Source of the DNA: Shigella phage ESh26
Direction: 5' to 3' (one strand)
Sequence record: ON528736
Length of the DNA: 64,000 nucleotides
The notes under the pieces were generated by a model. The model worked only from the letters and a program-made list of their open reading frames with translations, searched no databases and had not been told where the DNA came from. How positions within the stretch are numbered: the stretch's first letter is position 1; each line of letters starts with the position of its first letter. Positions 1 through 64,000 of the stretch are shown one piece after another. The translations under genes and the position numbers were made by a program.

Positions 1-541
1 AATTATCAGTCTGTTCATCATGTTTATCAATTATATTTAAAAACGAATCAAGCAAGATAAACGTCTCAAACGAAATTATATTCGATTGAAGTAGTTTAAA
101 AATATAACTTGATTGAACTTTTGGATTATACTCAAAGATTTCTTTAAAAGCAGAAACTTCAACTTTTTTACTAAAATAATAAATGTTGCGAATATCTTCT
201 TCAAACTTAAATTTAATTTGCTTTAAGCGTCCGATATATTCACGATAAAACACAAGTGCATCAGCGTCAGAGATGTCACCAATCCAAGCATCTTGGTTAG
301 CAACAAGATTGCTTATAAAGATTAAAGCAAGTTCCTTTAATTTATATTTTTCTGATAACTTCTGGAAAAAATACTTATCCCTTCGCTTTTGATAAGCGGC
401 ATCAGACACCCGCATGCACCAATTATACTTAATTACATCATACTTTCCATTCATATGTTGTTTTATCATTAAGTATAATTTATAAACTGATTTACCATCA
501 ATGTATCTTTCACCACCAGCAGGCATGCGGAGTTTAATCAT
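1..541 (-). CDS. 59: Helicase-loading protein gp59, N-terminal part (3' end lies beyond window start)
   Basis: Reverse complement of 520-541 reads MIKLRMPAGGERYIDGK...; frame stays open to position 1; ATG overlaps gp33 stop (ATGA); synteny 32-59-33. Confidence 0.85.
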   Translation of the reverse strand, partial: MIKLRMPAGGERYIDGKSVYKLYLMIKQHMNGKYDVIKYNWCMRVSDAAYQKRRDKYFFQKLSEKYKLKELALIFISNLVANQDAWIGDISDADALVFYREYIGRLKQIKFKFEEDIRNIYYFSKKVEVSAFKEIFEYNPKVQSSYIFKLLQSNIISFETFILLDSFLNIIDKHDEQTDN

Positions 542-876
542 AGTAGAAAATCTAATGTATTAGTTTTTTCACAACGAACAACAGAAGGACGTAAAAGATT
601 TTCGTCAATAGCTTCTGACTGAATTTTTTCAATTATACCCGAAGGAATAAATTTAGCAAATTGAGTTTCAGGAATAGAATTTTCTTCTAAGAATGCTGTT
701 GTAGCTTCAAGATAACTCATTCCAAACTCTTCTACCATTTTTTCAATAATAAATCCATTTTCTTGACGGTCAAGAAGCTTTGCAATTTCATCCTTTTCTT
801 TCTTAATTGAAAGTTCTTTTTCTGAAAGACCGGTCTCATCGACCGGACGAATATCATTTAGAGAAAACTGTGTCAT
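538..876 (-). CDS. 33: Late transcription co-activator gp33
   Basis: ORF track 538..885; internal start MTQFSLNDIRPVDETG... gives 112 aa, matching T4 gp33 from memory; synteny. Confidence 0.9.
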   Translation of the reverse strand: MTQFSLNDIRPVDETGLSEKELSIKKEKDEIAKLLDRQENGFIIEKMVEEFGMSYLEATTAFLEENSIPETQFAKFIPSGIIEKIQSEAIDENLLRPSVVRCEKTNTLDFLL

Positions 877-1123
877 AAAGTTCAACTACCTCTTCAGTTT
901 CAGCTTCAAACACATCACGGTTATCTTTATGATACAAAGCTAACAGACGATTAAACATCTTACCATCAACGCCAAGTTCATCTTTGGCACGAATTCGAAT
1001 ATCTTTAATCAATTCATTATAACCAGAAATTTTCAGTTTATGATCAGATGCTTCTTTAATAAATTTAGCCAAGTCTTCGCCATGGATAGCTTCATCAAAT
1101 TCAACCATTTCTTTTTTAGCCAT
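854..1123 (-). CDS. dsbA: DsbA double-stranded DNA-binding protein (late transcription enhancer)
   Basis: 89-aa ORF MAKKEMVEFDEAIHGEDLAKF...; size and position between rnh and 33 as in T4. Confidence 0.88.
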   Translation of the reverse strand: MAKKEMVEFDEAIHGEDLAKFIKEASDHKLKISGYNELIKDIRIRAKDELGVDGKMFNRLLALYHKDNRDVFEAETEEVVELYDTVFSK

Positions 1124-1131
1124 TATTCACC

Positions 1132-2049
1132 TCAAAATTCATTAATGCTATTAGTTAATTTAGAAAGACCCGCTTTTACAAAATATGAATAAATTTTGCC
1201 ACGCGGCGGTAATTTATATGAATTATAGTAATTCACAATGTTTGAAGCAATATTATCAGGAATATAATCAAAATCAATTAGAACTAAATTTTCTTTATAT
1301 CGATTATATTCAGATTCAGTGAGAAGCACCTTAGCTTGCTCGCGGTCATTAGCAATAGCTTCAACAATAGAGGTTTTCATTGAAGGAGTTCGTTCACCTT
1401 CAACTCTGGTAAACCAAAAGTCAGATCGTACTTTAACTGAAGCAACGTTATCCTTTTTGTCACCTTTAAGGATTTTAGTCATACAGTCAATTTCAGCAGA
1501 ACCGCTTTTAATTTTAACCCATTTCTTGTGCATCGGTGACCATTGCTTAACATTTGGGTATTTATGAAGTTGAGTAAAGTCACCATCCGATGAAATGATT
1601 AAAATCTTGTGTCCTTCTAAAGAGAACTTTTTAACAAGAACAGCAATATGGTCATCTGCTTCATACTTATCAATATCCATAACAATGTATGGCATATAAG
1701 CTTTCAATTCATCTATAACTTTATGACTGGATTCAAAATAACCTTCCCAGTCCCAAGTAGATTCTTCTCGTGCTTTTCCACGGTTTTTCTTATAATAATA
1801 AGCAAAATCACGACGCCAGTATCCAGATTTCGCATTATCAATACACAGTACAATTTTAGTGTATCCAAGAGCTTTTGCTTTTTTGACATTAAACTTAATT
1901 GAGTTCAATATCAAATGACGAACCATTGATAAATTAATTTTTTCTTTATCTGGAAAGTTTACCAAAGCAGTTGAAAGCGCAATTTGACTAAAGTCAATTA
2001 AGCAGATTCCTTCTTTGTAATCTTCATCCAGCATCATTTCTAAATCCAT
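1132..2049 (-). CDS. rnh: RNase H (5'-3' exonuclease, FEN-1 family)
   Basis: ORF track 1132..2064; ATG start MDLEMMLDEDYKEGICLIDFSQ... gives 305 aa; acidic-residue nuclease motifs; synteny. Confidence 0.92.
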   Translation of the reverse strand: MDLEMMLDEDYKEGICLIDFSQIALSTALVNFPDKEKINLSMVRHLILNSIKFNVKKAKALGYTKIVLCIDNAKSGYWRRDFAYYYKKNRGKAREESTWDWEGYFESSHKVIDELKAYMPYIVMDIDKYEADDHIAVLVKKFSLEGHKILIISSDGDFTQLHKYPNVKQWSPMHKKWVKIKSGSAEIDCMTKILKGDKKDNVASVKVRSDFWFTRVEGERTPSMKTSIVEAIANDREQAKVLLTESEYNRYKENLVLIDFDYIPDNIASNIVNYYNSYKLPPRGKIYSYFVKAGLSKLTNSINEF

Positions 2050-2078
2050 ATGAACCTCGTTCAATTAGTGAGATTTCT

Positions 2079-2108
2079 ATTATATACCATCCAAATCTTA
2101 AAGTAAAC
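2079..2108 (-). promoter_or_regulatory. T4-type early promoter upstream of rnh (-35 GTTTAC, 16-nt spacer, TGG-TATATAAT extended -10)
   Basis: Minus strand reads GTTTAC-tttaagatttggatgg-TATATAAT about 30 nt upstream of rnh ATG. Confidence 0.6.
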
Positions 2109-2111
2109 AAG

Positions 2112-2119
2112 TATAAATA
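2112..2119 (+). promoter_or_regulatory. Late promoter (TATAAATA) for gene 34
   Basis: Exact TATAAATA 34 nt upstream of gene 34 ATG; T4 late promoters are this octamer recognised by gp55. Confidence 0.8.
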
Positions 2120-2153
2120 CTTATTATTGAAAACACAATAGGAGCCCGGGAGA

Positions 2154-5100
2154 ATGGCCGAGATTAAAAGAAAGTTCAGAGCAGAAGATGGTCTGGACGC
2201 AGGTGGCGATAAAATAATCAACGTAGCTTTAGCTGATCGTGCCGTAGGAACTGACGGTGTTAACGTTGATTACCTAATTCAAGAAAATACAGTTCAACAA
2301 TACGATCCAACTCGTGGATATTTAAAAGATTTTGTAATCATTTATGATAACCGCTTTTGGGCTGCTATAAATGATATTCCAAAACCGGCAGGAGCTTTTA
2401 ATAGCGGACGCTGGAGAGCATTACGTACCGATGCTAACTGGATTACAGTCTCATCTGGTTCATATCAATTAAAATCTGGTGAAGCTATTTCGGTTAACAC
2501 TGCAGCTGGTAATGATATTACATTTACTTTACCATCTACTCCAATTGATGGTGATACTATCGTTCTCCAAGATATTGGAGGAAAACCTGGAGTTAACCAA
2601 GTTTTAATTGTAGCTCCAGTGCAAAGTATTGTAAACTTCAGAGGCGAGCAAGTACGTTCAGTACTAATGACTCATCCAAAGTCACAGTTAGTTTTAATTT
2701 TTAGTAATCGTCTGTGGCAAATGTATGTAGCTGATTATAGTAGAGAAGCTGTAGTTGTAACACCAGCGAATACTTATCAAGCGCAATCTAATGATTTTAT
2801 CGTACGTAGATTTACTTCTGCTGCACCGATAAATATTAAACTTCCGAGATTTGCTAATCACGGCGATATTATTAATTTCGTCGATTTGGATAAATTAAAC
2901 CCTCTTTATCATACAATTGTTACGACATATGATGAAACGACATCAGTACAAGAAGATGGAACTCATTCCATTGAAGGCCGTACATCGATTGACGGTTTCT
3001 TGATGTTTGATGATAATGAGAAATTATGGAGATTGTTTGACGGGGACAGTAAAGCACGTTTACGTATCATAACGACTAATTCAAATATTCGTCCAAACGA
3101 AGAAGTTATGGTATTTGGTGCAAATAACGGAACAACTCAAACGATTGAGCTTCAGCTTCCAACTAATATTTCTGTTGGTGATACTGTTAAAATTTCCATG
3201 AATTACATGAGAAAAGGACAAACGGTTAAAATCAAAGCTGCCGGTGAAGATAAAATTGCTTCTTCAGTTCAATTGCTGCAATTCCCAAAACGTTCAGAAT
3301 ATCCACCTGAAGCTGAATGGGTGACTGTCCAAGAATTAGTTTTTAATGGCGAAACTAATTATGTTCCAGTTTTACAACTTGCTTATATAGAAGATTCTGA
3401 TGGAAAATACTGGGTTGTACAACAAAACGTTCCAACCGTAGAAAGAGTTGATTCTTTAAACGATTCTACTAGAGCAAGATTAGGCGTGATTGCTTTAGCT
3501 ACACAAGCGCAAGCTAATGTCGATTTAGAAAATTCTCCACAAAAAGAATTAGCAATTACTCCAGAAACATTAGCTAACCGTACTGCTACAGAAACTCGTA
3601 GAGGTATCGCGAGAATAGCAACTACTGCTCAAGTGAATCAGAACACCACATTCTCTTTTGCTGATGATATTATCATCACTCCTAAAAAGCTGAATGAAAG
3701 AACTGCTACAGAAACTCGTAGAGGTGTTGCTGAAATTGCTACGCAACAGGAAACTAATGCAGGTACTGATGATACTACAATCATCACTCCTAAAAAGCTT
3801 CAAGCTCGACAAGGTTCTGAATCATTATCTGGTATTGTAACCTTTGTATCTACCGCAGGAGCTACTCCAGCTTCTAGTCGTGAATTAAATGGTACAAACG
3901 TTTATAATAAAAACACTAATAATTTAGTTGTTTCGCCTAAAGCACTGGATCAGTATAAAGCTACTCCAACGCAACAAGGTGCAGTAATTTTAGCAGTTGA
4001 AAGTGAAGTAATTGCTGGACAGAGTCAAGAAGGATGGGCAAATGCGGTTGTAACGCCAGAAACGTTACATAAAAAGACATCAACTGATGGAAGAATTGGT
4101 TTAATTGAAATTGCTACGCAAAGTGAAGTTAATACAGGAACTGATTATACTCGTGCAGTCACTCCTAAAACTTTAAATGACCGTAAAGCAACTGAAAGTT
4201 TAAGTGGTATAGCTGAAATTGCTACACAAGTTGAATTCGACGCAGGCGTCGACGATACTCGTATCTCTACACCATTAAAAATTAAAACTAGATTTGATAG
4301 TACTGATCGTACTTCTGTTGTTGCTCTATCTGGATTAGTTGAATCAGGAACTCTCTGGGACCATTATACCCTTAATATTCTTGAAGCAAATGAGACACAG
4401 CGTGGTACACTTCGTGTAGCTACACAGGTTGAAGCTGCTGCAGGAACATTAGATAATGTTTTAATAACTCCTAAAAAGCTTTTAGGTACTAAATCTACCG
4501 AATCGCAGGAAGGTGTTATTAAAGTTGCAACTCAGTCTGAAACTGTAACTGGAGCGTCAGCAAATACTGCTGTATCTCCAAAAAATTTAAAATGGATTGT
4601 ACAGAGTGAACCTACTTGGGCAGCTACTACTGCGATAAGAGGCTTTGTTAAAACTTCATCTGGTTCAATTACATTCGTTGGTAATGATACAGCTGGTTCT
4701 ACGCAGGACTTAGAGCTATACGAGAAAAATAGCTATGCAGTATCACCATATGAATTAAACCGTGTATTAGCAAATTATTTGCCATTAAAAGCAAAAGCTG
4801 CTGATACAAATTTATTGGATGGTCTAGATTCATCTCAGTTCATTCGTAGGGATATTGCACAGACGGTTAATGGTTCACTAACCTTAACCCAACAAACGAA
4901 TCTGAGTGCCCCTCTTGTATCATCTAGTACTGCTACGTTTGGCGGATCAGTTTCGGCAAACAGCACATTAACTATTTCTAATACTGGAACGGCAACTCGT
5001 CTGATTTTTGAGAAAGGACCTCAAACTGGAACTAACCCAGTACAGACGATGACTATCAGAGTTTGGGGAAATCAGTTTGGTGGCGGTTCAGATACAACAC

Positions 5101-6023
5101 GTTCTACTGTATTTGAAGTTGGTGATGAAACGTCTAATCACTTTTATTCTCAACGTAATAAAGCTGGGAATATAACGTTTAGTATCAATGGTACTGTAAT
5201 GCCAATAAATGTTAATGCTTCGGGTTCTTTGAATGCGAACGGCGTTGCAACATTTGGTAGTTCAGTTACAGCCAATGGCGAATTCATCAGCAAGTCTGCA
5301 AATGCTTTCAGAGCAATAAATGGCGATTATGGATTCTTTATTCGCAATGATGCTGCTAACACCTATTTTATGCTTACTGCATCGGGTGATCAGACTGGTG
5401 GATTTAATGGATTACGTCCTTTAGCTATTAATAATGCATCTGGTCAAGTAACGATTGGTGAAAGCTTAATCATTGCCAAAGGTGCTACTATAAATTCAGG
5501 TGGTTTAACTGTTAACTCGAGAATTCGTTCTCAGGGCACTAAAACATCTGACTTATATACCCGTGCTCCAACGTCTGATACTGTAGGATTCTGGTCAATC
5601 GATATTAATGATTCAGCTACTTATAACCAGTTCCCAGGTTATTTTAAAATGGTTGAAAAAACTAATGAAGTGACTGGGCTTCCGTACTTAGAACGTGGCG
5701 AAGAAGTTAAATCTCCTGGTACATTGACTCAGTTTGGTAACACACTTGATTCGCTTTACCAAGATTGGATTACTTATCCAACGACTCCAGAAGCACGTAC
5801 CACTCGCTGGACACGTACATGGCAGAAAACCAAAAACTCTTGGTCGAGTTTTGTTCAGGTATTTGATGGAGGTAACCCTCCTCAGCCGTCTGATATCGGT
5901 GCTTTACCATCTGATAATGCTACAATGGGGAATCTTACTATTCGTGATTTCTTACGAATTGGTAATGTTCGCATTATTCCTGACCCAGTGAATAAAACGG
6001 TTAAATTTGAATGGGTTGAATAA
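2154..6023 (+). CDS. 34: Long tail fibre proximal subunit gp34
   Basis: 1289-aa ORF, same length as T4 gp34; repeated ITPKKL/ATETRRG motifs; synteny 34-35-36-37. Confidence 0.95.
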   Translation: MAEIKRKFRAEDGLDAGGDKIINVALADRAVGTDGVNVDYLIQENTVQQYDPTRGYLKDFVIIYDNRFWAAINDIPKPAGAFNSGRWRALRTDANWITVSSGSYQLKSGEAISVNTAAGNDITFTLPSTPIDGDTIVLQDIGGKPGVNQVLIVAPVQSIVNFRGEQVRSVLMTHPKSQLVLIFSNRLWQMYVADYSREAVVVTPANTYQAQSNDFIVRRFTSAAPINIKLPRFANHGDIINFVDLDKLNPLYHTIVTTYDETTSVQEDGTHSIEGRTSIDGFLMFDDNEKLWRLFDGDSKARLRIITTNSNIRPNEEVMVFGANNGTTQTIELQLPTNISVGDTVKISMNYMRKGQTVKIKAAGEDKIASSVQLLQFPKRSEYPPEAEWVTVQELVFNGETNYVPVLQLAYIEDSDGKYWVVQQNVPTVERVDSLNDSTRARLGVIALATQAQANVDLENSPQKELAITPETLANRTATETRRGIARIATTAQVNQNTTFSFADDIIITPKKLNERTATETRRGVAEIATQQETNAGTDDTTIITPKKLQARQGSESLSGIVTFVSTAGATPASSRELNGTNVYNKNTNNLVVSPKALDQYKATPTQQGAVILAVESEVIAGQSQEGWANAVVTPETLHKKTSTDGRIGLIEIATQSEVNTGTDYTRAVTPKTLNDRKATESLSGIAEIATQVEFDAGVDDTRISTPLKIKTRFDSTDRTSVVALSGLVESGTLWDHYTLNILEANETQRGTLRVATQVEAAAGTLDNVLITPKKLLGTKSTESQEGVIKVATQSETVTGASANTAVSPKNLKWIVQSEPTWAATTAIRGFVKTSSGSITFVGNDTAGSTQDLELYEKNSYAVSPYELNRVLANYLPLKAKAADTNLLDGLDSSQFIRRDIAQTVNGSLTLTQQTNLSAPLVSSSTATFGGSVSANSTLTISNTGTATRLIFEKGPQTGTNPVQTMTIRVWGNQFGGGSDTTRSTVFEVGDETSNHFYSQRNKAGNITFSINGTVMPINVNASGSLNANGVATFGSSVTANGEFISKSANAFRAINGDYGFFIRNDAANTYFMLTASGDQTGGFNGLRPLAINNASGQVTIGESLIIAKGATINSGGLTVNSRIRSQGTKTSDLYTRAPTSDTVGFWSIDINDSATYNQFPGYFKMVEKTNEVTGLPYLERGEEVKSPGTLTQFGNTLDSLYQDWITYPTTPEARTTRWTRTWQKTKNSWSSFVQVFDGGNPPQPSDIGALPSDNATMGNLTIRDFLRIGNVRIIPDPVNKTVKFEWVE
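3540..4560 (+). repeat. Internal tandem peptide repeats within gene 34 (about six copies of a ~35-40 aa unit)
   Basis: Repeated units ...ITPKKLNERTATETRRGVAEIATQ..., ...VTPKTLNDRKATESLSGIAEIATQ...; nucleotide string actgctacagaaactcgtagaggt occurs twice. Confidence 0.7.
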
Positions 6024-6031
6024 GAGGTATT

Positions 6032-7147
6032 ATGGAAAAATTTATGGCAGAGTTTGGACAAGGATATGTCCAAACGCCATTTTTATCGGAAAGTAATTCA
6101 GTAAGATATAAAATAAGTATAGCGGGTTCTTGCCCGCTTTCTACGGCAGGACCATACGTTAAATTTCAGGATAATCCTGTTGGAAGTCAAACATTTAGCG
6201 CAGGACTTCATCTAAGAGTTTTTGACCCTTCCACCGGAGCATTAGTTGATAGTAAGTCATATGCTTTTTCTACTTCAAATGATACTACATCGGCTGCTTT
6301 TGTTAGTTTCATGAATTCTTTGACGAATAACAGACTTGTTGCTATATTAACTAGCGGAAAGGTTAATTTTCCTCCTGAAGTAGTATCTTGGTTAAGAACC
6401 GCAGGAACGTCTGCTTTTCCATCTGATTCTTTGCTGTCAAGATTTGACGTATCATATGCTGCTTTTTACACTTCTTCTAAAAGAGCTATTGCATTAGAAC
6501 ACGTTAAACTAAGTAATAGAAAAAGCACAGATGATTATCAAACTATTTTAGATGTTGTATTTGACAGTTTAGAAGACGTTGGAGCTACCGGGTTTCCAAG
6601 AAGAACATATGAAAGCGTTGAGCAATTTATGTCGGCAGTTGGCGGAACTAATAACGAAATTGCACGTCTACCAACTTCAGCTGCGATAAGTAAATTATCT
6701 GACTATAATTTAATCCCTGGTGATGTTCTTTATCTTAAAGCACAGTTATATGCTGATGCCGATTTACTTGCGCTTGGAACTACAAATATATCTATCCGTT
6801 TTTATAATGCATCGAATGGATATATTTCCTCGACACAAGCTGAGTTTACCGGGCAAGCTGGGTCTTGGGAATTAAAGGAAGATTATGTGGTTGTTCCAGA
6901 AAACGCTGTCGGATTTACGATATATGCACAAAGAACAGCACAAGCTGGCCAAGGTGGCATGAGAAGTTTAAGCTTTTCTGAAGTGTCAAGAAATGGAGGT
7001 ATTTCGAAACCCGCTGAATTTGGCGTCAATGGCATTCGTGTTAATTATATCTGTGAATCTGCTTCACCTCCGGATATAATGGTACTTCCTACACAAGCAT
7101 CGTCTAAAACTGGTAAAGTGTTTGGGCAAGAATTTAGAGAAGTATAA
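6032..7147 (+). CDS. 35: Long tail fibre hinge connector gp35
   Basis: 371-aa ORF immediately after gene 34 (9-nt gap); size as T4 gp35; synteny. Confidence 0.9.
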   Translation: MEKFMAEFGQGYVQTPFLSESNSVRYKISIAGSCPLSTAGPYVKFQDNPVGSQTFSAGLHLRVFDPSTGALVDSKSYAFSTSNDTTSAAFVSFMNSLTNNRLVAILTSGKVNFPPEVVSWLRTAGTSAFPSDSLLSRFDVSYAAFYTSSKRAIALEHVKLSNRKSTDDYQTILDVVFDSLEDVGATGFPRRTYESVEQFMSAVGGTNNEIARLPTSAAISKLSDYNLIPGDVLYLKAQLYADADLLALGTTNISIRFYNASNGYISSTQAEFTGQAGSWELKEDYVVVPENAVGFTIYAQRTAQAGQGGMRSLSFSEVSRNGGISKPAEFGVNGIRVNYICESASPPDIMVLPTQASSKTGKVFGQEFREV

Positions 7148-7152
7148 ATTGA

Positions 7153-7175
7153 GGGAGCCTTCGGGTTCCCTTTTT
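7153..7175 (+). terminator. UUCG-loop hairpin plus T-run after gene 35
   Basis: GGGAGCC-TTCG-GGTTCCC followed by TTTTT, 6 nt after gene 35 stop. Confidence 0.65.
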
Positions 7176-7178
7176 CTT

Positions 7179-7186
7179 TATAAATA
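7179..7186 (+). promoter_or_regulatory. Late promoter (TATAAATA) for gene 36
   Basis: Exact TATAAATA 24 nt upstream of gene 36 ATG. Confidence 0.8.
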
Positions 7187-7209
7187 CTATTAAAATAAAG
7201 GGGCATACA

Positions 7210-7875
7210 ATGGCTGATTTAAAAGTAGGTTCAACAACTGGAGGCTCTGTCATTTGGCATCAAGGAAATTTTCCATTGAATCCGGCCGGTGACGATGTAC
7301 TCTATAAATCATTTAAAATATATTCAGAATATAATAAACCACAAGCTGTTGATAACGATTTCGTTTCTAAAGCTAATGGTGGTACTTTTGCGTCAAAGGT
7401 AACATTTAATGCTGGTGTTCAAGTACCATATGCTGTAAACAATACAAACCCGTGCGGTATTTATCCAGGTAATGGCGATGCAGCTACTTTTGCTACAGCA
7501 AATATTGATATTGTTTCATGGTATGGTATTGGTTTTAAATCATCACAGGGTTCAGCAGCCCGAACTGTGGTAATTAACACACGTAATGGTGATATTAGTA
7601 CAAAAGGTGTTGTGTCGGCAGCTGGTCAAGTAAGAAGTGATGCTACTGCTCCTATAGCAGCAAATGACCTTACTAGAAAGGACTATGTTGATGGAGCAAT
7701 AAATACTGTTACGGCAAATGCAAACTCTAGAGTGTTACGATCTGGTGACACTATGACAGGAAACTTAACCGCACCAAACTTTTTCTCGCAGAATCCTGCG
7801 TCTCAACCTTCACACGTTCCGCGATTTGACCAAATCGTAATTAAGGATTCTGTTCAAGATTTCGGCTATTATTAA
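7210..7875 (+). CDS. 36: Long tail fibre distal connector gp36
   Basis: 221-aa ORF, same size as T4 gp36; synteny. Confidence 0.9.
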   Translation: MADLKVGSTTGGSVIWHQGNFPLNPAGDDVLYKSFKIYSEYNKPQAVDNDFVSKANGGTFASKVTFNAGVQVPYAVNNTNPCGIYPGNGDAATFATANIDIVSWYGIGFKSSQGSAARTVVINTRNGDISTKGVVSAAGQVRSDATAPIAANDLTRKDYVDGAINTVTANANSRVLRSGDTMTGNLTAPNFFSQNPASQPSHVPRFDQIVIKDSVQDFGYY

Positions 7876-7883
7876 GAGGACTT

Positions 7884-10800
7884 ATGGCTACTTTAAAACA
7901 AATACAATTTAAAAGAAGCAAAATCGCAGGTGCACGTCCTGCTGCTTCAGTATTAGCCGAAGGTGAATTGGCTATAAACTTAAAAGATAGAACAATTTTT
8001 ACTAAAGATGATTCAGGAAATATCATTGATTTAAGCATTTCCGCTGGCGGTAATATCAGTGGAAATATCACTCAAACTGGAGATTATTTACAGAACGGTA
8101 CATATAATCTCAATGGAAATCAGTTTGTTTATGCAGGAAAATATATTGAATTTTTACCTAAAACAGCTGGTAATGGTGCATGGGCAAATCAACACCTAAA
8201 TAAAGCTCCTATCTTTACAGATTTGAGCTCAACTACTTCCGTTTCAGAATATCATCCGCTGATTAAACAACGCTATAAAGATGGAACTTTTTCTGTTGGT
8301 ACGTTAGTAAACGAAGGAAGTTTTAAAATTCATTATATCAACGAATCGGGAACTTCAAAATACTGGACATTTCGTAGAGATGGCGGATTTGTTGTTGATA
8401 CAGGAAGTTTGACAGTAACAGATGGAAATATTTCTGCTTCTGGTAATATTAATTCGGCTACTGGGGTAGTTTCTGCTCCGCAAATCAATACAAAGACTAT
8501 AGTATTTGACACAAAAGCATTTGGACAATACGATTCACAATCATTAGTTCAATATGTTTACCCTGGAACTGGTGAAACAAACGGAATCAATTACCTTCGC
8601 AAATTCCGTGCAAAATCTGGTGGTACAATTTATCATGAATTAGCTTCTGCACAAACCGGAAAAAGTGATGAACTTTCTTGGTGGACTGGTAATACAGCGG
8701 TTAATAAACAAATGGGCCTTCGCAATGATGGTTCTTTAGTATTACGACGTTCACTTGCAATTGGTACAATTACAACAGATGAAAACATCAATAACTACGG
8801 CTCCACTGGAGCAATGGGTGAATGCTATATAGTAATTGGAGACGCCGCAACAGGTGTATCATATAAAAGATCTGGTGTATACGATTTAGTTGCTAACGGT
8901 CTTTCTATAGCATCTATTACTCCTGACAGTTTCCGTAGTACTCGTAAAGCGTTATTTGGGCGTTCAGAAGACCAAGGCGGAACGTGGATTATGCCTGGAA
9001 CGAATGCTGCATTTTTATCAGTTCAAACACAGGCTGATGAAAACGCTGCTGGAGACGGCCAGACACATATTGGCTATAACTCAGGCGGAAAAATGAACCA
9101 CTATTTCCGTGGTAAAGGCAAAACTAATATTAATACTCAAGAAGGCATGGAAGTTAACCCGGGTATTCTTAAAATAGTAACCGGTGCAAATAATGTAATG
9201 TTTTATGCTGATGGCGGTATTACATCCACTAAGCAGCTTTCAATATATAATGGTGTATATTTAGCAGCTAATAATTCTACTGCTGGGCTAACATTCGCTC
9301 CAACTACTACAATTGATGGCACTAAGCAAATTTTGTGGGAAGGCGGTACTCGTGCTGGACAGAATAAAAGCTATGTAACTGTTAAAGCGTGGGGTAATTC
9401 ATTTAACGCATCTGGCGATCGTAATCGTGAAACGGTTTTTGAAGTAGCTGACGGACAAGGTTATTATTTTTATGCGCAGCGTGTAGCTCCTGCATCAGGT
9501 TCAACAACTGGAGTAATTCAATTTAGAATTGCTGGAGCATTATTAACCGGTGGGGGTATTACATCATCAGGTTCTATTGTTACTGAGTCAAGTTTAGTTG
9601 CAAATAATGGATTGTCTGTAAATGGACAAGCTAAATTTGGTGGAACAGCAGATGCATTAAGAATTTGGAATGCTGAATACGGTGCTATTTTCCGCCGTTC
9701 GGAAACTAACTTTTATATTATTCCAACTTTACAAAATGCCGGAGAATCGGGCGGTATAAGTAATTTACGCCCATTTACCATCAATCTCGCAAATGGTAGT
9801 GTTATGATGGGCAATCATACACAAGCCGGAAAAAATTTGCTTACTATTGATAACGTATCAAAATTCGTTCAAACCGATGTTAGACTTCGAGTTAATATGG
9901 ATTCTGACGCTATTGTGGTAAATGCTTCTTCTCAAGCAGCGTCTAACTTTATCCAAGGACGTAAGGCTGATGTTACAAAATGGTATTTAGGTATTGGCGA
10001 TGGCGGAAACGTCGTTCGTATGCATAATTACACCTACTCTCACGGTATTGCATTAAACTCTGATACTGTCGATATTACTAAACCTCTTAAAATTAATGAT
10101 ATTCGAATTGGTACAGATGGTAACATCACAGGTGGTACTGGTAATTTTGCCAACTTAAATACAACGTTAAATCGTAAAACCAGCGTGGGCGGTTGGGCTG
10201 GTAGTTCTGTTGACGGATGGTATAAATTTGCTACGGTAACAATTCCTCAGGGTACTGGTACAGTGACTTTTAAGATTTCCGGCGGCGCTGGTTTTAATTT
10301 TAAAAGCTATGGCCAAGCTTCTGTTGCAGAAATAGTTCTTCGCACAGGTAATAATAATCCTAAAGGCATAAACGCTGTACTGTGGAATAGGTCAGACCTG
10401 AGTTTTAATCAGATAGCTACTATGAATACATCTGGCGATACTTATGATGTATACGTGTTCTGTGCCGGTTATACAAATGCATTAGTGGTTGAATATTCCT
10501 GTAGTGAAAACTCTTCAGTAACCGTAGTCGGTCTTAACGGAGGCATTCAGCCAGTTGTTGATGCATTGCCTGAGGGACATGTTGTAGGTAAAACAGTTCG
10601 TCTGTTAAATAATATTGGCGGAACTTTCGCAGCTGGAGAATCTAACATTGTTACTCGCGGTGAATACGTTACTGATAATCAAAAAGGCATGCGTATTAAA
10701 TCTAACGGTAATAATATCGGTTCTAACGCAGCTTTAATTAGAAATGATGGCGGAAGTTTTTATATTTTAGCTACAGATAAAAATACGGAAGAAAAACCCG

Positions 10801-11762
10801 ATGCAGCTAATGGTGATTGGAATGGCTTAAGACCTTTCTCTATTAATATGACTGATGGCCGCGTTGGTATGAACCATGGGTTGAATATTACTGGTGGTGG
10901 ATTAAACGTTACTGGCGGTAATACTAACTTAGGTAATATTAGCTCAAGACTAGTTTCATACGCCCGCGCAGCATCTGGATGGGGAGATACCTCAGATGCC
11001 ATGAAATCTAAAATCACCTTTATGGCAGATCATGGTGATTTATCTAATTCAGGTAGTTATTATCCTATTGTCGGTGCATGGAGTAACTATGGTTCAGCGG
11101 GTTATCGTCAAACCTTTGAGTTCGGATGGGTCGGTTCCGGCACTACAGCGGGTTGGCGCGATGGTATTATTCGTATTCGCGGAGATAATGCTAATGGCCA
11201 GCAAGCAAGATGGCGCTTTACAATGGACGGTACTTTAGATTGCCCTGGTAAAGTACTGCTACCACAAACAGGTGCCTTTGGTGTCAATACATCAAATGGT
11301 CTAGGTGGAAATAGTATAACATTTGGTGATAGCGATACTGGTATTAAGCAAAATGGTGATGGATTATTAGACATATATGCGAACAGCGTACAAGTATTCC
11401 GTTTCCAAAACGGTGATTTGTACTCATACAAAAATATAAATGCTCCAAACGTTTATATTCGTTCTGATATTCGTTTAAAATCCAACTTCAAACCTATCGA
11501 AAATGCGCTTGATAAAGTTGAAAAACTTAACGGTGTCATTTACGATAAAGCTGAATACATCGGTGGAGAGGCAATTGAAACTGAAGCGGGTATTGTGGCT
11601 CAAACGTTGCAAGACGTTTTACCAGAAGCTGTCCGTGAAACAGAAGACAGCAAGGGTAATAAAATACTCACTGTTTCTTCTCAAGCCCAGATTGCTCTTC
11701 TAGTTGAAGCTGTGAAAACACTTTCTTCTCGTGTAAAAGAACTTGAATCTAAACTTATGTAA
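7884..11762 (+). CDS. 37: Long tail fibre distal subunit gp37, T2-type with C-terminal intramolecular chaperone domain
   Basis: 1292-aa ORF (T4 gp37 is 1026 aa); C-terminus ...SDIRLKSNFKPIENALDKVEKLNGVIYDKAEYIGGEA... has the S-D-x-R-L-K autocleavage signature of fibre chaperone domains. Confidence 0.9.
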   Translation: MATLKQIQFKRSKIAGARPAASVLAEGELAINLKDRTIFTKDDSGNIIDLSISAGGNISGNITQTGDYLQNGTYNLNGNQFVYAGKYIEFLPKTAGNGAWANQHLNKAPIFTDLSSTTSVSEYHPLIKQRYKDGTFSVGTLVNEGSFKIHYINESGTSKYWTFRRDGGFVVDTGSLTVTDGNISASGNINSATGVVSAPQINTKTIVFDTKAFGQYDSQSLVQYVYPGTGETNGINYLRKFRAKSGGTIYHELASAQTGKSDELSWWTGNTAVNKQMGLRNDGSLVLRRSLAIGTITTDENINNYGSTGAMGECYIVIGDAATGVSYKRSGVYDLVANGLSIASITPDSFRSTRKALFGRSEDQGGTWIMPGTNAAFLSVQTQADENAAGDGQTHIGYNSGGKMNHYFRGKGKTNINTQEGMEVNPGILKIVTGANNVMFYADGGITSTKQLSIYNGVYLAANNSTAGLTFAPTTTIDGTKQILWEGGTRAGQNKSYVTVKAWGNSFNASGDRNRETVFEVADGQGYYFYAQRVAPASGSTTGVIQFRIAGALLTGGGITSSGSIVTESSLVANNGLSVNGQAKFGGTADALRIWNAEYGAIFRRSETNFYIIPTLQNAGESGGISNLRPFTINLANGSVMMGNHTQAGKNLLTIDNVSKFVQTDVRLRVNMDSDAIVVNASSQAASNFIQGRKADVTKWYLGIGDGGNVVRMHNYTYSHGIALNSDTVDITKPLKINDIRIGTDGNITGGTGNFANLNTTLNRKTSVGGWAGSSVDGWYKFATVTIPQGTGTVTFKISGGAGFNFKSYGQASVAEIVLRTGNNNPKGINAVLWNRSDLSFNQIATMNTSGDTYDVYVFCAGYTNALVVEYSCSENSSVTVVGLNGGIQPVVDALPEGHVVGKTVRLLNNIGGTFAAGESNIVTRGEYVTDNQKGMRIKSNGNNIGSNAALIRNDGGSFYILATDKNTEEKPDAANGDWNGLRPFSINMTDGRVGMNHGLNITGGGLNVTGGNTNLGNISSRLVSYARAASGWGDTSDAMKSKITFMADHGDLSNSGSYYPIVGAWSNYGSAGYRQTFEFGWVGSGTTAGWRDGIIRIRGDNANGQQARWRFTMDGTLDCPGKVLLPQTGAFGVNTSNGLGGNSITFGDSDTGIKQNGDGLLDIYANSVQVFRFQNGDLYSYKNINAPNVYIRSDIRLKSNFKPIENALDKVEKLNGVIYDKAEYIGGEAIETEAGIVAQTLQDVLPEAVRETEDSKGNKILTVSSQAQIALLVEAVKTLSSRVKELESKLM

Positions 11763-11763
11763 A

Positions 11764-11781
11764 AGAGGGCTTCGGCCCTCT
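11764..11781 (+). promoter_or_regulatory. UUCG-tetraloop hairpin between genes 37 and 38
   Basis: AGAGGGC-TTCG-GCCCTCT, 2 nt after gene 37 stop, followed by AAGGA Shine-Dalgarno of gene 38. Confidence 0.6.
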
Positions 11782-11792
11782 AAGGATTTTTA

Positions 11793-12587
11793 ATGGCAAT
11801 TGTAGGTGTTCCTGGCTGGATTGGTGAATCTGCCGTGAATGAAACTGGACAACGTTGGATGGATGCTGCGATGAGAGCAGTTCGTGTTTCAGTTCCTGGT
11901 TGGATGAGCTCAATGGCCGGACAATCTAAAGAAGTATATTACAGCATTGGTGCTAGCAATTCTTATAATAAAGACACACTAATAAATTATCTCAAATCTC
12001 AAGGTAGTACTCCTGTTGTTGTTACTATTACTGGTAACTTAGTTTCTTCATCTGCCGGGCAACCTTGCTTAGATTTTCCTAGTTCATTAACTAATGCTTA
12101 TGTAACGCTTATTATAAATGGCGGTGTAACAGTATATGGTCGCGGAGGACGCGGCGCGCAAGCGGGAAACCAGGCGGGTGAAGCTGGTGGTACTGCAATT
12201 AACAATGGTATAGGTACTCGTCTACGAATCACTAACAATGGAGCGATTGCTGGCGGCGGTGGCGGCGGTGGCGCCCAATCAACTGATAATGGATGGGGAG
12301 GTAAATATGTTTCTGGCGGCGGCGGCGGACGTCCTTTCGGAGCTGGTGGTAATAATGGAGCAAAAGCTCCGGGTGCATCAGCATCTTTAACATCTCCAGG
12401 CGCAGGCGGAAAAATGTATTCCGGCGTTGGATACTACGGTGGTGACGGTGGTAATGTTGGTGAACGAGGTAAGGATGCGGTTAGATTGAACGGCTATTCG
12501 AACTCACCTGGCGCAGCAGGTAAAGCTGTTACTGGTAATGCTCCAACTTGGACTAAAGTTGGTACAATATATGGTGCAAGAGTATAA
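11793..12587 (+). CDS. 38: gp38, T2-type tail-fibre tip adhesin with glycine-rich motifs
   Basis: 264-aa ORF with poly-Gly blocks (GGGGGGGAQ, SGGGGGRPFGAGG) between variable segments; position after 37. Confidence 0.85.
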   Translation: MAIVGVPGWIGESAVNETGQRWMDAAMRAVRVSVPGWMSSMAGQSKEVYYSIGASNSYNKDTLINYLKSQGSTPVVVTITGNLVSSSAGQPCLDFPSSLTNAYVTLIINGGVTVYGRGGRGAQAGNQAGEAGGTAINNGIGTRLRITNNGAIAGGGGGGGAQSTDNGWGGKYVSGGGGGRPFGAGGNNGAKAPGASASLTSPGAGGKMYSGVGYYGGDGGNVGERGKDAVRLNGYSNSPGAAGKAVTGNAPTWTKVGTIYGARV

Positions 12588-12618
12588 TTTTGAATAAATA
12601 TCCTTAAAAGGAGGGTCT

Positions 12619-13275
12619 ATGGCAGCACCTAGAATATCATTTTCGCCCTCTGATATTCTGTTTGGTGTTCTAGATCGCTTGTTCAAAGATAACGCTACCG
12701 GGAAAGTTCTTGCTTCCCGGGTAGCTGTCGTAATTCTTTTGTTTATAATGGCGATTGTTTGGTATAGGGGAGATAGTTTCTTTGAGTACTATAAGCAATC
12801 AAAGTATGAAACATACAGTGAAATTATTGAAAAGGAAAGAAATGCACGCTTTGAATCTGTCGCCCTGGAACAACTCCAGATAGTTCATATATCATCTGAG
12901 GCAGACTTTAGTGCGGTGTATTCTTTCCGCCCTAAAAACTTAAACTATTTTGTTGATATTATAGCATATGAAGGAAAATTACCTTCAACAATAAGTGAAA
13001 AATCACTTGGAGGATATCCTGTTGATAAAACTATGGATGAATATGCAGTTCATTTAAATGGACGTCATTATTATTCCGACTCAAAATTTGCTTTTTTACC
13101 AACCAAAAAGCCTACTCCCGAAATAAATTACATGTACAGTTGTCCATATTTCAATTTGGATAATATCTATGCTGGAACAATAACCATGTACTGGTATAGA
13201 AATGATCATATAAGTAATGACCGCCTTGAATCAATATGTGCTCAGGCGGCCAGAATATTAGGAAGGGCTAAATAA
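12619..13275 (+). CDS. t: Holin T
   Basis: 218-aa ORF MAAPRISFSPSDILFGVLDRLFKD... with one N-terminal TM segment; size and position as T4 t. Confidence 0.92.
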   Translation: MAAPRISFSPSDILFGVLDRLFKDNATGKVLASRVAVVILLFIMAIVWYRGDSFFEYYKQSKYETYSEIIEKERNARFESVALEQLQIVHISSEADFSAVYSFRPKNLNYFVDIIAYEGKLPSTISEKSLGGYPVDKTMDEYAVHLNGRHYYSDSKFAFLPTKKPTPEINYMYSCPYFNLDNIYAGTITMYWYRNDHISNDRLESICAQAARILGRAK

Positions 13276-13548
13276 TTATTTGTTCGTATACATCTCTAGA
13301 TATCGATATACACCCTCAAAACCCTCGTTGAATTCGTCGATGAGGGTTTTCTTATCTTCTTGAGTTAATTCAGAAACAATTTTACGGAATGAATTCTGAT
13401 TCAACTTTCTACCTTCATGCGTTACTCCAATCTCATTCAGAAATGCAATAAAATTAGCACGATTCTCAACAATATCTTCTCGGGAAAATTTAATCAAAAT
13501 AGACGCAACAGTAATAATTTCACGAACTGTATCAATATTTTTATTCAT
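13276..13548 (-). CDS. asiA: AsiA anti-sigma-70 factor
   Basis: 90-aa ORF MNKNIDTVREIITVASILIKFSREDIVENRANF... recognised as T4 AsiA. Confidence 0.92.
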   Translation of the reverse strand: MNKNIDTVREIITVASILIKFSREDIVENRANFIAFLNEIGVTHEGRKLNQNSFRKIVSELTQEDKKTLIDEFNEGFEGVYRYLEMYTNK

Positions 13549-13560
13549 TAACTATACCAC

Positions 13561-13713
13561 TCAATTAGTTGACTTTACTATAATATCATCAGACGTTTGA
13601 TTTGTAAACTGGTCTGTGGTATTTTCTTCAAAAATTTTTTCTACGAATTCCTTGAACGACTTACGTTCCTGAGCTACATTGTGCTCGATTACCTTTTCAA
13701 GATTATGACTCAT
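13561..13713 (-). CDS. Hypothetical small acidic protein (50 aa)
   Basis: ORF below track cutoff; ATG overlaps arn stop (ATGA); MSHNLEKVIEHNVAQERKSF...; overlaps the asiA promoter so uncertain. Confidence 0.3.
   Translation of the reverse strand: MSHNLEKVIEHNVAQERKSFKEFVEKIFEENTTDQFTNQTSDDIIVKSTN
13580..13609 (-). promoter_or_regulatory. T4-type early promoter upstream of asiA
   Basis: Minus strand GTTTAC-18 nt-TGA-TATTAT about 30 nt upstream of asiA ATG. Confidence 0.6.
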
Positions 13714-13988
13714 TCGAAATAATCTTCAATTTCATAATCAAGAACATAAATCATTATAGTTTTTAATACATCATCAATACTTTTTCCTGGAGCTGGAATT
13801 ACGTAAAAATATCCTGCTTTTGAGAGGTCTTTATAAGTTCCAACCAAGAAATCATTATTCTCAAGATGCAGTTCTTCAACTAATTCATTAACAATTGAGT
13901 GGTATAAATTTGGTAGAAACTTATATAGCTTTTCTAGAATATCAATTTTGATTGTGTATTGAACCACAGACTGAGAATCAATAATCAT
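13710..13988 (-). CDS. arn: Arn anti-restriction protein (McrBC inhibitor, DNA mimic)
   Basis: 92-aa acidic ORF MIIDSQSVVQYTIKIDILEKLYKFLPNLYH...; position between asiA and motA. Confidence 0.8.
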   Translation of the reverse strand: MIIDSQSVVQYTIKIDILEKLYKFLPNLYHSIVNELVEELHLENNDFLVGTYKDLSKAGYFYVIPAPGKSIDDVLKTIMIYVLDYEIEDYFE

Positions 13989-14071
13989 AGACCTTCCCCT
14001 TATGTTTCTGTTTGCGATTAGATTCTTTAAACGCTTTCTTCTTATCCTTATGGACAGAAGCTTTATTAAAA

Positions 14072-14290
14072 TTATGTTTTGCGACTAAATTGTTCATAGT
14101 GCTGAATTACCTCTCTTAAACATTTGCATGTGAATGAAAACTTTTTAGCTACACCACATTCAAATATATGTTCTCTTAAATCGCGTGTGTCAGTATATCC
14201 CATCTCAACAATAAAATGTCGTATTAGATTTTTATCTTTATCATTGAGAGAATTAAAATAATCGGATTTTGAATTAATTTCCCTGGCCAA
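14072..14290 (-). CDS. Hypothetical protein (arn.1 position), Cys-containing
   Basis: 72-aa ORF in compact minus-strand operon. Confidence 0.5.
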   Translation of the reverse strand: MAREINSKSDYFNSLNDKDKNLIRHFIVEMGYTDTRDLREHIFECGVAKKFSFTCKCLREVIQHYEQFSRKT

Positions 14291-14570
14291 ATTGAATCAC
14301 CTTCAGTTGACGTTTTAGTTCTTTTATCATTTCTTCGTTCATCGCAATATAAAGATCGCGTAAAGCAGGTTTTAGCATTCCATTTATTGGGGAACTAAAT
14401 GGACATACATAATCTTTTCCTACGAGCTTTTTGGTGAATTCCATATTACAGAATTGAAATGCCGGTTCATTGGCATAAATTCCCCAATTAGTTGACATCA
14501 TTTTATTGGCATATTCCAGTGCCTGGATTTGATTCTTAATTCCATCAATTTGAAACTTTTTAATATTCAT
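14274..14570 (-). CDS. Hypothetical protein (arn.2 position)
   Basis: 98-aa ORF, overlaps neighbours by a few codons. Confidence 0.5.
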   Translation of the reverse strand: MNIKKFQIDGIKNQIQALEYANKMMSTNWGIYANEPAFQFCNMEFTKKLVGKDYVCPFSSPINGMLKPALRDLYIAMNEEMIKELKRQLKVIQFGQGN

Positions 14571-15031
14571 TAGTAAAGGTCCTCAGAGTAAAGTTCTTTT
14601 TCACTACCACCACGTTCAATACGTACTTGTCCAGCGTAAGTTGCAATAATCATTGCTTCTTCACGTGTCCAGTAATTACTATATTGGTCAATAAACCCTT
14701 GGTCATCATCACAAACTTGTTGAGTAACTAATTGAGGTTTAACTACATCTAAAACTTCTGCCATATCTTTAGAATAATGACGAGCACCTGGAATAACAAG
14801 AGTTCGTCCATCTTTTAATTTAAAACGGTTGGCTGCGCAAACAATTCGTCGTTGATATTTTTGATTTTCGTCCCAATATGCAGACTGCCAACAGATTTCA
14901 GGAACTTCTGCAAGAATATCTTCTTCTGTGCATTTATAACCATGCGCTTTAAATTTTTCAACAAGACTTTCTGGAGTTTCACGAGATAAAGGAACATTCA
15001 GCATTTTTAAACGATTAATAAATGGGTTCAT
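14570..15031 (-). CDS. Hypothetical protein (arn.3 position)
   Basis: 153-aa ORF, start overlaps upstream stop. Confidence 0.55.
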
Positions 15032-15357
15032 TTAAACCATCCTTTAATACGCTGCCACAAAGTTTTCTGTTGAGCTTTGTTAACACCAATTGAGCGAATA
15101 ACTGGTTGAGATTCCTGGAATTCTTTATAATCAGCAAGGTAAATTTCGTAAGCTGCATCCGTAAATGAACTTATCGCCGCCATAAAATTATTGCGAATAC
15201 CTACTGGAGCATCTTTACTTTCACGAATAATCATGTATTTACCAGTCTTAATCTTTACGATAGTTCCAAGATAAGCTCCATGGTACCAGATGTCCCACCC
15301 CTCTTGAGTGGGTTCTGCACAACGACGAAGTTCATTAACAATTTCTAACTTGTTCAT
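15028..15357 (-). CDS. Hypothetical protein (arn.4 position)
   Basis: 109-aa ORF. Confidence 0.55.
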
Positions 15358-15367
15358 TATTTATTCC

Positions 15368-16003
15368 TCACAGTTCAGATGCTACGGTGATTACTGCTTC
15401 AATGTTTTCTGCCGAGCGTTTAATGTCAAGATACACATTACCGTTTTTAGCGATTTTACATGACATTCCGATATCAGTAAATTTCTGAATATGGTGTTCC
15501 ATCATTTTGTATCCAAAAATTCGCATATTTCCATTGTTATTAATTTCAAAATTACGAATTCCGTGAGTGCGTTTTTCTAAAATAGCAAGATAGTTACTGC
15601 GGTAAGTTTCAACCTTTTTAAGAACAAATCCATTTTCATCTAAAAGTTTTAACATGAAGTCTTTATCTTCTTCCATATCGGAAGTAATCTCACGAGCTTT
15701 ACGAGTTGCTCGTTTTTTCAGCAGTTCAGGAGCATTTTCCTGCGCATATAAAGTTGCCGCATTTGAAATAATATCCTGAGCTTCACCAGTAATGATTAAT
15801 CCATCACCAGATTTTTCCACCAGGCCTTTTTTAATCAATACCCCAATATTACTATTAACTACTGCGTTACCTAAATCTGGATGCACCTCACGAACTTCTG
15901 CAGCTGTAATGAAATCTTTCTTAGCAATGGTAATTAAAATCGCAGCAGTTTTTTCATTCAGAACATCGTTAGAAGCTTTGATGATGTAAGTTACTTTAGA
16001 CAT
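15368..16003 (-). CDS. motA: MotA middle-transcription activator
   Basis: 211-aa ORF MSKVTYIIKASNDVLNEKTAAILITIAKKDF... recognised as T4 MotA. Confidence 0.92.
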   Translation of the reverse strand: MSKVTYIIKASNDVLNEKTAAILITIAKKDFITAAEVREVHPDLGNAVVNSNIGVLIKKGLVEKSGDGLIITGEAQDIISNAATLYAQENAPELLKKRATRKAREITSDMEEDKDFMLKLLDENGFVLKKVETYRSNYLAILEKRTHGIRNFEINNNGNMRIFGYKMMEHHIQKFTDIGMSCKIAKNGNVYLDIKRSAENIEAVITVASEL

Positions 16004-16044
16004 TTTCTAATCTCCGTAATTCTGTATCAGTAGTTGATAGTTGT

Positions 16045-16074
16045 ATAGTACCACAGTATGCTTTGGTTGTAAAC
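16045..16074 (-). promoter_or_regulatory. Early promoter of motA (cassette copy A)
   Basis: Minus strand GTTTAC-18 nt-TGG-TACTAT, A/T-rich upstream element, 5'UTR caactatcaactactgatacag shared with other copies. Confidence 0.7.
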
Positions 16075-16098
16075 CGTTTTGTGAAAAAATTTTTGAAA

Positions 16099-16126
16099 TA
16101 AAAAAAGGGAGAGCCGAGGCTCTCCC
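16099..16126 (-). terminator. Rho-independent terminator upstream of the motA promoter
   Basis: GGGAGAGCC-(2 nt)-GGCTCTCCC inverted repeat followed on minus strand by a 7-U run. Confidence 0.7.
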
Positions 16127-16132
16127 TAAAAA

Positions 16133-16282
16133 TTACTGCATGACTGTGATAACTGTCATGATAACACGTTGAATTCCGAATGCAAGAAGACCTCCTGCTA
16201 CAGCTGGAACAACACCTAAACCCGCCAGTAAAATGCTACCAGATACTAATGCAGCGCTTGTAATACCTATAAATGGACTCAT
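16133..16282 (-). CDS. Small hydrophobic membrane protein (49 aa)
   Basis: ORF below cutoff; ATG overlaps gene 52 stop (ATGA); MSPFIGITSAALVSGSILLAGLGVVPAVAGG...; ends 7 nt before terminator. Confidence 0.4.
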   Translation of the reverse strand: MSPFIGITSAALVSGSILLAGLGVVPAVAGGLLAFGIQRVIMTVITVMQ

Positions 16283-17607
16283 TTGATTTCCTCTAAATCT
16301 TTGGTGTATTCTGTAACTACATCAGTAGTTTTCCAATATTCGTTTTCTTCTTTTTTAGATTTAGCTTCTTCAGCAAGTTTCTTTGCTTCGTCGGAAGTCA
16401 TATGAAAAATGTTCATTCCAACTAGTTTATCAACATAAGAAGAATACATATCAATTTTAGAAAGTTCTTCTGTCAGTTCTTTACGAGTTTTACCTTGTAC
16501 AACAATTTCACCTGAAATTACTTTCTTAATGAAATGTGCCTTGGCAAAGGCTAAACGAAATGCTGATTCAGTTTCTTTGATTTTGTTATCAATTCGTTTC
16601 TGAACATAAGTTTTACGAACTTCAACGAAGTCTTTGATTAAATCAACTACGTTATCGTAAACTTGCAGCTTTCCTTTCTCATTAATAACAGTAATATTCT
16701 GGGAACGACGCTCAATCAACCCGAAGTCTTTCATAATTTTCGCGTGACGTTCTTCTTCATTATCGCTCAAAGAGTATTCTTTGCGGAATTTAACTTTGAA
16801 GCCAAAACCATGCTCACCACAAGCATCATCCCACGTAATGAAGCCTTTATCTTCAAGCGGATCTAAGATTTTACTCACATAAGTTTCACGATCATACTTA
16901 TACGGAATCTCAGTGATATTCATTTGAGTTCGTGAAGTAAACTTGTACGTTCCACGAATTTCATATTGACCGTCAATTTCAACGACTTCACCACGAAATT
17001 CTGGGAATTCTACCTTCGGTTTAGTTACTTTCTTTCCTTGAAGAGCTTGTAGTACAGCTTTCTTGACAGAAGAAACACTATGAGGAAGAATGTAAGTTGC
17101 ATAACCAGTTGCAATACCGGAAACACCGTTAAGAAGAACAGTAGGAATAATAGGCAAATAGAAAGCAGGCGGAATGTGTTCTTTATCTTGATGTACCGGA
17201 GCATATTCAGTATCTTTATATACGCTATAGAAATTTTTACTTACACGAGCAAAAATATAACGACTTGCCGCTGCTTTTTGAACGGTACGAGAACCAAAGT
17301 TTCCTTGACCATCTAACAAAGGAAAGTTATTATTCCAAGTATTAGCCATCAAAGCACCGGCGTCTTGTGCAGAGTTTTCACCATGATGATATCCAAGGTC
17401 CGCTACACCACCTGCAATAGAAGCGAGTTTGTGAAACTTATCTTTATTTCCTCGTGCCAAATCAAGAGCTCGAGCAATAACAAATCGTTGAACTGGCTTA
17501 AATCCATCAATCATATTTGGGATAGCACGATTTTCAACCGTGTACATAGCATAAGCCAATGCTTCATTATCAATGATACTTTTTAAATCGCGATTATTCA
17601 GTTGCAT
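16279..17607 (-). CDS. 52: DNA topoisomerase II medium subunit gp52
   Basis: 442-aa ORF MQLNNRDLKSIIDNEALAYAMYTVENRAIP... GyrA-like N-terminus; size as T4 gp52. Confidence 0.92.
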   Translation of the reverse strand: MQLNNRDLKSIIDNEALAYAMYTVENRAIPNMIDGFKPVQRFVIARALDLARGNKDKFHKLASIAGGVADLGYHHGENSAQDAGALMANTWNNNFPLLDGQGNFGSRTVQKAAASRYIFARVSKNFYSVYKDTEYAPVHQDKEHIPPAFYLPIIPTVLLNGVSGIATGYATYILPHSVSSVKKAVLQALQGKKVTKPKVEFPEFRGEVVEIDGQYEIRGTYKFTSRTQMNITEIPYKYDRETYVSKILDPLEDKGFITWDDACGEHGFGFKVKFRKEYSLSDNEEERHAKIMKDFGLIERRSQNITVINEKGKLQVYDNVVDLIKDFVEVRKTYVQKRIDNKIKETESAFRLAFAKAHFIKKVISGEIVVQGKTRKELTEELSKIDMYSSYVDKLVGMNIFHMTSDEAKKLAEEAKSKKEENEYWKTTDVVTEYTKDLEEIK

Positions 17608-17611
17608 AAAT

Positions 17612-17752
17612 TTACCATACTAGTGAATGTAGTGCCATAATAACATCAGAAATGAAAAGCACGACTTGAATTAATCCGAACATTACTCCATAATATAGTG
17701 CTACTAATAAAGTAGCAAGGGCTAATGAATAGCCCAAGATTTTCTTAATCAT
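17612..17752 (-). CDS. Small hydrophobic membrane protein (46 aa)
   Basis: Hand-translated: MIKKILGYSLALATLLVALYYGVMFGLIQVVLFISDVIMALHSLVW; overlaps upstream ORF end. Confidence 0.4.
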   Translation of the reverse strand: MIKKILGYSLALATLLVALYYGVMFGLIQVVLFISDVIMALHSLVW

Positions 17753-17903
17753 TAGTAGATAACAACACAAATGTTAAATATGCACACATACCCTGGGCTA
17801 AAGCTTGTGAAAACACACTGCTAGCATCGATACAGATAGTTAAAACACATGCTACTATCCAACAAACAAATGAAATAACTCCTAATAATTTTGCGATATT
17901 CAT
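17745..17903 (-). CDS. Small hydrophobic membrane protein (52 aa), possibly the ac homologue
   Basis: Hand-translated: MNIAKLLGVISFVCWIVACVLTICIDASSVFSQALAQGMCAYLTFVLLSTND; T4 ac is a ~51-aa membrane protein at this locus (from memory). Confidence 0.4.
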   Translation of the reverse strand: MNIAKLLGVISFVCWIVACVLTICIDASSVFSQALAQGMCAYLTFVLLSTND

Positions 17904-17910
17904 ATTTTCC

Positions 17911-17991
17911 TCACTGGCGTCCAAAGACGCCTTTTGTTTTAAGATTGTTACGATAGAACTGCATCACATGTTCGTTATGGAAATTACTCAT
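17911..17991 (-). CDS. stp: Stp peptide (26 aa; modulator of host EcoprrI/PrrC anticodon nuclease)
   Basis: Hand-translated [26 protein letters not shown], matching the T4 Stp peptide as remembered; ATG overlaps upstream stop. Confidence 0.8.
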
Positions 17992-18157
17992 ACACACCAC
18001 ACATTTTGCATAAACGTTCAAAACAGATAAATCCGCCACCTACACACATCACGACAGCCACATTATCATTAAGAGGTAGACCTAAAGCCGTAAAGATTCC
18101 AGTCAATGTGAATAAGGCTAAAACTAATAGGTAACCCATTACAAATAGAGCTTTCAT
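17984..18157 (-). CDS. Small hydrophobic membrane protein (57 aa)
   Basis: Hand-translated: [57 protein letters not shown]; ATG overlaps ndd stop (TAATG). Confidence 0.4.
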
Positions 18158-18612
18158 TAGTATGCCTGCAAAACAAATTTAAAGTTATCAGCCAACATAC
18201 GGTTCATTTCTTCAAGCGTTTGATACTCAGAATGATGATTACGAGTAAACGCCAAAGCTAACTGACCTTTTCCAAATCCTGTCGTCAAAGGTTTCATCTT
18301 AGAAGTAGGAAGATAAAATACTGTGTATGGAACATTGTTATTTGCAATAGTACGCGCAAGCTGAGACCGACGCTGACGAATATGACTTAGAACTGCACTG
18401 AACCCTTGTTTAGAACGCTGATTACCTACATAAAATCGTGCAGATACACACGGACTATCAAATGGACCACCAAATTTGCTCACTAAAAAGTAAAATCCAG
18501 GGTTAGACAAAATGTCTTTATGCGGAGTTCCAAAAACCCATTCACCGCCCTTGATTGTACCAATAACAGTTGCGCCTGCATTATTCAAATCAGTAACAGT
18601 CATATATTTCAT
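18157..18612 (-). CDS. ndd: Ndd nucleoid disruption protein
   Basis: 151-aa [36 protein letters not shown]... recognised as T4 Ndd. Confidence 0.9.
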
Positions 18613-18672
18613 GTTAATTTCCTCTAATTATTTTCTACTCCAAGGCCGCATGAATACATACGGCCCGATAAA

Positions 18673-18888
18673 TTAATCGTCGCAGTCGACGCTCAATTCC
18701 CAAAACTCTTCTACGGTATAAGTTTCAGTATCATTTTCAATACAGAAACGTTCATTGCTGTTGTTTGCTAAAGTAGCATTAACTGTCATTTTCTCGCTAG
18801 TGCTCTTAAGAGGTGAAATACGAATTAACTGATCACCATTATCTAAGCAAAAAATTTCACCAACTTTTACATCTTTAAAAATTTTCAT
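18673..18888 (-). CDS. Hypothetical protein (ndd.x)
   Basis: 71-aa ORF. Confidence 0.5.
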   Translation of the reverse strand: MKIFKDVKVGEIFCLDNGDQLIRISPLKSTSEKMTVNATLANNSNERFCIENDTETYTVEEFWELSVDCDD

Positions 18889-19003
18889 AATTCACCTCAG
18901 GGAGTATAAAATCCAAATGCAGTTGTTGACCATCCCATCCAATACGGAAAATTTGCACCAACGTAAAACATGAGAATATAAAACCAACCACTCAGCAAAT
19001 TTA

Positions 19004-19222
19004 TCATTTTACACCATTCCAAATTGTTTCAACCACAGATTTTAAGCCATTTTGATGAATGTCCATTCCGACAACCGCCATCAAATAAATTCCAACTACA
19101 ACTGAACCTAAGGCAAAAATCAGCATGAAAATGAATAAAGCTGGAAAAATATTATCGAAAAACCATTTAATAAATGTAAAAGCACTGCGTTTACGCTTCA
19201 TATTTTCCTCACATAAATCCAA
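19004..19222 (-). CDS. Hypothetical membrane protein (ndd.x)
   Basis: 72-aa ORF with one strongly hydrophobic helix (FPALFIFMLIFALGSVVVGIYLMAVVG). Confidence 0.45.
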   Translation of the reverse strand: MDLCEENMKRKRSAFTFIKWFFDNIFPALFIFMLIFALGSVVVGIYLMAVVGMDIHQNGLKSVVETIWNGVK

Positions 19223-19322
19223 AGTAAGCGTTTAATACATCAATCATTAAAACGATTGGGAATATACTCAAAACTATTAATATTATAACTACATTCCATA
19301 TAGCTTTAACAATCTTTTTCAT
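19209..19322 (-). CDS. Small hydrophobic membrane protein (37 aa)
   Basis: Track ORF 19209..19418 starts non-ATG inside 5'UTR; ATG at 19322 follows GGAGG SD and gives MKKIVKAIWNVVIILIVLSIFPIVLMIDVLNAYFGFM. Confidence 0.4.
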   Translation of the reverse strand: MKKIVKAIWNVVIILIVLSIFPIVLMIDVLNAYFGFM

Positions 19323-19350
19323 TTTCTGTTCCTCCGTAGTTGATAGGGTA

Positions 19351-19380
19351 ATAATACCACAGAGGAACAGTCTTGTAAAC
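19351..19380 (-). promoter_or_regulatory. T4-type early promoter
   Basis: Minus strand GTTTAC-18 nt-TGG-TATTAT, then UTR with GGAGG SD before ATG at 19322. Confidence 0.6.
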
Positions 19381-19596
19381 AACTTTTTAAAAATATTCGT
19401 AATAAATGTGAATACCAATCACCACTGCCGAAACTTGCGCAACCCACCATGCACAAGCAATAAGTACAGAATTCAAAATTTTCATAATAACCTCATTACA
19501 AAAGTAAATATTAAACAAATTAATGGAATACTAACTAACCAAACAAAACACCACCACAATGAACTCATAGTTCAATCTCAACGATTTTCATTTTAC

Positions 19597-19803
19597 TCAA
19601 TAATCTGCTAAAAGATTGACGATTGCATCACGAAGACACTTATTCGCAATACGTTTAAGAGCAATTTCAGTTTCTGGAGCATTTTGAATAATCATTGAAT
19701 TCAATTCAGCCTCAGCAAACTGAAGTTCTTTAACTAATTCAGCTTTATATTTTCCTTGCCCTTTCTTAGCTTTTGCTCGTTTTAATTCAGCTGTAGTAAA
19801 CAT
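19597..19803 (-). CDS. Hypothetical protein (68 aa; denB-downstream)
   Basis: Track ORF 19597..19911 begins at TTG inside the UTR; ATG at 19803 (MFTTAELKRAKAKKGQGKYK...) follows the cassette SD ggagaataaa. Confidence 0.5.
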   Translation of the reverse strand: MFTTAELKRAKAKKGQGKYKAELVKELQFAEAELNSMIIQNAPETEIALKRIANKCLRDAIVNLLADY

Positions 19804-19844
19804 TTTATTCTCCAAATCCGTATCAGTTGATAGTTGATAGTTGT

Positions 19845-19874
19845 ATAGTACCACAGTCCTTGTGGTATGTAAAC
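19845..19874 (-). promoter_or_regulatory. Early promoter (cassette copy B)
   Basis: Minus strand GTTTAC-18 nt-TGG-TACTAT; promoter and UTR near-identical to copy at 46920-46983. Confidence 0.65.
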
Positions 19875-19892
19875 CGTTTTGTGAAAATTTTT

Positions 19893-20450
19893 TTAAATGG
19901 AAAGATACCATCCGTTGTAGTTGCTTTTTCTTACAACCTTACGAAGGTCTTCTCTATCACCGATGAACTTCGGAGTGTACTGGATGACACCTGGGTGAAT
20001 TTCTTTAGTGTTGAATATAATTATACAGTCAGCGACCTGATGATTCAGAATGGGCCCTAGATTTATTCCAGAACCGTATGGATACTCTCCGCTGCATCCT
20101 GTTGTTACAGAAATCCAACGTGAGTCAGTTTGATGTGTCTTAACTTCTACACGAAGCCCGCAGTATCTTGGATGCGCCAATACATCCCATGCGTATGTAT
20201 ACGGGTCATTAACATCCTCTTGGCCTTTGTTAACATACCCGCTTAGCCAATCTGCTACAAAAAACTCTGCGTACACCGCGATACGACATCTTTCGATAAC
20301 TTCTGCTTTATCCTGGTTCGGGTTTTGTTTTAAAGAGTATCTTGCTGTATCAGCAATTTTGACCTTCATTTCACTAGTCAAGTCACTGTTCGATAGGGTA
20401 AATGTCGGAATCTGAAATAGTCTCTGTAAACCCGGATTCGTTTTCTGCAT
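19893..20450 (-). CDS. denB: Endonuclease IV (DenB), cytosine-DNA-specific
   Basis: 185-aa ORF MQKTNPGLQRLFQIPTFTLSNSDLTSEMKVKIAD... recognised as T4 DenB. Confidence 0.9.
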   Translation of the reverse strand: MQKTNPGLQRLFQIPTFTLSNSDLTSEMKVKIADTARYSLKQNPNQDKAEVIERCRIAVYAEFFVADWLSGYVNKGQEDVNDPYTYAWDVLAHPRYCGLRVEVKTHQTDSRWISVTTGCSGEYPYGSGINLGPILNHQVADCIIIFNTKEIHPGVIQYTPKFIGDREDLRKVVRKSNYNGWYLSI

Positions 20451-20712
20451 TTAGACTTTCCTTTTTACCGCTGAGATAAGCGTTATATACTTTAAGAGTG
20501 CCGTAATAAATTCGGTCATTTTCATCTAAAGACTCACAGTCAAGTTCATCGAGTTCCTTTTTATCCATGACTATAATATCATTGCAGTAAAGAAACCCAA
20601 GTTTTTCGTGACCAAACTCAAATTTATTGCAGTACACAATATTAGCGTGATGATTTCCGTGCAGTTTAATCTCTTTTATGTCGGAATCACCGATATTCAT
20701 ACAATAAATCAT
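20383..20712 (-). CDS. Hypothetical protein (denB.1 position)
   Basis: 109-aa ORF, acidic C-terminus. Confidence 0.5.
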   Translation of the reverse strand: MIYCMNIGDSDIKEIKLHGNHHANIVYCNKFEFGHEKLGFLYCNDIIVMDKKELDELDCESLDENDRIYYGTLKVYNAYLSGKKESLNAENESGFTETISDSDIYPIEQ

Positions 20713-20730
20713 AATTTTTCCTTAAAACAA

Positions 20731-20748
20731 AAGGGTCGAAGCCCCTTA
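20731..20748 (-). promoter_or_regulatory. Hairpin with UUCG loop (imperfect stem)
   Basis: Plus strand aagggtcgaagcccctt reads AAGGGGC-UUCG-ACCCUU on the minus-strand transcript. Confidence 0.4.
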
Positions 20749-20750
20749 TT

Positions 20751-20945
20751 TTATTTGAATTGTGAAATTCTTTTTTCTAAACAATCTGCGTAAGATTTCA
20801 TTGAGATGAACTGTGAAAGCAGTAATTCTTGCTCAACTTCATTAATCGTTAGAAACTTTGTGCTTTCTAAAAATTTGCTCAGTGCATTAATTTTGAGCAT
20901 TAATTGATCGTATTCTTCTTTTACTCGTGCTTGATAACCTAACAT
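20751..20945 (-). CDS. Hypothetical protein (64 aa)
   Basis: ORF between rIIB and denB.1. Confidence 0.5.
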   Translation of the reverse strand: MLGYQARVKEEYDQLMLKINALSKFLESTKFLTINEVEQELLLSQFISMKSYADCLEKRISQFK

Positions 20946-20959
20946 AATTTTCCTTAGTT

Positions 20960-20975
20960 AAGGGCCGAAGCCCTT
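20960..20975 (-). promoter_or_regulatory. UUCG-tetraloop hairpin overlapping rIIB stop codon
   Basis: Minus-strand RNA AAGGGC-UUCG-GCCCUU; plus-strand text aagggccgaagccctt. Confidence 0.6.
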
Positions 20976-21912
20976 ATTTAAATTGTTCAGTAACGTCTTC
21001 AACTACTTCGTATTGGCAGGTACGCATTTTAGCATCGTTGTAATCAATTGGAATTGATACTACATCACGCGGATGTACTTTAACTTTTACAACTCGGCTG
21101 GTTGAACTGCCAAAGTGACGAATATAAGATTTAGAACACACATGCAGACCACGAGAACAAGTTTGTGTATCATCGTCATTCACACGAGTACGTGGCATTT
21201 TAACTACTTTACCAGGACTGTTATCAAAAGTATTTGAATGACAGTCAAAGTAATTACTGCGAACTACTTTCCAAGCATAGAAGTAACCATCTTCTGTAAT
21301 TTCAATATCGTTTGCTACCAAGAAATCGAAGAGTCGAGATACCGCTTTTTGGCTCGGGTTTTCCAACAGATTTTCCAAGAACGGAAAATAAAATTCAAAG
21401 TTTTCGCCTTTTTCCATCGAATCGAGAATACGATCAACTAAACCAGACCGCAATTCAATATTTTGATAGAACAAGCTTCCACCTTCAATTCGAACATCAC
21501 CGGAAATATATTTTTCAACAGCGCGACGAACATTAATTTTTTGTGCCGCTTCTTCCAATTTATCTGCAACAAGCAGATTAAGAATTTCCTGGAAGTTTGA
21601 ATGAGTATTAGGAGTTGCGTTATAAGTTACACCATCAACAGTAATTGAAATGAATTTTTTAGATGCATTCCAAATAATGTCAGATTTAGCAACTGGAGCA
21701 ATAGCGGTATCGCTATTAACTTTAACTGTAATATCACCGCTAATGGTAACTTTGGAGCGCTCAGCTTCTTCAGCATTTTTCAAAACACGACGGATTGTGT
21801 CAACCGATACACCTTGCCAATCAGCCAATTCCTGCTGGGTGTAATTACCACTTGAATACAGTTTGACAATTTCAGCTTGTTCGTTTTTGGTCAGGCATTT
21901 AATATTGTACAT
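20974..21912 (-). CDS. rIIB: rIIB membrane-associated protein
   Basis: 312-aa ORF MYNIKCLTKNEQAEIVKLYSSGNYTQQELADWQG...; size and position as T4 rIIB. Confidence 0.92.
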   Translation of the reverse strand: MYNIKCLTKNEQAEIVKLYSSGNYTQQELADWQGVSVDTIRRVLKNAEEAERSKVTISGDITVKVNSDTAIAPVAKSDIIWNASKKFISITVDGVTYNATPNTHSNFQEILNLLVADKLEEAAQKINVRRAVEKYISGDVRIEGGSLFYQNIELRSGLVDRILDSMEKGENFEFYFPFLENLLENPSQKAVSRLFDFLVANDIEITEDGYFYAWKVVRSNYFDCHSNTFDNSPGKVVKMPRTRVNDDDTQTCSRGLHVCSKSYIRHFGSSTSRVVKVKVHPRDVVSIPIDYNDAKMRTCQYEVVEDVTEQFK

Positions 21913-21923
21913 AATTTTCCTTA

Positions 21924-24101
21924 TTAGGCCGCAAGGGCCTTCATAGTTTTAGCGATTTGGGAAACTTCATCATCACTTAAAGAGTTGCGATAACCGATGA
22001 AGTCGGAAACAATACGGAATTTCTTGGTAAACTCAGCAACCATTTTATCACTATTTTTTGAAGCATTATTTGACAATACATCAAAAAGATTAGTTACTGT
22101 CCAGATGTCATGACCGATGGTACCTTTTCCACCGTTGAAATATATGCCCTGTAATGAACTAACCATATTACCAAGGCGAGTATATTCTTCAGAAACTTCA
22201 TCTACACTGAAGTACTTCATCATAAAATCGAGTTCAGGATACTTAATAATTTTATCAATATATCGTTTAGCTGAACTTGAATAACCTACATACTTATCAT
22301 AATCTACAGCATCAAAAGCATCTACATATAAATCACGTAGAGTTTCAAAAATACATTGGCACTGACCAAGTTCTTTTACCTTTTTCTGTAAAAGTGGACG
22401 AATAACATAAAACTCATTAATGCCAATAAGATTAGCCATACGAGTCAAAATACTCGTAGATGGATGACAAAGCGATGTAGTACCATCCATAGAGAAAATA
22501 TCAGAACGATGCATATACGCTACATAACCAGTAATTTCATCTGCTTCTGACGTAAGTGTAAACAATTCCTCTTTTTCCCAGCGCCCATCTTTAATTTCAA
22601 ACTTAAACGCAGTAGCAGTTTTAGGACGAGGAGCTTTACTTTTAACTGCCTTCGGAATATAACTTTTAACTAAAGCTTCAATTTCTGACAAATAATGAAT
22701 GTTAACTTCATCACTTTCAAACATTGCCATAATATCAGGGAGTAAATCAATCTGCGATTCTACTTCCGGATTAATAAACAGAAGACGCTCATTATGATGA
22801 ATATTCAAAGTGTTGTTAAATTCTTTATCATCTAACGCATGCGCTAATCCACGGACAATATTAACACGATTTTTAATATTATCAATAACGATATTAATTT
22901 TTGTTGTATTAATACCGAACAGACGATAACTTGATGCAATGGCTGAAGTTTCATGGCTTTGCTTAATGCGTTTCAGTCGAGGGTCAAGATTTACTTCATA
23001 CACAACTCCTGCATTGCATAGTTTACTATCAGGTTCAAACATGCTTTGCATCTTCTTATATGACAGATTTTTAGTCGTAAATTTGACTGAATTACTAATC
23101 ATATAATCTCGAGCAGAATATCCCATCTTCATCAATTCACGGTATGTATGACGAGGAGATGTAGATTCTTTAAATCGTTTTACATCTTCATTGAATGCCT
23201 TCTCACTAAGCTCTTTAACACGCTCAATAATATTTTTACGGGTACGATCATCTAGTGAAAGAGCTTCGCGTGATGGAGCAATATCAAGTGAACCCATTGG
23301 AAACTTAATGTAATTCACTTCATTGCGGATGCTTAACCAGTTACGGTCTCTAATAACACCATCGATAGGATAAACAATACCACCATAGATAGCATACAAT
23401 CCACCACGATCTGGCCAGTATCTTTCTGGATTTACGCCATAATAATCATCAAAATCCGGAAAATAATCAATTTCGCGGTCAAGACCATTAATAATAGCCA
23501 AATCTTTGAATGGTCGCATGATATAAGAAACTTCATAAGCAAAGTTTCTAAAGTCTTTTTCTTCAACTGGAACTACGATTTCAATACCAGTTTTATCATC
23601 TGGACCCATTTCTTTTACGAATGTAGGTTTAATTTGTGGACCATCGCCATCCATGTAAGCTACATAACCACGAATTTCGCCTTTATGATATGAAGTAATA
23701 CTAAATGTATCAGTATAACTAAACGGAGATTTAGAACCTAAACCAAATCCGCCAATGAAATCGTTAGATTCAGCCTTAGATGAACTAAAGTATGAATTAT
23801 ACAACCCAGGAGAATTATCATCACCTTGAATATCAAAATCGCTCATACCCGGACCAAAATCTCGGCAAACAAATCGCGGATCTAATCGTCCTGGAACTTG
23901 AATGATAAATTTTTCAGGATTTCCATTGAGAGCATGGGCATCAATCATGTTGGTAATCAATTCACGGACTACTGCGCGAATCTTGTTTGTATACAAATCA
24001 GATGACAGAATTTTAAATACTTTAGGATTTGCTGCGATGCTAAATGCTTTTGATTTAGAACCATTACCAAGAATTGTTTCTTTTTCAGTGGTGATAATCA
24101 T
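21924..24101 (-). CDS. rIIA: rIIA membrane-associated protein
   Basis: 725-aa [33 protein letters not shown]...; size as T4 rIIA. Confidence 0.92.
21926..21940 (-). promoter_or_regulatory. Hairpin between rIIA and rIIB
   Basis: AGGCC-GCAAG-GGCCT inverted repeat overlapping rIIA stop. Confidence 0.45.
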
Positions 24102-24111
24102 AATTTCCTCA

Positions 24112-24315
24112 TTAATTCATATTGCGTTTAATAACTTCAGCAACTTCTAGTAGTTCATCTTTAGTTGCAGTGTCAGATTGAATTTTATCTCTAATATCCT
24201 TAAAGCGGTTTTTAAACTCTTCGGCTTCTCCCATATCGAAAAAGCGTTGAATGATTCTATATTCTCGATGAACTGCTTTATCAAAAAGTTCTAAATTTAC
24301 TTTATATGATTTCAT
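24112..24315 (-). CDS. Hypothetical protein (rIIA.1 position)
   Basis: 67-aa ORF downstream of an early promoter. Confidence 0.6.
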
Positions 24316-24340
24316 TTCAATATCCTCATTTGCCCAATTA

Positions 24341-24370
24341 ATTATACCACATCCTTGTGGTAAAGTAAAC
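24341..24370 (-). promoter_or_regulatory. T4-type early promoter upstream of rIIA.1/rIIA (overlaps gene 39 stop)
   Basis: Minus strand GTTTAC-18 nt-TGG-TATAAT; spacer contains ccaca/tgtgg palindrome. Confidence 0.65.
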
Positions 24371-26187
24371 TACTGGCTCATCCATTCTTTACGAAGGTCA
24401 GCATTATCTCCCATGAGCATTTCAAAAAGCTCTTTCCAGTTCTCAGGAAGTTTAACAACATCATATACTGGGTTTTGAATCATCTCACGATATTCAGATT
24501 TTTCCAAAGAGCCAAGTCCCTTAATATAACGGATGCTATGTTTAGGTAGAGCATCTTTGGCACTCTCATATTCAGCGACTGTATAAAACCATTCTTGTTT
24601 TTTACCGACCTGAGCGATGATTACAGGAGTTTTGACGAAACGAATTCTTCCTTGTTCAAACAGTTCTGGCCAATTACTAAAAAATCCGAGCAGAGAAGGA
24701 TAAATGCTTCCTAGACCATCATGGTCAGCATCGGTCATAATAGCAATATTATGATAATTCAAGTTTTCAGCTTTTTCACCAAGAACTAATCCAGTGATTG
24801 CGCAAATATCAAACAGTTCTTTGTTTTTAAGCATATCAGCATATGACATACCCCAACTGTTGAGAACTTTACCACGCAATGGATAACCACCATGAAGTTC
24901 TTTATCACGAACATCAATGAGATATCCGATAGCAGAATCACCCTCAGTCAAGAAAAGAGTCGTGTCAGCATCTTTACCACAAAGATTCGCTTTAATATGT
25001 TTATGAACCTTAGCTTTAGAAGCCTTTTTAGCTGCTTTAGTTTCTGCTGCCTTTTCTGCCGCCAATTTACGAGCCAAGGCAGCTTCAATAATTGGCATTA
25101 AAATTGCTTCATTATTTAAAATAGCGCGTGAAATCTTTTTAGCATCAAGCTGAATATGACTACGAATTTCACCAAATGGAGAAGTCAAACGCTCTTTAGT
25201 TTGAGAATCAAATCGCATGTTTTTCATATCACGAACAAACATGACGATAGTCAAACATTCTTTAACACGTGCTTTAGTTACATCAATTTTGAACTTGCGT
25301 TTGATTTGTGGAATAAGGTCTTCACAAATATCATCCATAACACAATCAATGTGATGGCCACCATTCTTAGTATGAATGTTATTGACGTATGTTAATTGAC
25401 GAAAACCATCCGGTGAACGACCAACCGCAATAGAACAATTTTCTTGTTCTTGAACAATAGCATGCTCATCATATTGGCGTGCATATTTCTTAAAATTACC
25501 CTGAACCTTTTTACCGTTAAAGGTAAATTGAATATCAGGATAAACTACTGCAAGTGTCTGGAGACGATCTAATGTAATGTCAAGATAAACTTGAGATAGC
25601 TCATTAGTTTCAAATGACATAAAATCAGGAATGAAAGTAACACGAGTTCCTTTCCATTTTCCGGGAATATCTTCCCATGATTTATTTTCCATGCCATTTG
25701 AACAACGAACTACAATATTATTTTGACCGTCGCCAGTTTCACCGACAAACATCACAGAAAAAATGTTAGTTAAACTAGAACCAACACCATTCATACCGCC
25801 AGTGACGCGTTCTTTGTCATCACCAAAGTTACCACCTGCTTTTGGAATAGTCCAGGCAGCAACAGGACCAGGAATTTCTTCACCAGTAGGTGTTTTAACC
25901 ATCGCCTGTGGAATACCGCGACCGTTATCTTCAACTGTTACTTGATTGTTTTTGATAGTAACATTAATTTTATTTGCGAATTTAAACTTAGTACGAATAC
26001 CTTCATCTACTGAGTTATCGATAATTTCATCAATAAGCTTAACAAGACCAGGTACATACTGAACACTTTCCCATTTACCAAACAGAAAGCGCTCATGCAT
26101 TTCATTAGCAGAAGAACCAATGTACATGCCGCTACGCTTTTTGATATGTTCAATATCGCTCAGAATTTTAATTTCATTCTTAATCAT
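24370..26187 (-). CDS. 39: DNA topoisomerase II large subunit gp39, unsplit (includes the region that is a separate gene 60 in T4)
   Basis: ORF track 606 aa starting at GTG; ATG one codon in gives 605 aa; GHKL ATPase N-terminus plus TOPRIM-like EGDSA motif in one frame. Confidence 0.9.
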   Translation of the reverse strand: MIKNEIKILSDIEHIKKRSGMYIGSSANEMHERFLFGKWESVQYVPGLVKLIDEIIDNSVDEGIRTKFKFANKINVTIKNNQVTVEDNGRGIPQAMVKTPTGEEIPGPVAAWTIPKAGGNFGDDKERVTGGMNGVGSSLTNIFSVMFVGETGDGQNNIVVRCSNGMENKSWEDIPGKWKGTRVTFIPDFMSFETNELSQVYLDITLDRLQTLAVVYPDIQFTFNGKKVQGNFKKYARQYDEHAIVQEQENCSIAVGRSPDGFRQLTYVNNIHTKNGGHHIDCVMDDICEDLIPQIKRKFKIDVTKARVKECLTIVMFVRDMKNMRFDSQTKERLTSPFGEIRSHIQLDAKKISRAILNNEAILMPIIEAALARKLAAEKAAETKAAKKASKAKVHKHIKANLCGKDADTTLFLTEGDSAIGYLIDVRDKELHGGYPLRGKVLNSWGMSYADMLKNKELFDICAITGLVLGEKAENLNYHNIAIMTDADHDGLGSIYPSLLGFFSNWPELFEQGRIRFVKTPVIIAQVGKKQEWFYTVAEYESAKDALPKHSIRYIKGLGSLEKSEYREMIQNPVYDVVKLPENWKELFEMLMGDNADLRKEWMSQ

Positions 26188-26214
26188 CACTTATCCTCGT
26201 TTGGTTTCGGGAAT

Positions 26215-26240
26215 ATTATACTCCGGTAATCATAAAGCTA
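26215..26240 (-). promoter_or_regulatory. MotA-dependent middle promoter for gene 39
   Basis: Minus strand tAGCTTTA (MotA-box-like) - 12 nt - TATAAT, about 25 nt upstream of gene 39 ATG. Confidence 0.5.
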
Positions 26241-26256
26241 AAGGCCCGAAGGCCTT
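26241..26256 (-). promoter_or_regulatory. UUCG-tetraloop hairpin
   Basis: Minus-strand RNA AAGGCC-UUCG-GGCCUU, 1 nt from upstream ORF stop. Confidence 0.6.
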
Positions 26257-26529
26257 TTATTTAAAACGGATAGTCGAATCCTTGAAGAATAGACCAGAAC
26301 ATACGGTTCCTTCTACTTTCTGCCCGGTAGGTCCAATAGCACGAAATCCAGTATGTTGGAAATCATTTTCAGAGCAACCGAACCAATTGTATCCAGTGAT
26401 TTCAATATTAGTAAACCCACTTGAATACAAAACTTTGGTTGCATTATCAGCATCAGTACATCCTGCTAAAGACACTGCTAATACTAATGCCGCGATAGAA
26501 CGATTAACATATTTCATAATTTCACTCAA
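26257..26529 (-). CDS. Putative lipoprotein (90 aa)
   Basis: Signal peptide with lipobox MKYVNRSIAALVLAVSLAGC. Confidence 0.55.
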   Translation of the reverse strand: MSEIMKYVNRSIAALVLAVSLAGCTDADNATKVLYSSGFTNIEITGYNWFGCSENDFQHTGFRAIGPTGQKVEGTVCSGLFFKDSTIRFK

Positions 26530-26893
26530 ATTTAATGGCTTGAAGGAGACTAATAATTCTCAAGCGGCTTCTTTCATCTTTAACCGTAAAAGAAAGAGGG
26601 TCGCCAGATTTCATAGTGATAGTGCATTCAAAACTAAAATCTTCTGTAACTTCTTCGAAGAAGTCAAATTCTTCATCATAAATTAGAACATTACTCTGAA
26701 AACTGTGAAGAATTTTTCCATCATTTCCAGATGCTGTACTAATCATTGTAACATTATGGCCTTTCATATCTTCAACGATAAATTCGCTTGTAGATATTAC
26801 GGCATTAATAGAACCATTCCTATAAATAGAAGAAAGTAGATATTTCTTTTCTTCACCTTCGCGAACACGATATTTCTTACCGATTTTAAACAT
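26522..26893 (-). CDS. Hypothetical protein (123 aa)
   Basis: ORF overlapping neighbours. Confidence 0.5.
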   Translation of the reverse strand: MFKIGKKYRVREGEEKKYLLSSIYRNGSINAVISTSEFIVEDMKGHNVTMISTASGNDGKILHSFQSNVLIYDEEFDFFEEVTEDFSFECTITMKSGDPLSFTVKDERSRLRIISLLQAIKFE

Positions 26894-26895
26894 AA

Positions 26896-27072
26896 TTACC
26901 CTTTAAGTAAGTCGTAAAATCCACCATTCACATGCTTAGGAGCAGAAGGCCGACGAGTAGACAGACGATGACATTTAGGGCAAACATCATTTTCTCGTTC
27001 AGAAATCTTTTTAATTTTTTCATATTCATGCCCGCAATCTTCGGATTGGCATTTATAATCATACATTGGCAT
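26896..27072 (-). CDS. FmdB-like zinc-ribbon small protein (58 aa)
   Basis: Hand-translated MPMYDYKCQSEDCGHEYEKIKKISERENDVCPKCHRLS...; two CxxC pairs with typical MP-x-Y-D/E-Y-K-C start; below track cutoff. Confidence 0.5.
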   Translation of the reverse strand: MPMYDYKCQSEDCGHEYEKIKKISERENDVCPKCHRLSTRRPSAPKHVNGGFYDLLKG

Positions 27073-27074
27073 AA

Positions 27075-27494
27075 TTATTCCTTAAAGTGTGCTTTCAACA
27101 TCTGATACAAGGACCATGCCTGTTCATTATTTTCAATAGTAACTTTCATGACAGGAAATGCTGTGAAATCTTCTATTTGTTCTTGCTCTTCCTGCTCTTG
27201 CTCTTCAGCTGCCTGATATGGATTTTCAACTTCATCAAAGAACTCAGCTTCGTTAGTAGAAAGCCAGATAAAGTTTTCATCAAGGATATCACCATGTTTT
27301 GCATATCCAATTGTGCCAGTAAATGACATAATTTTAGTAGGACGCCCAAGATAATCAGCATCTAAAATTTTAAAAGGATGCATACCTAAACGGCGCGCAT
27401 AGATTCCATTATCAGTATGGTCTTTAATAAAATTTTCTTGAGCTTGTTTATTTTTAAATTGATACCATTTATTAACTTCAAATTTAATAGCCAT
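27075..27494 (-). CDS. Hypothetical acidic protein (139 aa; goF position)
   Basis: ORF with poly-Glu/Gln stretch [12 protein letters not shown]. Confidence 0.5.
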
Positions 27495-27709
27495 TAATAA
27501 ATTTCCTTCCAGTAAGTTGTGCCATCTTCAGTAATTTCACGGAATACACCGTAAATTGGTTGTTTATCGCCGACTTTCTCATACACATAAACCGAAGTCA
27601 AGTGAGTAAACTTAACAGTATGTTCCTTTTGAACTACTACCAAATCTGGATCGAATAATACATCTTCAAATTCATCATTAGTGCAATTCTGAACAATTTT
27701 GCGTTTCAT
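27494..27709 (-). CDS. Hypothetical protein (71 aa; cef position)
   Basis: 71-aa ORF; T4 cef is about this size at this position, identity not verified. Confidence 0.45.
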
Positions 27710-27722
27710 TACAATTTCCTCA

Positions 27723-27992
27723 TTAATTGAACAGTGGAGCGATGCGTTTCAGAAGAGTAGCAGCACCTTTGGCGAATTTTACATCATGAAAAACAGTTTC
27801 TTCTTCCGTTACAACACGAGCTTTAATGTTTTCACAATCCCAATTTTTACGAACAATCTTCAAAAGCTGCAGTAAATCTTTACATTCAGCAATATCGATA
27901 ACACATCCACGAGAATCTTCCATTATCGCACGATAACCGTAAGCCATACCATAATCGTTGAAAGATTGTTCGATGATAATTAAGTTTTCCAT
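27723..27992 (-). CDS. Hypothetical protein (89 aa)
   Basis: Track ORF starts at TTG inside UTR; ATG at 27992 follows cassette SD ggagaataaa (MENLIIIEQSFNDYG...). Confidence 0.5.
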   Translation of the reverse strand: MENLIIIEQSFNDYGMAYGYRAIMEDSRGCVIDIAECKDLLQLLKIVRKNWDCENIKARVVTEEETVFHDVKFAKGAATLLKRIAPLFN

Positions 27993-28035
27993 TTTATTCT
28001 CCAAGTTGTTTTCTGTATCAGTAGTTGATATTGAT

Positions 28036-28065
28036 ATAGTACCATAATCAACTACTGATGTATAT
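28036..28065 (-). promoter_or_regulatory. Early promoter (cassette copy D) with -10 inside a 13-bp inverted repeat
   Basis: TGG-TACTAT extended -10, degenerate -35 (ATATAC), A/T-rich upstream; flanked by atcagtagttgat (28017-28029) and atcaactactgat (28047-28059). Confidence 0.55.
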
Positions 28066-28089
28066 AGTTTTATGAAAAAATTTTAAACT

Positions 28090-28587
28090 TTATGCACAGC
28101 GAGCTTTGCTATAGTGTTTAATCCAACTTTCAGGAATGACTTTGTATGTTCCTAAAAATACCGCGTTGTACAACTTAACGCCATCTTCTACCCACTGATC
28201 GGTAATGTATGCACACATAGCGCGAGTACGATGTTTTTGAACAACACCTTCCTCATCTTCAGTAAATTCGAATTCATAAGGAGCAACGAACTTAATAGCT
28301 TGACCGAGTTTCCACTTAAAGTCTACGCCTACATGCGAAGTATCAATCGTTTCAATTCCTTTAGCAGGAACAGCTTTCAAAAACGCAGACTCAAGAAATT
28401 TCGCACGAACATAGCCAAACTGAGGTTTAGACTTTCCATCTTTAGGAATGATACGCACTTTTACTTCAGAATCTTCATCTTTAACACCGTGTTTAAGCTG
28501 AATGCTTACAATTTCAACCAATTTTCCTGCTGCTTTAGAGCGGGATTTATCAGATACACGAGCTAATTCACCAATATTAATAATCAT
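28090..28587 (-). CDS. Hypothetical protein (165 aa; motB position), paralogue of 28664..29206
   Basis: C-terminal motif YITDQWVEDGVKLYNAVFLGTYKVIPESW shared with the next ORF. Confidence 0.5.
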   Translation of the reverse strand: MIINIGELARVSDKSRSKAAGKLVEIVSIQLKHGVKDEDSEVKVRIIPKDGKSKPQFGYVRAKFLESAFLKAVPAKGIETIDTSHVGVDFKWKLGQAIKFVAPYEFEFTEDEEGVVQKHRTRAMCAYITDQWVEDGVKLYNAVFLGTYKVIPESWIKHYSKARCA

Positions 28588-28663
28588 AGTTATCTCTCAC
28601 TTGTTAAAAAGATTTTATACTCCACAGGACCATTATACTCTGGTCCCAAGAGTTTGTAAACTA

Positions 28664-29206
28664 TTAATTCAAAATAGCTACCACTGCACTACGAGGTACT
28701 ACACTAAAATCACCCGCATGAACAACGTTCAGAAGTTCAACACCATCTTCAATCCACTGGTCTGTTACCCAACCACAGACCGAAATAAATGGGGTCTTGA
28801 TAGCTACAGCACGAGTTAGAAGGTCAGTAGGATCGCATTCTTGGAAGAGGATAAGCTCTGCTTCAAAGACTATAGTTTTAATTACTTCATCATTATCTAA
28901 GCGTTGTGCTCGAATCACGTAAGCTTTATTCTTATCATGCCAATTACTTTTTGAAAAACTTTTAACCACAAACTCGCCTTCACCCAAAACACTGGTCAAT
29001 GCTTTATAACCCAAACTTAGTTCAGTAGTTTTAATTTCAGTTTCAACCAGTTTGTAGGTTTTGCCAATTTCGATGGTCCGAGCAGTCATAAAGGTTTCCT
29101 TAATTTCTAATGGTTTAACAAGAGTGCCGTACATGCTTGCTATATCCATATCAAATATTTTATCTATAGGATTTGGGGTGTATTCAGGATTATAATTAAA
29201 TTTCAT
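28664..29206 (-). CDS. Hypothetical protein (180 aa), paralogue of 28090..28587
   Basis: C-terminal WVTDQWIEDGVELLNVVHAGDFSVVPRSA matches the motif of the neighbour. Confidence 0.5.
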   Translation of the reverse strand: MKFNYNPEYTPNPIDKIFDMDIASMYGTLVKPLEIKETFMTARTIEIGKTYKLVETEIKTTELSLGYKALTSVLGEGEFVVKSFSKSNWHDKNKAYVIRAQRLDNDEVIKTIVFEAELILFQECDPTDLLTRAVAIKTPFISVCGWVTDQWIEDGVELLNVVHAGDFSVVPRSAVVAILN

Positions 29207-29208
29207 AA

Positions 29209-29721
29209 TTATCTCATTTCAATAAAATCTACAAGTTCAGCATGGGATTTGCGGAACATTACTTGGTGTCCGCCAATGATAACTTCATCTTCAGGAACTT
29301 CATAAATCGCAATGTACATTCCACGATCTTTTAAGTCTTCACGCTCTTCTCGGGTGAACCATCTCATCATATCATATTCATTAGCGAAAGCAAAATGATA
29401 TAATGAAATAAGCCACAATGGAATATAATTTTCAAATTGTGAATAATCTTTATTCCATTTAGTTTTAATAGCATCATTAGCATTTTCAACTAATAACTTA
29501 TCATCATGCGGAATAGGAATACTTTCATGGCTTTCATAATTATCGCTATGATGATGAAATGATGATGAATTAATACCACAAAATTTTAGCCAGGTTCGAG
29601 TTTTCATAGAATCAAATCCACGGTAAGGAGTTGATTGAACGCATAACTCTTGCCTAATTTTCACTATACCACTATCATCATTTAATGCGCTAAACGATGA
29701 TTCAACACGATAAATTTTCAT
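29209..29721 (-). CDS. Hypothetical protein (170 aa)
   Basis: Track ORF 29209..29760; ATG at 29721 (MKIYRVESSF...) sits downstream of early promoter. Confidence 0.5.
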   Translation of the reverse strand: MKIYRVESSFSALNDDSGIVKIRQELCVQSTPYRGFDSMKTRTWLKFCGINSSSFHHHSDNYESHESIPIPHDDKLLVENANDAIKTKWNKDYSQFENYIPLWLISLYHFAFANEYDMMRWFTREEREDLKDRGMYIAIYEVPEDEVIIGGHQVMFRKSHAELVDFIEMR

Positions 29722-29748
29722 TTTATTATCCTCAGTAGCTATGGTGTT

Positions 29749-29778
29749 ATAATACCACAACTAACCGAGGAAGTAAAC
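29749..29778 (-). promoter_or_regulatory. T4-type early promoter
   Basis: Minus strand GTTTAC-18 nt-TGG-TATTAT between dexA stop and next ORF. Confidence 0.6.
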
Positions 29779-29784
29779 AACTTT

Positions 29785-30468
29785 TTATCGTTTTGTTGGA
29801 AGAGAAAGAGGATCGCACTCTTCCTCTGACGGAGCATCTTCAAGACCCATAGCATATCGCAAAGCATACTTCATCATCAGGATGTCTTTCGCGCAGTCAT
29901 GAATAGAATCATGTGCAACGAATCCATCTAAAGTTCCCTTTGGAAGAGGACACGTGGTCATATCACGAACAAGCAGAAGTGCTTCAATTCTGGTACGAAT
30001 ATCACGCTGATTCCAGAATTTACAAGGTTCTAACTTAAACGTATCAAGCTCATTCTCAGATACACCATTGAGACGCTGAATATCGCGAATGAGATCAACT
30101 AAAATAGGAAAATCAAACGACATTCCACGGCACCAGCCTTGAGATTTCCAAGGATCGATGTTATGTGCATTGATGTAATCATTAAATTTTGCAATACCAT
30201 CGATAGTGCTTACATCTTCATCTGATGGTGCAATATTTTTTCGAGCTTCAGGAGATTGATTTTTCCACCATTCGATAGTGCTTTTAGTAAAAAGACGATG
30301 TCCTTTTTGGCTTTTTAAATCAAACTTGATTTTAATGCCGCGTGAAACTAATTCATCAAATGTTTCAACTACTTCCGGATTAGGGTCAAAGGCAATAACA
30401 GCCAAATCAATAACAGCTGCCTTTTCACCGCTTCCCATTGTTTCAAAATCTATAATAAAATCAAACAT
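29785..30468 (-). CDS. dexA: Exonuclease A (DEDDh 3'-5' exonuclease)
   Basis: 227-aa ORF MFDFIIDFETMGSGEKAAVIDLAV... with D-x-E exonuclease motif; size as T4 DexA. Confidence 0.9.
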   Translation of the reverse strand: MFDFIIDFETMGSGEKAAVIDLAVIAFDPNPEVVETFDELVSRGIKIKFDLKSQKGHRLFTKSTIEWWKNQSPEARKNIAPSDEDVSTIDGIAKFNDYINAHNIDPWKSQGWCRGMSFDFPILVDLIRDIQRLNGVSENELDTFKLEPCKFWNQRDIRTRIEALLLVRDMTTCPLPKGTLDGFVAHDSIHDCAKDILMMKYALRYAMGLEDAPSEEECDPLSLPTKR

Positions 30469-30743
30469 TAAATTTTCCTCGCTAAATCGCGAATTTGACC
30501 TACAGTATAATCTTGGATATAAACTTTATTAATGGGCTCATCAATAAATTTTGCCATAGATTCAATATCTTTTTGTATCTCTTCAAGACTGTATACTATC
30601 TTTAAAGCTTTTTCGCGAATAGTAACATTATCAGGTCCTGAATTTTCTTGGATGACAGCTTTAACATTTGTCATAAGAGATTTAAACTGCTGCAAACTTA
30701 ATTCAATCATTAATAACCGCCTTATAAAGATGGCTAATTTCAC
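30468..30743 (-). CDS. Hypothetical protein (dexA.1 position)
   Basis: 91-aa ORF. Confidence 0.45.
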   Translation of the reverse strand: MKLAIFIRRLLMIELSLQQFKSLMTNVKAVIQENSGPDNVTIREKALKIVYSLEEIQKDIESMAKFIDEPINKVYIQDYTVGQIRDLARKI

Positions 30744-30963
30744 CTAAAACATAATCACTGATTGTAACAGTTTTCACTTCACCGCAAAAGAATTCTAATG
30801 CAATCAAATCTCGTTCAATTTCTTCCAATTGAAGCATTAACTTGCCTGATTCAATTTTCACGTTTTTGCGATTTTTACTATAAGCTATTTCATAAATTTC
30901 GCTCACTTTATCTTGAAGTAGATAAAACTGGTCTTTAGTTATTTCCACGAATAGCTTCCTCAA
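30703..30963 (-). CDS. Hypothetical protein (dexA.2 position)
   Basis: 86-aa ORF. Confidence 0.45.
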   Translation of the reverse strand: MRKLFVEITKDQFYLLQDKVSEIYEIAYSKNRKNVKIESGKLMLQLEEIERDLIALEFFCGEVKTVTISDYVLGEISHLYKAVIND

Positions 30964-31195
30964 ATTTAATCAGCAGCTTACAGACACTTTCATCTAGCGT
31001 AATTACCGTGTCTGTGTTACTGTGATATGATTGTTTTTCAATTCGTTTAATTGCTAGTATAGTATCACTTATAAGATTAAGCTTATAAAGGAGCTCAGCT
31101 CCTGTTACCATAACACTGAGGTTATCTTGCTTATCAGTATGCTTCTTTATACCATCTATTAGACGATTTAAATATTTTGAATTGATGTTAATCAT
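30935..31195 (-). CDS. Hypothetical protein (86 aa)
   Basis: ORF just downstream of dda. Confidence 0.45.
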   Translation of the reverse strand: MININSKYLNRLIDGIKKHTDKQDNLSVMVTGAELLYKLNLISDTILAIKRIEKQSYHSNTDTVITLDESVCKLLIKFEEAIRGNN

Positions 31196-31201
31196 ATATC
31201 C

Positions 31202-32521
31202 TCACACATAAAACACATCATAACGACCACGAGTGACACCAACATAAAGAAGCTGCTGAGCCAATTCAGCATCTGCATAATGAATACAAGGCGTATAGAT
31301 GAAAGCCCGGTCTACAGACATGCCCTGAGCTTTGTGGAATGTTGATGCAGGAAGTGCTTTCACTTTACTAAACTGTGATTTAGCATCCCAAAAATCACTC
31401 CACGGAGCTTTTCCACCTTTATTCCAATTTTTATAAGTTTCTGCCGTTTTACCTAAAAATAAGTTAAACTTATACAGCTCTTCATCGGATGAAATTATTT
31501 TAATCTTTTCACGATAATATTCATCATCGCCGTAAGTTTCTACTGTTAAATCCCAATGACGAATTAGATATTCTCCAGAAACACCACGAGCTTTAACAAA
31601 CGTTGATGTATACTCTGCTTCTATAATACGAACTAATTGTCCGTTATTAAAAATAATTTCTGACACAGGCTTTCCATCAATTTTATATGTTTTAATTAAT
31701 GGTTCCTGCATTACAATAATTTCACCAACGATAAAATCTTTATCAGTTTCAAAAATCTTTTTGCGAATAATGCTATTTAACTTATCAACAGATTTATTCG
31801 TAAATGCCATTACGCGATTTTCAAACAAATCATCTAGTGATTTTACGATTGAAAAATAATTTACCATAAAATCGCGTAAAGCGGTATCACCAGTAAATCC
31901 ACGTACTCCATGCCCGTCAACAACTTTATCATAAATCCACTTACCGTTGCGAACATCAGTAGCTACATCAATAATAGGAGCATTACTGCGTTTAACTTCA
32001 GTGAGTTCACACTGATAAAAATCTTTATGTGTAAAGAACGGACTGATATAAGCGGTGTTTTCTCCTGGGTCAACAGGTCTAATTTGCTTATTATCCCCTA
32101 TTCCAATTATAGTACACCACGGCGGGATAGTTGAAAGCAGAATTTTAAATAGCTTTCTATCATACATTGACACTTCGTCGCAGATTAATACTCTGCATTT
32201 AGCTAAATCCGGTACTTCTTTTTGTTCAAAAAGAACGTTTTCTTCATATGTTACCGGGTTAATTTTGAGAATACTGTGAATAGTACTCGCTTCTTTCCCC
32301 GATAGTTTTGAAAGAATCTTTTTAGCCGCATGCGTAGGAGCTGCTAAAATAATACCAGTTTCGCCTGTAGATATTAAGGCTTCAATGATGAACTTAGTAA
32401 GAGTAGTCTTACCAGTACCAGCAGGTCCATTAATAGTTACATGATGTTTCTTTTCTTTAATAGCCCTCATAACGATGTTAAAGGCATTTTTCTGGCCTTC
32501 TGTCAAATCATCAAATGTCAT
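31202..32521 (-). CDS. dda: Dda DNA helicase (SF1B)
   Basis: 439-aa ORF with Walker A GPAGTGKT and DEVSM Walker B; size as T4 Dda. Confidence 0.92.
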   Translation of the reverse strand: MTFDDLTEGQKNAFNIVMRAIKEKKHHVTINGPAGTGKTTLTKFIIEALISTGETGIILAAPTHAAKKILSKLSGKEASTIHSILKINPVTYEENVLFEQKEVPDLAKCRVLICDEVSMYDRKLFKILLSTIPPWCTIIGIGDNKQIRPVDPGENTAYISPFFTHKDFYQCELTEVKRSNAPIIDVATDVRNGKWIYDKVVDGHGVRGFTGDTALRDFMVNYFSIVKSLDDLFENRVMAFTNKSVDKLNSIIRKKIFETDKDFIVGEIIVMQEPLIKTYKIDGKPVSEIIFNNGQLVRIIEAEYTSTFVKARGVSGEYLIRHWDLTVETYGDDEYYREKIKIISSDEELYKFNLFLGKTAETYKNWNKGGKAPWSDFWDAKSQFSKVKALPASTFHKAQGMSVDRAFIYTPCIHYADAELAQQLLYVGVTRGRYDVFYV

Positions 32522-32829
32522 CGTAAATTCCCTGCAATTGGTATACTAACAATACGCCCAGTATCTAAAATTCGCCGATATAATCTTTGTGTGTCTACAT
32601 CAGGCTTAACATGTTTAACTTCTATTTTATTAAACCAAAACTTGCGTGGAGTCTCGACTAATCTCGGAATTCCCATACCTAAAGCTAGTCGATACTGATC
32701 TTTAAGAGTTGTAAATACTTTATCAGCAATCTCCCTTTCAAAAAATACAGCAGGGCGATGTTCATCAAGCGGAACTGGCACTGCAAATCCATCTTTATCT
32801 CTATACACTATCGCATATACATAAAACAT
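32518..32829 (-). CDS. Hypothetical protein (dda.1 position)
   Basis: 103-aa ORF, stop overlaps dda start. Confidence 0.5.
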   Translation of the reverse strand: MFYVYAIVYRDKDGFAVPVPLDEHRPAVFFEREIADKVFTTLKDQYRLALGMGIPRLVETPRKFWFNKIEVKHVKPDVDTQRLYRRILDTGRIVSIPIAGNLR

Positions 32830-32830
32830 A

Positions 32831-33577
32831 TTATCCTCGGATAAGTTTAAAAATTGAACAATTTAGCGGGTATCCTCTTTTCAGTTTAAGTTTATCAATA
32901 AAAGACAAGTTTTGATACCGCTCTACACCTTGAATAATTTTATCACACATATCATATTGCATTTCTGCTTCTGACAACTTTTTCACAGTTTTCCAATCAG
33001 AGCCTTTAAGAAGAACGTTCAATTTAACAACTTCAGTGCCTTCTGCTATACGAGAACCATCAATACGAGCTTTGAGTGCTACAATCGTTAGCTTAATATC
33101 AGAGGTTTGTTTTGATTTAGAAAGCTGAGAAATGTGTTCAATTCGGTTTTCACGTTTTTTCTGTATAGCTTTAATTTGATTATAAGTCTTTTTGATTTTA
33201 GCCCATTTCTTTTCATCTAAATTTAGTTTATGAACTTTTTTCGCAGATGAACGACCAATTCGCAAAGCAAATAAATCACGCTTTTCAATCAACTCTTCTA
33301 AAGTATAATCAGAACGAAATGTATTATACTTTTTCTTTACTGCAATAACATTCCCTTTAATGTATCCAACGTTATTATCAAAACGTTCTAATGATAATTT
33401 CTCTCCTTCAATACGATTATCAAAAGGTTCTCCAGAGTAAGCGCAAACTTTCTGATCTAAAATGTTCTTAATGTAATTGAAGTCTAAGTTAAAATCTTTA
33501 GAACGTCTTTTAGCAGATGCCTGAGTATGCTCTAGACGACGTGTAATTTTACGAATTTGATTTTTAGACAGTTTCAT
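32831..33577 (-). CDS. srd: Srd (sigma-related early protein)
   Basis: 248-aa basic ORF at the position of T4 srd between dda.1 and modA; identity by synteny and size. Confidence 0.6.
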   Translation of the reverse strand: MKLSKNQIRKITRRLEHTQASAKRRSKDFNLDFNYIKNILDQKVCAYSGEPFDNRIEGEKLSLERFDNNVGYIKGNVIAVKKKYNTFRSDYTLEELIEKRDLFALRIGRSSAKKVHKLNLDEKKWAKIKKTYNQIKAIQKKRENRIEHISQLSKSKQTSDIKLTIVALKARIDGSRIAEGTEVVKLNVLLKGSDWKTVKKLSEAEMQYDMCDKIIQGVERYQNLSFIDKLKLKRGYPLNCSIFKLIRG

Positions 33578-33606
33578 ATTTTTCTCACGGACGGTTAACT
33601 ACTTAT

Positions 33607-33636
33607 ACTATAACATTTTTACTTCAGCTTGTAAAC
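33607..33636 (-). promoter_or_regulatory. T4-type early promoter upstream of srd
   Basis: Minus strand GTTTAC-18 nt-TGT-TATAGT about 30 nt upstream of ATG. Confidence 0.6.
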
Positions 33637-33692
33637 AACTTTATGAAAAATGCTTTAAAACTTTCATGGTATAATGAATCTAAGTCCTTCCA

Positions 33693-34295
33693 TTATAGAT
33701 TAAATCCTTCAAAGTCAAGAGTATAGATAGTGTATGTTGAATACTTTTTATACTCGTATCTATCCGCAATTTTAAATACACTTCCAGCTGGTATCATTAC
33801 TTCTTGTTCATCTGAAACTAATTCCATATTACGATAGCGATGGCTATCTGGAAACTTAAAACTCGGGCTGTATTCTTTACAACGTAGAGCTTTTATAGCA
33901 TACTCCTGGAAATTAAACACCATAGGAGCTTTGAATTCAAAAATAACTTGTGTATTGTATTCTAATCCAGAAGCAAAATGTAGAGCTATATTTTTATCAT
34001 ATGAAGCTGATACTACTTTATCAAATGTAATAATATCAATTCCTTGATTTAACACCTGCTTAGTCTCAACTGGAACACCTCTCCAAAGAGGTTTATCGTT
34101 TGGAACCAAACGAGATTTGATTATTTCATTTAACCAAGAATGATCGTCTGGCTTATTAGTAATACAATGAATTAAAAGTTCAATTTCAGATAAATTAAAT
34201 CCTTCGGAAAGTAATTCTTCACGAATAGAAGCACGCACGGATGCATCCATTGATTTGATTTTAAAATCTTTTAATTGCATTGCTGAATATTTCAT
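33693..34295 (-). CDS. modA: ModA ADP-ribosyltransferase
   Basis: 200-aa ORF; size, position and paralogy with adjacent modB. Confidence 0.8.
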   Translation of the reverse strand: MKYSAMQLKDFKIKSMDASVRASIREELLSEGFNLSEIELLIHCITNKPDDHSWLNEIIKSRLVPNDKPLWRGVPVETKQVLNQGIDIITFDKVVSASYDKNIALHFASGLEYNTQVIFEFKAPMVFNFQEYAIKALRCKEYSPSFKFPDSHRYRNMELVSDEQEVMIPAGSVFKIADRYEYKKYSTYTIYTLDFEGFNL

Positions 34296-34915
34296 TCAAC
34301 TACCTCAATATCATACACTTTAAATGTTCCAAATGAATCGTGTAATTTTTCTTTTGAAATAGAAGTTATTTTATACTTTCCAATTGGAATCATCCATTCT
34401 TGTTCACGTACAATCATCATTAAGTTATCAGTACGTTCTGAATCTAATCCATCAGTATCTTCATATGTATACTTAAACTCAGTATTAGGAGAAGAAAGTA
34501 TAATATCGCTGATATGGTCAGAATAATTAAAAGCTTTATCAGTTTTTAAGCGAAATATTATTTCAGTGAAATATTCGGCATAAGAAAAAGAACACGCTGT
34601 ATGCAAACTAGTAGTAAATGAATCTACTCTGTTCGTTGAAAACACTTCTCCAACTTGTAAATCTTTAATGAGTTCTTTTGTCGATTTTGATATACCACGA
34701 TATAGCTGATAAGGCGATTTAGTTAAATGCTTTTTAACGATTTTATTCAACTGCTGATGAAGAGCTTCATTCTTTTTGGCTTCCATACATTGCCAAAGAA
34801 TTGACTGTTCAAAGTCAGTAAATTTTTCACAGACCTTTTTATACATATCATATTGAAAATCGACACTTTCAGCTTTTATAGATAATTGTTCAACATCTGC
34901 AAGATTAATAATCAT
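34292..34915 (-). CDS. modB: ModB ADP-ribosyltransferase
   Basis: 207-aa ORF; stop overlaps modA start; shares fold-level motifs with modA. Confidence 0.8.
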   Translation of the reverse strand: MIINLADVEQLSIKAESVDFQYDMYKKVCEKFTDFEQSILWQCMEAKKNEALHQQLNKIVKKHLTKSPYQLYRGISKSTKELIKDLQVGEVFSTNRVDSFTTSLHTACSFSYAEYFTEIIFRLKTDKAFNYSDHISDIILSSPNTEFKYTYEDTDGLDSERTDNLMMIVREQEWMIPIGKYKITSISKEKLHDSFGTFKVYDIEVVE

Positions 34916-34941
34916 GATAGCCTCCGTATACTTCAGAAGCT

Positions 34942-34971
34942 ATCATATCATTGTTAGGAAGGAAAGTAAAC
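34942..34971 (-). promoter_or_regulatory. T4-type early promoter upstream of modB
   Basis: Minus strand GTTTAC-18 nt-TGA-TATGAT. Confidence 0.6.
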
Positions 34972-34982
34972 AACTTTTTGAA

Positions 34983-35165
34983 TTATTTTGCCCAGGGAGC
35001 CCAGGGCGGAGGGTCAAGATGGTATGAAGCTAGTTCTTCTAGAAGAGCATCTGGGGCTTCAATTCCATAATTCTGTAATACTATACGGTACTCTTTCTTA
35101 TAATCACTAGAATCATTCTGGATATTCGTAGAATGATTATCTTCTAACATCTCAAATAAATCCAT
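34983..35165 (-). CDS. Hypothetical protein (60 aa)
   Basis: ORF. Confidence 0.4.
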   Translation of the reverse strand: MDLFEMLEDNHSTNIQNDSSDYKKEYRIVLQNYGIEAPDALLEELASYHLDPPPWAPWAK

Positions 35166-35173
35166 ATTAATTC

Positions 35174-35644
35174 CTAGCGATAAAAACCAAAATGACGATT
35201 AGCTTCAATAATCTTTCTTTCTTCTTCGGACATTCTCCAGCGTAGTCCAACATCAAAATGAGCCCAGACCATCTTAACAAATGCATTTATATCTTTAATA
35301 TCTTCAATAATGAATGTTTTACTTTTAGAAGGTTGACTAGCTAATTTAACTTTATCGTCTTCAAACAGGTCAAAAAGACCATATTCATTAGCTCTTTTAT
35401 AGCCTTTAATAGTTAAAGCTTCAGAAGAAGAAAACGGTGAATCTGTATTATGTAAAATATCTTCAGTATGCTTTATAATTAGAATAACATTTTCTGGATA
35501 TTTTCTTTCTTTTATATCTTTAATTAAACGATCCGGATTTTCTGCTAAAGGAATAATTAATGAGCAATTTTTATTAAGTGTATTTACTGATTTACCTTCT
35601 TTAGACATAAATTCTATTGAATATCGTTTTGCTACTTCAATCAT
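35174..35644 (-). CDS. Hypothetical protein (156 aa; mrh region)
   Basis: ORF. Confidence 0.5.
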
Positions 35645-35797
35645 GTGATTTCCTTTTGCCTACTAATGGACCGTCAGGAATTTTGTTTTCCTGGATATAT
35701 TTCTCATTTTCTTCCATCATTTTACTGCCAATTTTAAGAAGCAAATCCATTGCTTCATTTGCTTTAGCTTTAGCCTCTTCTAATGTCATATCTCTGT

Positions 35798-36001
35798 TCA
35801 CGATTTATCCCCATAGATGTCTCTCATTAATTTAAGCGCTGAGCGTTCTAATTTCTTTTCTTTCTCAGCACTAATCATTGATTTCATCCATTCTTCTGAT
35901 TCGTTCTGCATTTCTTTATTTGCTTGTTCAACCCAACCATCATCAATATACATTGAGTTTGGTCTACTGAACCATTCAAGCATTTTCTTCAGAACTTTCA
36001 T
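35798..36001 (-). CDS. Hypothetical protein (67 aa)
   Basis: ORF. Confidence 0.4.
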
Positions 36002-36473
36002 TTGTTTTACCTAAAACAACAGTAGGAGCATCATCAAATTCATGAATTTTTAGCAAATTTGGATGTAAACTATTCCACACAGAAGAAATAAAGTATGATA
36101 AAGCATCTTCACTTGCAATTATAAATTTATTTCCTTTATCTATTTTCCAACTATATACTGAATCATACGAATAAAAAGATAAAGGGTTATCATTATATTG
36201 TTCTGCGCTAACATTAATGTATTCTGATTTAGTAAATGCTTCAATTGCTCTAAACGGAATATTTGGTACAGTTTCAATAATACCAATCTTTTTAAGTTTT
36301 ATTTCAGCATCTTCTGGAACTGGCATTGAAACGAAATTTTCTACGAGATACATTGGGTCACAATAACCCTTATCAATCATTACCGCTACGGTAATTGGAA
36401 CATCTTTAGCAAACGACAAACTATTACTGCTAATATACATTTCAAACAAAATCGCTTCCATAATTTTCCTCAA
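35976..36473 (-). CDS. Hypothetical protein (165 aa)
   Basis: ORF. Confidence 0.5.
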
Positions 36474-36808
36474 TCACAAGATGTAGATGAACAACTAAAA
36501 TCACAAGAACTTCCACATGAATCACCCGTCCACACATGAACAGGAACATTAGTATCATATGAATCAGAACTAGACTGTGTATTCTGCGTATTAGATGATG
36601 TAGGTGTTGACCAACGCCAAGGATTTTTATAATATTCTTGGGCTTCTTCATAAGTCATAGTAACTGCTTCTACTGTTCCATCTCCCATATAAACATATTC
36701 AACTACAGTTAAAGGAAGGTAGTCGTTTGAAATAGGAACTACACCTTCTCCGGGAGTTGTAGAGAAAAAATCCGTAAAGAAACTTTTAAACCAATTAAAG
36801 ATAAACAT
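36470..36808 (-). CDS. Hypothetical Cys/Ser-rich protein (112 aa)
   Basis: ORF with C-terminal ...[18 protein letters not shown]. Confidence 0.45.
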
Positions 36809-37014
36809 TACAAAAAGCCTCTCTTGAATTCGACTTGCTTTTCGCCATAATCATATCGAATCTCTGCATTAAATTCGACAGAACCATCTGCGTACATCAT
36901 AAATGAATGCACAACAACTTCTGTAGACCATGGCTGCAGTTCATATTTTTTCATTACATGCCGTGAAATGATAATATCTAAATCTTCATTTGGTTTAATC
37001 CAGCGATTTAACAT
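36808..37014 (-). CDS. Hypothetical protein (68 aa)
   Basis: ORF downstream of early promoter. Confidence 0.45.
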   Translation of the reverse strand: MLNRWIKPNEDLDIIISRHVMKKYELQPWSTEVVVHSFMMYADGSVEFNAEIRYDYGEKQVEFKRGFL

Positions 37015-37040
37015 AGTGCTCTCCTCTATAAGATAATTCT

Positions 37041-37070
37041 ATTATACCATACTCATTTTGGAAAGTAAAC
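37041..37070 (-). promoter_or_regulatory. T4-type early promoter
   Basis: Minus strand GTTTAC-18 nt-TGG-TATAAT. Confidence 0.65.
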
Positions 37071-37079
37071 CGGTAAAAT

Positions 37080-37105
37080 GAAAAAAGGACTCCCGAAGGA
37101 GTCCT
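37080..37105 (-). terminator. Rho-independent terminator after soc (UUCG loop)
   Basis: Minus-strand RNA AGGACUCC-UUCG-GGAGUCCU followed by 6-U run, 5 nt after soc stop. Confidence 0.7.
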
Positions 37106-37110
37106 TGAAT

Positions 37111-37356
37111 TTATTCACCAGTTACTTTCCACAAATCTTCGTTTGCAGTAATCCATTCAGTACGTTGATTTTCTTCATATACTGTAGAATATGCTGCTTT
37201 TTCTGAAGGGAATGTCTGGTAATGAGCGCCAGAAATTTTGTGAACGTCAGAATAAAGAGGGAAAGCTACAGAAATTTCCTTTCCTTCAATTTTCTTATTT
37301 CCATCTAATTTTTGCTCAAATGTTTTAATATTAACATAACCGCGAGTACTAGCCAT
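37111..37356 (-). CDS. soc: Small outer capsid protein Soc
   Basis: 81-aa ORF MASTRGYVNIKTFEQKLDGNKKIEGKEISVAFPLYSDVHKISGAHYQTF... recognised as T4 Soc. Confidence 0.92.
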   Translation of the reverse strand: MASTRGYVNIKTFEQKLDGNKKIEGKEISVAFPLYSDVHKISGAHYQTFPSEKAAYSTVYEENQRTEWITANEDLWKVTGE

Positions 37357-37372
37357 GTAATTCTCCTTTTAT

Positions 37373-37582
37373 TTAAATTACATGACTATTTATAATAAAT
37401 TCTTGCGGAACGTTAAAATACCCAATTTTAGTTAATATAACAACATCACCGTTAATAATTACCGGAGAATAATCGGCTGGAGCATTAAACTTCCAATGGG
37501 CTCTAATATTATATCCATCAGAACCAAATGCTCGACTAGCCGGTCTCCCGGCTTTTTGCCATGCATAAAAATCAAATTTCAT
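37373..37582 (-). CDS. Hypothetical protein (69 aa)
   Basis: ORF between soc and 56, where T4 carries gene 69/segF (from memory). Confidence 0.4.
   Translation of the reverse strand: MKFDFYAWQKAGRPASRAFGSDGYNIRAHWKFNAPADYSPVIINGDVVILTKIGYFNVPQEFIINSHVI
37387..37394 (-). promoter_or_regulatory. Late promoter (TATAAATA) for soc
   Basis: Plus-strand tatttata is TATAAATA on the minus strand, 30 nt upstream of soc ATG. Confidence 0.7.
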
Positions 37583-37782
37583 TTTGAATGCTCTACAATT
37601 AATTTTAAGGCTTCTTCATGCACACACTTACCTAATGGTATATGTCCAGTTTTAATTGTGTAAGCTTTGTGGAGCTGATTAGATAAGAGCTCGTATGTGA
37701 GCTCCTTGTCATAATTTTTAAATAGCTGGTCAATACGTTTCTTGTGGGCTTTCTTAAGCTGACGTTTATTTAAACGAGCCAT
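37579..37782 (-). CDS. Hypothetical basic protein (67 aa)
   Basis: ORF. Confidence 0.4.
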   Translation of the reverse strand: MARLNKRQLKKAHKKRIDQLFKNYDKELTYELLSNQLHKAYTIKTGHIPLGKCVHEEALKLIVEHSK

Positions 37783-38300
37783 TAATAACCTCGGTCTTGA
37801 CGAGCGAAGTTTTCAGCATTTTTCAGATAATAAAGTTTAAAGATTTCTTCAGCCGTAAGACCGAGACCTTGGAACATGTTCAGAACGAAATGAAGAATAT
37901 CAATCATTTCGAATTTAATTTCCAACTGGTCTTGTGGAGACAAATCAGTAATTAAAGTTTCACGACGTTCACCATGCTGTGACTTCCAAGGTTTCCATAC
38001 AGCAGATGCATCTTTTTCGCCATTGCTCATACCACCAAGAGAAGTCAGAAGTTCGCGGAATTCATCATCAATATAATCTTTCTGATTACGCAGCCAATCA
38101 ACAACTTCGCCTGCAGTAGCCAAATCATCAGGATGACGGTTATATTCAGGTTTATCTTTAGCTAAACGAACCTGCAGAGATTTCTGCATATCAAGCATAA
38201 CTTGCAGCGGGTCTTTTTCATCACCGAGAATATCCCAGTATTCATTTTGAGCTTTATCAGCGCCTTCAATCAGTTGTGAACATTCGTTAAAGTATGCCAT
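37782..38300 (-). CDS. 56: dCTPase/dUTPase gp56 (MazG-like NTP pyrophosphohydrolase)
   Basis: Track ORF 37782..38393 begins upstream at a non-ATG codon; ATG at 38300 (MAYFNECSQLIEGADKAQNEYWDILGDEKDPLQVMLDMQ...) gives 172 aa, similar to T4 gp56. Confidence 0.88.
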   Translation of the reverse strand: MAYFNECSQLIEGADKAQNEYWDILGDEKDPLQVMLDMQKSLQVRLAKDKPEYNRHPDDLATAGEVVDWLRNQKDYIDDEFRELLTSLGGMSNGEKDASAVWKPWKSQHGERRETLITDLSPQDQLEIKFEMIDILHFVLNMFQGLGLTAEEIFKLYYLKNAENFARQDRGY

Positions 38301-38334
38301 TATTTTTCCTTTCAATTCATGGGTTAGTAGATTA

Positions 38335-38359
38335 ATTATACAATAAATATATAAAGCAA
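38335..38359 (-). promoter_or_regulatory. MotA-dependent middle promoter for gene 56
   Basis: Minus strand TTGCTTTA (MotA box) - 11 nt - TATAAT about 35 nt upstream of gene 56 ATG. Confidence 0.6.
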
Positions 38360-38371
38360 TAAGGAGGACAT

Positions 38372-38572
38372 ATGGTACAAAAATTAATGGCACTTGTTAA
38401 TGCCATAAAAGGTAATAAAAAACGTATAGCTTTTACTATTTCTGCTATGGTAGGAATTTTACTCTGGAATTTTGTTTTATCACCAATTGCTATTGCTCAT
38501 GGTGTTAATATTCCAGTAATTACTCTTGATACATTCGTAGATTTAGCATTTGCTTTGGTTGGGTTAATTTAA
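38372..38572 (+). CDS. Plus-strand small two-TM membrane protein (66 aa)
   Basis: ATG preceded by AAGGAGG with 4-nt spacing; MVQKLMALVNAIKGNKKRIAFTISAMVGILLWNFVLSPIAIAHGVNIPVITLDTFVDLAFALVGLI; stop overlaps gene 61 stop on the opposite strand. Confidence 0.45.
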   Translation: MVQKLMALVNAIKGNKKRIAFTISAMVGILLWNFVLSPIAIAHGVNIPVITLDTFVDLAFALVGLI

Positions 38573-39597
38573 ATCTTAGCGTATTTAGATAGCCGCATTT
38601 TAGCCATCAACCCTTGGGCAATATTATTTTTCATATATTCCATAATTTGTTTAGGGGTTGCACCTTCCTTTCTAATCATATCATTAACATCCTTTGATTT
38701 CCAGGGAGATTTATCCCAAAACATAACCCTTTCTCCTGCATCAACTAATTTAGTCATTCGTTTAATAGTGTCAGGGTGACGAGGTTCATTATCTAAAACC
38801 CACACACGTCTATCTTTAAATGGAACAATTTCTAGGTCTAATTGACCACCCGTAATAGCTATACCATTTTCAATAAAAAGTGAATCTATAGGTCCTTCTA
38901 GAACATATACATCACCATCTTTGACTCGTTCAACTCCATAGATTTTTGTTGCCTCAGGATAAGCTTTGATGGTGATATATTTTTGAGGAGCATCTTTCTT
39001 TAATGCACGTCCTTGAAAAGACTCGGCTTTTCCGTTAGCATTATAAATTGGAATAACAAGACGAGGCTCGGGCATTTCCTTTTTATATGTTCCTGGCGCT
39101 ATACTATTAACTAATTTAGGCCATTCGGTTGTAAACCAAAGATATTTCCATTTATCCTTTGGAATACAACGAGCTTTTACATATTTTATAATTGGATGGT
39201 CTTCCGCCAGTTTATCTAGTCTAATGCATGACGGAAGAGATTTAATTATTTTCTTCTCAGGTTGTTTAGAAAGTTCTTTAGGTTTTTCTACTGGACGACT
39301 TTTACCTTTTTCTTTTCTTATTTCAAAGATATACTCACGATATAAATCAGGTTCAAACTCCTTTAAATATATTCCGATTGGTGCATGATAGTTACAGTTA
39401 TAACAATGAATATTTCCTTCATTATTATCGCCATAATACCATCCACGGGCTTTATTTTGATCGGTTTTTGAATCTCCACAAACAGGACATCTAAACCGTA
39501 ATTTAAAAGTTGAACTATTATTTACTTGTGCGAATTTAGGTAAATGAGCTAATGCACGGTATGCAAACTCATTATCAATCCAAGGTATTGATGACAT
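38569..39597 (-). CDS. 61: DNA primase gp61
   Basis: 342-aa ORF with N-terminal zinc-binding CPVCGDS...HCYNCNYH; size as T4 gp61. Confidence 0.92.
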   Translation of the reverse strand: MSSIPWIDNEFAYRALAHLPKFAQVNNSSTFKLRFRCPVCGDSKTDQNKARGWYYGDNNEGNIHCYNCNYHAPIGIYLKEFEPDLYREYIFEIRKEKGKSRPVEKPKELSKQPEKKIIKSLPSCIRLDKLAEDHPIIKYVKARCIPKDKWKYLWFTTEWPKLVNSIAPGTYKKEMPEPRLVIPIYNANGKAESFQGRALKKDAPQKYITIKAYPEATKIYGVERVKDGDVYVLEGPIDSLFIENGIAITGGQLDLEIVPFKDRRVWVLDNEPRHPDTIKRMTKLVDAGERVMFWDKSPWKSKDVNDMIRKEGATPKQIMEYMKNNIAQGLMAKMRLSKYAKI

Positions 39598-39599
39598 TT

Positions 39600-39764
39600 T
39601 TACTCTTCTTTTTCTTTAGATTCCTCTTTTTTCTTTTTAGGAATCTGTTCAGGACCTTTATTTACTACAGCGCCTGACGTTGTTCCAGTGGAGATATTTT
39701 CAGGATTACCACCTGAATCTCCAGCTACCATATCTTCTTTGATAAATTCTTTATATGTTTTCAT
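39600..39764 (-). CDS. Hypothetical protein (54 aa; 61.1 position)
   Basis: Hand-translated MKTYKEFIKEDMVAGDSGGNPENISTGTTSGAVVNKGPEQIPKKKKEESKEKEE; below track cutoff. Confidence 0.5.
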   Translation of the reverse strand: MKTYKEFIKEDMVAGDSGGNPENISTGTTSGAVVNKGPEQIPKKKKEESKEKEE

Positions 39765-39765
39765 A

Positions 39766-40392
39766 TTAACCTCTATTCATAAAAGCATTAAAAATTTGGT
39801 CATCAATAGAAACATTTACTTTAGACTGTTTTTCTGATAGTAATTCATATCCACATATTACAATTTTGTGATCAATATCAAAATGCACAGAAGCAATATG
39901 ATTAATGATGTTTTCAGTAAAGTCTAAATCAACATCAATATCTTTTTGACCACAGCCCAAAGGATAAATAATGCGAGTAATTCGATTATCTTTAACAAAG
40001 ATTCCACCGACATACTCTGTGCTGCGTTTAAAGTCTACACGCCGACGAAATGAAAAATATTCAGGCTCTTTATGAGCTCGGCTCATAGGACACAACGAGT
40101 AACTAGAATAAGAGATGTCAAATCCTACGCCTTCAATATGAGCCAAAGTATTACGATTAAACCAATTATAATCGTACGCCAAATCCATTAGATTATAATA
40201 TGTAAAAGGCACCGGATTAACATCATTAGTCACAAGCACGTAATTAGCAATTGCTATAATTTCATTGTTTTTAACGAATACAAACCGTGATTGATGGGAA
40301 TGACCTGGACCCGCGTTTTCACGATTAATGATATAACACTGGGCACCTTTATATTTGTATGTATCTTTGCACTTGTGCATTTGATAGAGCAT
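39766..40392 (-). CDS. Hypothetical protein (208 aa; 61.2 position)
   Basis: ORF. Confidence 0.55.
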   Translation of the reverse strand: MLYQMHKCKDTYKYKGAQCYIINRENAGPGHSHQSRFVFVKNNEIIAIANYVLVTNDVNPVPFTYYNLMDLAYDYNWFNRNTLAHIEGVGFDISYSSYSLCPMSRAHKEPEYFSFRRRVDFKRSTEYVGGIFVKDNRITRIIYPLGCGQKDIDVDLDFTENIINHIASVHFDIDHKIVICGYELLSEKQSKVNVSIDDQIFNAFMNRG

Positions 40393-40685
40393 TATTCACC
40401 TACCACTTCAGCGATGATATTTTTATTATTAAAGTTTTTATCGCAATACAGAACATAATTATACTGCATTACACCACCAGACTTAAGCTGTTTTTGCACT
40501 TCAGCTTTCATTTCAGGACGATCACGCTCAACAATATTCATAATATCTGCTTCAATTTGAGTTTCAACTTCAGTCTGATCTGCAGTCATAGACCATTCAC
40601 ACAAATCTTTGTCATAACCCGCCATAGCAGGCTGAGCAGCACAAGAAGATAAAGCAAAAATTATAGCAAAGATAAATTTTTTCAT
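40392..40685 (-). CDS. Putative secreted/periplasmic protein (97 aa)
   Basis: N-terminal signal peptide MKKFIFAIIFALSSCAAQPAMA. Confidence 0.5.
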   Translation of the reverse strand: MKKFIFAIIFALSSCAAQPAMAGYDKDLCEWSMTADQTEVETQIEADIMNIVERDRPEMKAEVQKQLKSGGVMQYNYVLYCDKNFNNKNIIAEVVGE

Positions 40686-40745
40686 GATAATCTCCTCAGT
40701 AGTTTATGTTTATATAGTATCTCAATTTCCAATAAAAGTAAACAG

Positions 40746-41045
40746 CTATTTTAAAACTTCTGCATAATCACATGTTACAAACTGTTTCTCTAACTTGACG
40801 ATTTTACGAAAGTATCTTTTGCATTGGCGAATCTGTCGCTTCGTAGGGCGCACAGCAAACTTAATAAATTCCACTCGACCAAATGGAGGACTTTCTTCTG
40901 CTGGAATATCTAATACCAATTCCCACGTATCTGCGATAAGTGCTTTGAATTGAGTATTTTTCCTGACGTTATACGGTGTAGGTTTAAATAAAACAATATG
41001 CATATTATCCTCGGCAATCCACTTCGCATACTTTCTTGTCATCAA
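40746..41045 (-). CDS. Hypothetical protein (99 aa)
   Basis: ORF. Confidence 0.5.
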   Translation of the reverse strand: MMTRKYAKWIAEDNMHIVLFKPTPYNVRKNTQFKALIADTWELVLDIPAEESPPFGRVEFIKFAVRPTKRQIRQCKRYFRKIVKLEKQFVTCDYAEVLK

Positions 41046-41187
41046 TGAAAGCTTTAACTAGCGCTTTATTAACTTCAGCATATTGAGTAGTAGCCCATTG
41101 AACGTCATCTTTCATCATTGTGATTTCTTTAGTAAACATGCTTTCGTTCTTAAACCACCCCATAAAAACTACCTTTACCAATTCCAT
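41005..41187 (-). CDS. Hypothetical protein (60 aa)
   Basis: ORF with GAGGAG SD downstream of early promoter. Confidence 0.4.
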   Translation of the reverse strand: MELVKVVFMGWFKNESMFTKEITMMKDDVQWATTQYAEVNKALVKAFIDDKKVCEVDCRG

Positions 41188-41216
41188 AAAAATCTCCTCA
41201 TTTAACCAACAAGACT

Positions 41217-41246
41217 ACTATACCATAGTCTTGTCGGCTTGTAAAC
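41217..41246 (-). promoter_or_regulatory. T4-type early promoter; -10 lies inside an 8-bp inverted repeat; -35 overlaps gene 41 stop
   Basis: Minus strand GTTTAC-18 nt-TGG-TATAGT; inverted repeat caagacta (41210-41217) / tagtcttg (41226-41233). Confidence 0.6.
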
Positions 41247-42673
41247 TAAAATTTTAATTCATTTGCCAAAGCATCTAACTGAGCTCGAGCGGATTCGTTT
41301 CTTTGATAGCGATTCTGTTCAGCCTGAATCTGCTGTGAACCTGCTACTTCGTTCACTTCGGTTGGAGTAGAATCTTGCTCAATTTCTACCCATTTCTGAT
41401 TTCCTTTTTGAACACCCATCAAAAACTTATTCCATTTATTCTTATCACCGTATCGTGATTTGATTTGCTTAATGAGTTGTTGTTCAGCAGCTGCTAGCTC
41501 CTCGGTTTCAATGACCGCAAGCATAAAATCAGCTGTTGCTGGAAGACCGGCAGATTCTGCAATATCGCTCATGTTAACATCAGAAGAGTCCCAAGCTTGC
41601 TTACCAACCTGTGCTGCAGTCCAAAGAACAGTTTCGGTTTCAACAGCCAGAGCACGCAATTCCTCTGCGATAGCTTTAACAGTCGTGTAACTATTTTCTG
41701 AATAAACTCTGATGCGGCAAGATTTACAAATACCCAGATAGTCAACAATAATGATTGTTGGAACAAAATTCTTCTTGAGCTTTAATTCATTTAAAAGCGA
41801 CCGAAATGTATTAGCGTCTGCTCCACCAGTAGGATATTGCTTAACGATTAAACGACCGAGAGTAGATTTCTCACGCCATTTTTCCATTTTTCCTTTATAC
41901 TCAGCGTAAGAAATATGCCCATCATCAATGTCATCAAGGGAAACATCAAGCATATTAGCATCAATACGTTTAGCACAAACTTCTTCTGCCATTTCCATGG
42001 AAATGTAAAGAACATTGTGTCCGAGCTGCAAATAATCTGCTGCCAATGAACACAATCCTAATGACTTGCCAACGTTAACACCGGCCATTAAAACGTTCAG
42101 TGTTCCAGTTTCAGCTCCGCCTTTAGTAATTTTATTTAGAATTTTGAGTTTAAATGGAACCTTACGAGCTTTATTCATATAAGATAGCCAACGTGCTTCG
42201 TAGTCATCCATCCAATCATGACCAACGTAACTATCAAATGAAATTGATAATGCTTGGCGCATGATGTCAGGAATAGCACCAACATCCGGCATTTTCTTAT
42301 TTCGTTTTTCTGGAGGAAGCTCAGCATTAGTTTGAATTTCAATTATTTTAGACGTAGCATTAAACATCGCCCTTTGCTGAACATATTTTTCTGTTTCTTT
42401 TACTAACCAGCTGTGGTCTTCTGGAGAATCGGCTAGTTTCGAAATAAGTGTTTTTACACCAGAATATTCTGTTTCAGTAAATGAACTATTTTCTAATGCA
42501 ACATTTAACGCATTAATAGATGGAACGCTATGGTATTCATTAACATGAGATTTAATTAATTTGAATGTATTTTTAGCTGGACCACTTTCAAAATATTCTG
42601 AATCCATATATGGCCAAACTTTTGAAAAATAAGCTTGATCAAATATGAGATGAGAAAGAATAATTTCTACCAC
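41246..42673 (-). CDS. 41: Replicative DNA helicase gp41 (DnaB-like)
   Basis: 475-aa ORF, Walker A GVNVGKS; size as T4 gp41. Confidence 0.92.
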   Translation of the reverse strand: MVEIILSHLIFDQAYFSKVWPYMDSEYFESGPAKNTFKLIKSHVNEYHSVPSINALNVALENSSFTETEYSGVKTLISKLADSPEDHSWLVKETEKYVQQRAMFNATSKIIEIQTNAELPPEKRNKKMPDVGAIPDIMRQALSISFDSYVGHDWMDDYEARWLSYMNKARKVPFKLKILNKITKGGAETGTLNVLMAGVNVGKSLGLCSLAADYLQLGHNVLYISMEMAEEVCAKRIDANMLDVSLDDIDDGHISYAEYKGKMEKWREKSTLGRLIVKQYPTGGADANTFRSLLNELKLKKNFVPTIIIVDYLGICKSCRIRVYSENSYTTVKAIAEELRALAVETETVLWTAAQVGKQAWDSSDVNMSDIAESAGLPATADFMLAVIETEELAAAEQQLIKQIKSRYGDKNKWNKFLMGVQKGNQKWVEIEQDSTPTEVNEVAGSQQIQAEQNRYQRNESARAQLDALANELKF

Positions 42674-42682
42674 ACTTACTCC

Positions 42683-43045
42683 TTAAAAGAATTTAAATTT
42701 TTTCTTTGACCTTTTATTAAATGCATCTTGTAGTTGCATTGTAATACATTTTTCTACATGAGGAGCTAACTCAGCTTTTCTTTCTTGGTCAAGAACAGCA
42801 AAGTCCATTACGACTTTTCCATCAACCCAATCTAATTTTGTCACATACACAATGTGTGTAGAACCGTCTTCTAGTTTAATGACAATCTCCTGGATAACAT
42901 TTTCCATGGCAGATTTAATTATCTTAAGAGATTCATTAAAAAGACGTTCTTTTCTTTCTTCTTCCCCCTCCGAAGAGGGGGATTCATCGATAATTTCTAG
43001 ATCTAAATCTAAATCATCTTTATTCATTAAATTCTTCCATATCAC
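42683..43045 (-). CDS. 40: gp40 head-assembly protein
   Basis: 120-aa ORF between uvsX and 41 as in T4; call by synteny and size. Confidence 0.6.
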   Translation of the reverse strand: MIWKNLMNKDDLDLDLEIIDESPSSEGEEERKERLFNESLKIIKSAMENVIQEIVIKLEDGSTHIVYVTKLDWVDGKVVMDFAVLDQERKAELAPHVEKCITMQLQDAFNKRSKKKFKFF

Positions 43046-44201
43046 TTAACTGATCTAGGTCAGTTTCTAAATCAGCTGCTGATTTACTTTTACTTTCTGG
43101 AGATTTAAATTTTTCAACCTTTGAGTTAATCAATTCATCAACTTCAGCTTCAACAATTTCATTACTATCAATAGCACCTAACTGATAAGCACGTTTAATA
43201 GCATCTCGGAATGGCTGATGCTTAAATAAAGGACCCCAGAATGTAGTGCAGTTGGTATCTTTTGCACGCCAAGATTTTTCTTCGCGAATCATCTCACCGG
43301 TTTCTTCGTCAAGAAATTCACGAGCATACCAGCCATTTTTAGGTTTTACCACAAATCCTAATTCTAGAGCCATATCTAACAATCCAGAATAAGGATCGAT
43401 GCCACCGTCAAATTTAACATCAATAAAGAATTTACTTTTTTCTTTAACGGTACGAGATTTTTCTACATTTAGAACAAATTGATACCCCTGAAGATCAGAA
43501 CCATCTTTAATCTGGCGCTTACCGATAATGAATACGGTATCAGCCGAATACATTACGCCTGTACCACCTGTCATCACGGTTTTACTAAACATTTCAATTG
43601 TTTCAATTGTATGGTTAACCGCAACGCATGGAATGTTTTTAATACTAAAATAAGGAGTAACAATACGGAATAATGACTTCAGTGATTTAGCACGAGTCAT
43701 ATCTGCTACAGATTTTTCATTCAAGGCATCTTCCGTTTCTTTCTTAGAAGCCATATTACCGATTGAGTCGATGAATACAATAACTTTTTCACCGCGCTCA
43801 ATAGCTTCAAGCTGATTCACCATATCAATTTTCAGCTGTTCAACTGACTGAATTGGTGTATGAATTACTCGTTCCGGGTCAACTCCCATGGATCGCAAAT
43901 AAGCTGGAGTAATACCAAATTCGCTATCATAAAATAGACAAACCGCGTCAGGATATTTGTTCAAATACGCCGCAACCATAGTCAAAGACATATTTGATTT
44001 AAAGTGTTTAGAAGGACCTGCAAAAATGGTTAAACCAGACTGCATACCACCATCAATCGCACCAGAAATAGCGATATTAAGCATTGGGATTTTTGTACGG
44101 ATTACATCCTTTTCATTAAAGAATTTAGATGCAGTCAGTTCAGCAGTCATTTTAGAAGTGGAAGCTTTAATCAAACGGGATTTTAAATCTGCAATAGACA
44201 T
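43020..44201 (-). CDS. uvsX: UvsX recombinase (RecA-like)
   Basis: 393-aa ORF MSIADLKSRLIKASTSKMTAELTASKFFNEKD...; RecA-fold ATPase motifs; close to but not identical with remembered T4 UvsX. Confidence 0.92.
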   Translation of the reverse strand: MSIADLKSRLIKASTSKMTAELTASKFFNEKDVIRTKIPMLNIAISGAIDGGMQSGLTIFAGPSKHFKSNMSLTMVAAYLNKYPDAVCLFYDSEFGITPAYLRSMGVDPERVIHTPIQSVEQLKIDMVNQLEAIERGEKVIVFIDSIGNMASKKETEDALNEKSVADMTRAKSLKSLFRIVTPYFSIKNIPCVAVNHTIETIEMFSKTVMTGGTGVMYSADTVFIIGKRQIKDGSDLQGYQFVLNVEKSRTVKEKSKFFIDVKFDGGIDPYSGLLDMALELGFVVKPKNGWYAREFLDEETGEMIREEKSWRAKDTNCTTFWGPLFKHQPFRDAIKRAYQLGAIDSNEIVEAEVDELINSKVEKFKSPESKSKSAADLETDLDQLSDMEEFNE

Positions 44202-44278
44202 TCATTTTTTCCATAGGCATCATTATATTTTCCTCACTGGTTAAAGATAGAGTAATTATAACACAATAAATTTAGGCA

Positions 44279-45127
44279 TTAATCGACTGCTATTGGATGA
44301 ATAGCATTAAACTTATGAAACGCTTCTGATTTTTCTTTGCGTGAAACACACATGCGAAGAACCTTTAATGGCTCGTCTTCTTCACCCAACGATTTTCTCT
44401 TTTCGATATTCGATGTTTTCCAACGAGCTTGCTCTGGAAACTCTCTATTGATTTGCTCAAGAGCTCTATTATGTTTTGAATTACTACGAATTGAACTACA
44501 TCCGCCAGGAGCTTGTGCTTTTCCAGATACAACCAGATATTTGAACAAGGCCAAATGCGGATAACCTTGATTAATTAAATTGAGAAATGCATACATATCT
44601 TCGCATAAATCAATTTTTCCATACCCAATTTGTTCTGTCGTGAGTTTTCCAAGGTCATACCATGTATTCGTGAATCCATATGAATTTTCACGATAATTAC
44701 CCCAAGATGAAGTAATTTTAAAAATTGGTAGACGAGCATGGCCATGATAATACCCACAATCCATGGCATCTTCAACGTATTGAATCAATTCATAGAACTG
44801 TTCACGAGTTAATTGATTAATTTTATCTACACAGCGACGATCATCTTTCTTTCGCATTGAACTCATACGAATAGTAGTATCATCGTCAATCATCCAGATT
44901 CGTTGACCTGCATACATATCAGTAATTGCTTTACGAGTACCAGCAATTCCATTAACATCATCAGGAATAGTTATAATTTTGGCTTTAGACCCGTAAGCGT
45001 CATAATAAGCTTTTTCTTCGTGTTCACGTACTACAATATGAGGTTCATAATCAGTCGGAAACATATCAAGGGCAGAAACTGCCCCTACGCGTTGATAGCT
45101 TGGAATTACGAATTGAATCATTTCCAC
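44279..45127 (-). CDS. Glycosyltransferase (282 aa) at the beta-gt locus; candidate beta-glucosyl-HMC alpha-glucosyltransferase
   Basis: ORF with DDD motif (RIWMIDDDTTI); occupies the uvsX-42 interval where T4 has 351-aa beta-gt; no resemblance to remembered T4 beta-gt. Confidence 0.55.
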   Translation of the reverse strand: MEMIQFVIPSYQRVGAVSALDMFPTDYEPHIVVREHEEKAYYDAYGSKAKIITIPDDVNGIAGTRKAITDMYAGQRIWMIDDDTTIRMSSMRKKDDRRCVDKINQLTREQFYELIQYVEDAMDCGYYHGHARLPIFKITSSWGNYRENSYGFTNTWYDLGKLTTEQIGYGKIDLCEDMYAFLNLINQGYPHLALFKYLVVSGKAQAPGGCSSIRSNSKHNRALEQINREFPEQARWKTSNIEKRKSLGEEDEPLKVLRMCVSRKEKSEAFHKFNAIHPIAVD

Positions 45128-45858
45128 TCACCATTATAATCTTTTTTCACAATATGAGTTTCGCCAGTATTCCACCAATGATCAACCAAGTAAAAATGAC
45201 GAGAATATACATGAAGACTTCCAACATTCCATATAATAGAACCTGCTTTATACTGACGAGTTGAATCACCTGCATTCAAATCAGATACTAATTTATCTAG
45301 TACGTATTTTTGCCATGCATAATCATTACGGAATCCGAAGACAACGTCATTTGAACGCATGCTCACTACTGCATTGACTTTCTTATCACGAATCAGGTAC
45401 TGTACTGTATTCGTACACATGAAATCTGACATACCATCTTTATTGTAGTCAAACTGCATGGATGGACGAGTATAAATCATGATACCGCGTCGAGAATCAG
45501 GATTTTGACCAAGTTCAGCTAAACACATATCATATTGGGCATAGTTATCTTCTGACCAGATGGCCCAACCATAATTCGAATTAATTTCGCCTTTAGAAGA
45601 TGCTACCTGTTGCCAAATCTTCGGTGTTTCACCTGGAATATCTTTAACAAACAAACTTTTAGATTTATACCATTCAAGTTCACGCTGAATGTATTCATCA
45701 TTAAGAGCGCCAAAAATAAATGGTTCATCTGCTACAAATGATGCGCCAATAATTTCAATAGTTTTAACGCCAGTTTTATCAACTACGAAATCTTTTTCCT
45801 TTAATGCAAGCCCCAAATGAAGACGGATTTCTTCAACTGTCATAGAGTCACTAATCAT
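45118..45858 (-). CDS. 42: dCMP hydroxymethylase gp42
   Basis: 246-aa ORF; thymidylate-synthase-like fold; size as T4 gp42. Confidence 0.92.
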   Translation of the reverse strand: MISDSMTVEEIRLHLGLALKEKDFVVDKTGVKTIEIIGASFVADEPFIFGALNDEYIQRELEWYKSKSLFVKDIPGETPKIWQQVASSKGEINSNYGWAIWSEDNYAQYDMCLAELGQNPDSRRGIMIYTRPSMQFDYNKDGMSDFMCTNTVQYLIRDKKVNAVVSMRSNDVVFGFRNDYAWQKYVLDKLVSDLNAGDSTRQYKAGSIIWNVGSLHVYSRHFYLVDHWWNTGETHIVKKDYNGEWK

Positions 45859-45865
45859 TTAAACC

Positions 45866-46015
45866 TCAATTGATACATTCATATTTAACTTGTAACAGTA
45901 ATAAACCCCAACCTATAATAAGTGTCGGAATCATACAAGGAACCGTTACGCTATAGTATATACTTATTATAATCATCAAGATTAAAAGCAATACTGCTAA
46001 AATTTTGCTTTTCAT
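45866..46015 (-). CDS. Small hydrophobic membrane protein (49 aa)
   Basis: Hand-translated MKSKILAVLLLILMIIISIYYSVTVPCMIPTLIIGWGLLLLQVKYECIN; ATG overlaps imm stop (ATGA). Confidence 0.35.
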   Translation of the reverse strand: MKSKILAVLLLILMIIISIYYSVTVPCMIPTLIIGWGLLLLQVKYECIN

Positions 46016-46263
46016 TCCTTCTCTCTGATGATAATTACTTGATTCGGTTGTGCAGATTTTTTAGTTTCACCCGCAATTGACCAAATAAATGTAATAAACC
46101 AACCAATAATTGACCAATTAAACAGTAAAGATGTGAAAAAGATTCCTACTGTCGATTTTGACCCACGCATCAAGGCGATGAACCACGGAAGCATGTATAT
46201 AATGATAGCCAACACGCCTGAAACTAAAACCATAAAAATTGAACCTGCTACTAAAGTTTCCAT
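46012..46263 (-). CDS. imm: Imm superinfection immunity protein
   Basis: 83-aa two-TM ORF METLVAGSIFMVLVSGVLAIIIYMLPWFIALMRGSK... recognised as T4 Imm. Confidence 0.88.
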   Translation of the reverse strand: METLVAGSIFMVLVSGVLAIIIYMLPWFIALMRGSKSTVGIFFTSLLFNWSIIGWFITFIWSIAGETKKSAQPNQVIIIREKE

Positions 46264-46270
46264 GTTTTCC

Positions 46271-46651
46271 TCACTTAGTCAAATTTTTTACACATGAATT
46301 ATAAGAATTCACTACATACTCCATCGGAGCATTTTTACCGGTACGCCATTGGTAATTATTAGCCCAATTAGCCCAAAGTTCGGCGCAGTAGTTTTCAATT
46401 TTTTCTTCGCGTGTAATTACATCTGAATTACGATATGCTTGAGCAGATTCATCTGGACGAATAGCTTCGTCAAAATTCGCCTGCATTTGTTCTACTGTCT
46501 GTTTTGGAGCTTCTTTATAACACTTGACGTTAGGATTATAAAATTTGCTTGAACAGTTTACAATTTTTCCTACATCAGATTGATTTACTACCGGTCCTTG
46601 AGCTACACAGCCAGTAAGACCCAATGTAATAACCAAAATAGCAATTTTCAT
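46271..46651 (-). CDS. Putative lipoprotein (126 aa)
   Basis: Signal peptide with lipobox MKIAILVITLGLTGC. Confidence 0.55.
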   Translation of the reverse strand: MKIAILVITLGLTGCVAQGPVVNQSDVGKIVNCSSKFYNPNVKCYKEAPKQTVEQMQANFDEAIRPDESAQAYRNSDVITREEKIENYCAELWANWANNYQWRTGKNAPMEYVVNSYNSCVKNLTK

Positions 46652-46661
46652 AATAATTTCC

Positions 46662-46919
46662 TCAAATACAAGCAGTAATTACTCCAGTAGTGCTTACACA
46701 GGTATTACCTAATTGAACACCAAGCGTTCCATTAGTATTCATATGAAGATTATCATCAATTTTTGTTGATACTTTACCATTCATGTGAATAACAGTATTA
46801 GATTCAATCACATTCTGAGTGTCATTTTCAATATCAATAAATGGAACAGCTGCTAATGCAACTAGAACAACTGCTAATGCAACTAAACACGCTGCTAAAC
46901 AACCATAAACAATTTTCAT
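46662..46919 (-). CDS. Hypothetical membrane/secreted protein (85 aa)
   Basis: Track ORF starts upstream inside UTR; ATG at 46919 follows cassette SD ggagaataaa; MKIVYGCLAACLVALAVVLVALAAV... Confidence 0.5.
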   Translation of the reverse strand: MKIVYGCLAACLVALAVVLVALAAVPFIDIENDTQNVIESNTVIHMNGKVSTKIDDNLHMNTNGTLGVQLGNTCVSTTGVITACI

Positions 46920-46953
46920 TTTATTCTCCAAATCCGTATCAGTTGATAGTTGT

Positions 46954-46983
46954 ATAGTACCATGGAAGAACAGAGATGTAAAC
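46954..46983 (-). promoter_or_regulatory. Early promoter (cassette copy C)
   Basis: Minus strand GTTTAC-18 nt-TGG-TACTAT; UTR identical to copy B apart from a 7-nt duplication. Confidence 0.65.
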
Positions 46984-47065
46984 CGTTTTGTGAAAAAATT
47001 TTTAATGAATTTACAGGACCTAGAATCATCTATTTTTCCTAAGTATAGATTTATATTACTTGTAT

Positions 47066-47087
47066 GAAAAAGGGACCCGGAGGTCCC
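47066..47087 (-). terminator. Terminator hairpin after gene 43
   Basis: GGGACC-(4-nt loop)-GGTCCC followed on minus strand by 5-U run, 14 nt after gene 43 stop. Confidence 0.6.
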
Positions 47088-47100
47088 TAGATTTATTCTA

Positions 47101-49797
47101 TCAGCCAAACAGGAAGTCTAACGAAGCTTTTTCCTCATAGTCCATACCTGCCGATTCACACATACCCGCAAGCGGTTTAACAAACGATTTTTGGAACAAA
47201 GTTGAGTAGTCAATCCAAGACAGTACGTCAGAACGAATTTCTTTTGGAAGTTCTGTACCCGATGGCCAAGCAATGCACTTATCACCAAATGGATTTCCTT
47301 CACGCAATGGAAGAACCATTACCTTATTTCCATCCAAAATTGGAGCTACACCTAAACCACTAACAGCTCGACGATAAGTTAGCACACCACGAATATGGAA
47401 CGGACATTTAAATCCTGGCCACCCTTTATCATCATATTTCGCTATATCGTTCGCAGTTTTTACTTCAGCAATAACTTTATAGTCAAGTTGACGATATTCT
47501 TTCTCAAAGTTCTTGTAATATTCTTGGACAGACTCTTCACCTTCCTGAAGAATACGACGAATACTTTCTTCGAGAGCTTCTTGTACTGCTTTTGGTGTTG
47601 AACTCTGTTGAGTTTCCATACCCATAATTTTTAGATGCGGTTCGGCAAATCGCTTATCTTCCATATCATAAACGTTCAGAGCATAACGTTTTTTCGCTTT
47701 CCAAAATCCACCAACACCCTTTGAACCAAGTGGAGGGCAAGAAATAGCTTCACGGTCCATATGCATCAGATGCTCGCGGTTATTCATATAATCACATAAC
47801 TCACGATATGCAACATCAATCATAGGTTCCATCTTTTTCTTACCAAACTGATTCATGAATTCAACTAAATCATTTTGTTCTTTAAAGCGATCAAGACCTA
47901 CTTTTTCAATAACTTTATCTACACAGACATATACCGAATCAGTATCACCTGCTGCGATGAAATCTTCACCATTAGTTCCACATACTTTATTCAGATATTC
48001 ATTAATTTTGCGAGCAATCCACTGAATACCGACTTGACCGAAAATTGTGATAGCAGTAGCATTTCGCAAATCATAGTAACGGAAATGAATATTACCAAGA
48101 GCACCATAAAGACTGTTAATAAGAATTTTACGGTTCAGCTGATTTGTGTTAGCAAGTGTAGCTGCTTTTTCACATTCTTCGATCAGACTATTAAGAACAG
48201 ATTCGGTGTAATTCGATAATTCGTTTAAGAAATCATCACTGAACTTAACATATCGTTCAACTTCTGGTTTAGTTGAGCAAGACCCTGCACCTTTCATAAT
48301 AATCTTTTTAATAGCTTCGGCATTCATTTCTTCCGCGAACATTTTCTTTTTCCAATCTTTACGCTGGAAAAATACTTTAGCGATTTCCTTTGGAATGATA
48401 CCTTCTTGGTGCTTATCATACATCCATCCATTCGGAGAGCAAGAATATTCATCACTTGGCTTAGGAGCTGTTCCTGCGATATATTCATGAATTGGATGAA
48501 CTTTAAACTGCCCGCGAATAGTCTCAGGACTAATGTTAACCTGACGAATAATGCTAGGATACAGAGACGTCAAGTCAAAACTCATAATGTATCGACGAGC
48601 AATCGGTTTAGGTTCAAATACAAATGCACCTGGAAAACTCTGTTTAACGTGCGAACCTTGTTGAGGAATAACCTTATGTTCACCTTTCAGTGAGTTAAAA
48701 ATAATAGCATCCCAAGTTTTAATAGGACTCATTACACCAGAAAAAGGCATTTTAGCGTAATAAGACATACTTAAAACTAGATCGATAAACCCACGAATTT
48801 TATCAATTGCTTGAACTGATTCTACGTCAATGATGTTATAACTAATGTATCGTTGATGATTAGTCTCACGAAGTTTATTAATAGGACCATCGTACGGCAA
48901 TTTACCTTTTTTGGTTTCATGTTGAGCAACTGATTCCAAAGAGAACGATGGCAAATTAGTAAATGCGAACTTCTTGTATAAATCTAAATAATCAAGAATA
49001 GATACGCCATCAATAGAATAAATTTCTTTGCTACCGTACATATTTTGAATTAGTTTAGATTTTACTCGACCGATTGGAGAGAAGCGTTTCATACTGCGTT
49101 CACCGAGAACCATTTTAACACGGTTCATGATATACGGAACGTCAAATCCCTCAATATTCCAACCAGTAAAAATAGCAGGTCGTTTCTGTTCCCAGAGATT
49201 AATATATTCCATGAGCATATCACGCTCATTATCGAATGGCATATAAATTACTCGGTCAAGAATTTCTTGAGGAACTTCATCACCACCTTCACAGTCAAGC
49301 TTAGCAGCTAACTTTGCATCCCATTTTGATACTGAACCGTACATTGAATTCAACAAATCAAAGACGTAAAAACGATCGTCAATTGAATCATAATGAGTGA
49401 TAGCATCAATTTCATATTCTGCTTTCATTGGGTCAGGAAATTTATCACCAGTAACCTCAATGTCACAGTTAGCTACACGAACAAATTTTCGGTCATAAAC
49501 AATTTCTGAACCATATGTATCACTGATATAAGCGAGTTTAAAATCGTTCATACCGAGAGCTTCGAGACCGATGTCTTCCATTCGCTTCATCCAGTCTCGT
49601 GCATCTTTCATTGATGGAAATTTTTGAGGAGCACAGTTTTTACCATAAATGTCTTTGTATTTTGACTCTTCCTTACAATGTCTAAACATAGTCGGAAGAT
49701 ATTCTACTTCACGAGTACGTTCCTTTCCGTTTTCATCAATATAACGCTCAACAATATTATTTCCGACTGTTTCGATAGAGATATAAAATTCTTTCAT
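47101..49797 (-). CDS. 43: DNA polymerase gp43 (family B)
   Basis: 898-aa ORF, same length as T4 gp43; MKEFYISIETVGNNIVERYIDENGKERTREVEY... Confidence 0.95.
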   Translation of the reverse strand: MKEFYISIETVGNNIVERYIDENGKERTREVEYLPTMFRHCKEESKYKDIYGKNCAPQKFPSMKDARDWMKRMEDIGLEALGMNDFKLAYISDTYGSEIVYDRKFVRVANCDIEVTGDKFPDPMKAEYEIDAITHYDSIDDRFYVFDLLNSMYGSVSKWDAKLAAKLDCEGGDEVPQEILDRVIYMPFDNERDMLMEYINLWEQKRPAIFTGWNIEGFDVPYIMNRVKMVLGERSMKRFSPIGRVKSKLIQNMYGSKEIYSIDGVSILDYLDLYKKFAFTNLPSFSLESVAQHETKKGKLPYDGPINKLRETNHQRYISYNIIDVESVQAIDKIRGFIDLVLSMSYYAKMPFSGVMSPIKTWDAIIFNSLKGEHKVIPQQGSHVKQSFPGAFVFEPKPIARRYIMSFDLTSLYPSIIRQVNISPETIRGQFKVHPIHEYIAGTAPKPSDEYSCSPNGWMYDKHQEGIIPKEIAKVFFQRKDWKKKMFAEEMNAEAIKKIIMKGAGSCSTKPEVERYVKFSDDFLNELSNYTESVLNSLIEECEKAATLANTNQLNRKILINSLYGALGNIHFRYYDLRNATAITIFGQVGIQWIARKINEYLNKVCGTNGEDFIAAGDTDSVYVCVDKVIEKVGLDRFKEQNDLVEFMNQFGKKKMEPMIDVAYRELCDYMNNREHLMHMDREAISCPPLGSKGVGGFWKAKKRYALNVYDMEDKRFAEPHLKIMGMETQQSSTPKAVQEALEESIRRILQEGEESVQEYYKNFEKEYRQLDYKVIAEVKTANDIAKYDDKGWPGFKCPFHIRGVLTYRRAVSGLGVAPILDGNKVMVLPLREGNPFGDKCIAWPSGTELPKEIRSDVLSWIDYSTLFQKSFVKPLAGMCESAGMDYEEKASLDFLFG

Positions 49798-49835
49798 AGA
49801 TATTCCTTAGTTTATAGCCCGAGTTATTAGGCTCT
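49798..49835 (-). promoter_or_regulatory. Gene 43 translational operator (gp43 autoregulation site)
   Basis: Minus-strand RNA GAGCCUAAUAACUCGGGCUAUAAACUAAGGAAUAUCUAUG: hairpin plus SD region matching the known T4 gp43 operator as remembered. Confidence 0.7.
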
Positions 49836-49856
49836 TAATATATTATACTCCAAATA

Positions 49857-49872
49857 AGGGGCCGAAGCCCCT
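49857..49872 (-). promoter_or_regulatory. UUCG-tetraloop hairpin upstream of gene 43 operator
   Basis: Minus-strand RNA AGGGGC-UUCG-GCCCCU. Confidence 0.6.
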
Positions 49873-49877
49873 TTGCT

Positions 49878-50114
49878 TTAAATTTCTATTGTACGACGCG
49901 ATATAACGGACTTGCCATCTTTATTTGTGGTTTTGATAATCGCATGAAATGCGAGCTGGTGCGGGTAAACTAATCGTTGGAATTCTTTTTGGAATTCTAT
50001 TTGTTTATCTTCCGGGAGGTCAAAAACCAGTTGGGTAGAAGACAGACCATATGTTTGTTTTAGATTTTCGAATATTAGAAAAGCTTCGGTAAACTGAATC
50101 TCTGATTGTGTCAT
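49878..50114 (-). CDS. Hypothetical protein (78 aa) between regA and gene 43
   Basis: Track ORF 49878..50135 starts at TTG; first ATG at 50114 (MTQSEIQFTEAFLIFENLKQ...); overlaps regA 3' end; weak SD. Confidence 0.35.
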   Translation of the reverse strand: MTQSEIQFTEAFLIFENLKQTYGLSSTQLVFDLPEDKQIEFQKEFQRLVYPHQLAFHAIIKTTNKDGKSVISRRTIEI

Positions 50115-50124
50115 ATAATTTGCC

Positions 50125-50493
50125 TTAATTACCAATCGTATATTTAGGAACGAGTTTCCATTCGTGTTTTTGTTTAAAAGAAATAACTCGGAAGTTATTA
50201 GTTAAATCTTTCATAAAAGTTCTTTGACCAGGAACGATTTCAATCAGTCCCCAATCTTCTAACAGCCACGCAATCGAATCACGACGAACTTCATCTTCTT
50301 CTGTCATTTCAACCTGACGGCCATCCATACGAAGCATTTCTTTAAAATGAACGATATAGTATAGTCCTTTTTTCTGAAGAATATGACAGGACTGATACAG
50401 AACTTTATCTTTATTATTAGCAATTCCCATACGAGTCAAGGTTTCTTTTACTTTCAGAAAATCTTCAGGTTTTTTAAGAGTAATTTCAATCAT
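50125..50493 (-). CDS. regA: RegA translational repressor
   Basis: 122-aa ORF MIEITLKKPEDFLKVKETLTRMGIANNKDKVLYQSCHILQK... recognised as T4 RegA. Confidence 0.9.
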   Translation of the reverse strand: MIEITLKKPEDFLKVKETLTRMGIANNKDKVLYQSCHILQKKGLYYIVHFKEMLRMDGRQVEMTEEDEVRRDSIAWLLEDWGLIEIVPGQRTFMKDLTNNFRVISFKQKHEWKLVPKYTIGN

Positions 50494-50494
50494 T

Positions 50495-51058
50495 TTACCA
50501 TTCCAATGCTAGTTTTTTGAGTTGTTTCTGTTCTTTTACATTCTTAGTCACTTCTTTCAAAAAATCATCCGTGACTAAACCTTTTAGTTCTTTTAATACT
50601 AAAGGAAGTTTTCCATTTTTAGTAAGAATTGATTTATAGTTAATTGCATCATTTGTATTAACTTGATACCGCTTAGCAAGTAACTTAATAATCAATACTT
50701 CGGTAGAATCTTCGACCAGTTTTGCCCATTTACCATATCTTTTACCACGAGGAACAGCAGCCATCAGATAATTAAAATGGGCTTCATCACTTAAACCTGA
50801 TCCAATTAAATTCATCGCATATACAGCTGGCATGCATTCAGGAAATTGTGATAATGCATTCTCAACCATGTATTTTGAATAATCTTTTTGAGCAATAGAG
50901 CATTTAGTTTTATTATTAATAGCTCCAATTATTTCAAAAAATTCATTTTCAGCTTTTTCCTTAAAAGAATCAGCAGCAGATTGGACAGCTGTCCAATCTT
51001 TTGAATACCAAGCAACTTGATGCTCGTTTAATTGAATATCATCTTCAAATAAGCTCAT
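50495..51058 (-). CDS. 62: Clamp-loader subunit gp62
   Basis: 187-aa ORF, size and position as T4 gp62. Confidence 0.9.
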
Positions 51059-51059
51059 A

Positions 51060-52019
51060 TCACTTCCACTGCATTTCGCATGCTAATTGAATGAAAAGAT
51101 ATGCTAAATGTAATTCCGTATTAGCCGCAATTCCATGATATTGGTTATTTTCACCAACAATTTCATACATACGAATAATACTTTGCGGAGTTACGCGTGT
51201 ATAAATTTCTTCGGCAAGTTTACCTACGAACCACGAATAATCAGCTGCATATTTTGGCGCTAAAGCTCTGAGCTGTTTAACATCTTTATTTTTGAGAGAT
51301 TCAAGAACATCATCAATAGCACCACGATCGTTAGTAACCAGTGATAAAATACCAGCATCCAAAACACCTTTAGATGAATAACTATCGAGCTCACCAATAG
51401 TTTTACGAAAATCAGGAAAATTCTTTTTAACCAAAGCTGCTACAACTTTCATATCAGCTATAGCAATTCCTTCATGCTTGCAGATTTCAGTCAATCGACG
51501 AATCATCTGCTTCATCATTTCAATTTTATCTTCATCGGTCGGCTGACCGAACGTAATAACTCGGCAGCGTGACTGAAGCGGTTTAATAATACCATCAATA
51601 TTGTTAGCAGTAATAATAATACTACAGTTTGAACTATAAGCTTCCATAAAGGAACGAAGATGTCGCTGAGACTCTGCTAACCCTGAACGGTCAAATTCAT
51701 CAATAATGATTACTTTTTGACGACCATCAAATGAAGCTGCACTAGCAAAATTAGTCAAAGGACCACGAACGAAATCAATTTTACAATCTGACCCATTCAC
51801 AAACATCATATCAGCATTTACATCATGACACAATGCTTTTGCTACAGTTGTTTTACCTGTTCCTGGAGAAGGAGAATGAAGAATAATATGTGGAATCTTA
51901 CCTTTACTTGTAATAGATTTAAAGGTTTCTTTATCAAAGGCGGGAAGAATACATTCATCGATAGTAGATGGACGATATTTCTGTTCAAGAATGTGTTCTT
52001 TTTCATTTACAGTAATCAT
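51060..52019 (-). CDS. 44: Clamp-loader ATPase gp44
   Basis: Track ORF 324 aa; ATG start [22 protein letters not shown]... gives 319 aa as T4 gp44; Walker A SPGTGKTT. Confidence 0.92.
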
Positions 52020-52051
52020 AATTTCCTCATTCAAGTTTTAGTGTAAATTAT

Positions 52052-52069
52052 AAAGGGCCGAAGCCCTTT
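52052..52069 (-). promoter_or_regulatory. UUCG-tetraloop hairpin between genes 45 and 44
   Basis: Minus-strand RNA AAAGGGC-UUCG-GCCCUUU. Confidence 0.6.
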
Positions 52070-52070
52070 A

Positions 52071-52757
52071 TTAAAAATCGTGGGTAGAATCAGCTTCAAG
52101 AGCTACTACATAATTCGCGTGTTCACCTTCAAATTTAGCAGCACCTTGTTTACCTTTTGCCCAGAGCAGAAGTTTATAATTTCCTGGTTGCATTTTCATA
52201 TTTGCCATATTGATAATGAAATTAAATGTATTTTCACCATCATAATCACCAAGAGTCAAAGAATATTTAACGCGAGTCAAAGCAGAATCTTCTACTTTGT
52301 TAAAACCGTTAATTACAATTTTACCTTCTTTTACTGTGATAGCAATTGTATCAATCTGCAGACCACGAGATACACGCAACAGCTGTTGAAGGTCTTCAGC
52401 TTTAATTTCGGTAACAACAGATGCTACCGGGAATGGAATTGGTTTATTAGGAGCAACTACTGTACTCGGATCGGCTGCTGGCCAAAAAATTGTTGAACGA
52501 GCATCAGCAATTTTAATATTTCCATCTTCTGACTGGGAAATTTCTGCATCGTCATTAACTAAAGACAGAATACCGAGAAAACCGTTCAAATCGTAAATTG
52601 CTACATCAAAATCAATAGTGTCAGAAATATTTGCTTCCGCATAAGTTGTACCATTAACTGCGCGAGTCATAATAAATTGACCAGATTTAAGCATAATACC
52701 AGAGTTAATAGTAGCGAAATTTTTGAGCAGAGCAGTAGTATCTTTAGACAGTTTCAT
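52071..52757 (-). CDS. 45: Sliding clamp gp45
   Basis: 228-aa ORF MKLSKDTTALLKNFATINSGIMLKSGQFIMTRAV... recognised as T4 gp45. Confidence 0.92.
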   Translation of the reverse strand: MKLSKDTTALLKNFATINSGIMLKSGQFIMTRAVNGTTYAEANISDTIDFDVAIYDLNGFLGILSLVNDDAEISQSEDGNIKIADARSTIFWPAADPSTVVAPNKPIPFPVASVVTEIKAEDLQQLLRVSRGLQIDTIAITVKEGKIVINGFNKVEDSALTRVKYSLTLGDYDGENTFNFIINMANMKMQPGNYKLLLWAKGKQGAAKFEGEHANYVVALEADSTHDF

Positions 52758-52812
52758 GTAATTTCCTTCAATTCAAATGAGATTTAATTTTATAACTAAT
52801 TTAATCAAGCAA

Positions 52813-53202
52813 TTAACGATTAAAATCGGCAGCAATTGTTTCTGCAACAATTTGAGCAGCAACAATTAGACGTTCATCTGCATTACCACAATAATCATCT
52901 TCAAGACGTTCACCACATGAAGTCATAATAAATTTAGCACCAGCATTTAAAGATTCTGTCGTATGTTTGCGCATTAGTTCAATCCATTTATTACTTACTT
53001 CACGATCGATAGCTTCATAATACGCATGACGAGCAGGTGCAGATTTAATTTTGCTCTGAATAACTTCCATCGCGTTATCAGAAAGAGACAAAACCCATGC
53101 TCGACGAATTTTATTTTGGTTTTGTGGATTTGAATCAGAACGCACGTGTTTTGGCTGAATATCTTTTACATCAACAGTATAATTCACAGTAATTTTAGTC
53201 AT
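52813..53202 (-). CDS. rpbA: RpbA RNA polymerase-binding protein
   Basis: 129-aa ORF at the 45/46 junction as in T4. Confidence 0.8.
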
Positions 53203-53211
53203 AATACACCT

Positions 53212-53400
53212 TTAGTCATAATAATCAGTAACAGTCCAAGCTTCATTCCTGTTGGACATTATTTTCGTATATTCTGATTTAAATGCATTCTTAAGCATAG
53301 ATTCAGTAACTATATGCTCTTCATTAGAAAAATTATTTCTCAGAATATATCGTTTTATTTCAGGAATAGTTAATAGATGCTGTCCAGTTGAATATTCCAT
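53212..53400 (-). CDS. Hypothetical protein (62 aa; 45.2 position)
   Basis: ORF. Confidence 0.45.
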   Translation of the reverse strand: MEYSTGQHLLTIPEIKRYILRNNFSNEEHIVTESMLKNAFKSEYTKIMSNRNEAWTVTDYYD

Positions 53401-53455
53401 GTTTTTCCTCCATAGAGATTATACTCTAATAAATTAAAGCATAATCTCTTATAAA

Positions 53456-55138
53456 TTAAACCATTACAGTAAATCGACCAACTTTCTTCATTTGAAGATG
53501 CTGACCATATGCTTGCGGGTCATGGTCTCTATGTGAAATAACAAAAACATTAGTATTTTTTAAACTATCTAAAATAGTTGAAATAGCTTTTACACCTTCA
53601 ACATCGGTTGCTGAATCAAAAACTTCATCAAGAATTAATGTGTTTATTTTAACACCTGAAACTTTTTCAGCAATATCACGCCAAGTAAATAAAAGAGCAA
53701 TATCAATTCGTGCTTTTTCACCTTGACTAAATGAAGCATAACTAAAATCTTCACGACCGCGGGATTTAATTGTCTCATTAAATTCTTCATCTAATGTAAA
53801 CACATAATCCGCTTCCATTATTTTAAGATAATGGTTAATCTGCTTATTAAATAATGGAATGTACTTTTTAATAATAGCACCTTTAATACCAGAATCTTTT
53901 AGCATATCAGTCAAAATTCCTCGGTGGTATTTTTCCATTACTAAATTAGTTTTTGTCTTAACAATTTTATCAAGTTCTTCTTGAAGCAGTGCTATTTCAT
54001 CAGCATGGTCAATAAACTCGGATGATGCTTTTTCTATAGCTGCTTTAACTTTTTTAGCTTTATCTACCGTCGTGATTAGAGATTGCTTTTTATTGCGAAT
54101 ATCATTCGCCAACGTCTGCTGGGTTTTAATATTATCTCGGTATTCATCAACGAGAACTTTTAAATTATCACGATGTGTTGAAAGCTGTTCAAACGAATGT
54201 GTGCATTCAGAAACTTTATCTTTAATTTTAGAAACAACTTTATCACCGGAACTTAATTGTGACAAACAAGTTGGACATAATCCACCTTCGTGATACATAT
54301 TAATGACTTTATTATACGAGTCAATTTTTGATTTAATTAAAAATGCTTCTTGACCGATTTTATTAAATGCATCAGTTGGATCTTCATCCAAAACAATATT
54401 AACTAATCTTTCATTAGCTTCTTCTATTTCCGATTTTAACGTTCTAGCTTCTTTTGCCAAATCATCATACATATTCTGTAGACGAGTAAGGTTATCACCA
54501 GTTAATTTTTTCTGGCGTTCAACGTTATCATTATATATTTTAATTTGTTGGATAATACTATCTTTTTTAACATCAAGCACTTGGTTTTGTGAATTTAATT
54601 CACGTATTAGTGCTTTATTGAGCTTATCCATTTCAGCTAATGTTCCTACCTCGAGTAGGTCTTCGACGAGTTTTCTTCTTGCAGGAGTGGATAGGCCCAT
54701 AAAAGGGGTATATCCAGCCGTGCCGAGTACGACGATCTGTTTGAAACTGGCGTATGACATTCCGATAAGCTGTTCAAATTCTGCTTGGAAATCTTTACTG
54801 CTGGCAGATTCATTAAGACGTGTACCGTTAACGGTGATTTCGAAAACGTTTGGTTTTTGTCCTCTTTTGATATAGTACTTTTTCTCATCATATTCCATCC
54901 ACAGTTCAACTAAAAGTTCTTTCTTATTCGTGCTGTTTATTAATTGACCTTTCTTTACATCACGAAATGGCTTGCCAAAAAGCCCAAATGTAATGGCTTC
55001 TAACATAGTAGACTTACCACCGCCATTTCGCCCAGTAATAAGAGTTTTTTGAACCTTATCTAGTTGAATGTCAATAGGATTTCCACCTACTGACATTATA
55101 TTTTGATACCTAACTCGGTTTAGTTTAAAATTCTTCAC
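53456..55138 (-). CDS. 46: Recombination endonuclease subunit gp46 (Rad50/SbcC-like)
   Basis: 560-aa ORF with N-terminal Walker A GRNGGGKST, coiled-coil middle, C-terminal signature/D-loop; size as T4 gp46. Confidence 0.92.
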   Translation of the reverse strand: MKNFKLNRVRYQNIMSVGGNPIDIQLDKVQKTLITGRNGGGKSTMLEAITFGLFGKPFRDVKKGQLINSTNKKELLVELWMEYDEKKYYIKRGQKPNVFEITVNGTRLNESASSKDFQAEFEQLIGMSYASFKQIVVLGTAGYTPFMGLSTPARRKLVEDLLEVGTLAEMDKLNKALIRELNSQNQVLDVKKDSIIQQIKIYNDNVERQKKLTGDNLTRLQNMYDDLAKEARTLKSEIEEANERLVNIVLDEDPTDAFNKIGQEAFLIKSKIDSYNKVINMYHEGGLCPTCLSQLSSGDKVVSKIKDKVSECTHSFEQLSTHRDNLKVLVDEYRDNIKTQQTLANDIRNKKQSLITTVDKAKKVKAAIEKASSEFIDHADEIALLQEELDKIVKTKTNLVMEKYHRGILTDMLKDSGIKGAIIKKYIPLFNKQINHYLKIMEADYVFTLDEEFNETIKSRGREDFSYASFSQGEKARIDIALLFTWRDIAEKVSGVKINTLILDEVFDSATDVEGVKAISTILDSLKNTNVFVISHRDHDPQAYGQHLQMKKVGRFTVMV

Positions 55139-55350
55139 AAAAGATTCCTTTTAATGTATCTTTTAGACCATTCTATCATATCATCATAATCTAAAAAGTA
55201 TTCATCAAATTCAGCCATGCAAACAACACCTTGTGCTGCTTTTGATGTGATATAAATTATTCCAACATATCTAGAATCTTCTTCGGTGTAATCAATATTT
55301 GCTACGAATTCATCGTTAATGTCAAATGTCGAAAACTTCACAGTATGCAT
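55135..55350 (-). CDS. Hypothetical protein (46.1 position)
   Basis: Track ORF 55135..55398; ATG at 55350 (MHTVKFSTFD...) gives 71 aa. Confidence 0.4.
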   Translation of the reverse strand: MHTVKFSTFDINDEFVANIDYTEEDSRYVGIIYITSKAAQGVVCMAEFDEYFLDYDDMIEWSKRYIKRNLL

Positions 55351-55585
55351 CCTTAATACAAGATACAGCCATATCTTGTAATGATTTAGGTGTGTCATTA
55401 TCTAAAATGTTGAAGTTAAAAGATACAGCCCAGTCAGTGCAGACCGTAACCTTTTTAATACAATTATCTTCAACCTCTAGCGGTTCAAACCAATATTCAA
55501 TAATTTCTTTATGCCCAATATCATCTTTTACTTCGCATTCAAAATGCTGACTCATCATAACATTTTTAAATTCATCAAAAGTCAT
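55322..55585 (-). CDS. Hypothetical protein (87 aa; 46.2 position)
   Basis: ORF, stop overlaps gp47 start. Confidence 0.45.
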   Translation of the reverse strand: MTFDEFKNVMMSQHFECEVKDDIGHKEIIEYWFEPLEVEDNCIKKVTVCTDWAVSFNFNILDNDTPKSLQDMAVSCIKDAYCEVFDI

Positions 55586-56601
55586 TGTGTTGCCTCTACA
55601 TATAACTGATTTGCATATTGAATAAGTGCTTCGCGGTCAGAATCAGTGATGTCTGGAATTGCATTAATGTATTCTTCCATCAACGTCTGAAGAGATTGAA
55701 CTTCAACTTCTTCACTATCATCTGACTCGACTGAGTTATCAATCTTTGACACAACTCGTAATGAATGCACAACTTTTTCTAGTTCAGATTCGAACTTCGT
55801 TAAATTTTTGTCTACTTCAGTTACTATAACACGCACTGATAGATTTGTAAAATCTTTATAGTCAATTTTTCCCTTAAATGGATATTGAATTCGACGATGC
55901 CAGGTGGTGTTGTTTGGAATAAATTCCATTCGTTCTGTTTCTGTATCAAACATCCAGAACCCACGAGGGTCATTCTCGTCACCTGCAGTTAGTGTCCATG
56001 GTGTCCCAATATATCTGACGTTAGCAGCCTCAGAGATAGTATGGAAGTGACCAGACCACACCTCTTTATAAGTCTTAAGGAAATCAGGTTCAAGACCGTG
56101 AGATTTCATTCCTTTATAAAAATAAAATCCATTCAGTTCCCAGTGACCAACACAAAAAGAAGCAGATGAAGTTTTGATGTGTTCAAGAATTTCACCAGTA
56201 TTTTCTTCGCACATCCAAGGAATTAAATCAATCAAACACCCGTCAAAATCTACTGTAGTAGGCTTATCATATACTTTAACATTAGGATATTTAGCCAAAA
56301 GCTCAGTAGAAGCATTTGGAGTTAAAGTATTTTTAAAGTGCATATCATGGTTTCCTACGACAGTATGTAGGGTAATACCAGCATCATCAAGCATTTGAAC
56401 TATTTCACGAGCGAACTCCATAGTTTTATGTGTGATTGCTTTTCGCACATCAAAAATATCGCCGTATTGAATCCATGTAGTAATTCCGTTTTTCTTAGAA
56501 TATTCTATTGCTTGTTTAATTCCATCCAACTGAATGGATTGAACCCACTCATCATCGGCTTTAACACCTAAATGCCAATCACCTAAATTTAAAATTTTCA
56601 T
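55582..56601 (-). CDS. 47: Recombination endonuclease subunit gp47 (Mre11/SbcD-like)
   Basis: 339-aa ORF with metallophosphoesterase motifs (GDWH, GNHD); size as T4 gp47. Confidence 0.92.
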   Translation of the reverse strand: MKILNLGDWHLGVKADDEWVQSIQLDGIKQAIEYSKKNGITTWIQYGDIFDVRKAITHKTMEFAREIVQMLDDAGITLHTVVGNHDMHFKNTLTPNASTELLAKYPNVKVYDKPTTVDFDGCLIDLIPWMCEENTGEILEHIKTSSASFCVGHWELNGFYFYKGMKSHGLEPDFLKTYKEVWSGHFHTISEAANVRYIGTPWTLTAGDENDPRGFWMFDTETERMEFIPNNTTWHRRIQYPFKGKIDYKDFTNLSVRVIVTEVDKNLTKFESELEKVVHSLRVVSKIDNSVESDDSEEVEVQSLQTLMEEYINAIPDITDSDREALIQYANQLYVEATQ

Positions 56602-56761
56602 ATATCAAGAACCGTCATTGAAATGCAAAATAAAATTATTGAAATAAATCCATCTGGAGTGCTAAAGAACCCAATCCAACATGCTCTAGTGAATAGATAA
56701 AACGCGAGAAAAAGTATCACATATCCAAGAAATATCATTATATCAAACTCCGTATAAAGCT

Positions 56762-56779
56762 AAAGGGCCGAAGCCCTTT
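56762..56779 (-). promoter_or_regulatory. UUCG-tetraloop hairpin overlapping a-gt stop
   Basis: Minus-strand RNA AAAGGGC-UUCG-GCCCUUU. Confidence 0.6.
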
Positions 56780-57980
56780 ATTTTGTAATAATGTCAAACT
56801 GTTCTTTAAAGCAGAAGCTTGAATCTTGATGCTGATACAAAAATTCATAAGCTTTTTCGCGTTCACGGTCATAAAGAGCTCGGTCAGATGACAGTTCTTT
56901 AATACGCTCAAATGTTGATTCCATGTCATTTTCATCAAACCAAACGATACCGCTATCATGAGAAATTAACGGAGTATTATCAACACGGAATTTTAAATTT
57001 TCGCCAGTAGATTTCCAAAATACCGGAATTGTTCCGCACGCACCAAGCTCGAGATGAGTATATTCTAAAGAACGTTGTAGATATTTTTTGTCCAACTTAC
57101 TCAACTGATAACCAAATCCGGATTTACTCATGCGTTCAAGCATTTCGCTATTTACATAACGGTCGAGAATTTGCGTTGGCAAATTAGGAGCAATTTTAAT
57201 TTGGTCTACTTGATGAAGACGATAATACTCGTATGGAATTCCTTTTTCTTTAATAGGAATGAACGCTGGAGAACGTTCCAGACCTTCCATAATAGTACTT
57301 AGTCCAGCAGGTTTAAGATGTTTTTCGTGAAAATCAAACATCTGATAAAAGCCTTTCCATGTAGTCGTACGACCAATCCAACGGTTGACATTCATGTTAA
57401 TTTCAGAAACATCTTTCCAGTATGTTGATCGAACTTTCGCAATATCCATAGGAGGCTGAAAGTTGTATACGGTCGGTGCTTCTTCAATATCATCAAACAG
57501 AGAAACTGTTTCTGGATACCATTCTTTCATCAGAACTTTATTAAAATCACCATTATCAGAATGACTAAAAATAACATCAGCTCGGCGAACAGTTTCTTCT
57601 AATCCCAAATTTCGACGCAAAGAAAGAGAAGAATGGTCATGTTGATAAACTACAACACGAACCGAAGGTTTAATGTTATCAATAATTTTTTTATAGTTAT
57701 TAATAGTGTCTTCTTCGACTGAAGTAGCAGGAACTGAATTGATAATTAGAATATCACAATCATTTACCAGCTTAAGTGTTTTATCGTATTCTTTTGCCAA
57801 TAAAACCGGAATTGAAAATGATTTATAATCATGCGCGCAATTACGTGTAAATGATTTATCTTTAGCATAAACCAAAGTTACTTCATGACCATTTTTAATA
57901 AACCAATCACGCTGCTCAAGAGAAAATTTAGTTACGCCGCAACCTTCAAGACCTCGAGCCATAAAAATGCATACTTTCAT
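56778..57980 (-). CDS. a-gt: DNA alpha-glucosyltransferase
   Basis: 400-aa ORF MKVCIFMARGLEGCGVTKFSLEQRDWFIKNGHEVTL... recognised as T4 AGT. Confidence 0.9.
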   Translation of the reverse strand: MKVCIFMARGLEGCGVTKFSLEQRDWFIKNGHEVTLVYAKDKSFTRNCAHDYKSFSIPVLLAKEYDKTLKLVNDCDILIINSVPATSVEEDTINNYKKIIDNIKPSVRVVVYQHDHSSLSLRRNLGLEETVRRADVIFSHSDNGDFNKVLMKEWYPETVSLFDDIEEAPTVYNFQPPMDIAKVRSTYWKDVSEINMNVNRWIGRTTTWKGFYQMFDFHEKHLKPAGLSTIMEGLERSPAFIPIKEKGIPYEYYRLHQVDQIKIAPNLPTQILDRYVNSEMLERMSKSGFGYQLSKLDKKYLQRSLEYTHLELGACGTIPVFWKSTGENLKFRVDNTPLISHDSGIVWFDENDMESTFERIKELSSDRALYDREREKAYEFLYQHQDSSFCFKEQFDIITK

Positions 57981-58031
57981 TTAATATCCTCATTGTTTTG
58001 GTTTATTTTACCAAAAATTTATAAAGCAATA

Positions 58032-58049
58032 TAGGAGCCGAAGCTCCTA
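58032..58049 (-). promoter_or_regulatory. UUCG-tetraloop hairpin upstream of a-gt
   Basis: Minus-strand RNA UAGGAGC-UUCG-GCUCCUA. Confidence 0.55.
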
Positions 58050-58223
58050 TCCGCATAATACACCGTACAGAGGCTCATTAGAGCTTCTAAATTTTATACG
58101 CTTATATGTTATAGTTCCTTCTGCTTTAGCTTTATCATGAGACTCTTTAAAGCGTCTCATCATTTCTACTTTAGAGGAACGAATTTTATTATAATCTATT
58201 TCAGAAGTCTGGGTGTTCATCTT

Positions 58224-58430
58224 TCACAGTTGCCACCATTTTTTGACTTGATAGGAATCAACCCACACTTTCATATTAGGGTCTGCTCTTACAATAGGAG
58301 GATTAACTTCTTTAATTGAACTATCATGGTATTCTTTTTCAGAAATTTTCACACAAAGATGACCATTCAAAGATTCAGTAAATCCGGCATTAATTTTAAG
58401 ACGCTTGAATTTTACGTGTGTAAGCATCAA
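58224..58430 (-). CDS. Hypothetical protein (68 aa)
   Basis: ORF. Confidence 0.4.
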   Translation of the reverse strand: MMLTHVKFKRLKINAGFTESLNGHLCVKISEKEYHDSSIKEVNPPIVRADPNMKVWVDSYQVKKWWQL

Positions 58431-58713
58431 TCATATCCTCAATCTGCGATCTAGTAGTCTTCCAAAGAATACTAATGAGTTCATCGTTATATGGCTGTTT
58501 TAGAATATCCCGACTTTTCTTGATAGCATATTCGTATTGAGCAAAATTATTGTTTTCAGCTGCAAGCTGAGCGTGCTTATAAAGACGGTTCAATTCGCGT
58601 TTGTTTTTAGACAATAACTTATTTGCTTTTCTTTCTGCTTCAAGACGGTTCTTTTCTTCAATAGAAGAAATAAGCTTTTCCACTTCATCATTAATTTCGG
58701 GTTTATCAGTCAT
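58396..58713 (-). CDS. Hypothetical protein (105 aa)
   Basis: ORF. Confidence 0.45.
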   Translation of the reverse strand: MTDKPEINDEVEKLISSIEEKNRLEAERKANKLLSKNKRELNRLYKHAQLAAENNNFAQYEYAIKKSRDILKQPYNDELISILWKTTRSQIEDMIDAYTRKIQAS

Positions 58714-58714
58714 A

Positions 58715-58933
58715 TTATTTCTCTAATATAAAATAAAAATCATCATCTGTTAAATGATACCGATAGTTTAATTCTACACCATTAGATTTAAAAGCGGTAT
58801 CATACGGATTTTCTGGATCAATATCAATGTCAAGAGCTAAAACTTCCCTGAGATACATTTTAAGTAAATAGGGAATAGCTTCAACTTCAGGTATTTCTTC
58901 CAAGAATCCGGAGAGGTTAATCGTTAGCCTCAT
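58715..58933 (-). CDS. Hypothetical protein (72 aa)
   Basis: ORF. Confidence 0.45.
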
Positions 58934-59474
58934 ATAAAAAATCCAAACTAGGAGAATCGTCTACAACACTTTTCTTTTCAGCCCCCGGTGTTCTATAGGT
59001 TGATTCTTCGTAATGCGTCATTTTATCGTAGATGTCTTGAATAAAAGTTTCATCTACTAACGCAACCATATCGTCGTCACGACTGTCATAGACATTGTGA
59101 ACGAAGTAACTGTATTTCTTTGCAACTTCCTTACGTTCTTTTTTAATACGTTGGACGAATGCATTAAAACAAGCTTGAGTTATATATGCATGTGGGTTTT
59201 TATATTTCGTTTCATCAAAATTATGAAGCCCCTTAATAGAAGCTTCTATACCATCTGCAATCATTTCTTGTTTCCAGGATTGGGTGTATCCTGAAAAGTT
59301 GAAACGTTTAGATAAGCCTTCTGCGATAAGCATAATGGCTAATCCGATAGTATCATTCTGACGAACTACTTTATTTGGGTCTTTATTATTTGCTAATTCT
59401 GTTTTCCAATCAATAATAGCTTGTAAAAGCTCTTTATTGTTTACGTAATTATATTTAGGCTTAGTTTCTGACAT
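58917..59474 (-). CDS. 55: Late sigma factor gp55
   Basis: Track ORF 187 aa; ATG start [26 protein letters not shown]... gives 185 aa as T4 gp55. Confidence 0.9.
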
Positions 59475-59552
59475 TTTCACCTCTTAGCTCAATTCATAGA
59501 TCTATTATATCATAATATTTGAAGATCTATCTTAAAGCATAGAGGATATCAG

Positions 59553-59822
59553 TTATCTAAGTAAGCAGTATGCTTGGAATACTTTCTCCATCATCTTTTT
59601 AAATTCATGAATATCTATATAATGACTAGTTAAATCAGCATGATATAAAAAGTCTAAAAACTTTTCATGTGTGCTAGCATATTCACTTTCATTTAATTCA
59701 GAAACATGGCTTTCCCAATATCCAACACCAGTCTTATTTGGGAAAAATGAAATTTTCATGTATTGGTCAACATAGAAAATTCCATAATTTTCAATAGTAA
59801 TAGAAATATTAATAAATTTCAT
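59553..59822 (-). CDS. Hypothetical protein (89 aa; 55.x)
   Basis: ORF. Confidence 0.45.
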   Translation of the reverse strand: MKFINISITIENYGIFYVDQYMKISFFPNKTGVGYWESHVSELNESEYASTHEKFLDFLYHADLTSHYIDIHEFKKMMEKVFQAYCLLR

Positions 59823-60040
59823 ACATTCATCAACTTAGCCGCTTCAAGAGCTGCATCTAACGAATCAAACTGGTCAACGTATTCAATCAATTCGCCATAA
59901 TTAGCGTATAACCACCATTGGCTAAATTCATACTCAAGGATGAATCCATTTCCTTCAATTTGAGTTAAACCAATGCCATTTGTATTTACTTCATATCCGG
60001 CAAGACGCAAATCGTTAATAAGAGCTTCGTTCATATTCAT
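59819..60040 (-). CDS. Hypothetical acidic protein (73 aa; 55.x)
   Basis: ORF. Confidence 0.45.
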   Translation of the reverse strand: MNMNEALINDLRLAGYEVNTNGIGLTQIEGNGFILEYEFSQWWLYANYGELIEYVDQFDSLDAALEAAKLMNV

Positions 60041-60363
60041 ACCTTAGCAATTTTCAGGTCAGCAAATTTTTTCTTGCGTTGATTTTTCATACGACGAATA
60101 GTTTTATCGGAAATTTCATGCTTTTGATAAGCTTTAGATTCTACGCCAAAAGCTTTAACATCAAATTCTGACAAGATATATTGAACCAACAATTCACGGA
60201 CAGTATTGCGCCCAATCTTCTGATCATTCTGTTTCATCGTCTGATGAAGCTCTTTTTCCCATTTATCCAAAATTTGAGGAGTTACAATATCACCTTTTTC
60301 TAGCAAAGAAACTACTTTATCATATGCATAAGAATTGATGGCGTTTTTAATTTGAATAGTCAT
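60037..60363 (-). CDS. Hypothetical protein (108 aa; 55.x)
   Basis: ORF. Confidence 0.5.
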   Translation of the reverse strand: MTIQIKNAINSYAYDKVVSLLEKGDIVTPQILDKWEKELHQTMKQNDQKIGRNTVRELLVQYILSEFDVKAFGVESKAYQKHEISDKTIRRMKNQRKKKFADLKIAKV

Positions 60364-60400
60364 ACATTATCCTCAATTACATTAAAATTTTATTATCCAA

Positions 60401-60416
60401 AAGGGCCGAAGCCCTT
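60401..60416 (-). promoter_or_regulatory. UUCG-tetraloop hairpin
   Basis: Minus-strand RNA AAGGGC-UUCG-GCCCUU overlapping stop of 60415..60615 ORF. Confidence 0.6.
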
Positions 60417-60615
60417 AGCTAAATTTTTTGGCACCCTTCCAGCCTTCGTACATCATTGCAGCTGATATTAATATTGCTCCTGCGCATTTTGAATATTTGT
60501 GATTCCAAAACCAGTTTAGAAAAACTTCGTCATCAATACCTTGGGCTATCATATTTTCAAAGAACTGACGACGAGCTTCAGCAATTCGTTGCGATAATTT
60601 AGATTCAGGATTCAT
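60415..60615 (-). CDS. Hypothetical protein (66 aa)
   Basis: ORF. Confidence 0.45.
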   Translation of the reverse strand: MNPESKLSQRIAEARRQFFENMIAQGIDDEVFLNWFWNHKYSKCAGAILISAAMMYEGWKGAKKFS

Positions 60616-60831
60616 TTAAATTTTCCAGTTACCATTTTCATCAATAAATTTAATCCAGTCATTTACTGACCACTTGGTCGTATCGCCTTTTGGAGCAACA
60701 TTTAAAGTGTATAATCCTTGTTTAAAAAGCATGCGTTTGATATTCATATTTTCCTCAGCTATAACGATAACACTCGTTTGATTTACGCTTAGCAACTCGT
60801 TGAGAAGTATTGTAATCAAAATCATCGTCAA
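60616..60831 (-). CDS. Hypothetical protein (71 aa)
   Basis: ORF. Confidence 0.4.
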   Translation of the reverse strand: MTMILITILLNELLSVNQTSVIVIAEENMNIKRMLFKQGLYTLNVAPKGDTTKWSVNDWIKFIDENGNWKI

Positions 60832-61048
60832 TGTAAACTGATTTTTTCAACTTTCTTACTTCACCACGTAATTGACGATTTAGCTCATCTTTAACTTCTG
60901 AATCAATGCCTTTCATTCTACGCCATTTATCTGAGCGAAAAATGTTTTCAACCATATCTTTATGACTTACACCATCAGGAGCTTTACGCTTTCCGAAATA
61001 GTCATAATCACGAACTTTCAAGTCTTTACGACGATACGTTTTACCCAT
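60755..61048 (-). CDS. Hypothetical highly basic protein
   Basis: Track ORF 60755..61093; first ATG at 61048 gives MGKTYRRKDLKVRDYDYFGKRKAPDG... (97 aa); Lys/Arg-rich. Confidence 0.4.
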   Translation of the reverse strand: MGKTYRRKDLKVRDYDYFGKRKAPDGVSHKDMVENIFRSDKWRRMKGIDSEVKDELNRQLRGEVRKLKKSVYIDDDFDYNTSQRVAKRKSNECYRYS

Positions 61049-61223
61049 GGAGTTTAATTTCCTTAGCAACTGAACTAAATACAGCACGATCACAAATCAT
61101 CTGTTTATGTAACTTGAGTATAAGATAATAAACTTCAAAACCGTTTACATAAGTAACACGAACAACATTACCATTAATAAAATAATATTGTCCCTTTTTA
61201 ATTTCTTTATCAACCACAACCAT
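61041..61223 (-). CDS. Hypothetical protein (60 aa)
   Basis: ORF downstream of early promoter. Confidence 0.4.
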   Translation of the reverse strand: MVVVDKEIKKGQYYFINGNVVRVTYVNGFEVYYLILKLHKQMICDRAVFSSVAKEIKLHG

Positions 61224-61253
61224 ATCAAATCCTCAAAGGCAATTCATATGTTA

Positions 61254-61283
61254 ATAATACCATAGTTTGAACTTCTTGTAAAC
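61254..61283 (-). promoter_or_regulatory. T4-type early promoter
   Basis: Minus strand GTTTAC-18 nt-TGG-TATTAT. Confidence 0.6.
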
Positions 61284-61363
61284 AACTTTGTGAAATTATT
61301 TTAGGGAACGATAAGAAGGGAACGATAGATTAGAATGGTAATATACAGAATGCGAGAAAGAAA

Positions 61364-61376
61364 GGCCCAGAGGGCC
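61364..61376 (-). promoter_or_regulatory. Short GC hairpin after nrdH
   Basis: GGCCC-AGA-GGGCC inverted repeat 5 nt after nrdH stop. Confidence 0.4.
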
Positions 61377-61380
61377 CGTC

Positions 61381-61689
61381 TTAGTCTTCTATGATATCTC
61401 TATCATATCCAAGTGAAATGAGAGTTTCTTTGAAGTGTTTAATGTTCTTTTGTCTAGAATCATTGATGAAAATGACTGGATAACGAATGTTAAGAGATGT
61501 GAATCCAGCGCGTTTAGCAAGAGATACAATCAGTGGACGATCATACTCAATCTTACCATTATTTGTAAGAACTTTATAGAAAGTAAAAGGAGCATTGAGC
61601 TCCTTTAGAAGTTTTGTAACTGATTGACATCCAGGACAACGACCTACTTCATCTGGAATTCCATAGACTTCAATCTTATTTTGTTTCAC
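61381..61689 (-). CDS. nrdH: NrdH glutaredoxin-like protein
   Basis: 102-aa ORF with CPGC redox motif, adjacent to nrdG/nrdD. Confidence 0.75.
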   Translation of the reverse strand: MKQNKIEVYGIPDEVGRCPGCQSVTKLLKELNAPFTFYKVLTNNGKIEYDRPLIVSLAKRAGFTSLNIRYPVIFINDSRQKNIKHFKETLISLGYDRDIIED

Positions 61690-61691
61690 AA

Positions 61692-61904
61692 CTATTCCTT
61701 ACTAAGAGCAGCATTCAGCTTATTAGTAATTTTATCCAGACGCTCATTGAACTCGCTAGAAGACAGTCCTTTTTCTGGAGAAATCAAACTAATCACGAAA
61801 AATATAACAATAAAAGGAATAAGGAAAATAGCTCCAACTGCCATAAACAAAAAGAATGTTACGGTTGTAAGAAAATCAGCTAAACCTTTACGAAATTTAT
61901 ACAT
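61692..61904 (-). CDS. Hypothetical single-TM membrane protein (70 aa)
   Basis: ORF with hydrophobic helix FLFMAVGAIFLIPFIVIFFVISLI. Confidence 0.45.
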   Translation of the reverse strand: MYKFRKGLADFLTTVTFFLFMAVGAIFLIPFIVIFFVISLISPEKGLSSSEFNERLDKITNKLNAALSKE

Positions 61905-62019
61905 ATTTTACCCTTAATTGATTAACCAAGCATTGATAAGCACTAAACTATATTGCGAATAAAATTCTGGACCAAAATGAAAAATCATATCATTTATAGT
62001 GTCCATAATATAATTCAAT

Positions 62020-62490
62020 TTAATCATGTTTCCACACCCCATCGGTATTTGACCAAAGTCGCTGATTATCTGATCCTCGCCACAGCTTTTTGGTCGGAAG
62101 ATTTTTCTCATACTTCCCATCAATAATAACATCAACATATTTAAGCATTTCTAGTTGTTTAATATCTTCAAACTTATATCCTGTCCACAACCAAATGCTT
62201 TTATTTGGATAAAGATTTTTTACTGTTTGAACCACAGAGTGAATAACATCTCGGTTATCGGGATAGAGAGGGTCTCCTCCAGTTATAGTTAATCCTTCTA
62301 TATAATCATTATTCAAACATTCAATTAATTGTTCTAGTGTTTCACCAGTGAATGGAACGCCATTTCTAGCGTTCCATGTTGATTTATTATAACACCCTTC
62401 GCATTTATGCAAACAACCTGTAACGAAAAGAACGACCCTGCATCCAGGGCCATTCACAAAATCGCAAGGATAAAATCTATCATAATTCAT
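62020..62490 (-). CDS. nrdG: Anaerobic ribonucleotide reductase activating protein NrdG (radical SAM)
   Basis: 156-aa ORF with CxxxCxxC cluster (GCLHKCEGCYN); size as T4 NrdG. Confidence 0.9.
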   Translation of the reverse strand: MNYDRFYPCDFVNGPGCRVVLFVTGCLHKCEGCYNKSTWNARNGVPFTGETLEQLIECLNNDYIEGLTITGGDPLYPDNRDVIHSVVQTVKNLYPNKSIWLWTGYKFEDIKQLEMLKYVDVIIDGKYEKNLPTKKLWRGSDNQRLWSNTDGVWKHD

Positions 62491-64000
62491 TGGTGTTTAA
62501 CCCTATGCATGATTTCTTTATTTTTGCCGAGATTAAATCCGCGTTCGTTCGGATTTCCCAAATAACCACAAGTTCTTCTTATTGTGTTCATCTTTTTAGG
62601 ATCAGTTTCTCCACAAATAGAACAAACAAATCCGTTTTCAGTAGGAGTCATTTCATGGGTACTTCCACATGTAAAACATTTATCTACTGGCATATTAACG
62701 CCAAAATAATCTAAATGTTGTGCAGCATAATCCCATACAGCCTCAAGACCTTTTAGGTTATTTTTCATATCAGGAAGTTCAACATAAGAAATGTGACCGC
62801 CTGTCGCAATGAAATGATATGGTGCTTCGCGAGAAATCTTTTCAAACGGAGTGATATTTTCTTCTACTGAAACATGGAAACTGTTAGTGTACCATCCTTT
62901 ATCAGTAACGTCTTTTACACTTCCATATTTTTCAGTATCAAGTTTACAGAAGCGATAACAAAGGTTTTCAGCAGGTGTAGAATACAAACTAAAAGCAAAA
63001 CCGGTTCTTTCAGTCCACTGTTTAAGACGAGCATTCATTTTAGTCAAAATTTCCTGTCCAATATCACGACCGACAAGAATATTCAATTCGTGAATACCAA
63101 TGTATCCTAGGGACACTGAACTTCTACCGTTTTTAAATAACTCAATTATGTCGTCATCAGGTTTAAGACGAACCCCGAATGCACCTTCTTGGTAAAGAAT
63201 AGGAGCAACAGTCGCTTTAACTCCTTTTAAGGAACTAATTCTACACATCAAAGCTTCAAAACACAAATCCATTCGTTCATTGAACAATTCGGTAAATTTC
63301 TGTTCATTGAACTGTGTTCCAATATAAGAATCTAATGCGATACGAGGAAGATTCAGTGTTACAACACCGAGATTATTACGTCCATCAAGAATTTCATTAC
63401 CAGTCGAATCTTTCCATACACTCAAGAAACTACGGCAACCCATTGGAGAAACAGGAATAGATGAACCGGTGATAGCTTTATTATTCTTAACTGAAATAAT
63501 ATCAGGATACATTCTTTTGCTTGCACACTCTAGAGCAAGCTGCTTAATATCATAGTTCGGATCGTCTTTATAAAGATTAACGCCTTCTTCAACGAACATA
63601 ACAAGTTTAGGGAAAATAGGAGTTATCCCATCGCGACCAAGGCCTTTAATACGATTTTTCAGAATTGCTTTCTGAATCATTCGTTCAGTCCAGTCAGTTC
63701 CCGTACCAAACGTAATTGTCACAAAAGGCGTTTGCCCATTTGAACTAAAGAGAGTATTTACTTCATATTCATAAGCTTGGAATGCATCGTATACGTCTTT
63801 TTCTGTTTTAGATTGAGCGTAATTCAACGCATCAGCGATTTGCCATTTTTCTGCATCCTCAATATGTTTTGCATAGGTGCGTTTAACATAAGGAGAAAGT
63901 ACTTTATCTACATTAGCAAAAGTCGTTCCGCCATATTGATGAGAAGCAACCTGCGCAGTAATTTGTGCCATAATTGCAGTAGCAACGCCGATTGATTTAG
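62487..64000 (-). CDS. nrdD: Anaerobic ribonucleoside-triphosphate reductase NrdD, C-terminal ~500 aa (5' end beyond window)
   Basis: ORF open to the window end; C-terminal glycyl-radical motif RRTCGYLG and Zn-ribbon CxxC...CxxC; stop overlaps nrdG start. Confidence 0.9.
   Translation of the reverse strand, partial: KSIGVATAIMAQITAQVASHQYGGTTFANVDKVLSPYVKRTYAKHIEDAEKWQIADALNYAQSKTEKDVYDAFQAYEYEVNTLFSSNGQTPFVTITFGTGTDWTERMIQKAILKNRIKGLGRDGITPIFPKLVMFVEEGVNLYKDDPNYDIKQLALECASKRMYPDIISVKNNKAITGSSIPVSPMGCRSFLSVWKDSTGNEILDGRNNLGVVTLNLPRIALDSYIGTQFNEQKFTELFNERMDLCFEALMCRISSLKGVKATVAPILYQEGAFGVRLKPDDDIIELFKNGRSSVSLGYIGIHELNILVGRDIGQEILTKMNARLKQWTERTGFAFSLYSTPAENLCYRFCKLDTEKYGSVKDVTDKGWYTNSFHVSVEENITPFEKISREAPYHFIATGGHISYVELPDMKNNLKGLEAVWDYAAQHLDYFGVNMPVDKCFTCGSTHEMTPTENGFVCSICGETDPKKMNTIRRTCGYLGNPNERGFNLGKNKEIMHRVKHQ

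What the first reader, a model, noticed from the sequence alone, without database searches (positions are those of the whole stretch)
38301..38572. Plus-strand small membrane ORF fills the 56-61 gap where dam is expected
In T4 and T2 the interval between gene 56 and gene 61 carries dam (DNA adenine methyltransferase), as I recall. Here the gap is only about 270 bp and has no minus-strand ORF. It holds a plus-strand 66-aa ORF with a near-perfect Shine-Dalgarno (AAGGAGG, 4-nt spacing) and two predicted TM helices. Its stop codon overlaps the gene 61 stop on the opposite strand, and its RBS sits on the MotA box of the gene 56 middle promoter. An antisense-oriented small membrane protein inside an early operon is unusual and could be a toxin, a holin-like protein or an exclusion factor.
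Basis: partly seen in the sequence, partly recalled or inferred. Interest (0 to 1): 0.65.

Follow-up and report, generated by a model that had tools for sequence, protein, structure and literature searches.

The report
Conserved late small membrane-protein gene
The small plus-strand ORF next to the primase gene is a real, conserved but uncharacterised membrane-protein gene found in about a thousand T4-like phage genomes, including T4 itself beside dam, so it does not replace dam and is ordinary apart from its unknown function.

Summary
The 66-aa ORF (38372-38572, +), its AAGGAGG Shine-Dalgarno sequence, the stop-codon overlap with gene 61 and the 266-bp gap are all confirmed. T4 carries the same ORF (94% aa identity) in its own dam-61 gap, alongside dam and without a CDS in RefSeq. 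The ORF therefore does not fill the dam position. The dam gene is a roughly 0.9-kb cassette that about two thirds of Tequatrovirus records lack.

The ORF belongs to PHROG 2024 (unknown function). Hundreds of genomes annotate it as a hypothetical protein, starting with RB69 and RB32. At least eight named genera of T4-like phages carry it, always on the opposite strand to gene 61 and converging on it.

Within subfamilies, synonymous sites are saturated while pN is only 0.17-0.35, so it codes for a protein under purifying selection. A T4 late-promoter box (NATAAATA; AATAAATA here, as at holin gene t in this window) lies 13-33 nt upstream of the ATG in 18 of 19 T4-like copies. It is therefore most likely a late gene.

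The predicted product has one long transmembrane helix and a short C-terminal helix, not two clear TM helices. No similarity to holins, Imm, Sp or any solved structure was found. The function remains unknown.

The parts
38372..38572 (+). CDS (with stop) of a 66-aa small membrane protein, PHROG 2024 family (RB32ORF030w/RB69ORF029w homologue)
   Evidence: ORF list. PHROG match E=5.4e-31 over the full length. tblastn finds 692 phage records, 94% aa identity to an unannotated T4 ORF. Within-subfamily pN is 0.17-0.35 against pS 0.55-0.96.
38361..38367 (+). Shine-Dalgarno sequence AAGGAGG, 4 nt before the ATG
   Evidence: Sequence. A strong SD (GGAGG or GGAG) is kept in all T4-like homologues examined.
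38342..38349 (+). T4 late-promoter box, variant AATAAATA (A at -13), 22 nt before the ATG
   Evidence: NATAAATA lies upstream in 18 of 19 T4-like copies that stand first in their operon, and is a perfect TATAAATA in Bp7, F48 and IME523. Only 7 or 8 such 8-mers occur on the + strand of the 64-kb window. Four of these precede SD+ATG: genes 34, 36, t and this ORF. A(-13) is the commonest variant, at 9 of 50 T4 late promoters (PMC2988020). Activity is inferred, not shown.
38352..38360 (-). MotA box (ATTGCTTTA on the minus strand) of the gene 56 middle promoter, the homologue of T4 P(M)16.53, the oriA primer promoter
   Evidence: Sequence. The T4 record X01416.1 annotates the mot-box and -10 at the homologous place. 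The NC_000866.4 oriA note and PMC3016281 link this promoter to oriA.
38335..38340 (-). -10 hexamer TATAAT of the gene 56 middle promoter; the late-promoter box of the ORF lies in the 11-nt spacer between this hexamer and the MotA box
   Evidence: Sequence; X01416.1 annotation.
38321..38360 (.). 40-bp junction segment that corresponds to a 919-bp stretch containing dam in T4 (site of the dam cassette indel)
   Evidence: blastn of window against T4: window 38361-38700 matches L001 2488-2829 at 94.7%, and window 37819-38320 matches L001 1070-1568 at 78%.
38387..38406 (-). Hairpin followed by a T-run on the early (minus) strand, inside codons 6-12 of the ORF; weak candidate terminator after gene 61
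   Evidence: Terminator scan. Fold -8.9 kcal/mol, z=-2.25; not conserved in Mosigvirus, Gaprivervirus, Dhakavirus or Mosugukvirus. The same element is annotated 'terminator' in Yersinia phage fPS-65.
37782..38302 (-). Gene 56 (dCTPase/dUTPase), left neighbour, divergent from the ORF
38569..39597 (-). Gene 61 (DNA primase), right neighbour, convergent with the ORF with a 4-nt overlap

Best explanation
The ORF is a genuine, conserved accessory gene of T-even-type phages (PHROG 2024 family). It encodes a protein of about 57-74 aa. It is not a substitute for dam: dam is a separate cassette of about 0.9 kb that is present in some Tequatroviruses (T4, T2) and absent in most, including this one.

Shown: the ORF is a protein-coding sequence under purifying selection, and its position, convergent with primase gene 61, is kept across genera.

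Inferred, fairly strongly: it is transcribed late in infection by gp55-directed RNA polymerase from the AATAAATA box 22 nt upstream of the ATG, and translated from a strong Shine-Dalgarno sequence. With no terminator before gene 61, the late transcript would run antisense into gene 61.

Inferred, moderately: the product is a bitopic inner-membrane protein with this layout:
- a cytoplasmic N-terminal amphipathic helix and a basic cluster (net +5);
- one TM helix at about residues 16-42 carrying invariant Trp32-Asn33 and Pro38;
- a short periplasmic loop (H/Q-G-x-x-L/I-P);
- a short acidic amphipathic helix on the periplasmic side.

Best guess at function (about 25% probability): it works through the conserved periplasm-proximal motif by binding a specific envelope partner, and so tunes a late envelope event such as lysis timing or lysis inhibition. 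It would not be a pore-forming holin or a toxin.
For: Conservation and synteny:
- 692 phage records hold type A, 117 type B and 174 type C (tblastn).
- The ORF lies between gene 56 (or a MazG-like gene) and gene 61, on the opposite strand, in Tequatrovirus, Mosigvirus, Gaprivervirus, Dhakavirus, Marfavirus, Kanagawavirus, Mosugukvirus and Gelderlandvirus, and in metagenomic T4-like contigs.

Coding:
- Nei-Gojobori counts within subfamilies give pS 0.55-0.96 and pN 0.17-0.35, with omega about 0.1-0.5 where it can be computed.
- The reading frame and its length are kept at 23-50% aa identity.

Presence in T4 beside dam.

The dam polymorphism:
- 319 records share the uninterrupted junction, and 184 carry T4 dam DNA; the two sum to the 503 records matched.
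- No Dam homologue in the window.
- Only 234 Escherichia/Shigella phage records hold any Dam homologue, against about 500 Tequatrovirus records with the ORF.

Late promoter:
- NATAAATA lies upstream in 18 of 19 T4-like copies and is absent in the two copies outside T4-like phages.
- The same geometry occurs at genes 34, 36, t and soc in this window; t uses the same AATAAATA variant.
- A(-13) is a known variant (PMC2988020).
- No + strand terminator is predicted downstream.

Topology: AF2 helices at 2-12, 16-42 and 52-62; charge +5 at the N-terminal end and -2 at the C-terminal end; the C-terminal segment has an unfavourable insertion score.

Specific motif: W32, N33, P38, A40 and G44 are invariant across subfamilies, and recognisably the same motif is kept in distant members, with single substitutions in some.
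Against: - No transcript, 5'-end, ribosome-profiling or proteomic evidence for the ORF could be found. The T4 dRNA-seq TSS table is not held.
- The late box deviates from the consensus at -13 in most Tequatrovirus copies. The relative strength of variant late promoters in vivo is unknown (PMC2988020).
- The gene decays in some lineages, so it is dispensable at least in places: an ATT start in the T6 record, truncated or frameshifted forms (P0026, P0027, P0029, P0031), and decayed type B copies in TH40 and NC-G.
- The functional guess has no direct support. Pfam, NCBIfam, PADLOC, PDB and BFVD give nothing beyond the family itself.
- Extensive classical screens for T4 rapid-lysis mutants are not known to have yielded a locus between dam and 61 (my own knowledge; rIV is sp, PMC6832632).
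Confidence: 0.75

Rival explanations
1. One reading: a lineage-specific small membrane ORF has taken the place of dam and acts as a toxin or a holin-like pore former.
For: - The protein is small and hydrophobic.
- One UniRef entry and one GenBank record name a family member 'Holin' or 'putative holin'.
- The Tequatrovirus N-terminus M-V-Q-K-L-M looks like a dual-start motif.
- Polar Asn (and Asp in type B) inside the TM helix could drive oligomerisation.
- A late promoter would suit a lysis function.
Against: - The ORF coexists with dam in T4 and T2, so it is not a replacement.
- It is not lineage-specific.
- There is no charged C-terminal cytoplasmic tail; the charge is at the N-terminus.
- It is not next to an endolysin, and the phage has its own holin t with a late promoter at 12593.
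- The M...K...M pattern is absent in the other subfamilies.
- No holin family matches in Pfam or PHROGs.
- The 'holin' names are automatic labels with no experiment behind them.
- Strict conservation of a specific motif is unlike holins, which conserve composition rather than sequence (my own knowledge).
Confidence: 0.1
2. A late-acting envelope protection or exclusion factor. Under this reading the membrane protein blocks DNA entry or receptor function, or protects against lysis from without, in the manner of Imm/Sp, Cor or Llp.
For: - In the two members found outside T4-like phages, the gene sits where accessory or exclusion genes typically lie. One is after a tail-tip gene and next to a serine recombinase (L018). 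The other is the last phage gene at a prophage edge (L019).
- The conserved motif lies at the periplasmic side of the membrane.
Against: - The known T4 exclusion genes imm and sp are expressed early, whereas this gene has a late-type promoter.
- No similarity to Imm or Spackle families in Pfam.
- The match of the L019 member is borderline (E=8.9e-4).
Confidence: 0.15
3. The main product is RNA. Under this reading a late transcript starting here runs antisense into gene 61 to shut off primase synthesis late, and the ORF is secondary or incidental.
For: - The convergent arrangement, usually with a 4-nt overlap with gene 61, is kept across distant lineages.
- No + strand terminator is predicted between the ORF and gene 61.
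Against: - The substitution pattern shows selection on the amino-acid sequence.
- The strong SD is conserved.
- In Bp7 and in contig L015 another gene separates the ORF from gene 61.
- In the copies outside T4-like phages there is no primase gene downstream.
- An antisense effect can only be an additional consequence.
Confidence: 0.07
4. No gene at all. Under this reading the 266-bp gap is a regulatory spacer (gene 61 terminator, gene 56/oriA middle promoter) and the ORF is a chance reading frame.
For: - ORFs of this length occur by chance in AT-rich DNA; a spurious 65-aa antisense ORF lies at 35817-36014.
- The T4 RefSeq record and the original T4 record annotate no gene here.
- A hairpin with a T-run lies on the early strand inside the ORF.
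Against: - The frame is kept open at similar length at 23-50% aa identity in more than eight genera.
- Synonymous sites are saturated and pN is low.
- The hairpin is not conserved outside Tequatrovirus.
- No Rfam family matches.
Confidence: 0.03

Closest known systems
PHROG 2024 / RB69ORF029w, RB32ORF030w and their 'hypothetical protein' orthologues in Tequatrovirus (e.g. SHFML-26 gp130, YP_009279028.1)
   Same: Same gene: full-length HMM match (E=5.4e-31), 92-100% aa identity within Tequatrovirus, and the same position and strand next to gene 61.
   Different: Nothing of substance. The exact 66-aa sequence of the window occurs in only a few records. The family has no assigned function.
T4 late genes driven by gp55 promoters, such as holin gene t, soc and tail-fibre genes 34 and 36
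   Same: An 8-bp late box, then a strong SD and ATG 18-34 nt downstream. Gene t in this window uses the same AATAAATA variant.
   Different: Late expression of this ORF has not been demonstrated. It lies alone on the opposite strand inside a block of early and middle genes, and its late box sits in the spacer of a middle promoter on the other strand.
Small phage holins (class II, e.g. S21 68) and the T4 class III holin T
   Same: Small size, a membrane helix and probable late expression.
   Different: No charged C-terminal tail, no second clear TM helix, no linkage to an endolysin, no sequence or profile similarity, and a strictly conserved sequence motif.
T4 superinfection-exclusion proteins Imm and Sp (gene 61.3, three genes away in this window at 40392-40685)
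   Same: Small envelope proteins of T-even phages. Sp lies in the same gene 61 neighbourhood.
   Different: Imm and Sp are early genes on the early strand. There is no sequence similarity, and Sp is a secreted periplasmic protein rather than a membrane-anchored one (PMC6832632).
T4 Dam DNA adenine methyltransferase
   Same: Only the neighbourhood: in T4 and T2, dam lies between gene 56 and this ORF.
   Different: Unrelated protein on the opposite strand. Dam is absent from the window and from about two thirds of Tequatrovirus records.

Membership tests
PHROG 2024 (RB69ORF029w/RB32ORF030w family of small T4-like phage proteins) | Full-length match to the family HMM | tested here: met
   phrog_2024, E=5.4e-31, residues 2-66 on profile positions 1-65 of 65.
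PHROG 2024 (RB69ORF029w/RB32ORF030w family of small T4-like phage proteins) | Position between gene 56 and gene 61, on the strand opposite to both, converging on gene 61 | tested here: met
   Window, and T4, SHFML-26, T6, RB32, VR26, JK42, Bp7, F48, IME523, PM2, CGG4-1, NC-G, L015, L020-L022.
PHROG 2024 (RB69ORF029w/RB32ORF030w family of small T4-like phage proteins) | Conserved core motif W-N-x4-P-x-A-x3-G-x2-(L/I)-P after a basic cluster | tested here: met
   W32, N33, P38, A40 and G44 are invariant in alignment A2, and P48 nearly so.
T4 late genes (gp55/gp33/gp45-dependent) | TATAAATA-type box a short distance upstream of the coding sequence | tested here: met
   AATAAATA at 38342-38349, 22 nt before the ATG. 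A(-13) is the commonest natural variant, at 9 of 50 sites.
T4 late genes (gp55/gp33/gp45-dependent) | Conservation of the box in relatives where the flanking sequence has diverged | tested here: met
   18 of 19 T4-like copies have the box, perfect TATAAATA in three genera. It is absent in the two copies outside T4-like phages.
T4 late genes (gp55/gp33/gp45-dependent) | Transcript appears after DNA replication starts and depends on gp55, gp33 and gp45 | not testable with these tools
   No transcript data could be reached. The T4 TSS tables of the dRNA-seq preprint are not held.
Holins | At least one transmembrane helix | tested here: met
   Helix 16-42; KD19 maximum 2.0.
Holins | Hydrophilic, highly charged C-terminal cytoplasmic domain | tested here: not met
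   The C-terminal 24 residues are hydrophobic with net charge -2. The basic cluster is N-terminal.
Holins | Genetic linkage to an endolysin or lysis cassette | tested here: not met
   The neighbours are the dCTPase and primase genes. The phage's holin gene t is at 12619-13275.
Holins | Match to a described holin family | tested here: not met
   No Pfam, NCBIfam or functionally named PHROG match. Foldseek finds only family members.
Holins | Timed lethal hole formation releasing endolysin | not testable with these tools
   Needs an expression and complementation experiment.
Type I toxin-antitoxin-like small membrane toxins | Dedicated antisense sRNA or known toxin family match | tested here: not met
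   No Rfam match in 37500-39800 at E<=1 apart from a chance snoRNA hit. No PADLOC or Pfam match.
Type I toxin-antitoxin-like small membrane toxins | Toxicity on expression | not testable with these tools
   Needs an experiment.
Superinfection exclusion proteins Imm / Sp | Sequence membership of the Imm or Spackle families | tested here: not met
   No Pfam match for the ORF or for 17 other family members at E<=1. Spackle (PF25676) is a separate neighbouring gene.
Dam methyltransferase at the 56-61 locus | Dam homologue present in the interval or elsewhere in the window | tested here: not met
   tblastn of T4 Dam against the window: best E=0.65.

The most novel reading that the evidence does not exclude
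The most novel reading not excluded is this. T4 and about a thousand relatives carry an overlooked late gene that has no CDS in the T4 reference annotation. Its small inner-membrane product would bind a specific host or phage envelope partner through its invariant W-N...P.A...G..LP motif. It would control a late envelope event, such as lysis timing, the still unidentified signal path of lysis inhibition, or late protection of the infected cell. Its transcript would also silence the primase gene by antisense pairing.
Probability: 0.15. Interest if true: 0.6.

Novelty: already known. Interest (0 to 1): 0.27.

Why it matters
As found, this is an ordinary annotated hypothetical gene, and the missing dam is a common cassette polymorphism. 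Neither would surprise a T4 specialist. Two smaller points have some value:

- The reference T4 record (NC_000866.4) lacks a CDS for a gene that is conserved under purifying selection across at least eight genera. The gene also carries a conserved late promoter box.
- It is one of the few remaining conserved small membrane proteins of T-even phages with no function assigned. A deletion in T4 would be a cheap experiment.

Tried and rejected
Searches that returned nothing useful:
- Pfam, NCBIfam and PADLOC scans of the ORF and of other family members: no meaningful match.
- A profile search of PDB sequences, and Foldseek against PDB and BFVD: only the family itself.
- Rfam scan of the region: nothing.
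- Pfam and PHROG scans of the neighbours of the copies outside T4-like phages: only a weak 'minor tail protein' match.

Tools that failed or were limited:
- The search for related loci with a mixed-subfamily alignment failed, because no stretch was conserved enough.
- The word-based homologue search reached only close relatives. tblastn and the exhaustive HMM search were needed to reach distant ones.

Literature:
- Eight literature searches were run. None turned up a paper that mentions the ORF, RB69ORF029w or RB32ORF030w, or a transcript here.
- The Miller 2003 T4 genome review is not held.
- The T4 TSS table of the dRNA-seq preprint is not held.

Ideas considered and rejected:
- A conserved terminator inside the ORF: the hairpin exists only in Tequatrovirus.
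- A dual-start motif (M1...K4...M6): not conserved in the other subfamilies.
- dam relocated elsewhere in dam-less phages: the record counts argue against it. I did not scan a complete dam-less genome.

Full report
THE OBSERVATION

The window holds an ATG-initiated 66-codon ORF at 38372-38572 on the plus strand. AAGGAGG lies at 38361-38367, with a 4-nt spacer before the ATG. The ORF lies between gene 56 (dCTPase, 37782-38302, minus strand) and gene 61 (primase, 38569-39597, minus strand).

The gap between these two genes is 266 bp and contains no minus-strand ORF of its own. The ORF and gene 61 overlap by the palindrome TTAA, so their stop codons share two bases.

A MotA-dependent middle promoter for gene 56 is present on the minus strand. 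Its MotA box ATTGCTTTA is the reverse complement of 38352-38360, and its -10 TATAAT is the reverse complement of 38335-38340. It matches the mot-box and -10 annotated as P(M)16.53 in the original T4 record X01416.1. The T4 RefSeq note on oriA and the review PMC3016281 connect this promoter with priming at oriA.

The Shine-Dalgarno sequence abuts the MotA box rather than sitting on it.

THE DAM ARGUMENT FAILS

A tblastn search with the 66-aa product finds 692 phage records. One is T4 itself, where a 94% identical ORF lies at 17738-17935 on the plus strand of NC_000866.4. In T4 the gene order is 56 (16270-16785), dam (16846-17625), a 309-bp gap without annotation, then 61 (17935-18963). The ORF fills that gap and has the same SD and the same 4-nt overlap with gene 61. 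T2 also has both dam and the ORF. The ORF therefore does not stand in for dam.

Aligning the window with T4 shows that 40 bp of the window (38321-38360) correspond to 919 bp of T4 that contain dam.

The dam-less junction is the commoner state:
- 319 of the 503 records that match window 38200-38700 cover it in one piece.
- 184 records hold T4-type dam DNA. The two numbers sum to 503.
- T6, RB32 and SHFML-26 show the same dam-less order as the window.
- Yersinia phage fPS-65 shows a third state, dam plus an extra 186-aa gene.
- The window has no Dam homologue (best tblastn E=0.65).
- Only 234 Escherichia or Shigella phage records hold any Dam homologue at E<=1e-5, against about 500 Tequatrovirus records with the ORF. 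Most dam-less phages therefore have no dam elsewhere.

I did not scan a complete dam-less genome.

IS IT A GENE?

The product matches PHROG 2024 (unknown function) over its full length, E=5.4e-31. It was annotated in RB32 as RB32ORF030w, 'similar to RB69ORF029w'. Hundreds of records call it 'hypothetical protein'.

The family has at least three subfamilies:
- Type A: Tequatrovirus, Mosigvirus, Gaprivervirus.
- Type B: Dhakavirus, Marfavirus, Kanagawavirus, Mosugukvirus, Gelderlandvirus, and a second tandem copy in Gaprivervirus.
- Type C: Klebsiella, Citrobacter and some Salmonella T4-like phages.

In every T4-like context examined, the gene lies between gene 56 (or a MazG-like gene) and gene 61 on the opposite strand. 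It usually overlaps the end of gene 61 by 4 nt.

Nei-Gojobori counts on a codon alignment of 14 copies give, within subfamilies, pS of 0.55-0.96 against pN of 0.17-0.35. Omega is about 0.1-0.5 wherever dS can be computed. That is the pattern of a protein under purifying selection. A conserved non-coding element would not produce it.

An exhaustive HMM search of 1.84 billion representative proteins finds only 15 clusters, so the family is narrow. The distant members keep a recognisably similar core, W-N-x4-P-x-A-x3-G-x2-L-P, with single substitutions in some.

WHEN IS IT EXPRESSED?

An 8-mer of the form NATAAATA lies 13-33 nt before the ATG in 18 of 19 T4-like copies that stand first in their operon:
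- AATAAATA in the window, RB32, T6 and Mosigvirus.
- GATAAATA in T4, fPS-65, PM2 and contig L015.
- CATAAATA in Gaprivervirus, NC-G and three metagenomic contigs.
- Perfect TATAAATA in Bp7, F48 and IME523.
- CGG4-1 is the exception, with ATTAAATA.

The two copies found outside T4-like phages have no such box.

According to the review by Geiduschek and Kassavetis (PMC2988020), 32 of 50 T4 late promoters are perfect TATAAATA. Nine have A at -13, and most of the rest have one other deviation.

In this 64-kb window the 8-mer is rare on the plus strand: one search counts 8 and one search lists 7. Four of the listed sites are followed by an SD and an ATG: gene 34 (2112), gene 36 (7179), holin gene t (12593, also the AATAAATA variant) and this ORF.

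I infer that the ORF is a gp55-dependent late gene. In the window the late box lies inside the 11-nt spacer of the gene 56 middle promoter on the other strand. No plus-strand terminator is predicted after the ORF, so a late transcript would continue antisense into gene 61.

I could find no transcript, ribosome-profiling or proteomic data. A T4 dRNA-seq preprint reports 150 T4 start sites, 22 of them antisense, but its table is not held.

THE PRODUCT

AlphaFold2 run on an 18-sequence alignment gives mean pLDDT 80 and three helices, at 2-12, 16-42 and 52-62.
- The N-terminal 18 residues carry net charge +5, and the C-terminal 24 carry -2.
- The best 19-residue hydrophobic window is at 23-41.
- The C-terminal segment contains two Asp and has a clearly less favourable insertion score.
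- In type B the C-terminal segment is less hydrophobic still.

The most likely topology is a single span, with the N-terminus in the cytoplasm and a short amphipathic helix on the periplasmic side. Two TM helices are not well supported.

The invariant residues (W32, N33, P38, A40, G44, and nearly P48) lie in the outer half of the membrane helix and the loop after it. This points to a specific binding surface more than to a generic pore former.

No similarity to any described family or solved structure was found.

FUNCTION

Function is not known, and nothing here settles it. Checked against holins:
- There is no charged C-terminal tail.
- The gene is not linked to an endolysin, and the phage has its own holin gene t.
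- No holin family matches.
- The names 'Holin' and 'putative holin' on two records are automatic labels.

Checked against exclusion proteins:
- imm and sp are early genes and are unrelated in sequence.
- The two copies outside T4-like phages do sit in accessory positions, one after a tail-tip gene and one at a prophage edge.

Some lineages carry damaged copies, so the gene is dispensable at least in places: an ATT start in the T6 record, truncated and frameshifted forms, and decayed type B copies in TH40 and NC-G.

My best guess, at about one chance in four, is a late-made inner-membrane protein that tunes a late envelope event, such as lysis timing or lysis inhibition, by binding a partner. 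An exclusion or protection role comes next. A holin or toxin role is less likely. A purely antisense role is unlikely, given the selection on the protein.

VERDICT

The sequence features are real. However, this is a known and widely annotated hypothetical gene of T-even phages, and the absence of dam is a common cassette polymorphism.

What remains of interest is modest:
- The T4 reference record has no CDS for this conserved gene.
- The gene has a conserved late promoter box.
- Its function is still open.

Noticed in passing
L001 2501-2701 (NC_000866.4 17738-17938, + strand): The T4 RefSeq record has no CDS for the homologous 66-aa ORF in the 309-bp dam-61 gap. The identical protein is deposited as 'hypothetical protein' from other records (e.g. 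AEK12294.1).
   Followed up: yes
window 38321-38360; L001 1569-2487; L014 641-1980: The dam locus has three states in Tequatrovirus: no cassette (window, T6, RB32, SHFML-26), dam alone (T4, T2), and dam plus an extra 186-aa gene (fPS-65 g033c). The cassette boundaries fall between the MotA box of the gene 56 promoter and the SD of the small ORF. Each haplotype brings its own late-box variant (AATAAATA or GATAAATA).
   Followed up: partly
L005 2495-2901; L007 1495-1917; L013 1290-1698: Gaprivervirus VR26 has two paralogous copies in tandem (type A then type B). In TH40 the type B copy is decayed. In Dhakavirus-like NC-G a truncated type B copy precedes an intact type A copy.
   Followed up: partly
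L003 2001-2003 (AP018814.1, T6): The T6 record has ATT instead of ATG at the ORF start. The annotators began the CDS at Met6 and named it 'putative head morphogenesis protein'.
   Followed up: no
window 38377-38406, minus strand: A hairpin (-8.9 kcal/mol, z=-2.25) followed by a T-run lies just after gene 61 on the early strand, inside codons 6-12 of the ORF. It is annotated as a terminator in fPS-65. It is absent in the other four genera checked.
   Followed up: yes
window 2112, 7179, 12593 (+), 37394 (-): Late-promoter boxes followed by SD+ATG lie at gene 34 (1289 aa), gene 36 (221 aa), holin t (218 aa, AATAAATA variant) and soc (81 aa, on the early strand). Gene names are from my own recognition of lengths and N-termini and were not checked by search.
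   Followed up: partly
window 37373-37782, minus strand: Between soc and gene 56 the window has two small ORFs (69 and 67 aa), where T4 has the homing endonuclease gene segF. SHFML-26 and T6 share the window's arrangement.
   Followed up: no
L008 1708-2463; L015 3204-3578: In Bp7 a homing endonuclease gene, and in a metagenomic T4-like contig a 124-aa gene, is inserted between the small ORF and gene 61. The overlap with gene 61 is therefore not obligatory.
   Followed up: no
L018 3001-3210; L019 4001-4213: Family members occur outside T4-like phages. One lies after a tail-tip gene and near a serine recombinase (it matches phrog_2024 at E=5.8e-11). The other is the last gene at a prophage edge next to host genes (a borderline match). 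Neither has a late-promoter box.
   Followed up: partly
phage records listed: Family members carry misleading product names: 'putative head morphogenesis protein' (T6, BW-1), 'DNA packaging ATPase' (SAKp28, EI, VAC36), 'dCTP pyrophosphatase' (CGG4-1, dhabil), 'Holin' (OE5505) and 'putative holin' (KP1079).
   Followed up: no

Follow-up and report, generated by a model that had tools for sequence, protein, structure and literature searches.

Which host defences a T-even phage escapes depends on the sugars carried by its hmC. Gentiobiosyl-hmC withstands the Brig1 glycosylase and the BapA deglucosylase (PMC11078745; bioRxiv 10.64898/2026.02.25.707755) and remains a target of GmrSD-family nucleases, BrxU among them (PMC13390438; PMC13216743), and unglucosylated hmC is exposed to Brig3 and McrBC-type restriction (bioRxiv 10.64898/2026.02.25.707755; PMC13216743). 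In T4, the locus that adjoins gene 42 consists of segA and b-gt, the latter (PF09198, PDB 1JG7) encoding an inverting, UDP-glucose-dependent DNA glucosyltransferase of GT-B fold that makes a beta linkage on bare hmC. T2 and T6 carry ba-gt (PF20691, PHROG 842) between uvsX and gene 42, a gene for a 280-aa enzyme whose acceptor is alpha-glucosyl-hmC and whose partners are a-gt, gene 42 and gene 56; the gene has the same position in CP and EL. When T6 lacks ba-gt, only alpha-glucosyl-hmC is left, the phage is more Brig1-sensitive, and its DNA becomes a substrate of Brig1 and BapA (PMC11078745; bioRxiv 10.64898/2026.02.25.707755).

The products of such gene sets have been measured by HPLC/MS in ten Durham Collection Tequatroviruses that have an alpha-GT and a TAGT and no beta-GT (PMC13390438). 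All ten contained 5-hmdC, alpha-glucosyl- and alpha-gentiobiosyl-methyl-dC, with no beta-glucosyl form (PMC13390438). EL, BGP and Geo showed roughly 1:2:2 hmC : alpha-glucosyl : gentiobiosyl, and Solly, TB37, QOTSP, NR1, CP, Some and EH2 showed about one third hmC, about two thirds gentiobiosyl and a trace of the mono-glucosyl form (PMC13390438). In T2, gentiobiosyl-hmC amounts to about 5% (PMC13390438; bioRxiv 10.64898/2026.02.25.707755), versus about 72% in T6. In a 2026 survey of 753 GT-encoding phage genomes, just 6 combined an alpha-GT with a beta-GT, and the great majority paired one or the other with a TAGT (PMC13216743).

Identity of the gene in the uvsX-42 interval

We analysed a 64-kb stretch of DNA from Shigella phage ESh26 (hereafter the window), in which the gene order 41-40-uvsX-ba-gt-42-imm-43 is T4-like apart from the replacement of segA and b-gt. 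The gene of interest lies on the minus strand within an open reading frame at 44279..45127. Downstream, a 77-nt spacer separates it from the uvsX recombinase gene (43020..44201, minus strand); upstream is gene 42 (45118..45858, minus strand; Pfam Thymidylat_synt), encoding the dCMP hydroxymethylase that makes hm-dCMP. This is the position of ba-gt in T2, T6, CP and EL. The 20 kb around the locus are 96-98% identical to many Tequatrovirus genomes, including REP4, UGKSEcP1/2, Sf24, CP and TB37, the last two having a collinear neighbourhood with 96% DNA identity over that length. The G+C content of the gene (0.35-0.37) and its strand skew equal those of the neighbouring genes, and thus give no sign of recent foreign origin.

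Two hundred seventy-five of the 280 residues of the protein are identical to the T2 beta-glucosyl-HMC-alpha-glucosyltransferase (98%), and across T2 and T6 the identity is 97.5-98%. The protein matched the PHROG 842 profile "beta-glucosyl-HMC-alpha-glucosyltransferase" end to end (residues 2-277, E 1.7e-89) and the Pfam family of TET-associated glycosyltransferases (TAGT; PF20691) at profile positions 2-205 of 205, scoring 38.8 bits against a curated gathering cut-off of 27.5 bits. These matches, the six substitutions that separate it from T6 and the synteny bear out the earlier note's proposal that the gene fits the T2/T6 system for adding a second glucose. We therefore identify it, with high confidence and with no result speaking against the assignment, as the Tequatrovirus ba-gt (also ggt, beta-alpha-GT or TAGT), which would make gentiobiosyl-hmC in the pathway described below.

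We next compared the locus with its T4 counterpart. The earlier note had seen no resemblance to T4 beta-gt and had proposed a BLASTp comparison; against the 98% identity to T2 ba-gt, the 351-aa T4 protein gave only noise (best E=3.4). A tblastn search of the entire 64-kb window with T4 b-gt gave a best match of E=1.1, representing no copy of the gene, and segA had no match anywhere in the window. Homology of the frame to T4 beta-gt is thus ruled out, the two genes being syntenic without sequence similarity. A sequence search of the PDB with ba-gt returned no solved relative, its lone match (E=0.76) being irrelevant.

To place the gene among phages, we searched 50,697 phage records by tblastn and obtained matches in 689, which shows that the frame is no chance ORF. 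Four hundred seventy-two records matched at 90% identity or more, from T-even phages of Escherichia, Shigella, Yersinia and Salmonella, and about 200 at 60-80% came from Klebsiella, Enterobacter and Salmonella S16-like phages, where the gene is usually annotated ba-gt. Unrelated phages carry more distant homologues, whose identity is about 24-30%. Two plus-strand ORFs overlapping ba-gt (44337..44564 and 44903..45139) were without support and were treated as chance ORFs.

At the same threshold of at least 90% identity, T4-type b-gt was found in 29 phage records versus 472 for ba-gt. The sugar pattern announced in the earlier note is thus indeed non-T4, but it is not unusual: alpha-GT with TAGT is the norm of the genus and T4 the exception. 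Gene, function and distribution have all been described before, so that the finding is one of correct annotation, with no new biology. Recognising the alpha-GT and TAGT type is of use in predicting host range and sensitivity to defences, as when therapy phages are chosen. In some Enterobacter and Salmonella T4-like phages (e.g., NC_055739.1, 23578..24651), a homologue of b-gt, with about 50% identity to that of T4, lies directly beside a TAGT homologue, forming a beta-GT and TAGT pairing.

Start codon, fold and conserved motifs

In the ORF listing of the window, the minus-strand frame begins at a GTG and counts 282 codons before its stop. The coding-strand junction of the gene 42 end and the ba-gt start reads ...AATGGTGAGTGGAAATGATTCAATTC..., and in it an ATG at 45121 overlaps the TGA of gene 42 as ATGA, preceded at Shine-Dalgarno distance by the Shine-Dalgarno-like element GGTGAG. 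The T2, CP, EL, teqskov, Solly and EH2 records annotate an 843-nt CDS from the same ATG. Because the overlap, the Shine-Dalgarno-like element and the annotations of the homologues all point to this codon, the product is most likely 280 aa long (plus stop), encoded at 44279..45121 on the minus strand as the second DNA glucosyltransferase of the phage. We dropped the GTG start, and with it the 282-aa length, on this sequence context and the homologous annotations. The two extra minus-strand codons, GTG GAA (45122..45127), precede the probable ATG and fall within the last part of gene 42; they are probably untranslated as part of ba-gt and an artefact of mechanical ORF calling. The earlier note's 282-aa DxD-type glycosyltransferase between uvsX and gene 42 thus holds for the frame, the locus and the motif (DDD, residues 79-81), and probably not for the length. 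The ATGA overlap suggests translational coupling of ba-gt to gene 42.

Neither promoter-like nor terminator-like sites were in excess within 43900..46400, with 12 and 1 found against 10.7 and 1.1 expected from shuffled sequence. The sole terminator-like match is a 9-bp GC-rich hairpin, TAGGGGCAG TTT CTGCCCTTG, at 45067..45087 on the minus strand in codons 12-18 of ba-gt; it is probably meaningless, the count equalling the chance expectation. Between gene 42 and imm lies a minus-strand ORF for a hydrophobic 49-aa product (45866..46015), annotated as a 150-nt CDS in T2, CP and EL; the T4 and T6 annotations have no counterpart and leave about 150 nt empty at this place.

A word-indexed protein search with ba-gt returned 11 clusters at 99% to 29% identity, and ten sequences formed the shallow alignment on which the structural model is based. 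Invariant in this alignment were R11 (motif IPSYxR), R32, T62-R63, D121, D175 (motif C-E-D), Y177 and G206-G207-x-S209-x-x-R212. The DxD motif, D79-D80-D81 in the 280-aa numbering, was invariant in homologues down to 32% identity. In the window, ba-gt extends over its full length, has no stop or frameshift, and keeps every invariant residue.

The AlphaFold2 model (mean pLDDT 72.7, pTM 0.75) is of moderate confidence, with a core at pLDDT 80-93 and the conserved 196-211 loop, below 50, unresolved. The predicted fold is GT-A (GT2-like) with the DxD motif; the two Rossmann domains of a GT-B fold, also looked for, were not found in the model, setting ba-gt apart from T4 b-gt. This agrees with the published AlphaFold3 analysis of T6 TAGT, whose GT-A fold was placed as sister to GT2 (PMC13216743), and the T2 and T6 enzymes share the same motifs. 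In established T-even biochemistry, UDP-alpha-glucose serves as donor and the linkage formed is beta (PMC13390438; bioRxiv 10.64898/2026.02.25.707755; PMC11078745), so that ba-gt must be inverting, like GT2 enzymes. The enzyme is probably metal-dependent; by analogy with GT2, the DDD would hold the metal and the diphosphate, and D175 of the "ED" motif is a candidate catalytic base. Cellular GT2-family GT-A enzymes (TarP 6h1j, TarS, BcsA) have only 6-15% sequence identity to ba-gt and differ in acceptor, which for ba-gt is a sugar on DNA.

The hmC pathway encoded in the window

The companion genes that the earlier note had named (a-gt, gene 42 and gene 56) were each found intact in the window. 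The DNA alpha-glucosyltransferase gene a-gt (56778..57980, minus strand; 400 aa) matched Pfam AGT with E 5e-236, and T4 alpha-gt aligned to 56781..57980 at 90.75% identity. The gene 42 product is identical to that of T2 and has eight differences from that of T4. Gene 56 (37782..38300, minus strand), encoding a dCTPase/dUTPase of 172 aa from ATG that begins MAYFNEC, matched Pfam dUTPase_2; its place between gene 61 and the soc-side genes is that of T4-like genomes, to judge by the annotation of EL. With these three genes, hmC synthesis, dCTP exclusion and the first-glucose step are all encoded alongside ba-gt.

The orthology, synteny and intactness of ba-gt, its fold class, its conserved motifs and the other pathway genes are direct results of this analysis. 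Donor, acceptor and linkage would be those described in the literature for near-identical enzymes. In the pathway we propose, gp56 and gp42 would ensure that hm-dCTP takes the place of dCTP, with gp56 keeping unmodified dCTP out of phage DNA. Once the DNA has been replicated, the GT-B alpha-glucosyltransferase would add an alpha-linked glucose to most hmC, and the resulting alpha-glucosyl-hmC would be the acceptor that a-gt supplies to ba-gt. The latter would then move a second glucose from UDP-glucose to alpha-glucosyl-hmC in beta-1,6 linkage, to yield alpha-gentiobiosyl-hmC. For lack of a T4-type beta-gt, between a quarter and a third of hmC would be left unglucosylated and no beta-glucosyl-hmC would form. 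The phage should thus make alpha-glucosyl- and gentiobiosyl-hmC, and no beta-glucosyl-hmC. On this pathway the historical name, which the earlier note had used, appears to mislead: a second glucose is added as that note proposed, but the enzyme would place a beta-1,6 glucose on alpha-glucosyl-hmC and would not be an alpha-glucosyltransferase acting on beta-glucosyl-hmC.

The window a-gt is identical to that of Durham phage CP at 398 of 400 residues and has 35-37 differences in 400 from those of T4, T6 and EL. The clustering of these differences at residues 254-276 suggests a recombined segment. The gap between genes 56 and 61 (38301..38568, about 270 nt) holds no dam methyltransferase; in phage EL, dam and a further 560-nt ORF, annotated hypothetical, lie between the two genes. 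This dam-like gene is shared with T4 (PMC13390438).

Expected modification pattern

The fraction of di-glucosylated hmC is unreadable from sequence, since the T2 (5%) and T6 (72%) enzymes differ by few residues; a few substitutions evidently shift the ratio greatly. The ba-gt copies of T2, T6, teqskov, CP, Solly, EH2 and EL were set against that of the window at their variable positions (window residue first). The nearest copies were those of Solly and EH2, with three differences (K46R, K92R, I101V), followed by CP with four (V30A, K46R, K92R, I101V) and teqskov with four (K46R, K92R, I101V, R226I). Solly, EH2 and CP are separate isolates in which the modification itself was measured (PMC13390438). 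T2 had five differences (R11H, K46R, K92R, I101V, P251S), T6 had six (Y40N, K46R, D55G, K92R, I101V, R106H) and a stop in place of Q10, and EL had eight (K46R, I50V, M89I, K92R, R95K, C97R, A202S, Q203H). Relative to T2 and T6 alike, the window thus has K46, K92 and I101; it lacks R11H and P251S of T2, and Y40N, D55G, R106H and the codon 10 stop of T6.

If the gene is active, its quantitative pattern is probably T6-, Solly- or CP-like, with about two thirds gentiobiosyl-hmC, and not T2-like (about 5%), since the nearest measured relatives all belong to the high-gentiobiosyl group. We considered whether ba-gt might instead work at a low, T2-like level, leaving mostly mono-alpha-glucosyl-hmC and a few percent gentiobiosyl-hmC. 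That its product is 98% identical to that of T2, that gp42 is the same in both phages and that T2 makes so little gentiobiosyl-hmC with the same gene all speak for this reading. It is nonetheless unlikely: the T2-specific R11H and P251S, both present in eight of eight T2/SV76 records, are absent from the window, R11 is invariant in all other aligned homologues, and ba-gt is nearest to Solly and EH2, by three conservative changes, and a-gt to CP, all three with about two thirds gentiobiosyl-hmC.

The eight T2/SV76 records are 100% identical across ba-gt (T2, PV648364.1, 3007..3849). Residue 11, encoded in the window at 45089..45091, is Arg in the window, T6, teqskov, CP, Solly, EH2, EL and all more distant aligned homologues. 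Judged from this conservation, R11H is a candidate that could explain the low gentiobiosylation of T2 (about 5%) versus that of T6 (about 72%).

A ba-gt with K46, K92 and I101 acting together with a CP-type alpha-gt might also give an hmC : alpha-glucosyl : gentiobiosyl ratio, or a site distribution, that differs from any measured Tequatrovirus, which we consider improbable. If it did, comparing such alleles with T2 R11H could also explain the divergent di-glucosylation of T2 (5%) and T6 (72%). The alpha-gt allele, tried as a predictor of T2-like versus T6-like di-glucosylation, showed no correlation: T6 and EL share the same T4-type allele with different patterns, and CP has the window-type allele.

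A glycosyltransferase that merely occupies the same locus and uses another acceptor or donor (a non-DNA substrate or another sugar) would be in keeping with the diversity of the TAGT family, some members of which occur without an alpha- or beta-GT (PMC13216743), and with the distant homologues in unrelated phages. The protein is 97-99% identical to enzymes from phages in which gentiobiosyl-hmC has been measured, and it preserves all invariant residues, which makes this very unlikely. Least likely, to the point of being hardly credible, is an inactive remnant in a phage with only alpha-glucosyl-hmC and hmC, since the window copy, for all that disrupted copies such as that of T6 (MH550421.1) exist, is undisrupted over its full length, retains the invariant residues and has a coupled ATGA start with a Shine-Dalgarno-like element.

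The disruption in T6 is an in-frame TAG at codon 10 in GenBank MH550421.1 (gene at 4138..4980), where the other copies have CAA (Gln10), a two-base change; the product annotated there has 261 aa and begins at the internal Met20. Such a stop conflicts with the standing of T6 as the reference gentiobiosyl phage, and is due either to an amber mutation specific to the stock or to a fault in the sequence.

Follow-up and report, generated by a model that had tools for sequence, protein, structure and literature searches.

What makes a promoter, a 5' untranslated region (UTR) and a ribosome-binding site (RBS) recur, almost letter for letter, in front of unrelated genes? The question is raised by a locus at 46920-46983, on the minus strand of a 64,000-nt stretch of Shigella phage ESh26 DNA (record ON528736; hereafter the window, meaning the whole stretch that was analyzed). 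The original prediction was that this locus is one of four near-identical copies of a cassette resembling the mobile promoter-early-stem-loop (PeSL) units proposed to shuffle genes in T4-type genomes. The window is a Tequatrovirus (T4-like) segment, 97-99% identical to many Tequatrovirus genomes, which spans tail-fibre genes, then asiA-motA-52-ndd-denB-rII...42-imm-43 and beyond. We find that the original prediction is largely right, that it is incomplete and that it overstates mobility. The explanation that we consider probable is that each copy combines a T4 immediate-early promoter, an open leader and a RegB-sensitive RBS, yielding a short pulse of the first cistron, and that the copies are homogenized by selection and occasional recombination, their open reading frames (ORFs) turning over at the 3' junction.

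Four early promoter modules and their T4 counterparts

The four minus-strand loci are present, and the coordinates that had been given for their -10 hexamer, TACTAT, are exact (16045-16050, 19845-19850, 28036-28041 and 46954-46959). Common to all four are an A/T-rich tract, a -35 hexamer, TGG-TACTAT, a leader of the form ACAACTATCAACT..(ACT)GATAC, GGAG and ATG. The modules, a shorter relative, a neighboring terminator and the downstream ORFs are laid out as follows, with coordinates of the window.

16001-16127, minus strand: copy A, early promoter module of motA (identified by Pfam MotA_activ and MotCF). Terminator hairpin immediately upstream, 16106-16127; UP element, ~16075-16095; -35 GTTTAC, 16069-16074; TGG, 16051-16053; -10 TACTAT, 16045-16050; predicted +1, an A, 16038; leader, 16004-16044; RegB-type Shine-Dalgarno (SD) sequence GGAGATTAGAA, 16005-16015, minus strand; ATG, 16001-16003.
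19801-19896, minus strand: copy B, between denB (upstream) and the 68-aa ORF (downstream). UP element, ~19875-19896; -35, 19869-19874; TGG, 19851-19853; -10, 19845-19850; predicted +1, 19838; leader with an AACTATC tandem duplication; perfect RegB site GGAGAATAAAA, 19803-19813; ATG, 19801-19803.
27990-28088, minus strand: copy D, between motB (upstream) and the 89-aa ORF (downstream; the cef slot of T4). UP element, ~28066-28088; weak -35 ATATAC, 28060-28065; TGG, 28042-28044; -10, 28036-28041; predicted +1, 28029; perfect RegB site, 27992-28002; ATG, 27990-27992.
46917-47005, minus strand: copy C, the locus that raised the question, between gene 43 and the 85-aa membrane ORF. UP element, ~46984-47005; -35 GTTTAC, 46978-46983; TGG, 46960-46962; -10, 46954-46959; predicted +1, 46947; leader, 46920-46953; perfect RegB site GGAGAATAAAA, 46919-46929; ATG, 46917-46919.
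47071-47088, minus strand: intrinsic terminator hairpin of gene 43, AGGGACCTCCGGGTCCCT with a T-run after it, ~65 nt upstream of the copy C UP element.
19310-19399, minus strand: fifth, short-form member of the same repeat family (D1), with the leader CTATCAACTACGGAGG / taccCTATCAACTACGGAGGaacagaaaATG and without the GATAC block.
19597-19803, minus strand: 68-aa ORF, PHROG 4535.
27723-27992, minus strand: 89-aa ORF, PHROG 3720.
46662-46919, minus strand: 85-aa ORF, PHROG 4189, with a hydrophobic N-terminus.

In an unbiased repeat search these loci come out as the top and largest family (D1), and a degenerate core of 22 nt, TGGTACTATAYMAMTATCAACT, has four matches where 100 shuffles lead one to expect 0.01. 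The same search groups copies B and C on 36 identical nt from the UTR to the ATG (family D11). The two are indeed the same from TGG (-15) to ATG except for a 7-nt tandem duplication in B (AACTATC, or GATAGTT on the plus strand). The assignment of GTTTAC as the -35 of every copy holds for A, B and C but not for D, which has ATATAC (two mismatches) and fails a generic sigma-70 scan; the T4 orthologue of copy D likewise carries ATATAC. The short-form member (GTTTAC-18-TATTAT, with its -10 at 19351-19356) lies 494 nt downstream of B, and the two promoters form direct repeats that bracket the 68-aa ORF and the homologues of ndd.6/ndd.5, a tandem layout which, under the PeSL model, would be able to excise as a mini-circle. 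Altogether, ~11 early-type promoters are found in the window, 10 by a scripted scan plus copy D, and only the four modules have the full leader. The genes downstream are those that had been named, that is motA, recognized by its Pfam domains, and the ORFs of 68, 89 and 85 aa, all three of which belong to PHROG families of unknown function. Shared control of these first genes is a reasonable prediction.

In T4 (NC_000866), the orthologous slots are upstream of motA, ndd.6 (after denB), cef (after motB) and imm.1 (after gene 43). Further full copies are found upstream of nrdC.10 and e.8, beyond the range of the window, so that T4 has six full copies in total, plus two short ones (nrdC.8 and ndd.4) and a partial one (frd.3). 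The motA copies of T4 and ESh26 are identical from the A/T tract of the UP element through the ATG, with a single C/T difference just upstream of the tract. The nrdC.10 copy appears in the T4 GenBank record U76612 as "early promoter 54.4", preceded by a terminator, and copy C is annotated as a T4-type early promoter in phage SA20RB. An 89-nt query consisting of copy C matched at 3,607 places, spread over 545 phage records with typically 6-9 in each genome, and all but the weakest of these matches lie in genomes of T4 size from phages of enterobacterial hosts. The ESh26 modules share with the T4 early promoters (PE) their slots, a near-identical sequence, the UP element, GTTTAC (in A, B and C), TGn and TAnnnT, and we see no essential difference between them, a weak -35 and a palindrome around the -10 being features of copy D and its T4 orthologue alike. 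Judged by slot and sequence, the four modules are orthologues of catalogued T4 early promoters. T4 early promoters, with their UP, -35, TGn and -10 elements, are "uber" promoters, and they are reported to have been described by Liebig and Ruger in 1989 and by Wilkens and Ruger in 1996. A literature search found no genome-wide study of T4 transcription start sites, and a search for the literal sequence of the leader returned unrelated primer matches only.

A leader of three parts

As had been claimed, the likeness of the copies extends beyond the promoter hexamers. This was borne out by an alignment of the four copies of the window and the six of T4, in which identity, scored per segment over pairs of paralogues, took the following values.

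UP element: 73-86% pairwise identity among paralogues
-35: 86-90%
spacer from the -35 to TGG: 31-33%, the background for this composition
extended -10: 100%
first leader block: 78-90%
linker: 36-41%

Within the window, the UP element aaaaattttttcacaaaac(g/t) is found in all four copies with a mean pairwise identity of 86%, the extended -10 TGGTACTAT is 100% identical across copies, and 18 nt separate the two hexamers. Since their spacers are unrelated, the four copies are not recent duplicates of one another. In same-slot orthologues, variable columns amount to 0% in the -35, 0% in the extended -10, 4% in the start block, 5% in the RegB-type SD, 12% in the spacer and 21% in the UP element, all from small counts. 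The contrast between leader and spacer in orthologues is thus only modest, although suggestive in that it goes in the same direction as in paralogues, and what points to purifying selection on the leader is mainly the paralogue contrast.

What had been read as one UTR consists of three parts, namely a general start-site consensus, a block specific to this subfamily and an RBS explained by RegB and ribosomal protein S1. The first part, the start-site block TATCAACTA (-1 to +8; T-A-T-C-A-A-C-T-A), occurs at frequencies of 60-84% across 25 T4 early-type promoters taken from a loose scan of the T4 sequence minus ~5 kb of late region. Because it is present in most T4 early promoters, it corresponds to a general start-site consensus of these promoters, for which "additional regions of consensus" have been noted (Hinton 2010, PMC2988021).

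As for the RBS, it has the features of a RegB target. According to Durand et al. (2006, PMC1702504), who located RegB cleavage points in T4, the optimal site is GGAGAAUAAAA, the consensus is GGAGRAYARAA and the site has to be single-stranded; GGA is invariant in the RegB/S1 site, and the fourth position is G or rarely U. In the same study, motA RNA was a good RegB substrate and sequences 5' of GGAG accelerated the reaction, no specific sequence being required there; ACA motifs are S1 ligands. A RegB cut in the SD functionally inactivates early mRNAs, which then decay via PNK and RNases E and G (Uzan & Miller 2010, PMC3014915). All four copies in the window contain GGAG. The RBS of B, C and D, GGAGAATAAAA, agrees with the RegB consensus at 11 of 11 positions, and that of copy A (motA), GGAGATTAGAA, at 10 of 11. 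Perfect matches to the consensus number three in the 64-kb window, 0.43 being expected, and all lie in modules B, C and D. The identity of the RBSs among copies is therefore explained by the known RegB/S1 recognition sequence, which the original reading of the UTR and RBS left out of account. The RBS of B, C and D equals the optimal site.

The known RegB/S1 targets of T4 likewise consist of GGAG plus a 7-nt A-rich tract, single-stranded, between an early promoter and an ATG. Cleavage in vivo is documented in T4 for motA, and the sites of the small ESh26 ORFs are predicted from sequence; imm.1, ndd.6, cef, nrdC.10 and e.8 are not named in the running text of PMC1702504, which gives its list of sites as a figure. 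The regB gene itself lies outside the window; 501 Tequatrovirus records, close relatives of the window included, each have one copy of it. A GGAU-type RegB site, GGATAATAAAATG, is seen in the RBS of the gene downstream of another early promoter (29700-29760, minus strand; -10 at 29749-29754). In T4, the orthologous site, that of motB.2, and just one further GGAU motif are reported to be cleaved (PMC1702504).

Taken together, these elements suggest how the modules might work. By analogy with T4, the unmodified host sigma-70 RNA polymerase would be recruited very efficiently by the UP element, GTTTAC (weak in D), TGn and TACTAT, and transcription would probably start at the A 7 nt past the -10. 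The leader, computed to be unstructured, would leave the translation start open to S1 and the 30S subunit. The SD would at the same time be a RegB/S1 site, perfect (GGAGAAUAAAA) in B, C and D and corresponding to the known substrate GGAGAUUAGAA in motA, so that, as RegB builds up, the promoter-proximal cistron would be cut within its RBS, as in T4, translationally inactivated and degraded. Such a cut would lead to expression of motA and of the three small ORFs of unknown function as a short, RegB-limited pulse. The extended consensus, the RegB-sensitive RBSs and the gene-turnover junctions (PeSLs) are all already published for T4-type phages. The useful result is that four immediate-early transcription units of ESh26, plus a fifth, are now cleanly annotated, and a small synthesis can be added, namely that within the window a perfect RegB site is found only behind this promoter subtype.

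The middle part of the leader, the block ...CT[ACT]GATAC R G, sets the subfamily apart, together with the RBS; written as RNA, the block CAACU[ACU]GAUACRG (~+5 to +20) always comes after the start-site consensus and, in the window, always before an RBS of RegB consensus. One could see in it a separate cis-regulatory element, either a DNA operator for an early shut-off factor or an RNA enhancer that binds S1. A TATCA-N-TGATA dyad at about +2 to +16 would suit an operator, and the mechanism that shuts off early promoters is unknown (PMC2988021, PMC3014915); the acceleration of motA RNA cleavage by 5' sequences and the binding of S1 to ACA motifs (PMC1702504) would suit an enhancer, and an identity of 78-90% among old paralogues, together with co-occurrence with perfect RegB sites, is compatible with both. 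We nevertheless regard such an element as unlikely. Indels of 3 and 7 nt are tolerated within the block at a single slot, that of denB, where slippage in the ACT/AACTATC repeats yields modules of 91, 94 or 98 nt; this length variation of 0, +3 or +7 nt indicates that the exact spacing of the leader is not critical, and neither an operator of rigid layout nor a defined fold would be expected to allow this. Moreover, RegB needs no specific sequence 5' of GGAG (PMC1702504), no stable RNA fold is predicted and Rfam gives no match to the leader or anywhere else in the 64-kb window. From the predicted +1 to the first codons, minimum free energies are -0.8 to -4.7 kcal/mol (z -0.4 to +1.6), no better than those of shuffled sequences, which rules out RNA structure in the leader, of 28-37 nt and devoid of G before GATAC; the one strong hairpin, in copy D, requires a read-through RNA that includes the untranscribed spacer. 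Unlikely too is the stronger form of this reading, in which the block would be a discrete cis element defining a small regulon of ~6-9 immediate-early units per T4-type genome, either as an S1-recruiting RNA enhancer that makes RegB cleavage co-transcriptional or as the DNA target of early shut-off. The ~15-nt block might conceivably bear on T4 early shut-off. The sites of two host factors, IHF (WATCAANNNNTTR) and DnaA (the DnaA box), were compared by eye with TATCAACTACTGA and set aside, since each shows mismatches at core positions.

Probable exchange between copies and turnover of the first ORF

Returning to the explanation that we favor, the likeness of the copies would be maintained by selection on discrete elements together with occasional recombination or gene conversion. 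Selection might of course suffice, each locus keeping a consensus for early promoter and RegB site/translation initiation region by functional convergence or conservation alone, with no exchange and no gene shuffling. This would account for the background identity of the spacers between conserved blocks, for slot positions that are stable across genomes, and for a start block and an RBS that each follow a known or general consensus. It is nonetheless improbable in view of several T4 copies. The T4 promoters PnrdC.10 and Pfrd.3 (at 55.3 kb and 146.8 kb) are 100% identical over ~70 nt, including the supposedly neutral spacer, between unrelated flanks and with sharp borders, one at the terminator T-tract and the other after ACAACTATC, within the leader; to judge from sequence, they clearly look like a copied cassette with a breakpoint inside the leader. 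In addition, promoters of the imm.1, e.8 and ndd.4 type have spacer sequence in common (tgttcttcca / aagactgttc), e.8 is chimeric, an imm.1-type spacer being joined to a cef-type linker, and ndd.6 and imm.1 share 12 nt, ATGAAAATCGCT, beyond the module. From these we infer that some T4 copies are recombinant. Convergence is also at odds with the enrichment of indels at module 3' ends.

A check that had been proposed was to compare related phages for indels bounded by cassettes. Three of the four modules do adjoin an ORF presence/absence difference relative to T4, but none of the three indels is bounded by two cassettes. T4 lacks the 85-aa ORF of locus C and has imm.1 joined straight to the module; the direct repeat ATGAAAAT flanks this indel. 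The 68-aa ORF of locus B has no counterpart in T4 either, TAAAATG flanking the indel, and other relatives have an unrelated 87-aa ORF in this slot instead. At locus D, all that T4 keeps of the 89-aa ORF is 4 nt at its beginning and ~60 nt at its end; in T4 and several relatives, internal deletions starting just past the ATG have reduced this ORF to remnants of 4-12 codons. Locus A is collinear with T4. Short direct repeats located at translation starts (TAAAATG, ATGAAAAT and AAAA), with 4-8 nt of microhomology, form the edges of the indels, and the far edge coincides either with the start of the following gene or with a position within the ORF, where there is no second cassette. Deletion from cassette to cassette, considered as the source of the three indels, is ruled out by these junction sequences.

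Counting all indels or replacements of at least 30 nt between the early region of the window and T4 gives 17, three of which (at B, D and C) begin at the start codon of a module. These three sit 42-51 nt downstream of an early -10; random placement, a naive null, would give 0.24 such cases (P~0.001), and a null that allows indels at gene boundaries (~4 of ~100 gene starts) would give P ~0.03 by a rough, uncomputed estimate. The other 14 do not adjoin early promoters. Among the latter, T4 has 1.1 kb more at 24705-24770 and 0.9 kb more at 38340-38361, and the stretch 44189-45136, in the b-gt region, is replaced; several of the 14 match the places of T4 homing-endonuclease genes (mobA, segA, etc.).

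Across IMG/VR relatives the slots stay the same, whereas the first ORF changes. The denB slot holds one of three unrelated alternative ORFs, the gene 43 slot an ORF of 85 aa, one of 78 aa or none, and the motB slot an intact ORF or one of several different remnants. The idea that the cassettes themselves are mobile is therefore not borne out, T4 and the IMG/VR relatives having the same slots filled and differing in the first ORF. In our preferred explanation, the shared A-rich ...AATAAAATGAAAAT translation starts would serve as short-homology junctions at which a first ORF may be gained, lost or swapped, and this would be the behavior published for PeSLs.

The PeSL concept was taken from the RB49/phi1 pair to the T4/PST pair by Comeau et al. 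(2014, PMC4122927), who define a PeSL as an AT-rich region, a -35/-10, an SD and a start codon with stem-loops just upstream, linked to indels, and whose Fig. 6A depicts an exchange in the same denB-ndd region between T4 and PST. The resemblance that had been proposed is real inasmuch as a composite unit, with many copies per genome and associated with indels, fits this published T4/PST description. In ESh26, stem-loops lie upstream of the promoter (A and C) or around the -10 (D), none being detected at B, and ORF indels or replacements distinguish close relatives. In contrast to the crossovers between the -10 and the ATG of neighboring PeSLs described by Arbiol et al. (2010, PMC2839356), the ESh26 indel junctions are at translation-start microhomologies and not between two cassettes.

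Truly mobile cassettes would go further, with promoter-plus-ORF mini-circles formed between flanking cassettes and re-inserted elsewhere, and the copies would be recent transposed duplicates. Mini-circles between adjacent PeSLs have been demonstrated for RB49/phi1 (PMC2839356), copy B and the short-form promoter at 19351 offer a tandem pair 494 nt apart, and the denB slot has three alternative ORFs. We consider this very unlikely for ESh26, however, because the unrelated spacers of the four copies speak against recent duplication, because none of the three T4 indels has a second cassette at its far edge, where 4-8 nt of microhomology are seen, and because no ORF was found behind two different cassettes in the sampled genomes. 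Finally, chance resemblance in AT-rich intergenic DNA, for which only the low complexity of the UP element speaks, is already refuted by the four matches to TGGTACTATAYMAMTATCAACT against 0.01 expected, by the six matches to CTATCAACTR against 0.22 expected and by conservation of the module in 545 genomes.

Stem-loops and other repeated elements

The stem-loops that form part of the PeSL definition differ from copy to copy. As listed above, terminator hairpins precede copies A and C. Copy B, in contrast to published PeSLs, is without a G+C-rich stem-loop; hairpin-search tools detected no stem-loop there, and a 5-bp CCACA..TGTGG dyad is visible by eye in its spacer. The denB stop codon (19893-19895) falls within the UP element of copy B, which leaves no space for an upstream terminator hairpin, unlike in A and C. 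Spacer and leader of copy D are reverse complements of each other, resulting in an imperfect 20-nt palindrome around the -10 (28017-28059, minus strand). As read-through RNA this palindrome has a folding energy of -20.2 kcal/mol (z -4.5), and the T4 cef promoter has the identical palindrome. Read-through transcripts from motB could be processed or attenuated at such a hairpin; alternatively, the palindrome could form a cruciform and modulate a promoter whose -35 is weak.

Inverted repeats of 9-12 nt flanking the -10 are also seen by eye in other early-type promoters, for example CGACAAGACT ... AGTCTTGTTG. They occur in the window at ~41200-41245 (minus strand) and in T4 at -10 ends 20583, 57961, 73543, 73910, 129890 and 146114, and they resemble the RB49 class of PeSLs with a stem-loop overlapping the -10. 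A further parallel is provided by the internal-protein (IP) loci of T-even phages, at a different genomic locus from the ESh26 modules, where early-promoter/terminator repeats are reported to flank hypervariable small genes (Repoila et al. 1994, cited by PMC2839356 and PMC4122927).

The window contains two other kinds of repeats. Terminator hairpins of the form AAGGGCCGAAGCCCTT with a T/A-rich tail recur at 20960-20987, 52053-52080, 56763-56790 and 60401-60428 (also at 20722 and 26232); near-identical and intergenic, they constitute a second family of repeated regulatory punctuation. An apparent tail-fibre gene displays internal direct repeats of 33-68 nt, with 66-85% identity, at 3555-4480 (plus strand), which probably correspond to repeated structural motifs of the fibre shaft.

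Follow-up and report, generated by a model that had tools for sequence, protein, structure and literature searches.

The window analyzed here is a 64,000-nucleotide stretch of the Shigella phage ESh26 genome (sequence record ON528736). The feature under study, orf43.1, occupies positions 49878..50114 on the minus strand and runs from an ATG at 50114–50112 to a TAA at 49880–49878, which confirms from the sequence the 78-codon ORF that an earlier note had proposed. Its 78-residue product would be slightly acidic (pI 6.1) and have a mass of 9.2 kDa. The upstream neighbor is regA, the gene of the translational repressor (50125..50493, minus strand; Pfam PF01818, 248 bits), which ends with a TAA stop codon at 50127–50125. 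The downstream neighbor is gene 43, the DNA polymerase gene (47101..49797, minus strand; 898 residues). The RegA protein of the window is 100% identical to T4 RegA, and its polymerase differs from T4 gp43 by three amino acids. The ORF is located inside the 45-44-62-regA-43 replication-gene cluster, as the earlier note had recognized. It also lies, as described there, in the regA–43 intercistronic region, but this region, counted from the regA stop codon to the gene 43 start at 49797, measures 327 nt rather than 330 bp. The claim that the ORF overlaps the 3′ end of regA is not borne out: 10 nt separate the regA stop codon from the ATG of the ORF, and only a mechanical extension to a TTG at 50135 (85 residues) reaches into regA. 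This TTG start was rejected, as it is without homologue support and relatives annotate the ATG. No paralogue of orf43.1 is present within the window.

The ORF is not new. It is the known T-even accessory gene orf43.1, represented here by its RB51-type allele. The protein matches the Pfam family PF25760 ("Phage RB18 ORF43.1 protein") with 106.3 bits (E 7.7e-31, profile positions 3–69 of 69; the curated gathering cut-off of this family is 27 bits) and PHROG 3826, a family of unknown function (E 5.4e-33). A CDS annotated at this position in phage ECML-134 encodes a protein 100% identical to that of the window. In RB51, the gene at the same position is annotated as "RB32ORF047c, similar to RB18 43.1" and its product shows 96% identity to the window protein. 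The ime09 annotation reads "gp43.1, uncharacterized protein ORF43.1, in regA 3′ region", the RB18 record names the gene "43.1", and other names in the family are RB32ORF047c, JS98 ORF047c and VR7ORF053c. Because three records (ime09, RB18 and RB51) already name the gene and Pfam has an entry for it, the suggestion of the earlier note that this might be an unrecognized extra ORF can be set aside.

The name orf43.1 is said to have been in use since early regA comparisons in T4-like phages, and the gene was reportedly first described by Miller & Jozwik in 1990 (J Bacteriol 172:5180) in a comparison of "conserved regA and variable orf43.1 genes". The window gene shares its sequence family, its position between regA and gene 43 and its downstream hairpin with orf43.1 of RB18 and RB51, and displays no substantive difference from them. 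The RB51-type allele, which the window carries, has a 10-nt spacer after regA, its own Shine-Dalgarno sequence and an N-terminal helix made longer by a six-residue insertion (QFTEAF). The RB18-type allele is 73 residues long and starts 1 nt past the regA stop codon.

When the 327-nt region was shuffled 5000 times with its composition preserved, an ATG-initiated ORF of at least 78 codons appeared in just 29 cases. The annotated frame has the best codon-usage score of all six frames, codon usage being one of the checks named in the earlier note. Homologues of 71–80 residues occupy the regA–43 interval in Tequatrovirus, Dhakavirus (IME341), Gaprivervirus (VR7), Moonvirus (CF1) and Kanagawavirus (IME523). 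In the window and in seven intact relatives, representing five genera, the gene is flanked by regA and gene 43, shares their strand and ends right before a hairpin, and tblastn matches reach phages of Salmonella and Edwardsiella. A core of the form LK..Y.L....(Q/E)..FDL.E..Q..FQ is kept across genera at 38–58% amino acid identity. In a set of 27 sequences K19, Y22, L24, F31, D32, L33, E35 and Q38 are invariant, conservation reaches at least 90% at F41, Q42, P51, F56, G67, R73, E77 and I78, and G23 and S25 are kept in most sequences only. In all pairs compared pN is smaller than pS, with dN/dS values in unsaturated pairs of 0.15 (RB18/ime09), 0.19 (IME341/VR7) and 0.41 (window/RB51, a pair with few changes). 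A chance ORF is thus ruled out by the shuffles, the codon usage and the selection data. Judged by its Pfam and PHROG matches, the excess of pS over pN across genera and a confident predicted fold, orf43.1 is a genuine protein-coding gene, in agreement with the earlier note. A full-text literature search by gene names and by the regA–gp43 region found no proteomic, ribosome-profiling or genetic study of any orf43.1 allele.

The great majority of orf43.1 copies in relatives are intact. Stops and frameshifts in related phages, which the earlier note held would speak against the ORF, are confined to a few decayed copies. These are of the RB18 type, namely truncations in JB75 (55 residues, 1168–1335) and PhiZZ23 (40 residues) and, in KK4/GADU22, a 127-residue read-through that crosses both the hairpin and the gp43 operator. 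The existence of such copies means that selection on orf43.1 is not strong everywhere, and a few decayed genes among mostly intact ones is the pattern that would be expected of a dispensable gene. These copies also show that orf43.1 is lost now and then by mutation, besides clean deletion. A different kind of length variation is seen in the middle of the gene, where a direct 12-nt repeat (GAATTCCAAAAA/GAATTCCAA; 49977..49997, minus strand, read from the sequence) encodes EFQKEFQ. Alleles of 74 residues (NBEco003, REP1) are missing exactly the four codons EFQK at this repeat, with the frame kept. The loss resembles in-frame replication slippage, and the repeat is a probable slippage site from which the 74-residue alleles arose.

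The AlphaFold2 model of the protein, calculated from the alignment of 27 sequences, is compact and confidently predicted (pLDDT 92.6, pTM 0.79). It consists of an α-helix (residues 3–21), a loop, a second α-helix (residues 35–49) and a β-hairpin (strands 55–63 and 69–77). The loop is predicted to carry the pattern Y-G-L-S..(T/D)(Q/E)..F-D-L-x-E, in which invariance is limited to Y, L, F-D-L and E, and the second helix bears Q-x-EFQKEFQ. The predicted structures of alleles that are 46–47% identical in sequence superpose with TM scores of 0.87–0.92. The model shows no similarity to any solved structure in the Protein Data Bank, and a search of BFVD returned only members of the family itself. There was no match to the NCBIfam and PADLOC models or to Pfam and PHROG families other than PF25760 and the protein's own PHROG, and thus no homing-endonuclease or transposase domain was found. 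Neither a signal peptide nor a transmembrane segment is visible in the sequence.

An HMM search of 1.84 billion representative proteins recovered only ~9 clusters of the family, all of them from Tevenvirinae of enterobacteria. A repetitive protein of 3009 residues and two long proteins that emerged from the same search were taken as spurious matches. Two motifs of the loop were considered separately. The Y-G-L-S-x-T-Q segment might suggest a helix-turn-helix protein, but this candidate was rejected, as neither a helix-turn-helix profile nor a matching fold was found. The Q-L-V-F-D-L motif, considered as a clamp-binding peptide, is internal and falls in a confidently ordered segment of the model.

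The junction between regA and orf43.1 (50115..50127, minus strand, read from the sequence) is formed by the regA stop codon and a 10-nt spacer, GGCAAAUUAU. The pentamer TAAGG (50127–50123), which overlaps the regA stop codon, is Shine-Dalgarno-like and is positioned 8 nt ahead of the ATG. Folding of the start region is weak (−5 kcal/mol, z −0.2) and the region is essentially unstructured. In the alleles other than the RB51 type, the start codon is located 1 nt past the regA stop codon (TAAT-ATG, TGAT-ATG or TAAT-GTG), and this spacing is the geometry of termination–reinitiation coupling. We infer that orf43.1 would be the last cistron of the 45-44-62-regA mRNA and that ribosomes finishing regA would go on to translate it, in the present allele across a 10-nt gap and with the help of its own TAAGG. 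The output of orf43.1 would then track the translation of regA, and would therefore be indirectly limited by RegA autorepression.

Direct recognition by RegA can also be considered. The AU-rich stretch AAAUUAUAUG at 50121–50112 resembles RegA sites such as those of gene 44 (AAAUUAUG) and rIIB (AAAAUUAUG) (PMC3014915). The initiation region of orf43.1 is AU-rich and unstructured and has an A-tract ahead of the AUG, as in the RegA-repressed T4 cistrons 44, rIIB and dexA, but the motif is common in this genome and the likeness proves nothing. There are 47 matches to the RegA-like motif in the window versus 35 ± 7 expected from shuffles, i.e. the motif is not rarer than chance, and the resemblance of AAAUUAUAUG carries little weight because the motif is so frequent in this AT-rich window. 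RegA control of orf43.1 is plausible, either indirectly, through coupling to the autorepressed regA, or directly, through AAAUUAUAUG.

Downstream of orf43.1, the first element is a UUCG hairpin, AGGGGC-UUCG-GCCCCU (49857..49872, minus strand; −13.1 kcal/mol), which begins 5 nt past the stop codon and is followed by UUAUUU. It was found where the earlier note had placed it, just past the ORF. In a small cross-genus sample, compensatory changes affect three of the six stem pairs, and the cells are 100% paired. Across Dhakavirus, Gaprivervirus, Moonvirus and Kanagawavirus the stem changes from GGGGC/GCCCC to GGGAC/GUCCC, GGGCC/GGCCC or GGAGCC/GGCUCC, and the loop is UUCG or UACG. In four aligned phages the sequence from the hairpin stem onward is near-invariant, with one variable position (T/C). 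Some relatives annotate the hairpin as a terminator. Its U-run is interrupted (UUAUUU) and a simple consensus terminator scan made no call on the minus strand. The hairpin is likely to be a terminator or an RNA-stability element of the regA transcription unit. The region 49600–50300 has no match to any Rfam family.

The hairpin is followed by a −10-like hexamer, TATAAT (49842..49847, minus strand). In Tequatrovirus, Dhakavirus, Gaprivervirus and Kanagawavirus it is kept as GAGTATAAT, or as GTAGTATAAT in the case of VR7, and it presumably belongs to a promoter of gene 43's own. Next comes the gp43 translational operator (49798..49833, minus strand), which comprises a hairpin and the ribosome-binding site of gene 43. 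The hairpin is 18 nt long (49833–49816), and has a 5-bp stem and an 8-nt loop of the wild-type sequence AAUAACUC. The Shine-Dalgarno sequence of gene 43, AAGGA, comes after it at 49808–49804. Both hairpin and loop agree with the published description of the T4 operator (PMC3014915), and the earlier note had identified this element correctly. From the UUCG hairpin to the ATG of gene 43, the window is identical to T4 over the aligned stretch save for one T/C difference 5′ of the operator hairpin.

The proposal that orf43.1 itself is under gp43 translational control does not survive this arrangement. The operator is 3′ of the orf43.1 stop codon, past the UUCG hairpin and the TATAAT hexamer, and this is not the placement required for autogenous control by gp43. 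Because the operator is part of the following unit, where the ribosome-binding site of gene 43 is the only one it overlaps, gp43 is not expected to repress orf43.1. A separate, sigma-70-like sequence, TTGACC-18-TAGAAT, is present inside orf43.1 (50023–49994, minus strand), and the alleles of RB18 and Dhakavirus have hexamers like these. An internal promoter was rejected, as such sites number 4 versus 4.5 in shuffles. The conservation of the hexamers is uninformative because they fall on the conserved FD and IEF codons.

In T4, T2 and T6, the regA stop codon is followed directly by the UUCG hairpin, and the window differs from them by the addition of the orf43.1 cassette. The regA–43 gap measures 78 nt in both T4 and T6 and 81 nt in RB69, and T2 has the T4-type junction. 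The remark on T4 in the earlier note is correct, as T4 has no gene here, and all four phages (T2, T4, T6 and RB69) are without exactly this cassette. By alignment, the T4 regA stop codon runs directly into GCAAGGGGCTTCGGCCCC, and the window contains 249 extra nucleotides made up of the ORF and a short leader. The cassette is bracketed by near-identical decamers in direct orientation, both read from the sequence and the alignment: the left copy, TTAAGGCAAA, is at 50119..50128 (50128–50119 as read on the minus strand) and the right copy, TTAAAGCAAA, at 49881–49872 on the same strand. T4 keeps a single fused copy of the repeat, TTAAG-CAA-GGGG, and its junction would fit a precise deletion between the two short repeats. 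Since the gene is found in several genera, its presence is probably ancestral and the null state of the T-even phages derived.

The frequencies of the three states of this locus were estimated with junction-spanning queries in which either side is too short to match alone. Of ~516 Tequatrovirus records with these flanks, the T4-type junction is present in ~251, the RB18-type junction in ~176 and the RB51-type allele in ~62–68 (~62 by junction, 68 by full-length matches). Compared with RB18, the window has a DNA identity of 97.5% in gene 62, 98.1% in regA, 57.0% in orf43.1, 96.2% in the region downstream of it and 96.3% in gene 43. At the protein level the RB51 and RB18 alleles are 42% identical. 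Their synonymous sites are saturated (pS 0.73), against a pS of 0.095 and zero amino acid changes in regA. The protein of the RB51 allele is closer to those of Dhakavirus (58%) and Gaprivervirus (52%) than to that of the RB18 allele (42%). Because identity drops in orf43.1 alone, the synonymous sites of the alleles are saturated and three states can be counted, the locus is a gene-sized cassette that has two old alleles besides its null state and is swapped by recombination at the gene boundaries. The gene orf43.1 is both dispensable and exchangeable, because T2, T4, T6 and RB69 are without the cassette and two diverged alleles are found in near-identical Tequatrovirus backbones.

Taken together, these observations are best explained if orf43.1, in its RB51 allele, is an accessory gene and the last cistron of the regA mRNA, and if its product is a dispensable protein-binding factor that confers a conditional advantage. 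The probability of this reading is estimated at about 0.6. The ORF43.1 protein would bind another protein through a conserved polar patch formed by K19, D32, E35, Q38, Q42, R73 and E77. Such binding would be stoichiometric, and the resulting advantage would depend on the host and the conditions rather than constitute a core replication function. A protein-binding role is the most likely one because no catalytic motif, nucleic-acid-binding signature or membrane segment is found in the protein. We infer the binding and the conditional-advantage parts of this reading from negative results, namely from the fact that the protein shows no similarity to anything of known function.

The strict adjacency of the gene to regA in each genus could instead reflect a functional tie to RegA or to the replisome. 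Its candidate partners would be RegA, gp43, the gp45 clamp and the 44/62 clamp loader, and by binding one of them ORF43.1 might tune either replication or translational repression, which we consider possible but rather unlikely. Such a partnership would explain a constant co-transcription and translational coupling of orf43.1 with regA. In its favor, orf43.1 adjoins regA upstream of gene 43 in all genera examined, with the 1-nt stop-to-start spacing, and its AU-rich start region resembles RegA sites. The loop sequence (T/D)(Q/E)-x-(L/V/I/F)-F-D-L, which we take to be loosely like clamp-binding peptides such as SLDFLF at the C-terminus of gp43, could be a further point in its favor. However, the FDL motif belongs to an internal, structured loop (pLDDT ~96) and not to a flexible terminus, and T2, T4, T6 and RB69 replicate and regulate normally without orf43.1. 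Furthermore, no co-variation is seen between the neighbors and the locus state, and this weakens the case for a tie specific to RegA or gp43. The same RegA protein is present in T4 (null state), the window (RB51 allele) and RB18 (RB18 allele), and gp43 differs at only 3 of 898 positions between T4 and the window. The two alleles of orf43.1 are themselves only 42% identical.

Somewhat less probable is a host-directed role. Here ORF43.1 would take over a host function or counter a host defense, and the null state and the two alleles would be the outcome of a host arms race. Such a race might leave behind what is seen here, where near-identical backbones carry the locus in three states and one allele replaces the other precisely between the ends of the gene. 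The restriction of the family to Tevenvirinae of enterobacteria (~9 clusters among 1.84 billion representatives) and the small, soluble character of the protein, which is without an enzymatic signature, are also compatible with it. Against this stand the lack of any PADLOC match and of any structural match in the Protein Data Bank. The saturation of synonymous sites between the alleles (pS 0.73) is a further counterargument, as it points to old divergence and recombination and not to recent positive selection. A broader formulation is given the same low weight. In it, the product of orf43.1 is either a coupled partner of RegA or the replisome or a host-directed, counter-defense factor, and the alleles and the null state are maintained by host-dependent balancing selection and exchanged as cassettes.

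The idea that the interval is untranslated (a non-coding spacer, a cis-acting RNA or DNA element or the remnant of a mobile insertion, with a fortuitous reading frame) could draw on the 78-nt spacer with which T4 works and on the sigma-70-like sequence inside the ORF, but it is effectively refuted by the comparative data: the frame stays open with conserved residues at 38–58% amino acid identity across genera, pN is well below pS, the AlphaFold2 fold is confident and compact, promoter-like sites occur at shuffle level, and there is neither an Rfam match nor a mobile-element domain.

The discovery value of the locus is small, as Pfam and PHROG each have a family for orf43.1 and hundreds of genomes carry an annotation of it. 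Its interest is modest and lies in a fold without a known relative inside the best-studied phage cluster for replication and translational control. The locus is also a clean natural gene-sized cassette, in which a null state and two alleles with 57% DNA identity are set in flanks that are 96–98% identical, and this makes an isogenic comparison of T4, RB18-type and RB51-type phages straightforward.

Two further observations concern the other side of gene 43. An 85-residue ORF with a hydrophobic N-terminal segment (MKIVYGCLAACLVALAVVLVALAAVPF) is found at 46665..46919 on the minus strand. The space that it fills extends from the gene 43 stop codon (47101) to an imm.1-like lipoprotein ORF (46271..46651) and is only 183 bp in T4. 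The ORF matches PHROG 4189, of unknown function, and relatives label it "putative membrane protein" or "immunity protein". A 551-nt query of this region hits three to four places in most genomes among the matches listed, and is thus partly repeated. In RB69 (24000–35000), the gene set downstream of gene 43 is quite unlike that of T4 and includes ORFs annotated as sugar-metabolism-like (arabinose-5-phosphate isomerase, phosphoheptose isomerase), which indicates that the flanks of the replication cluster are plastic.
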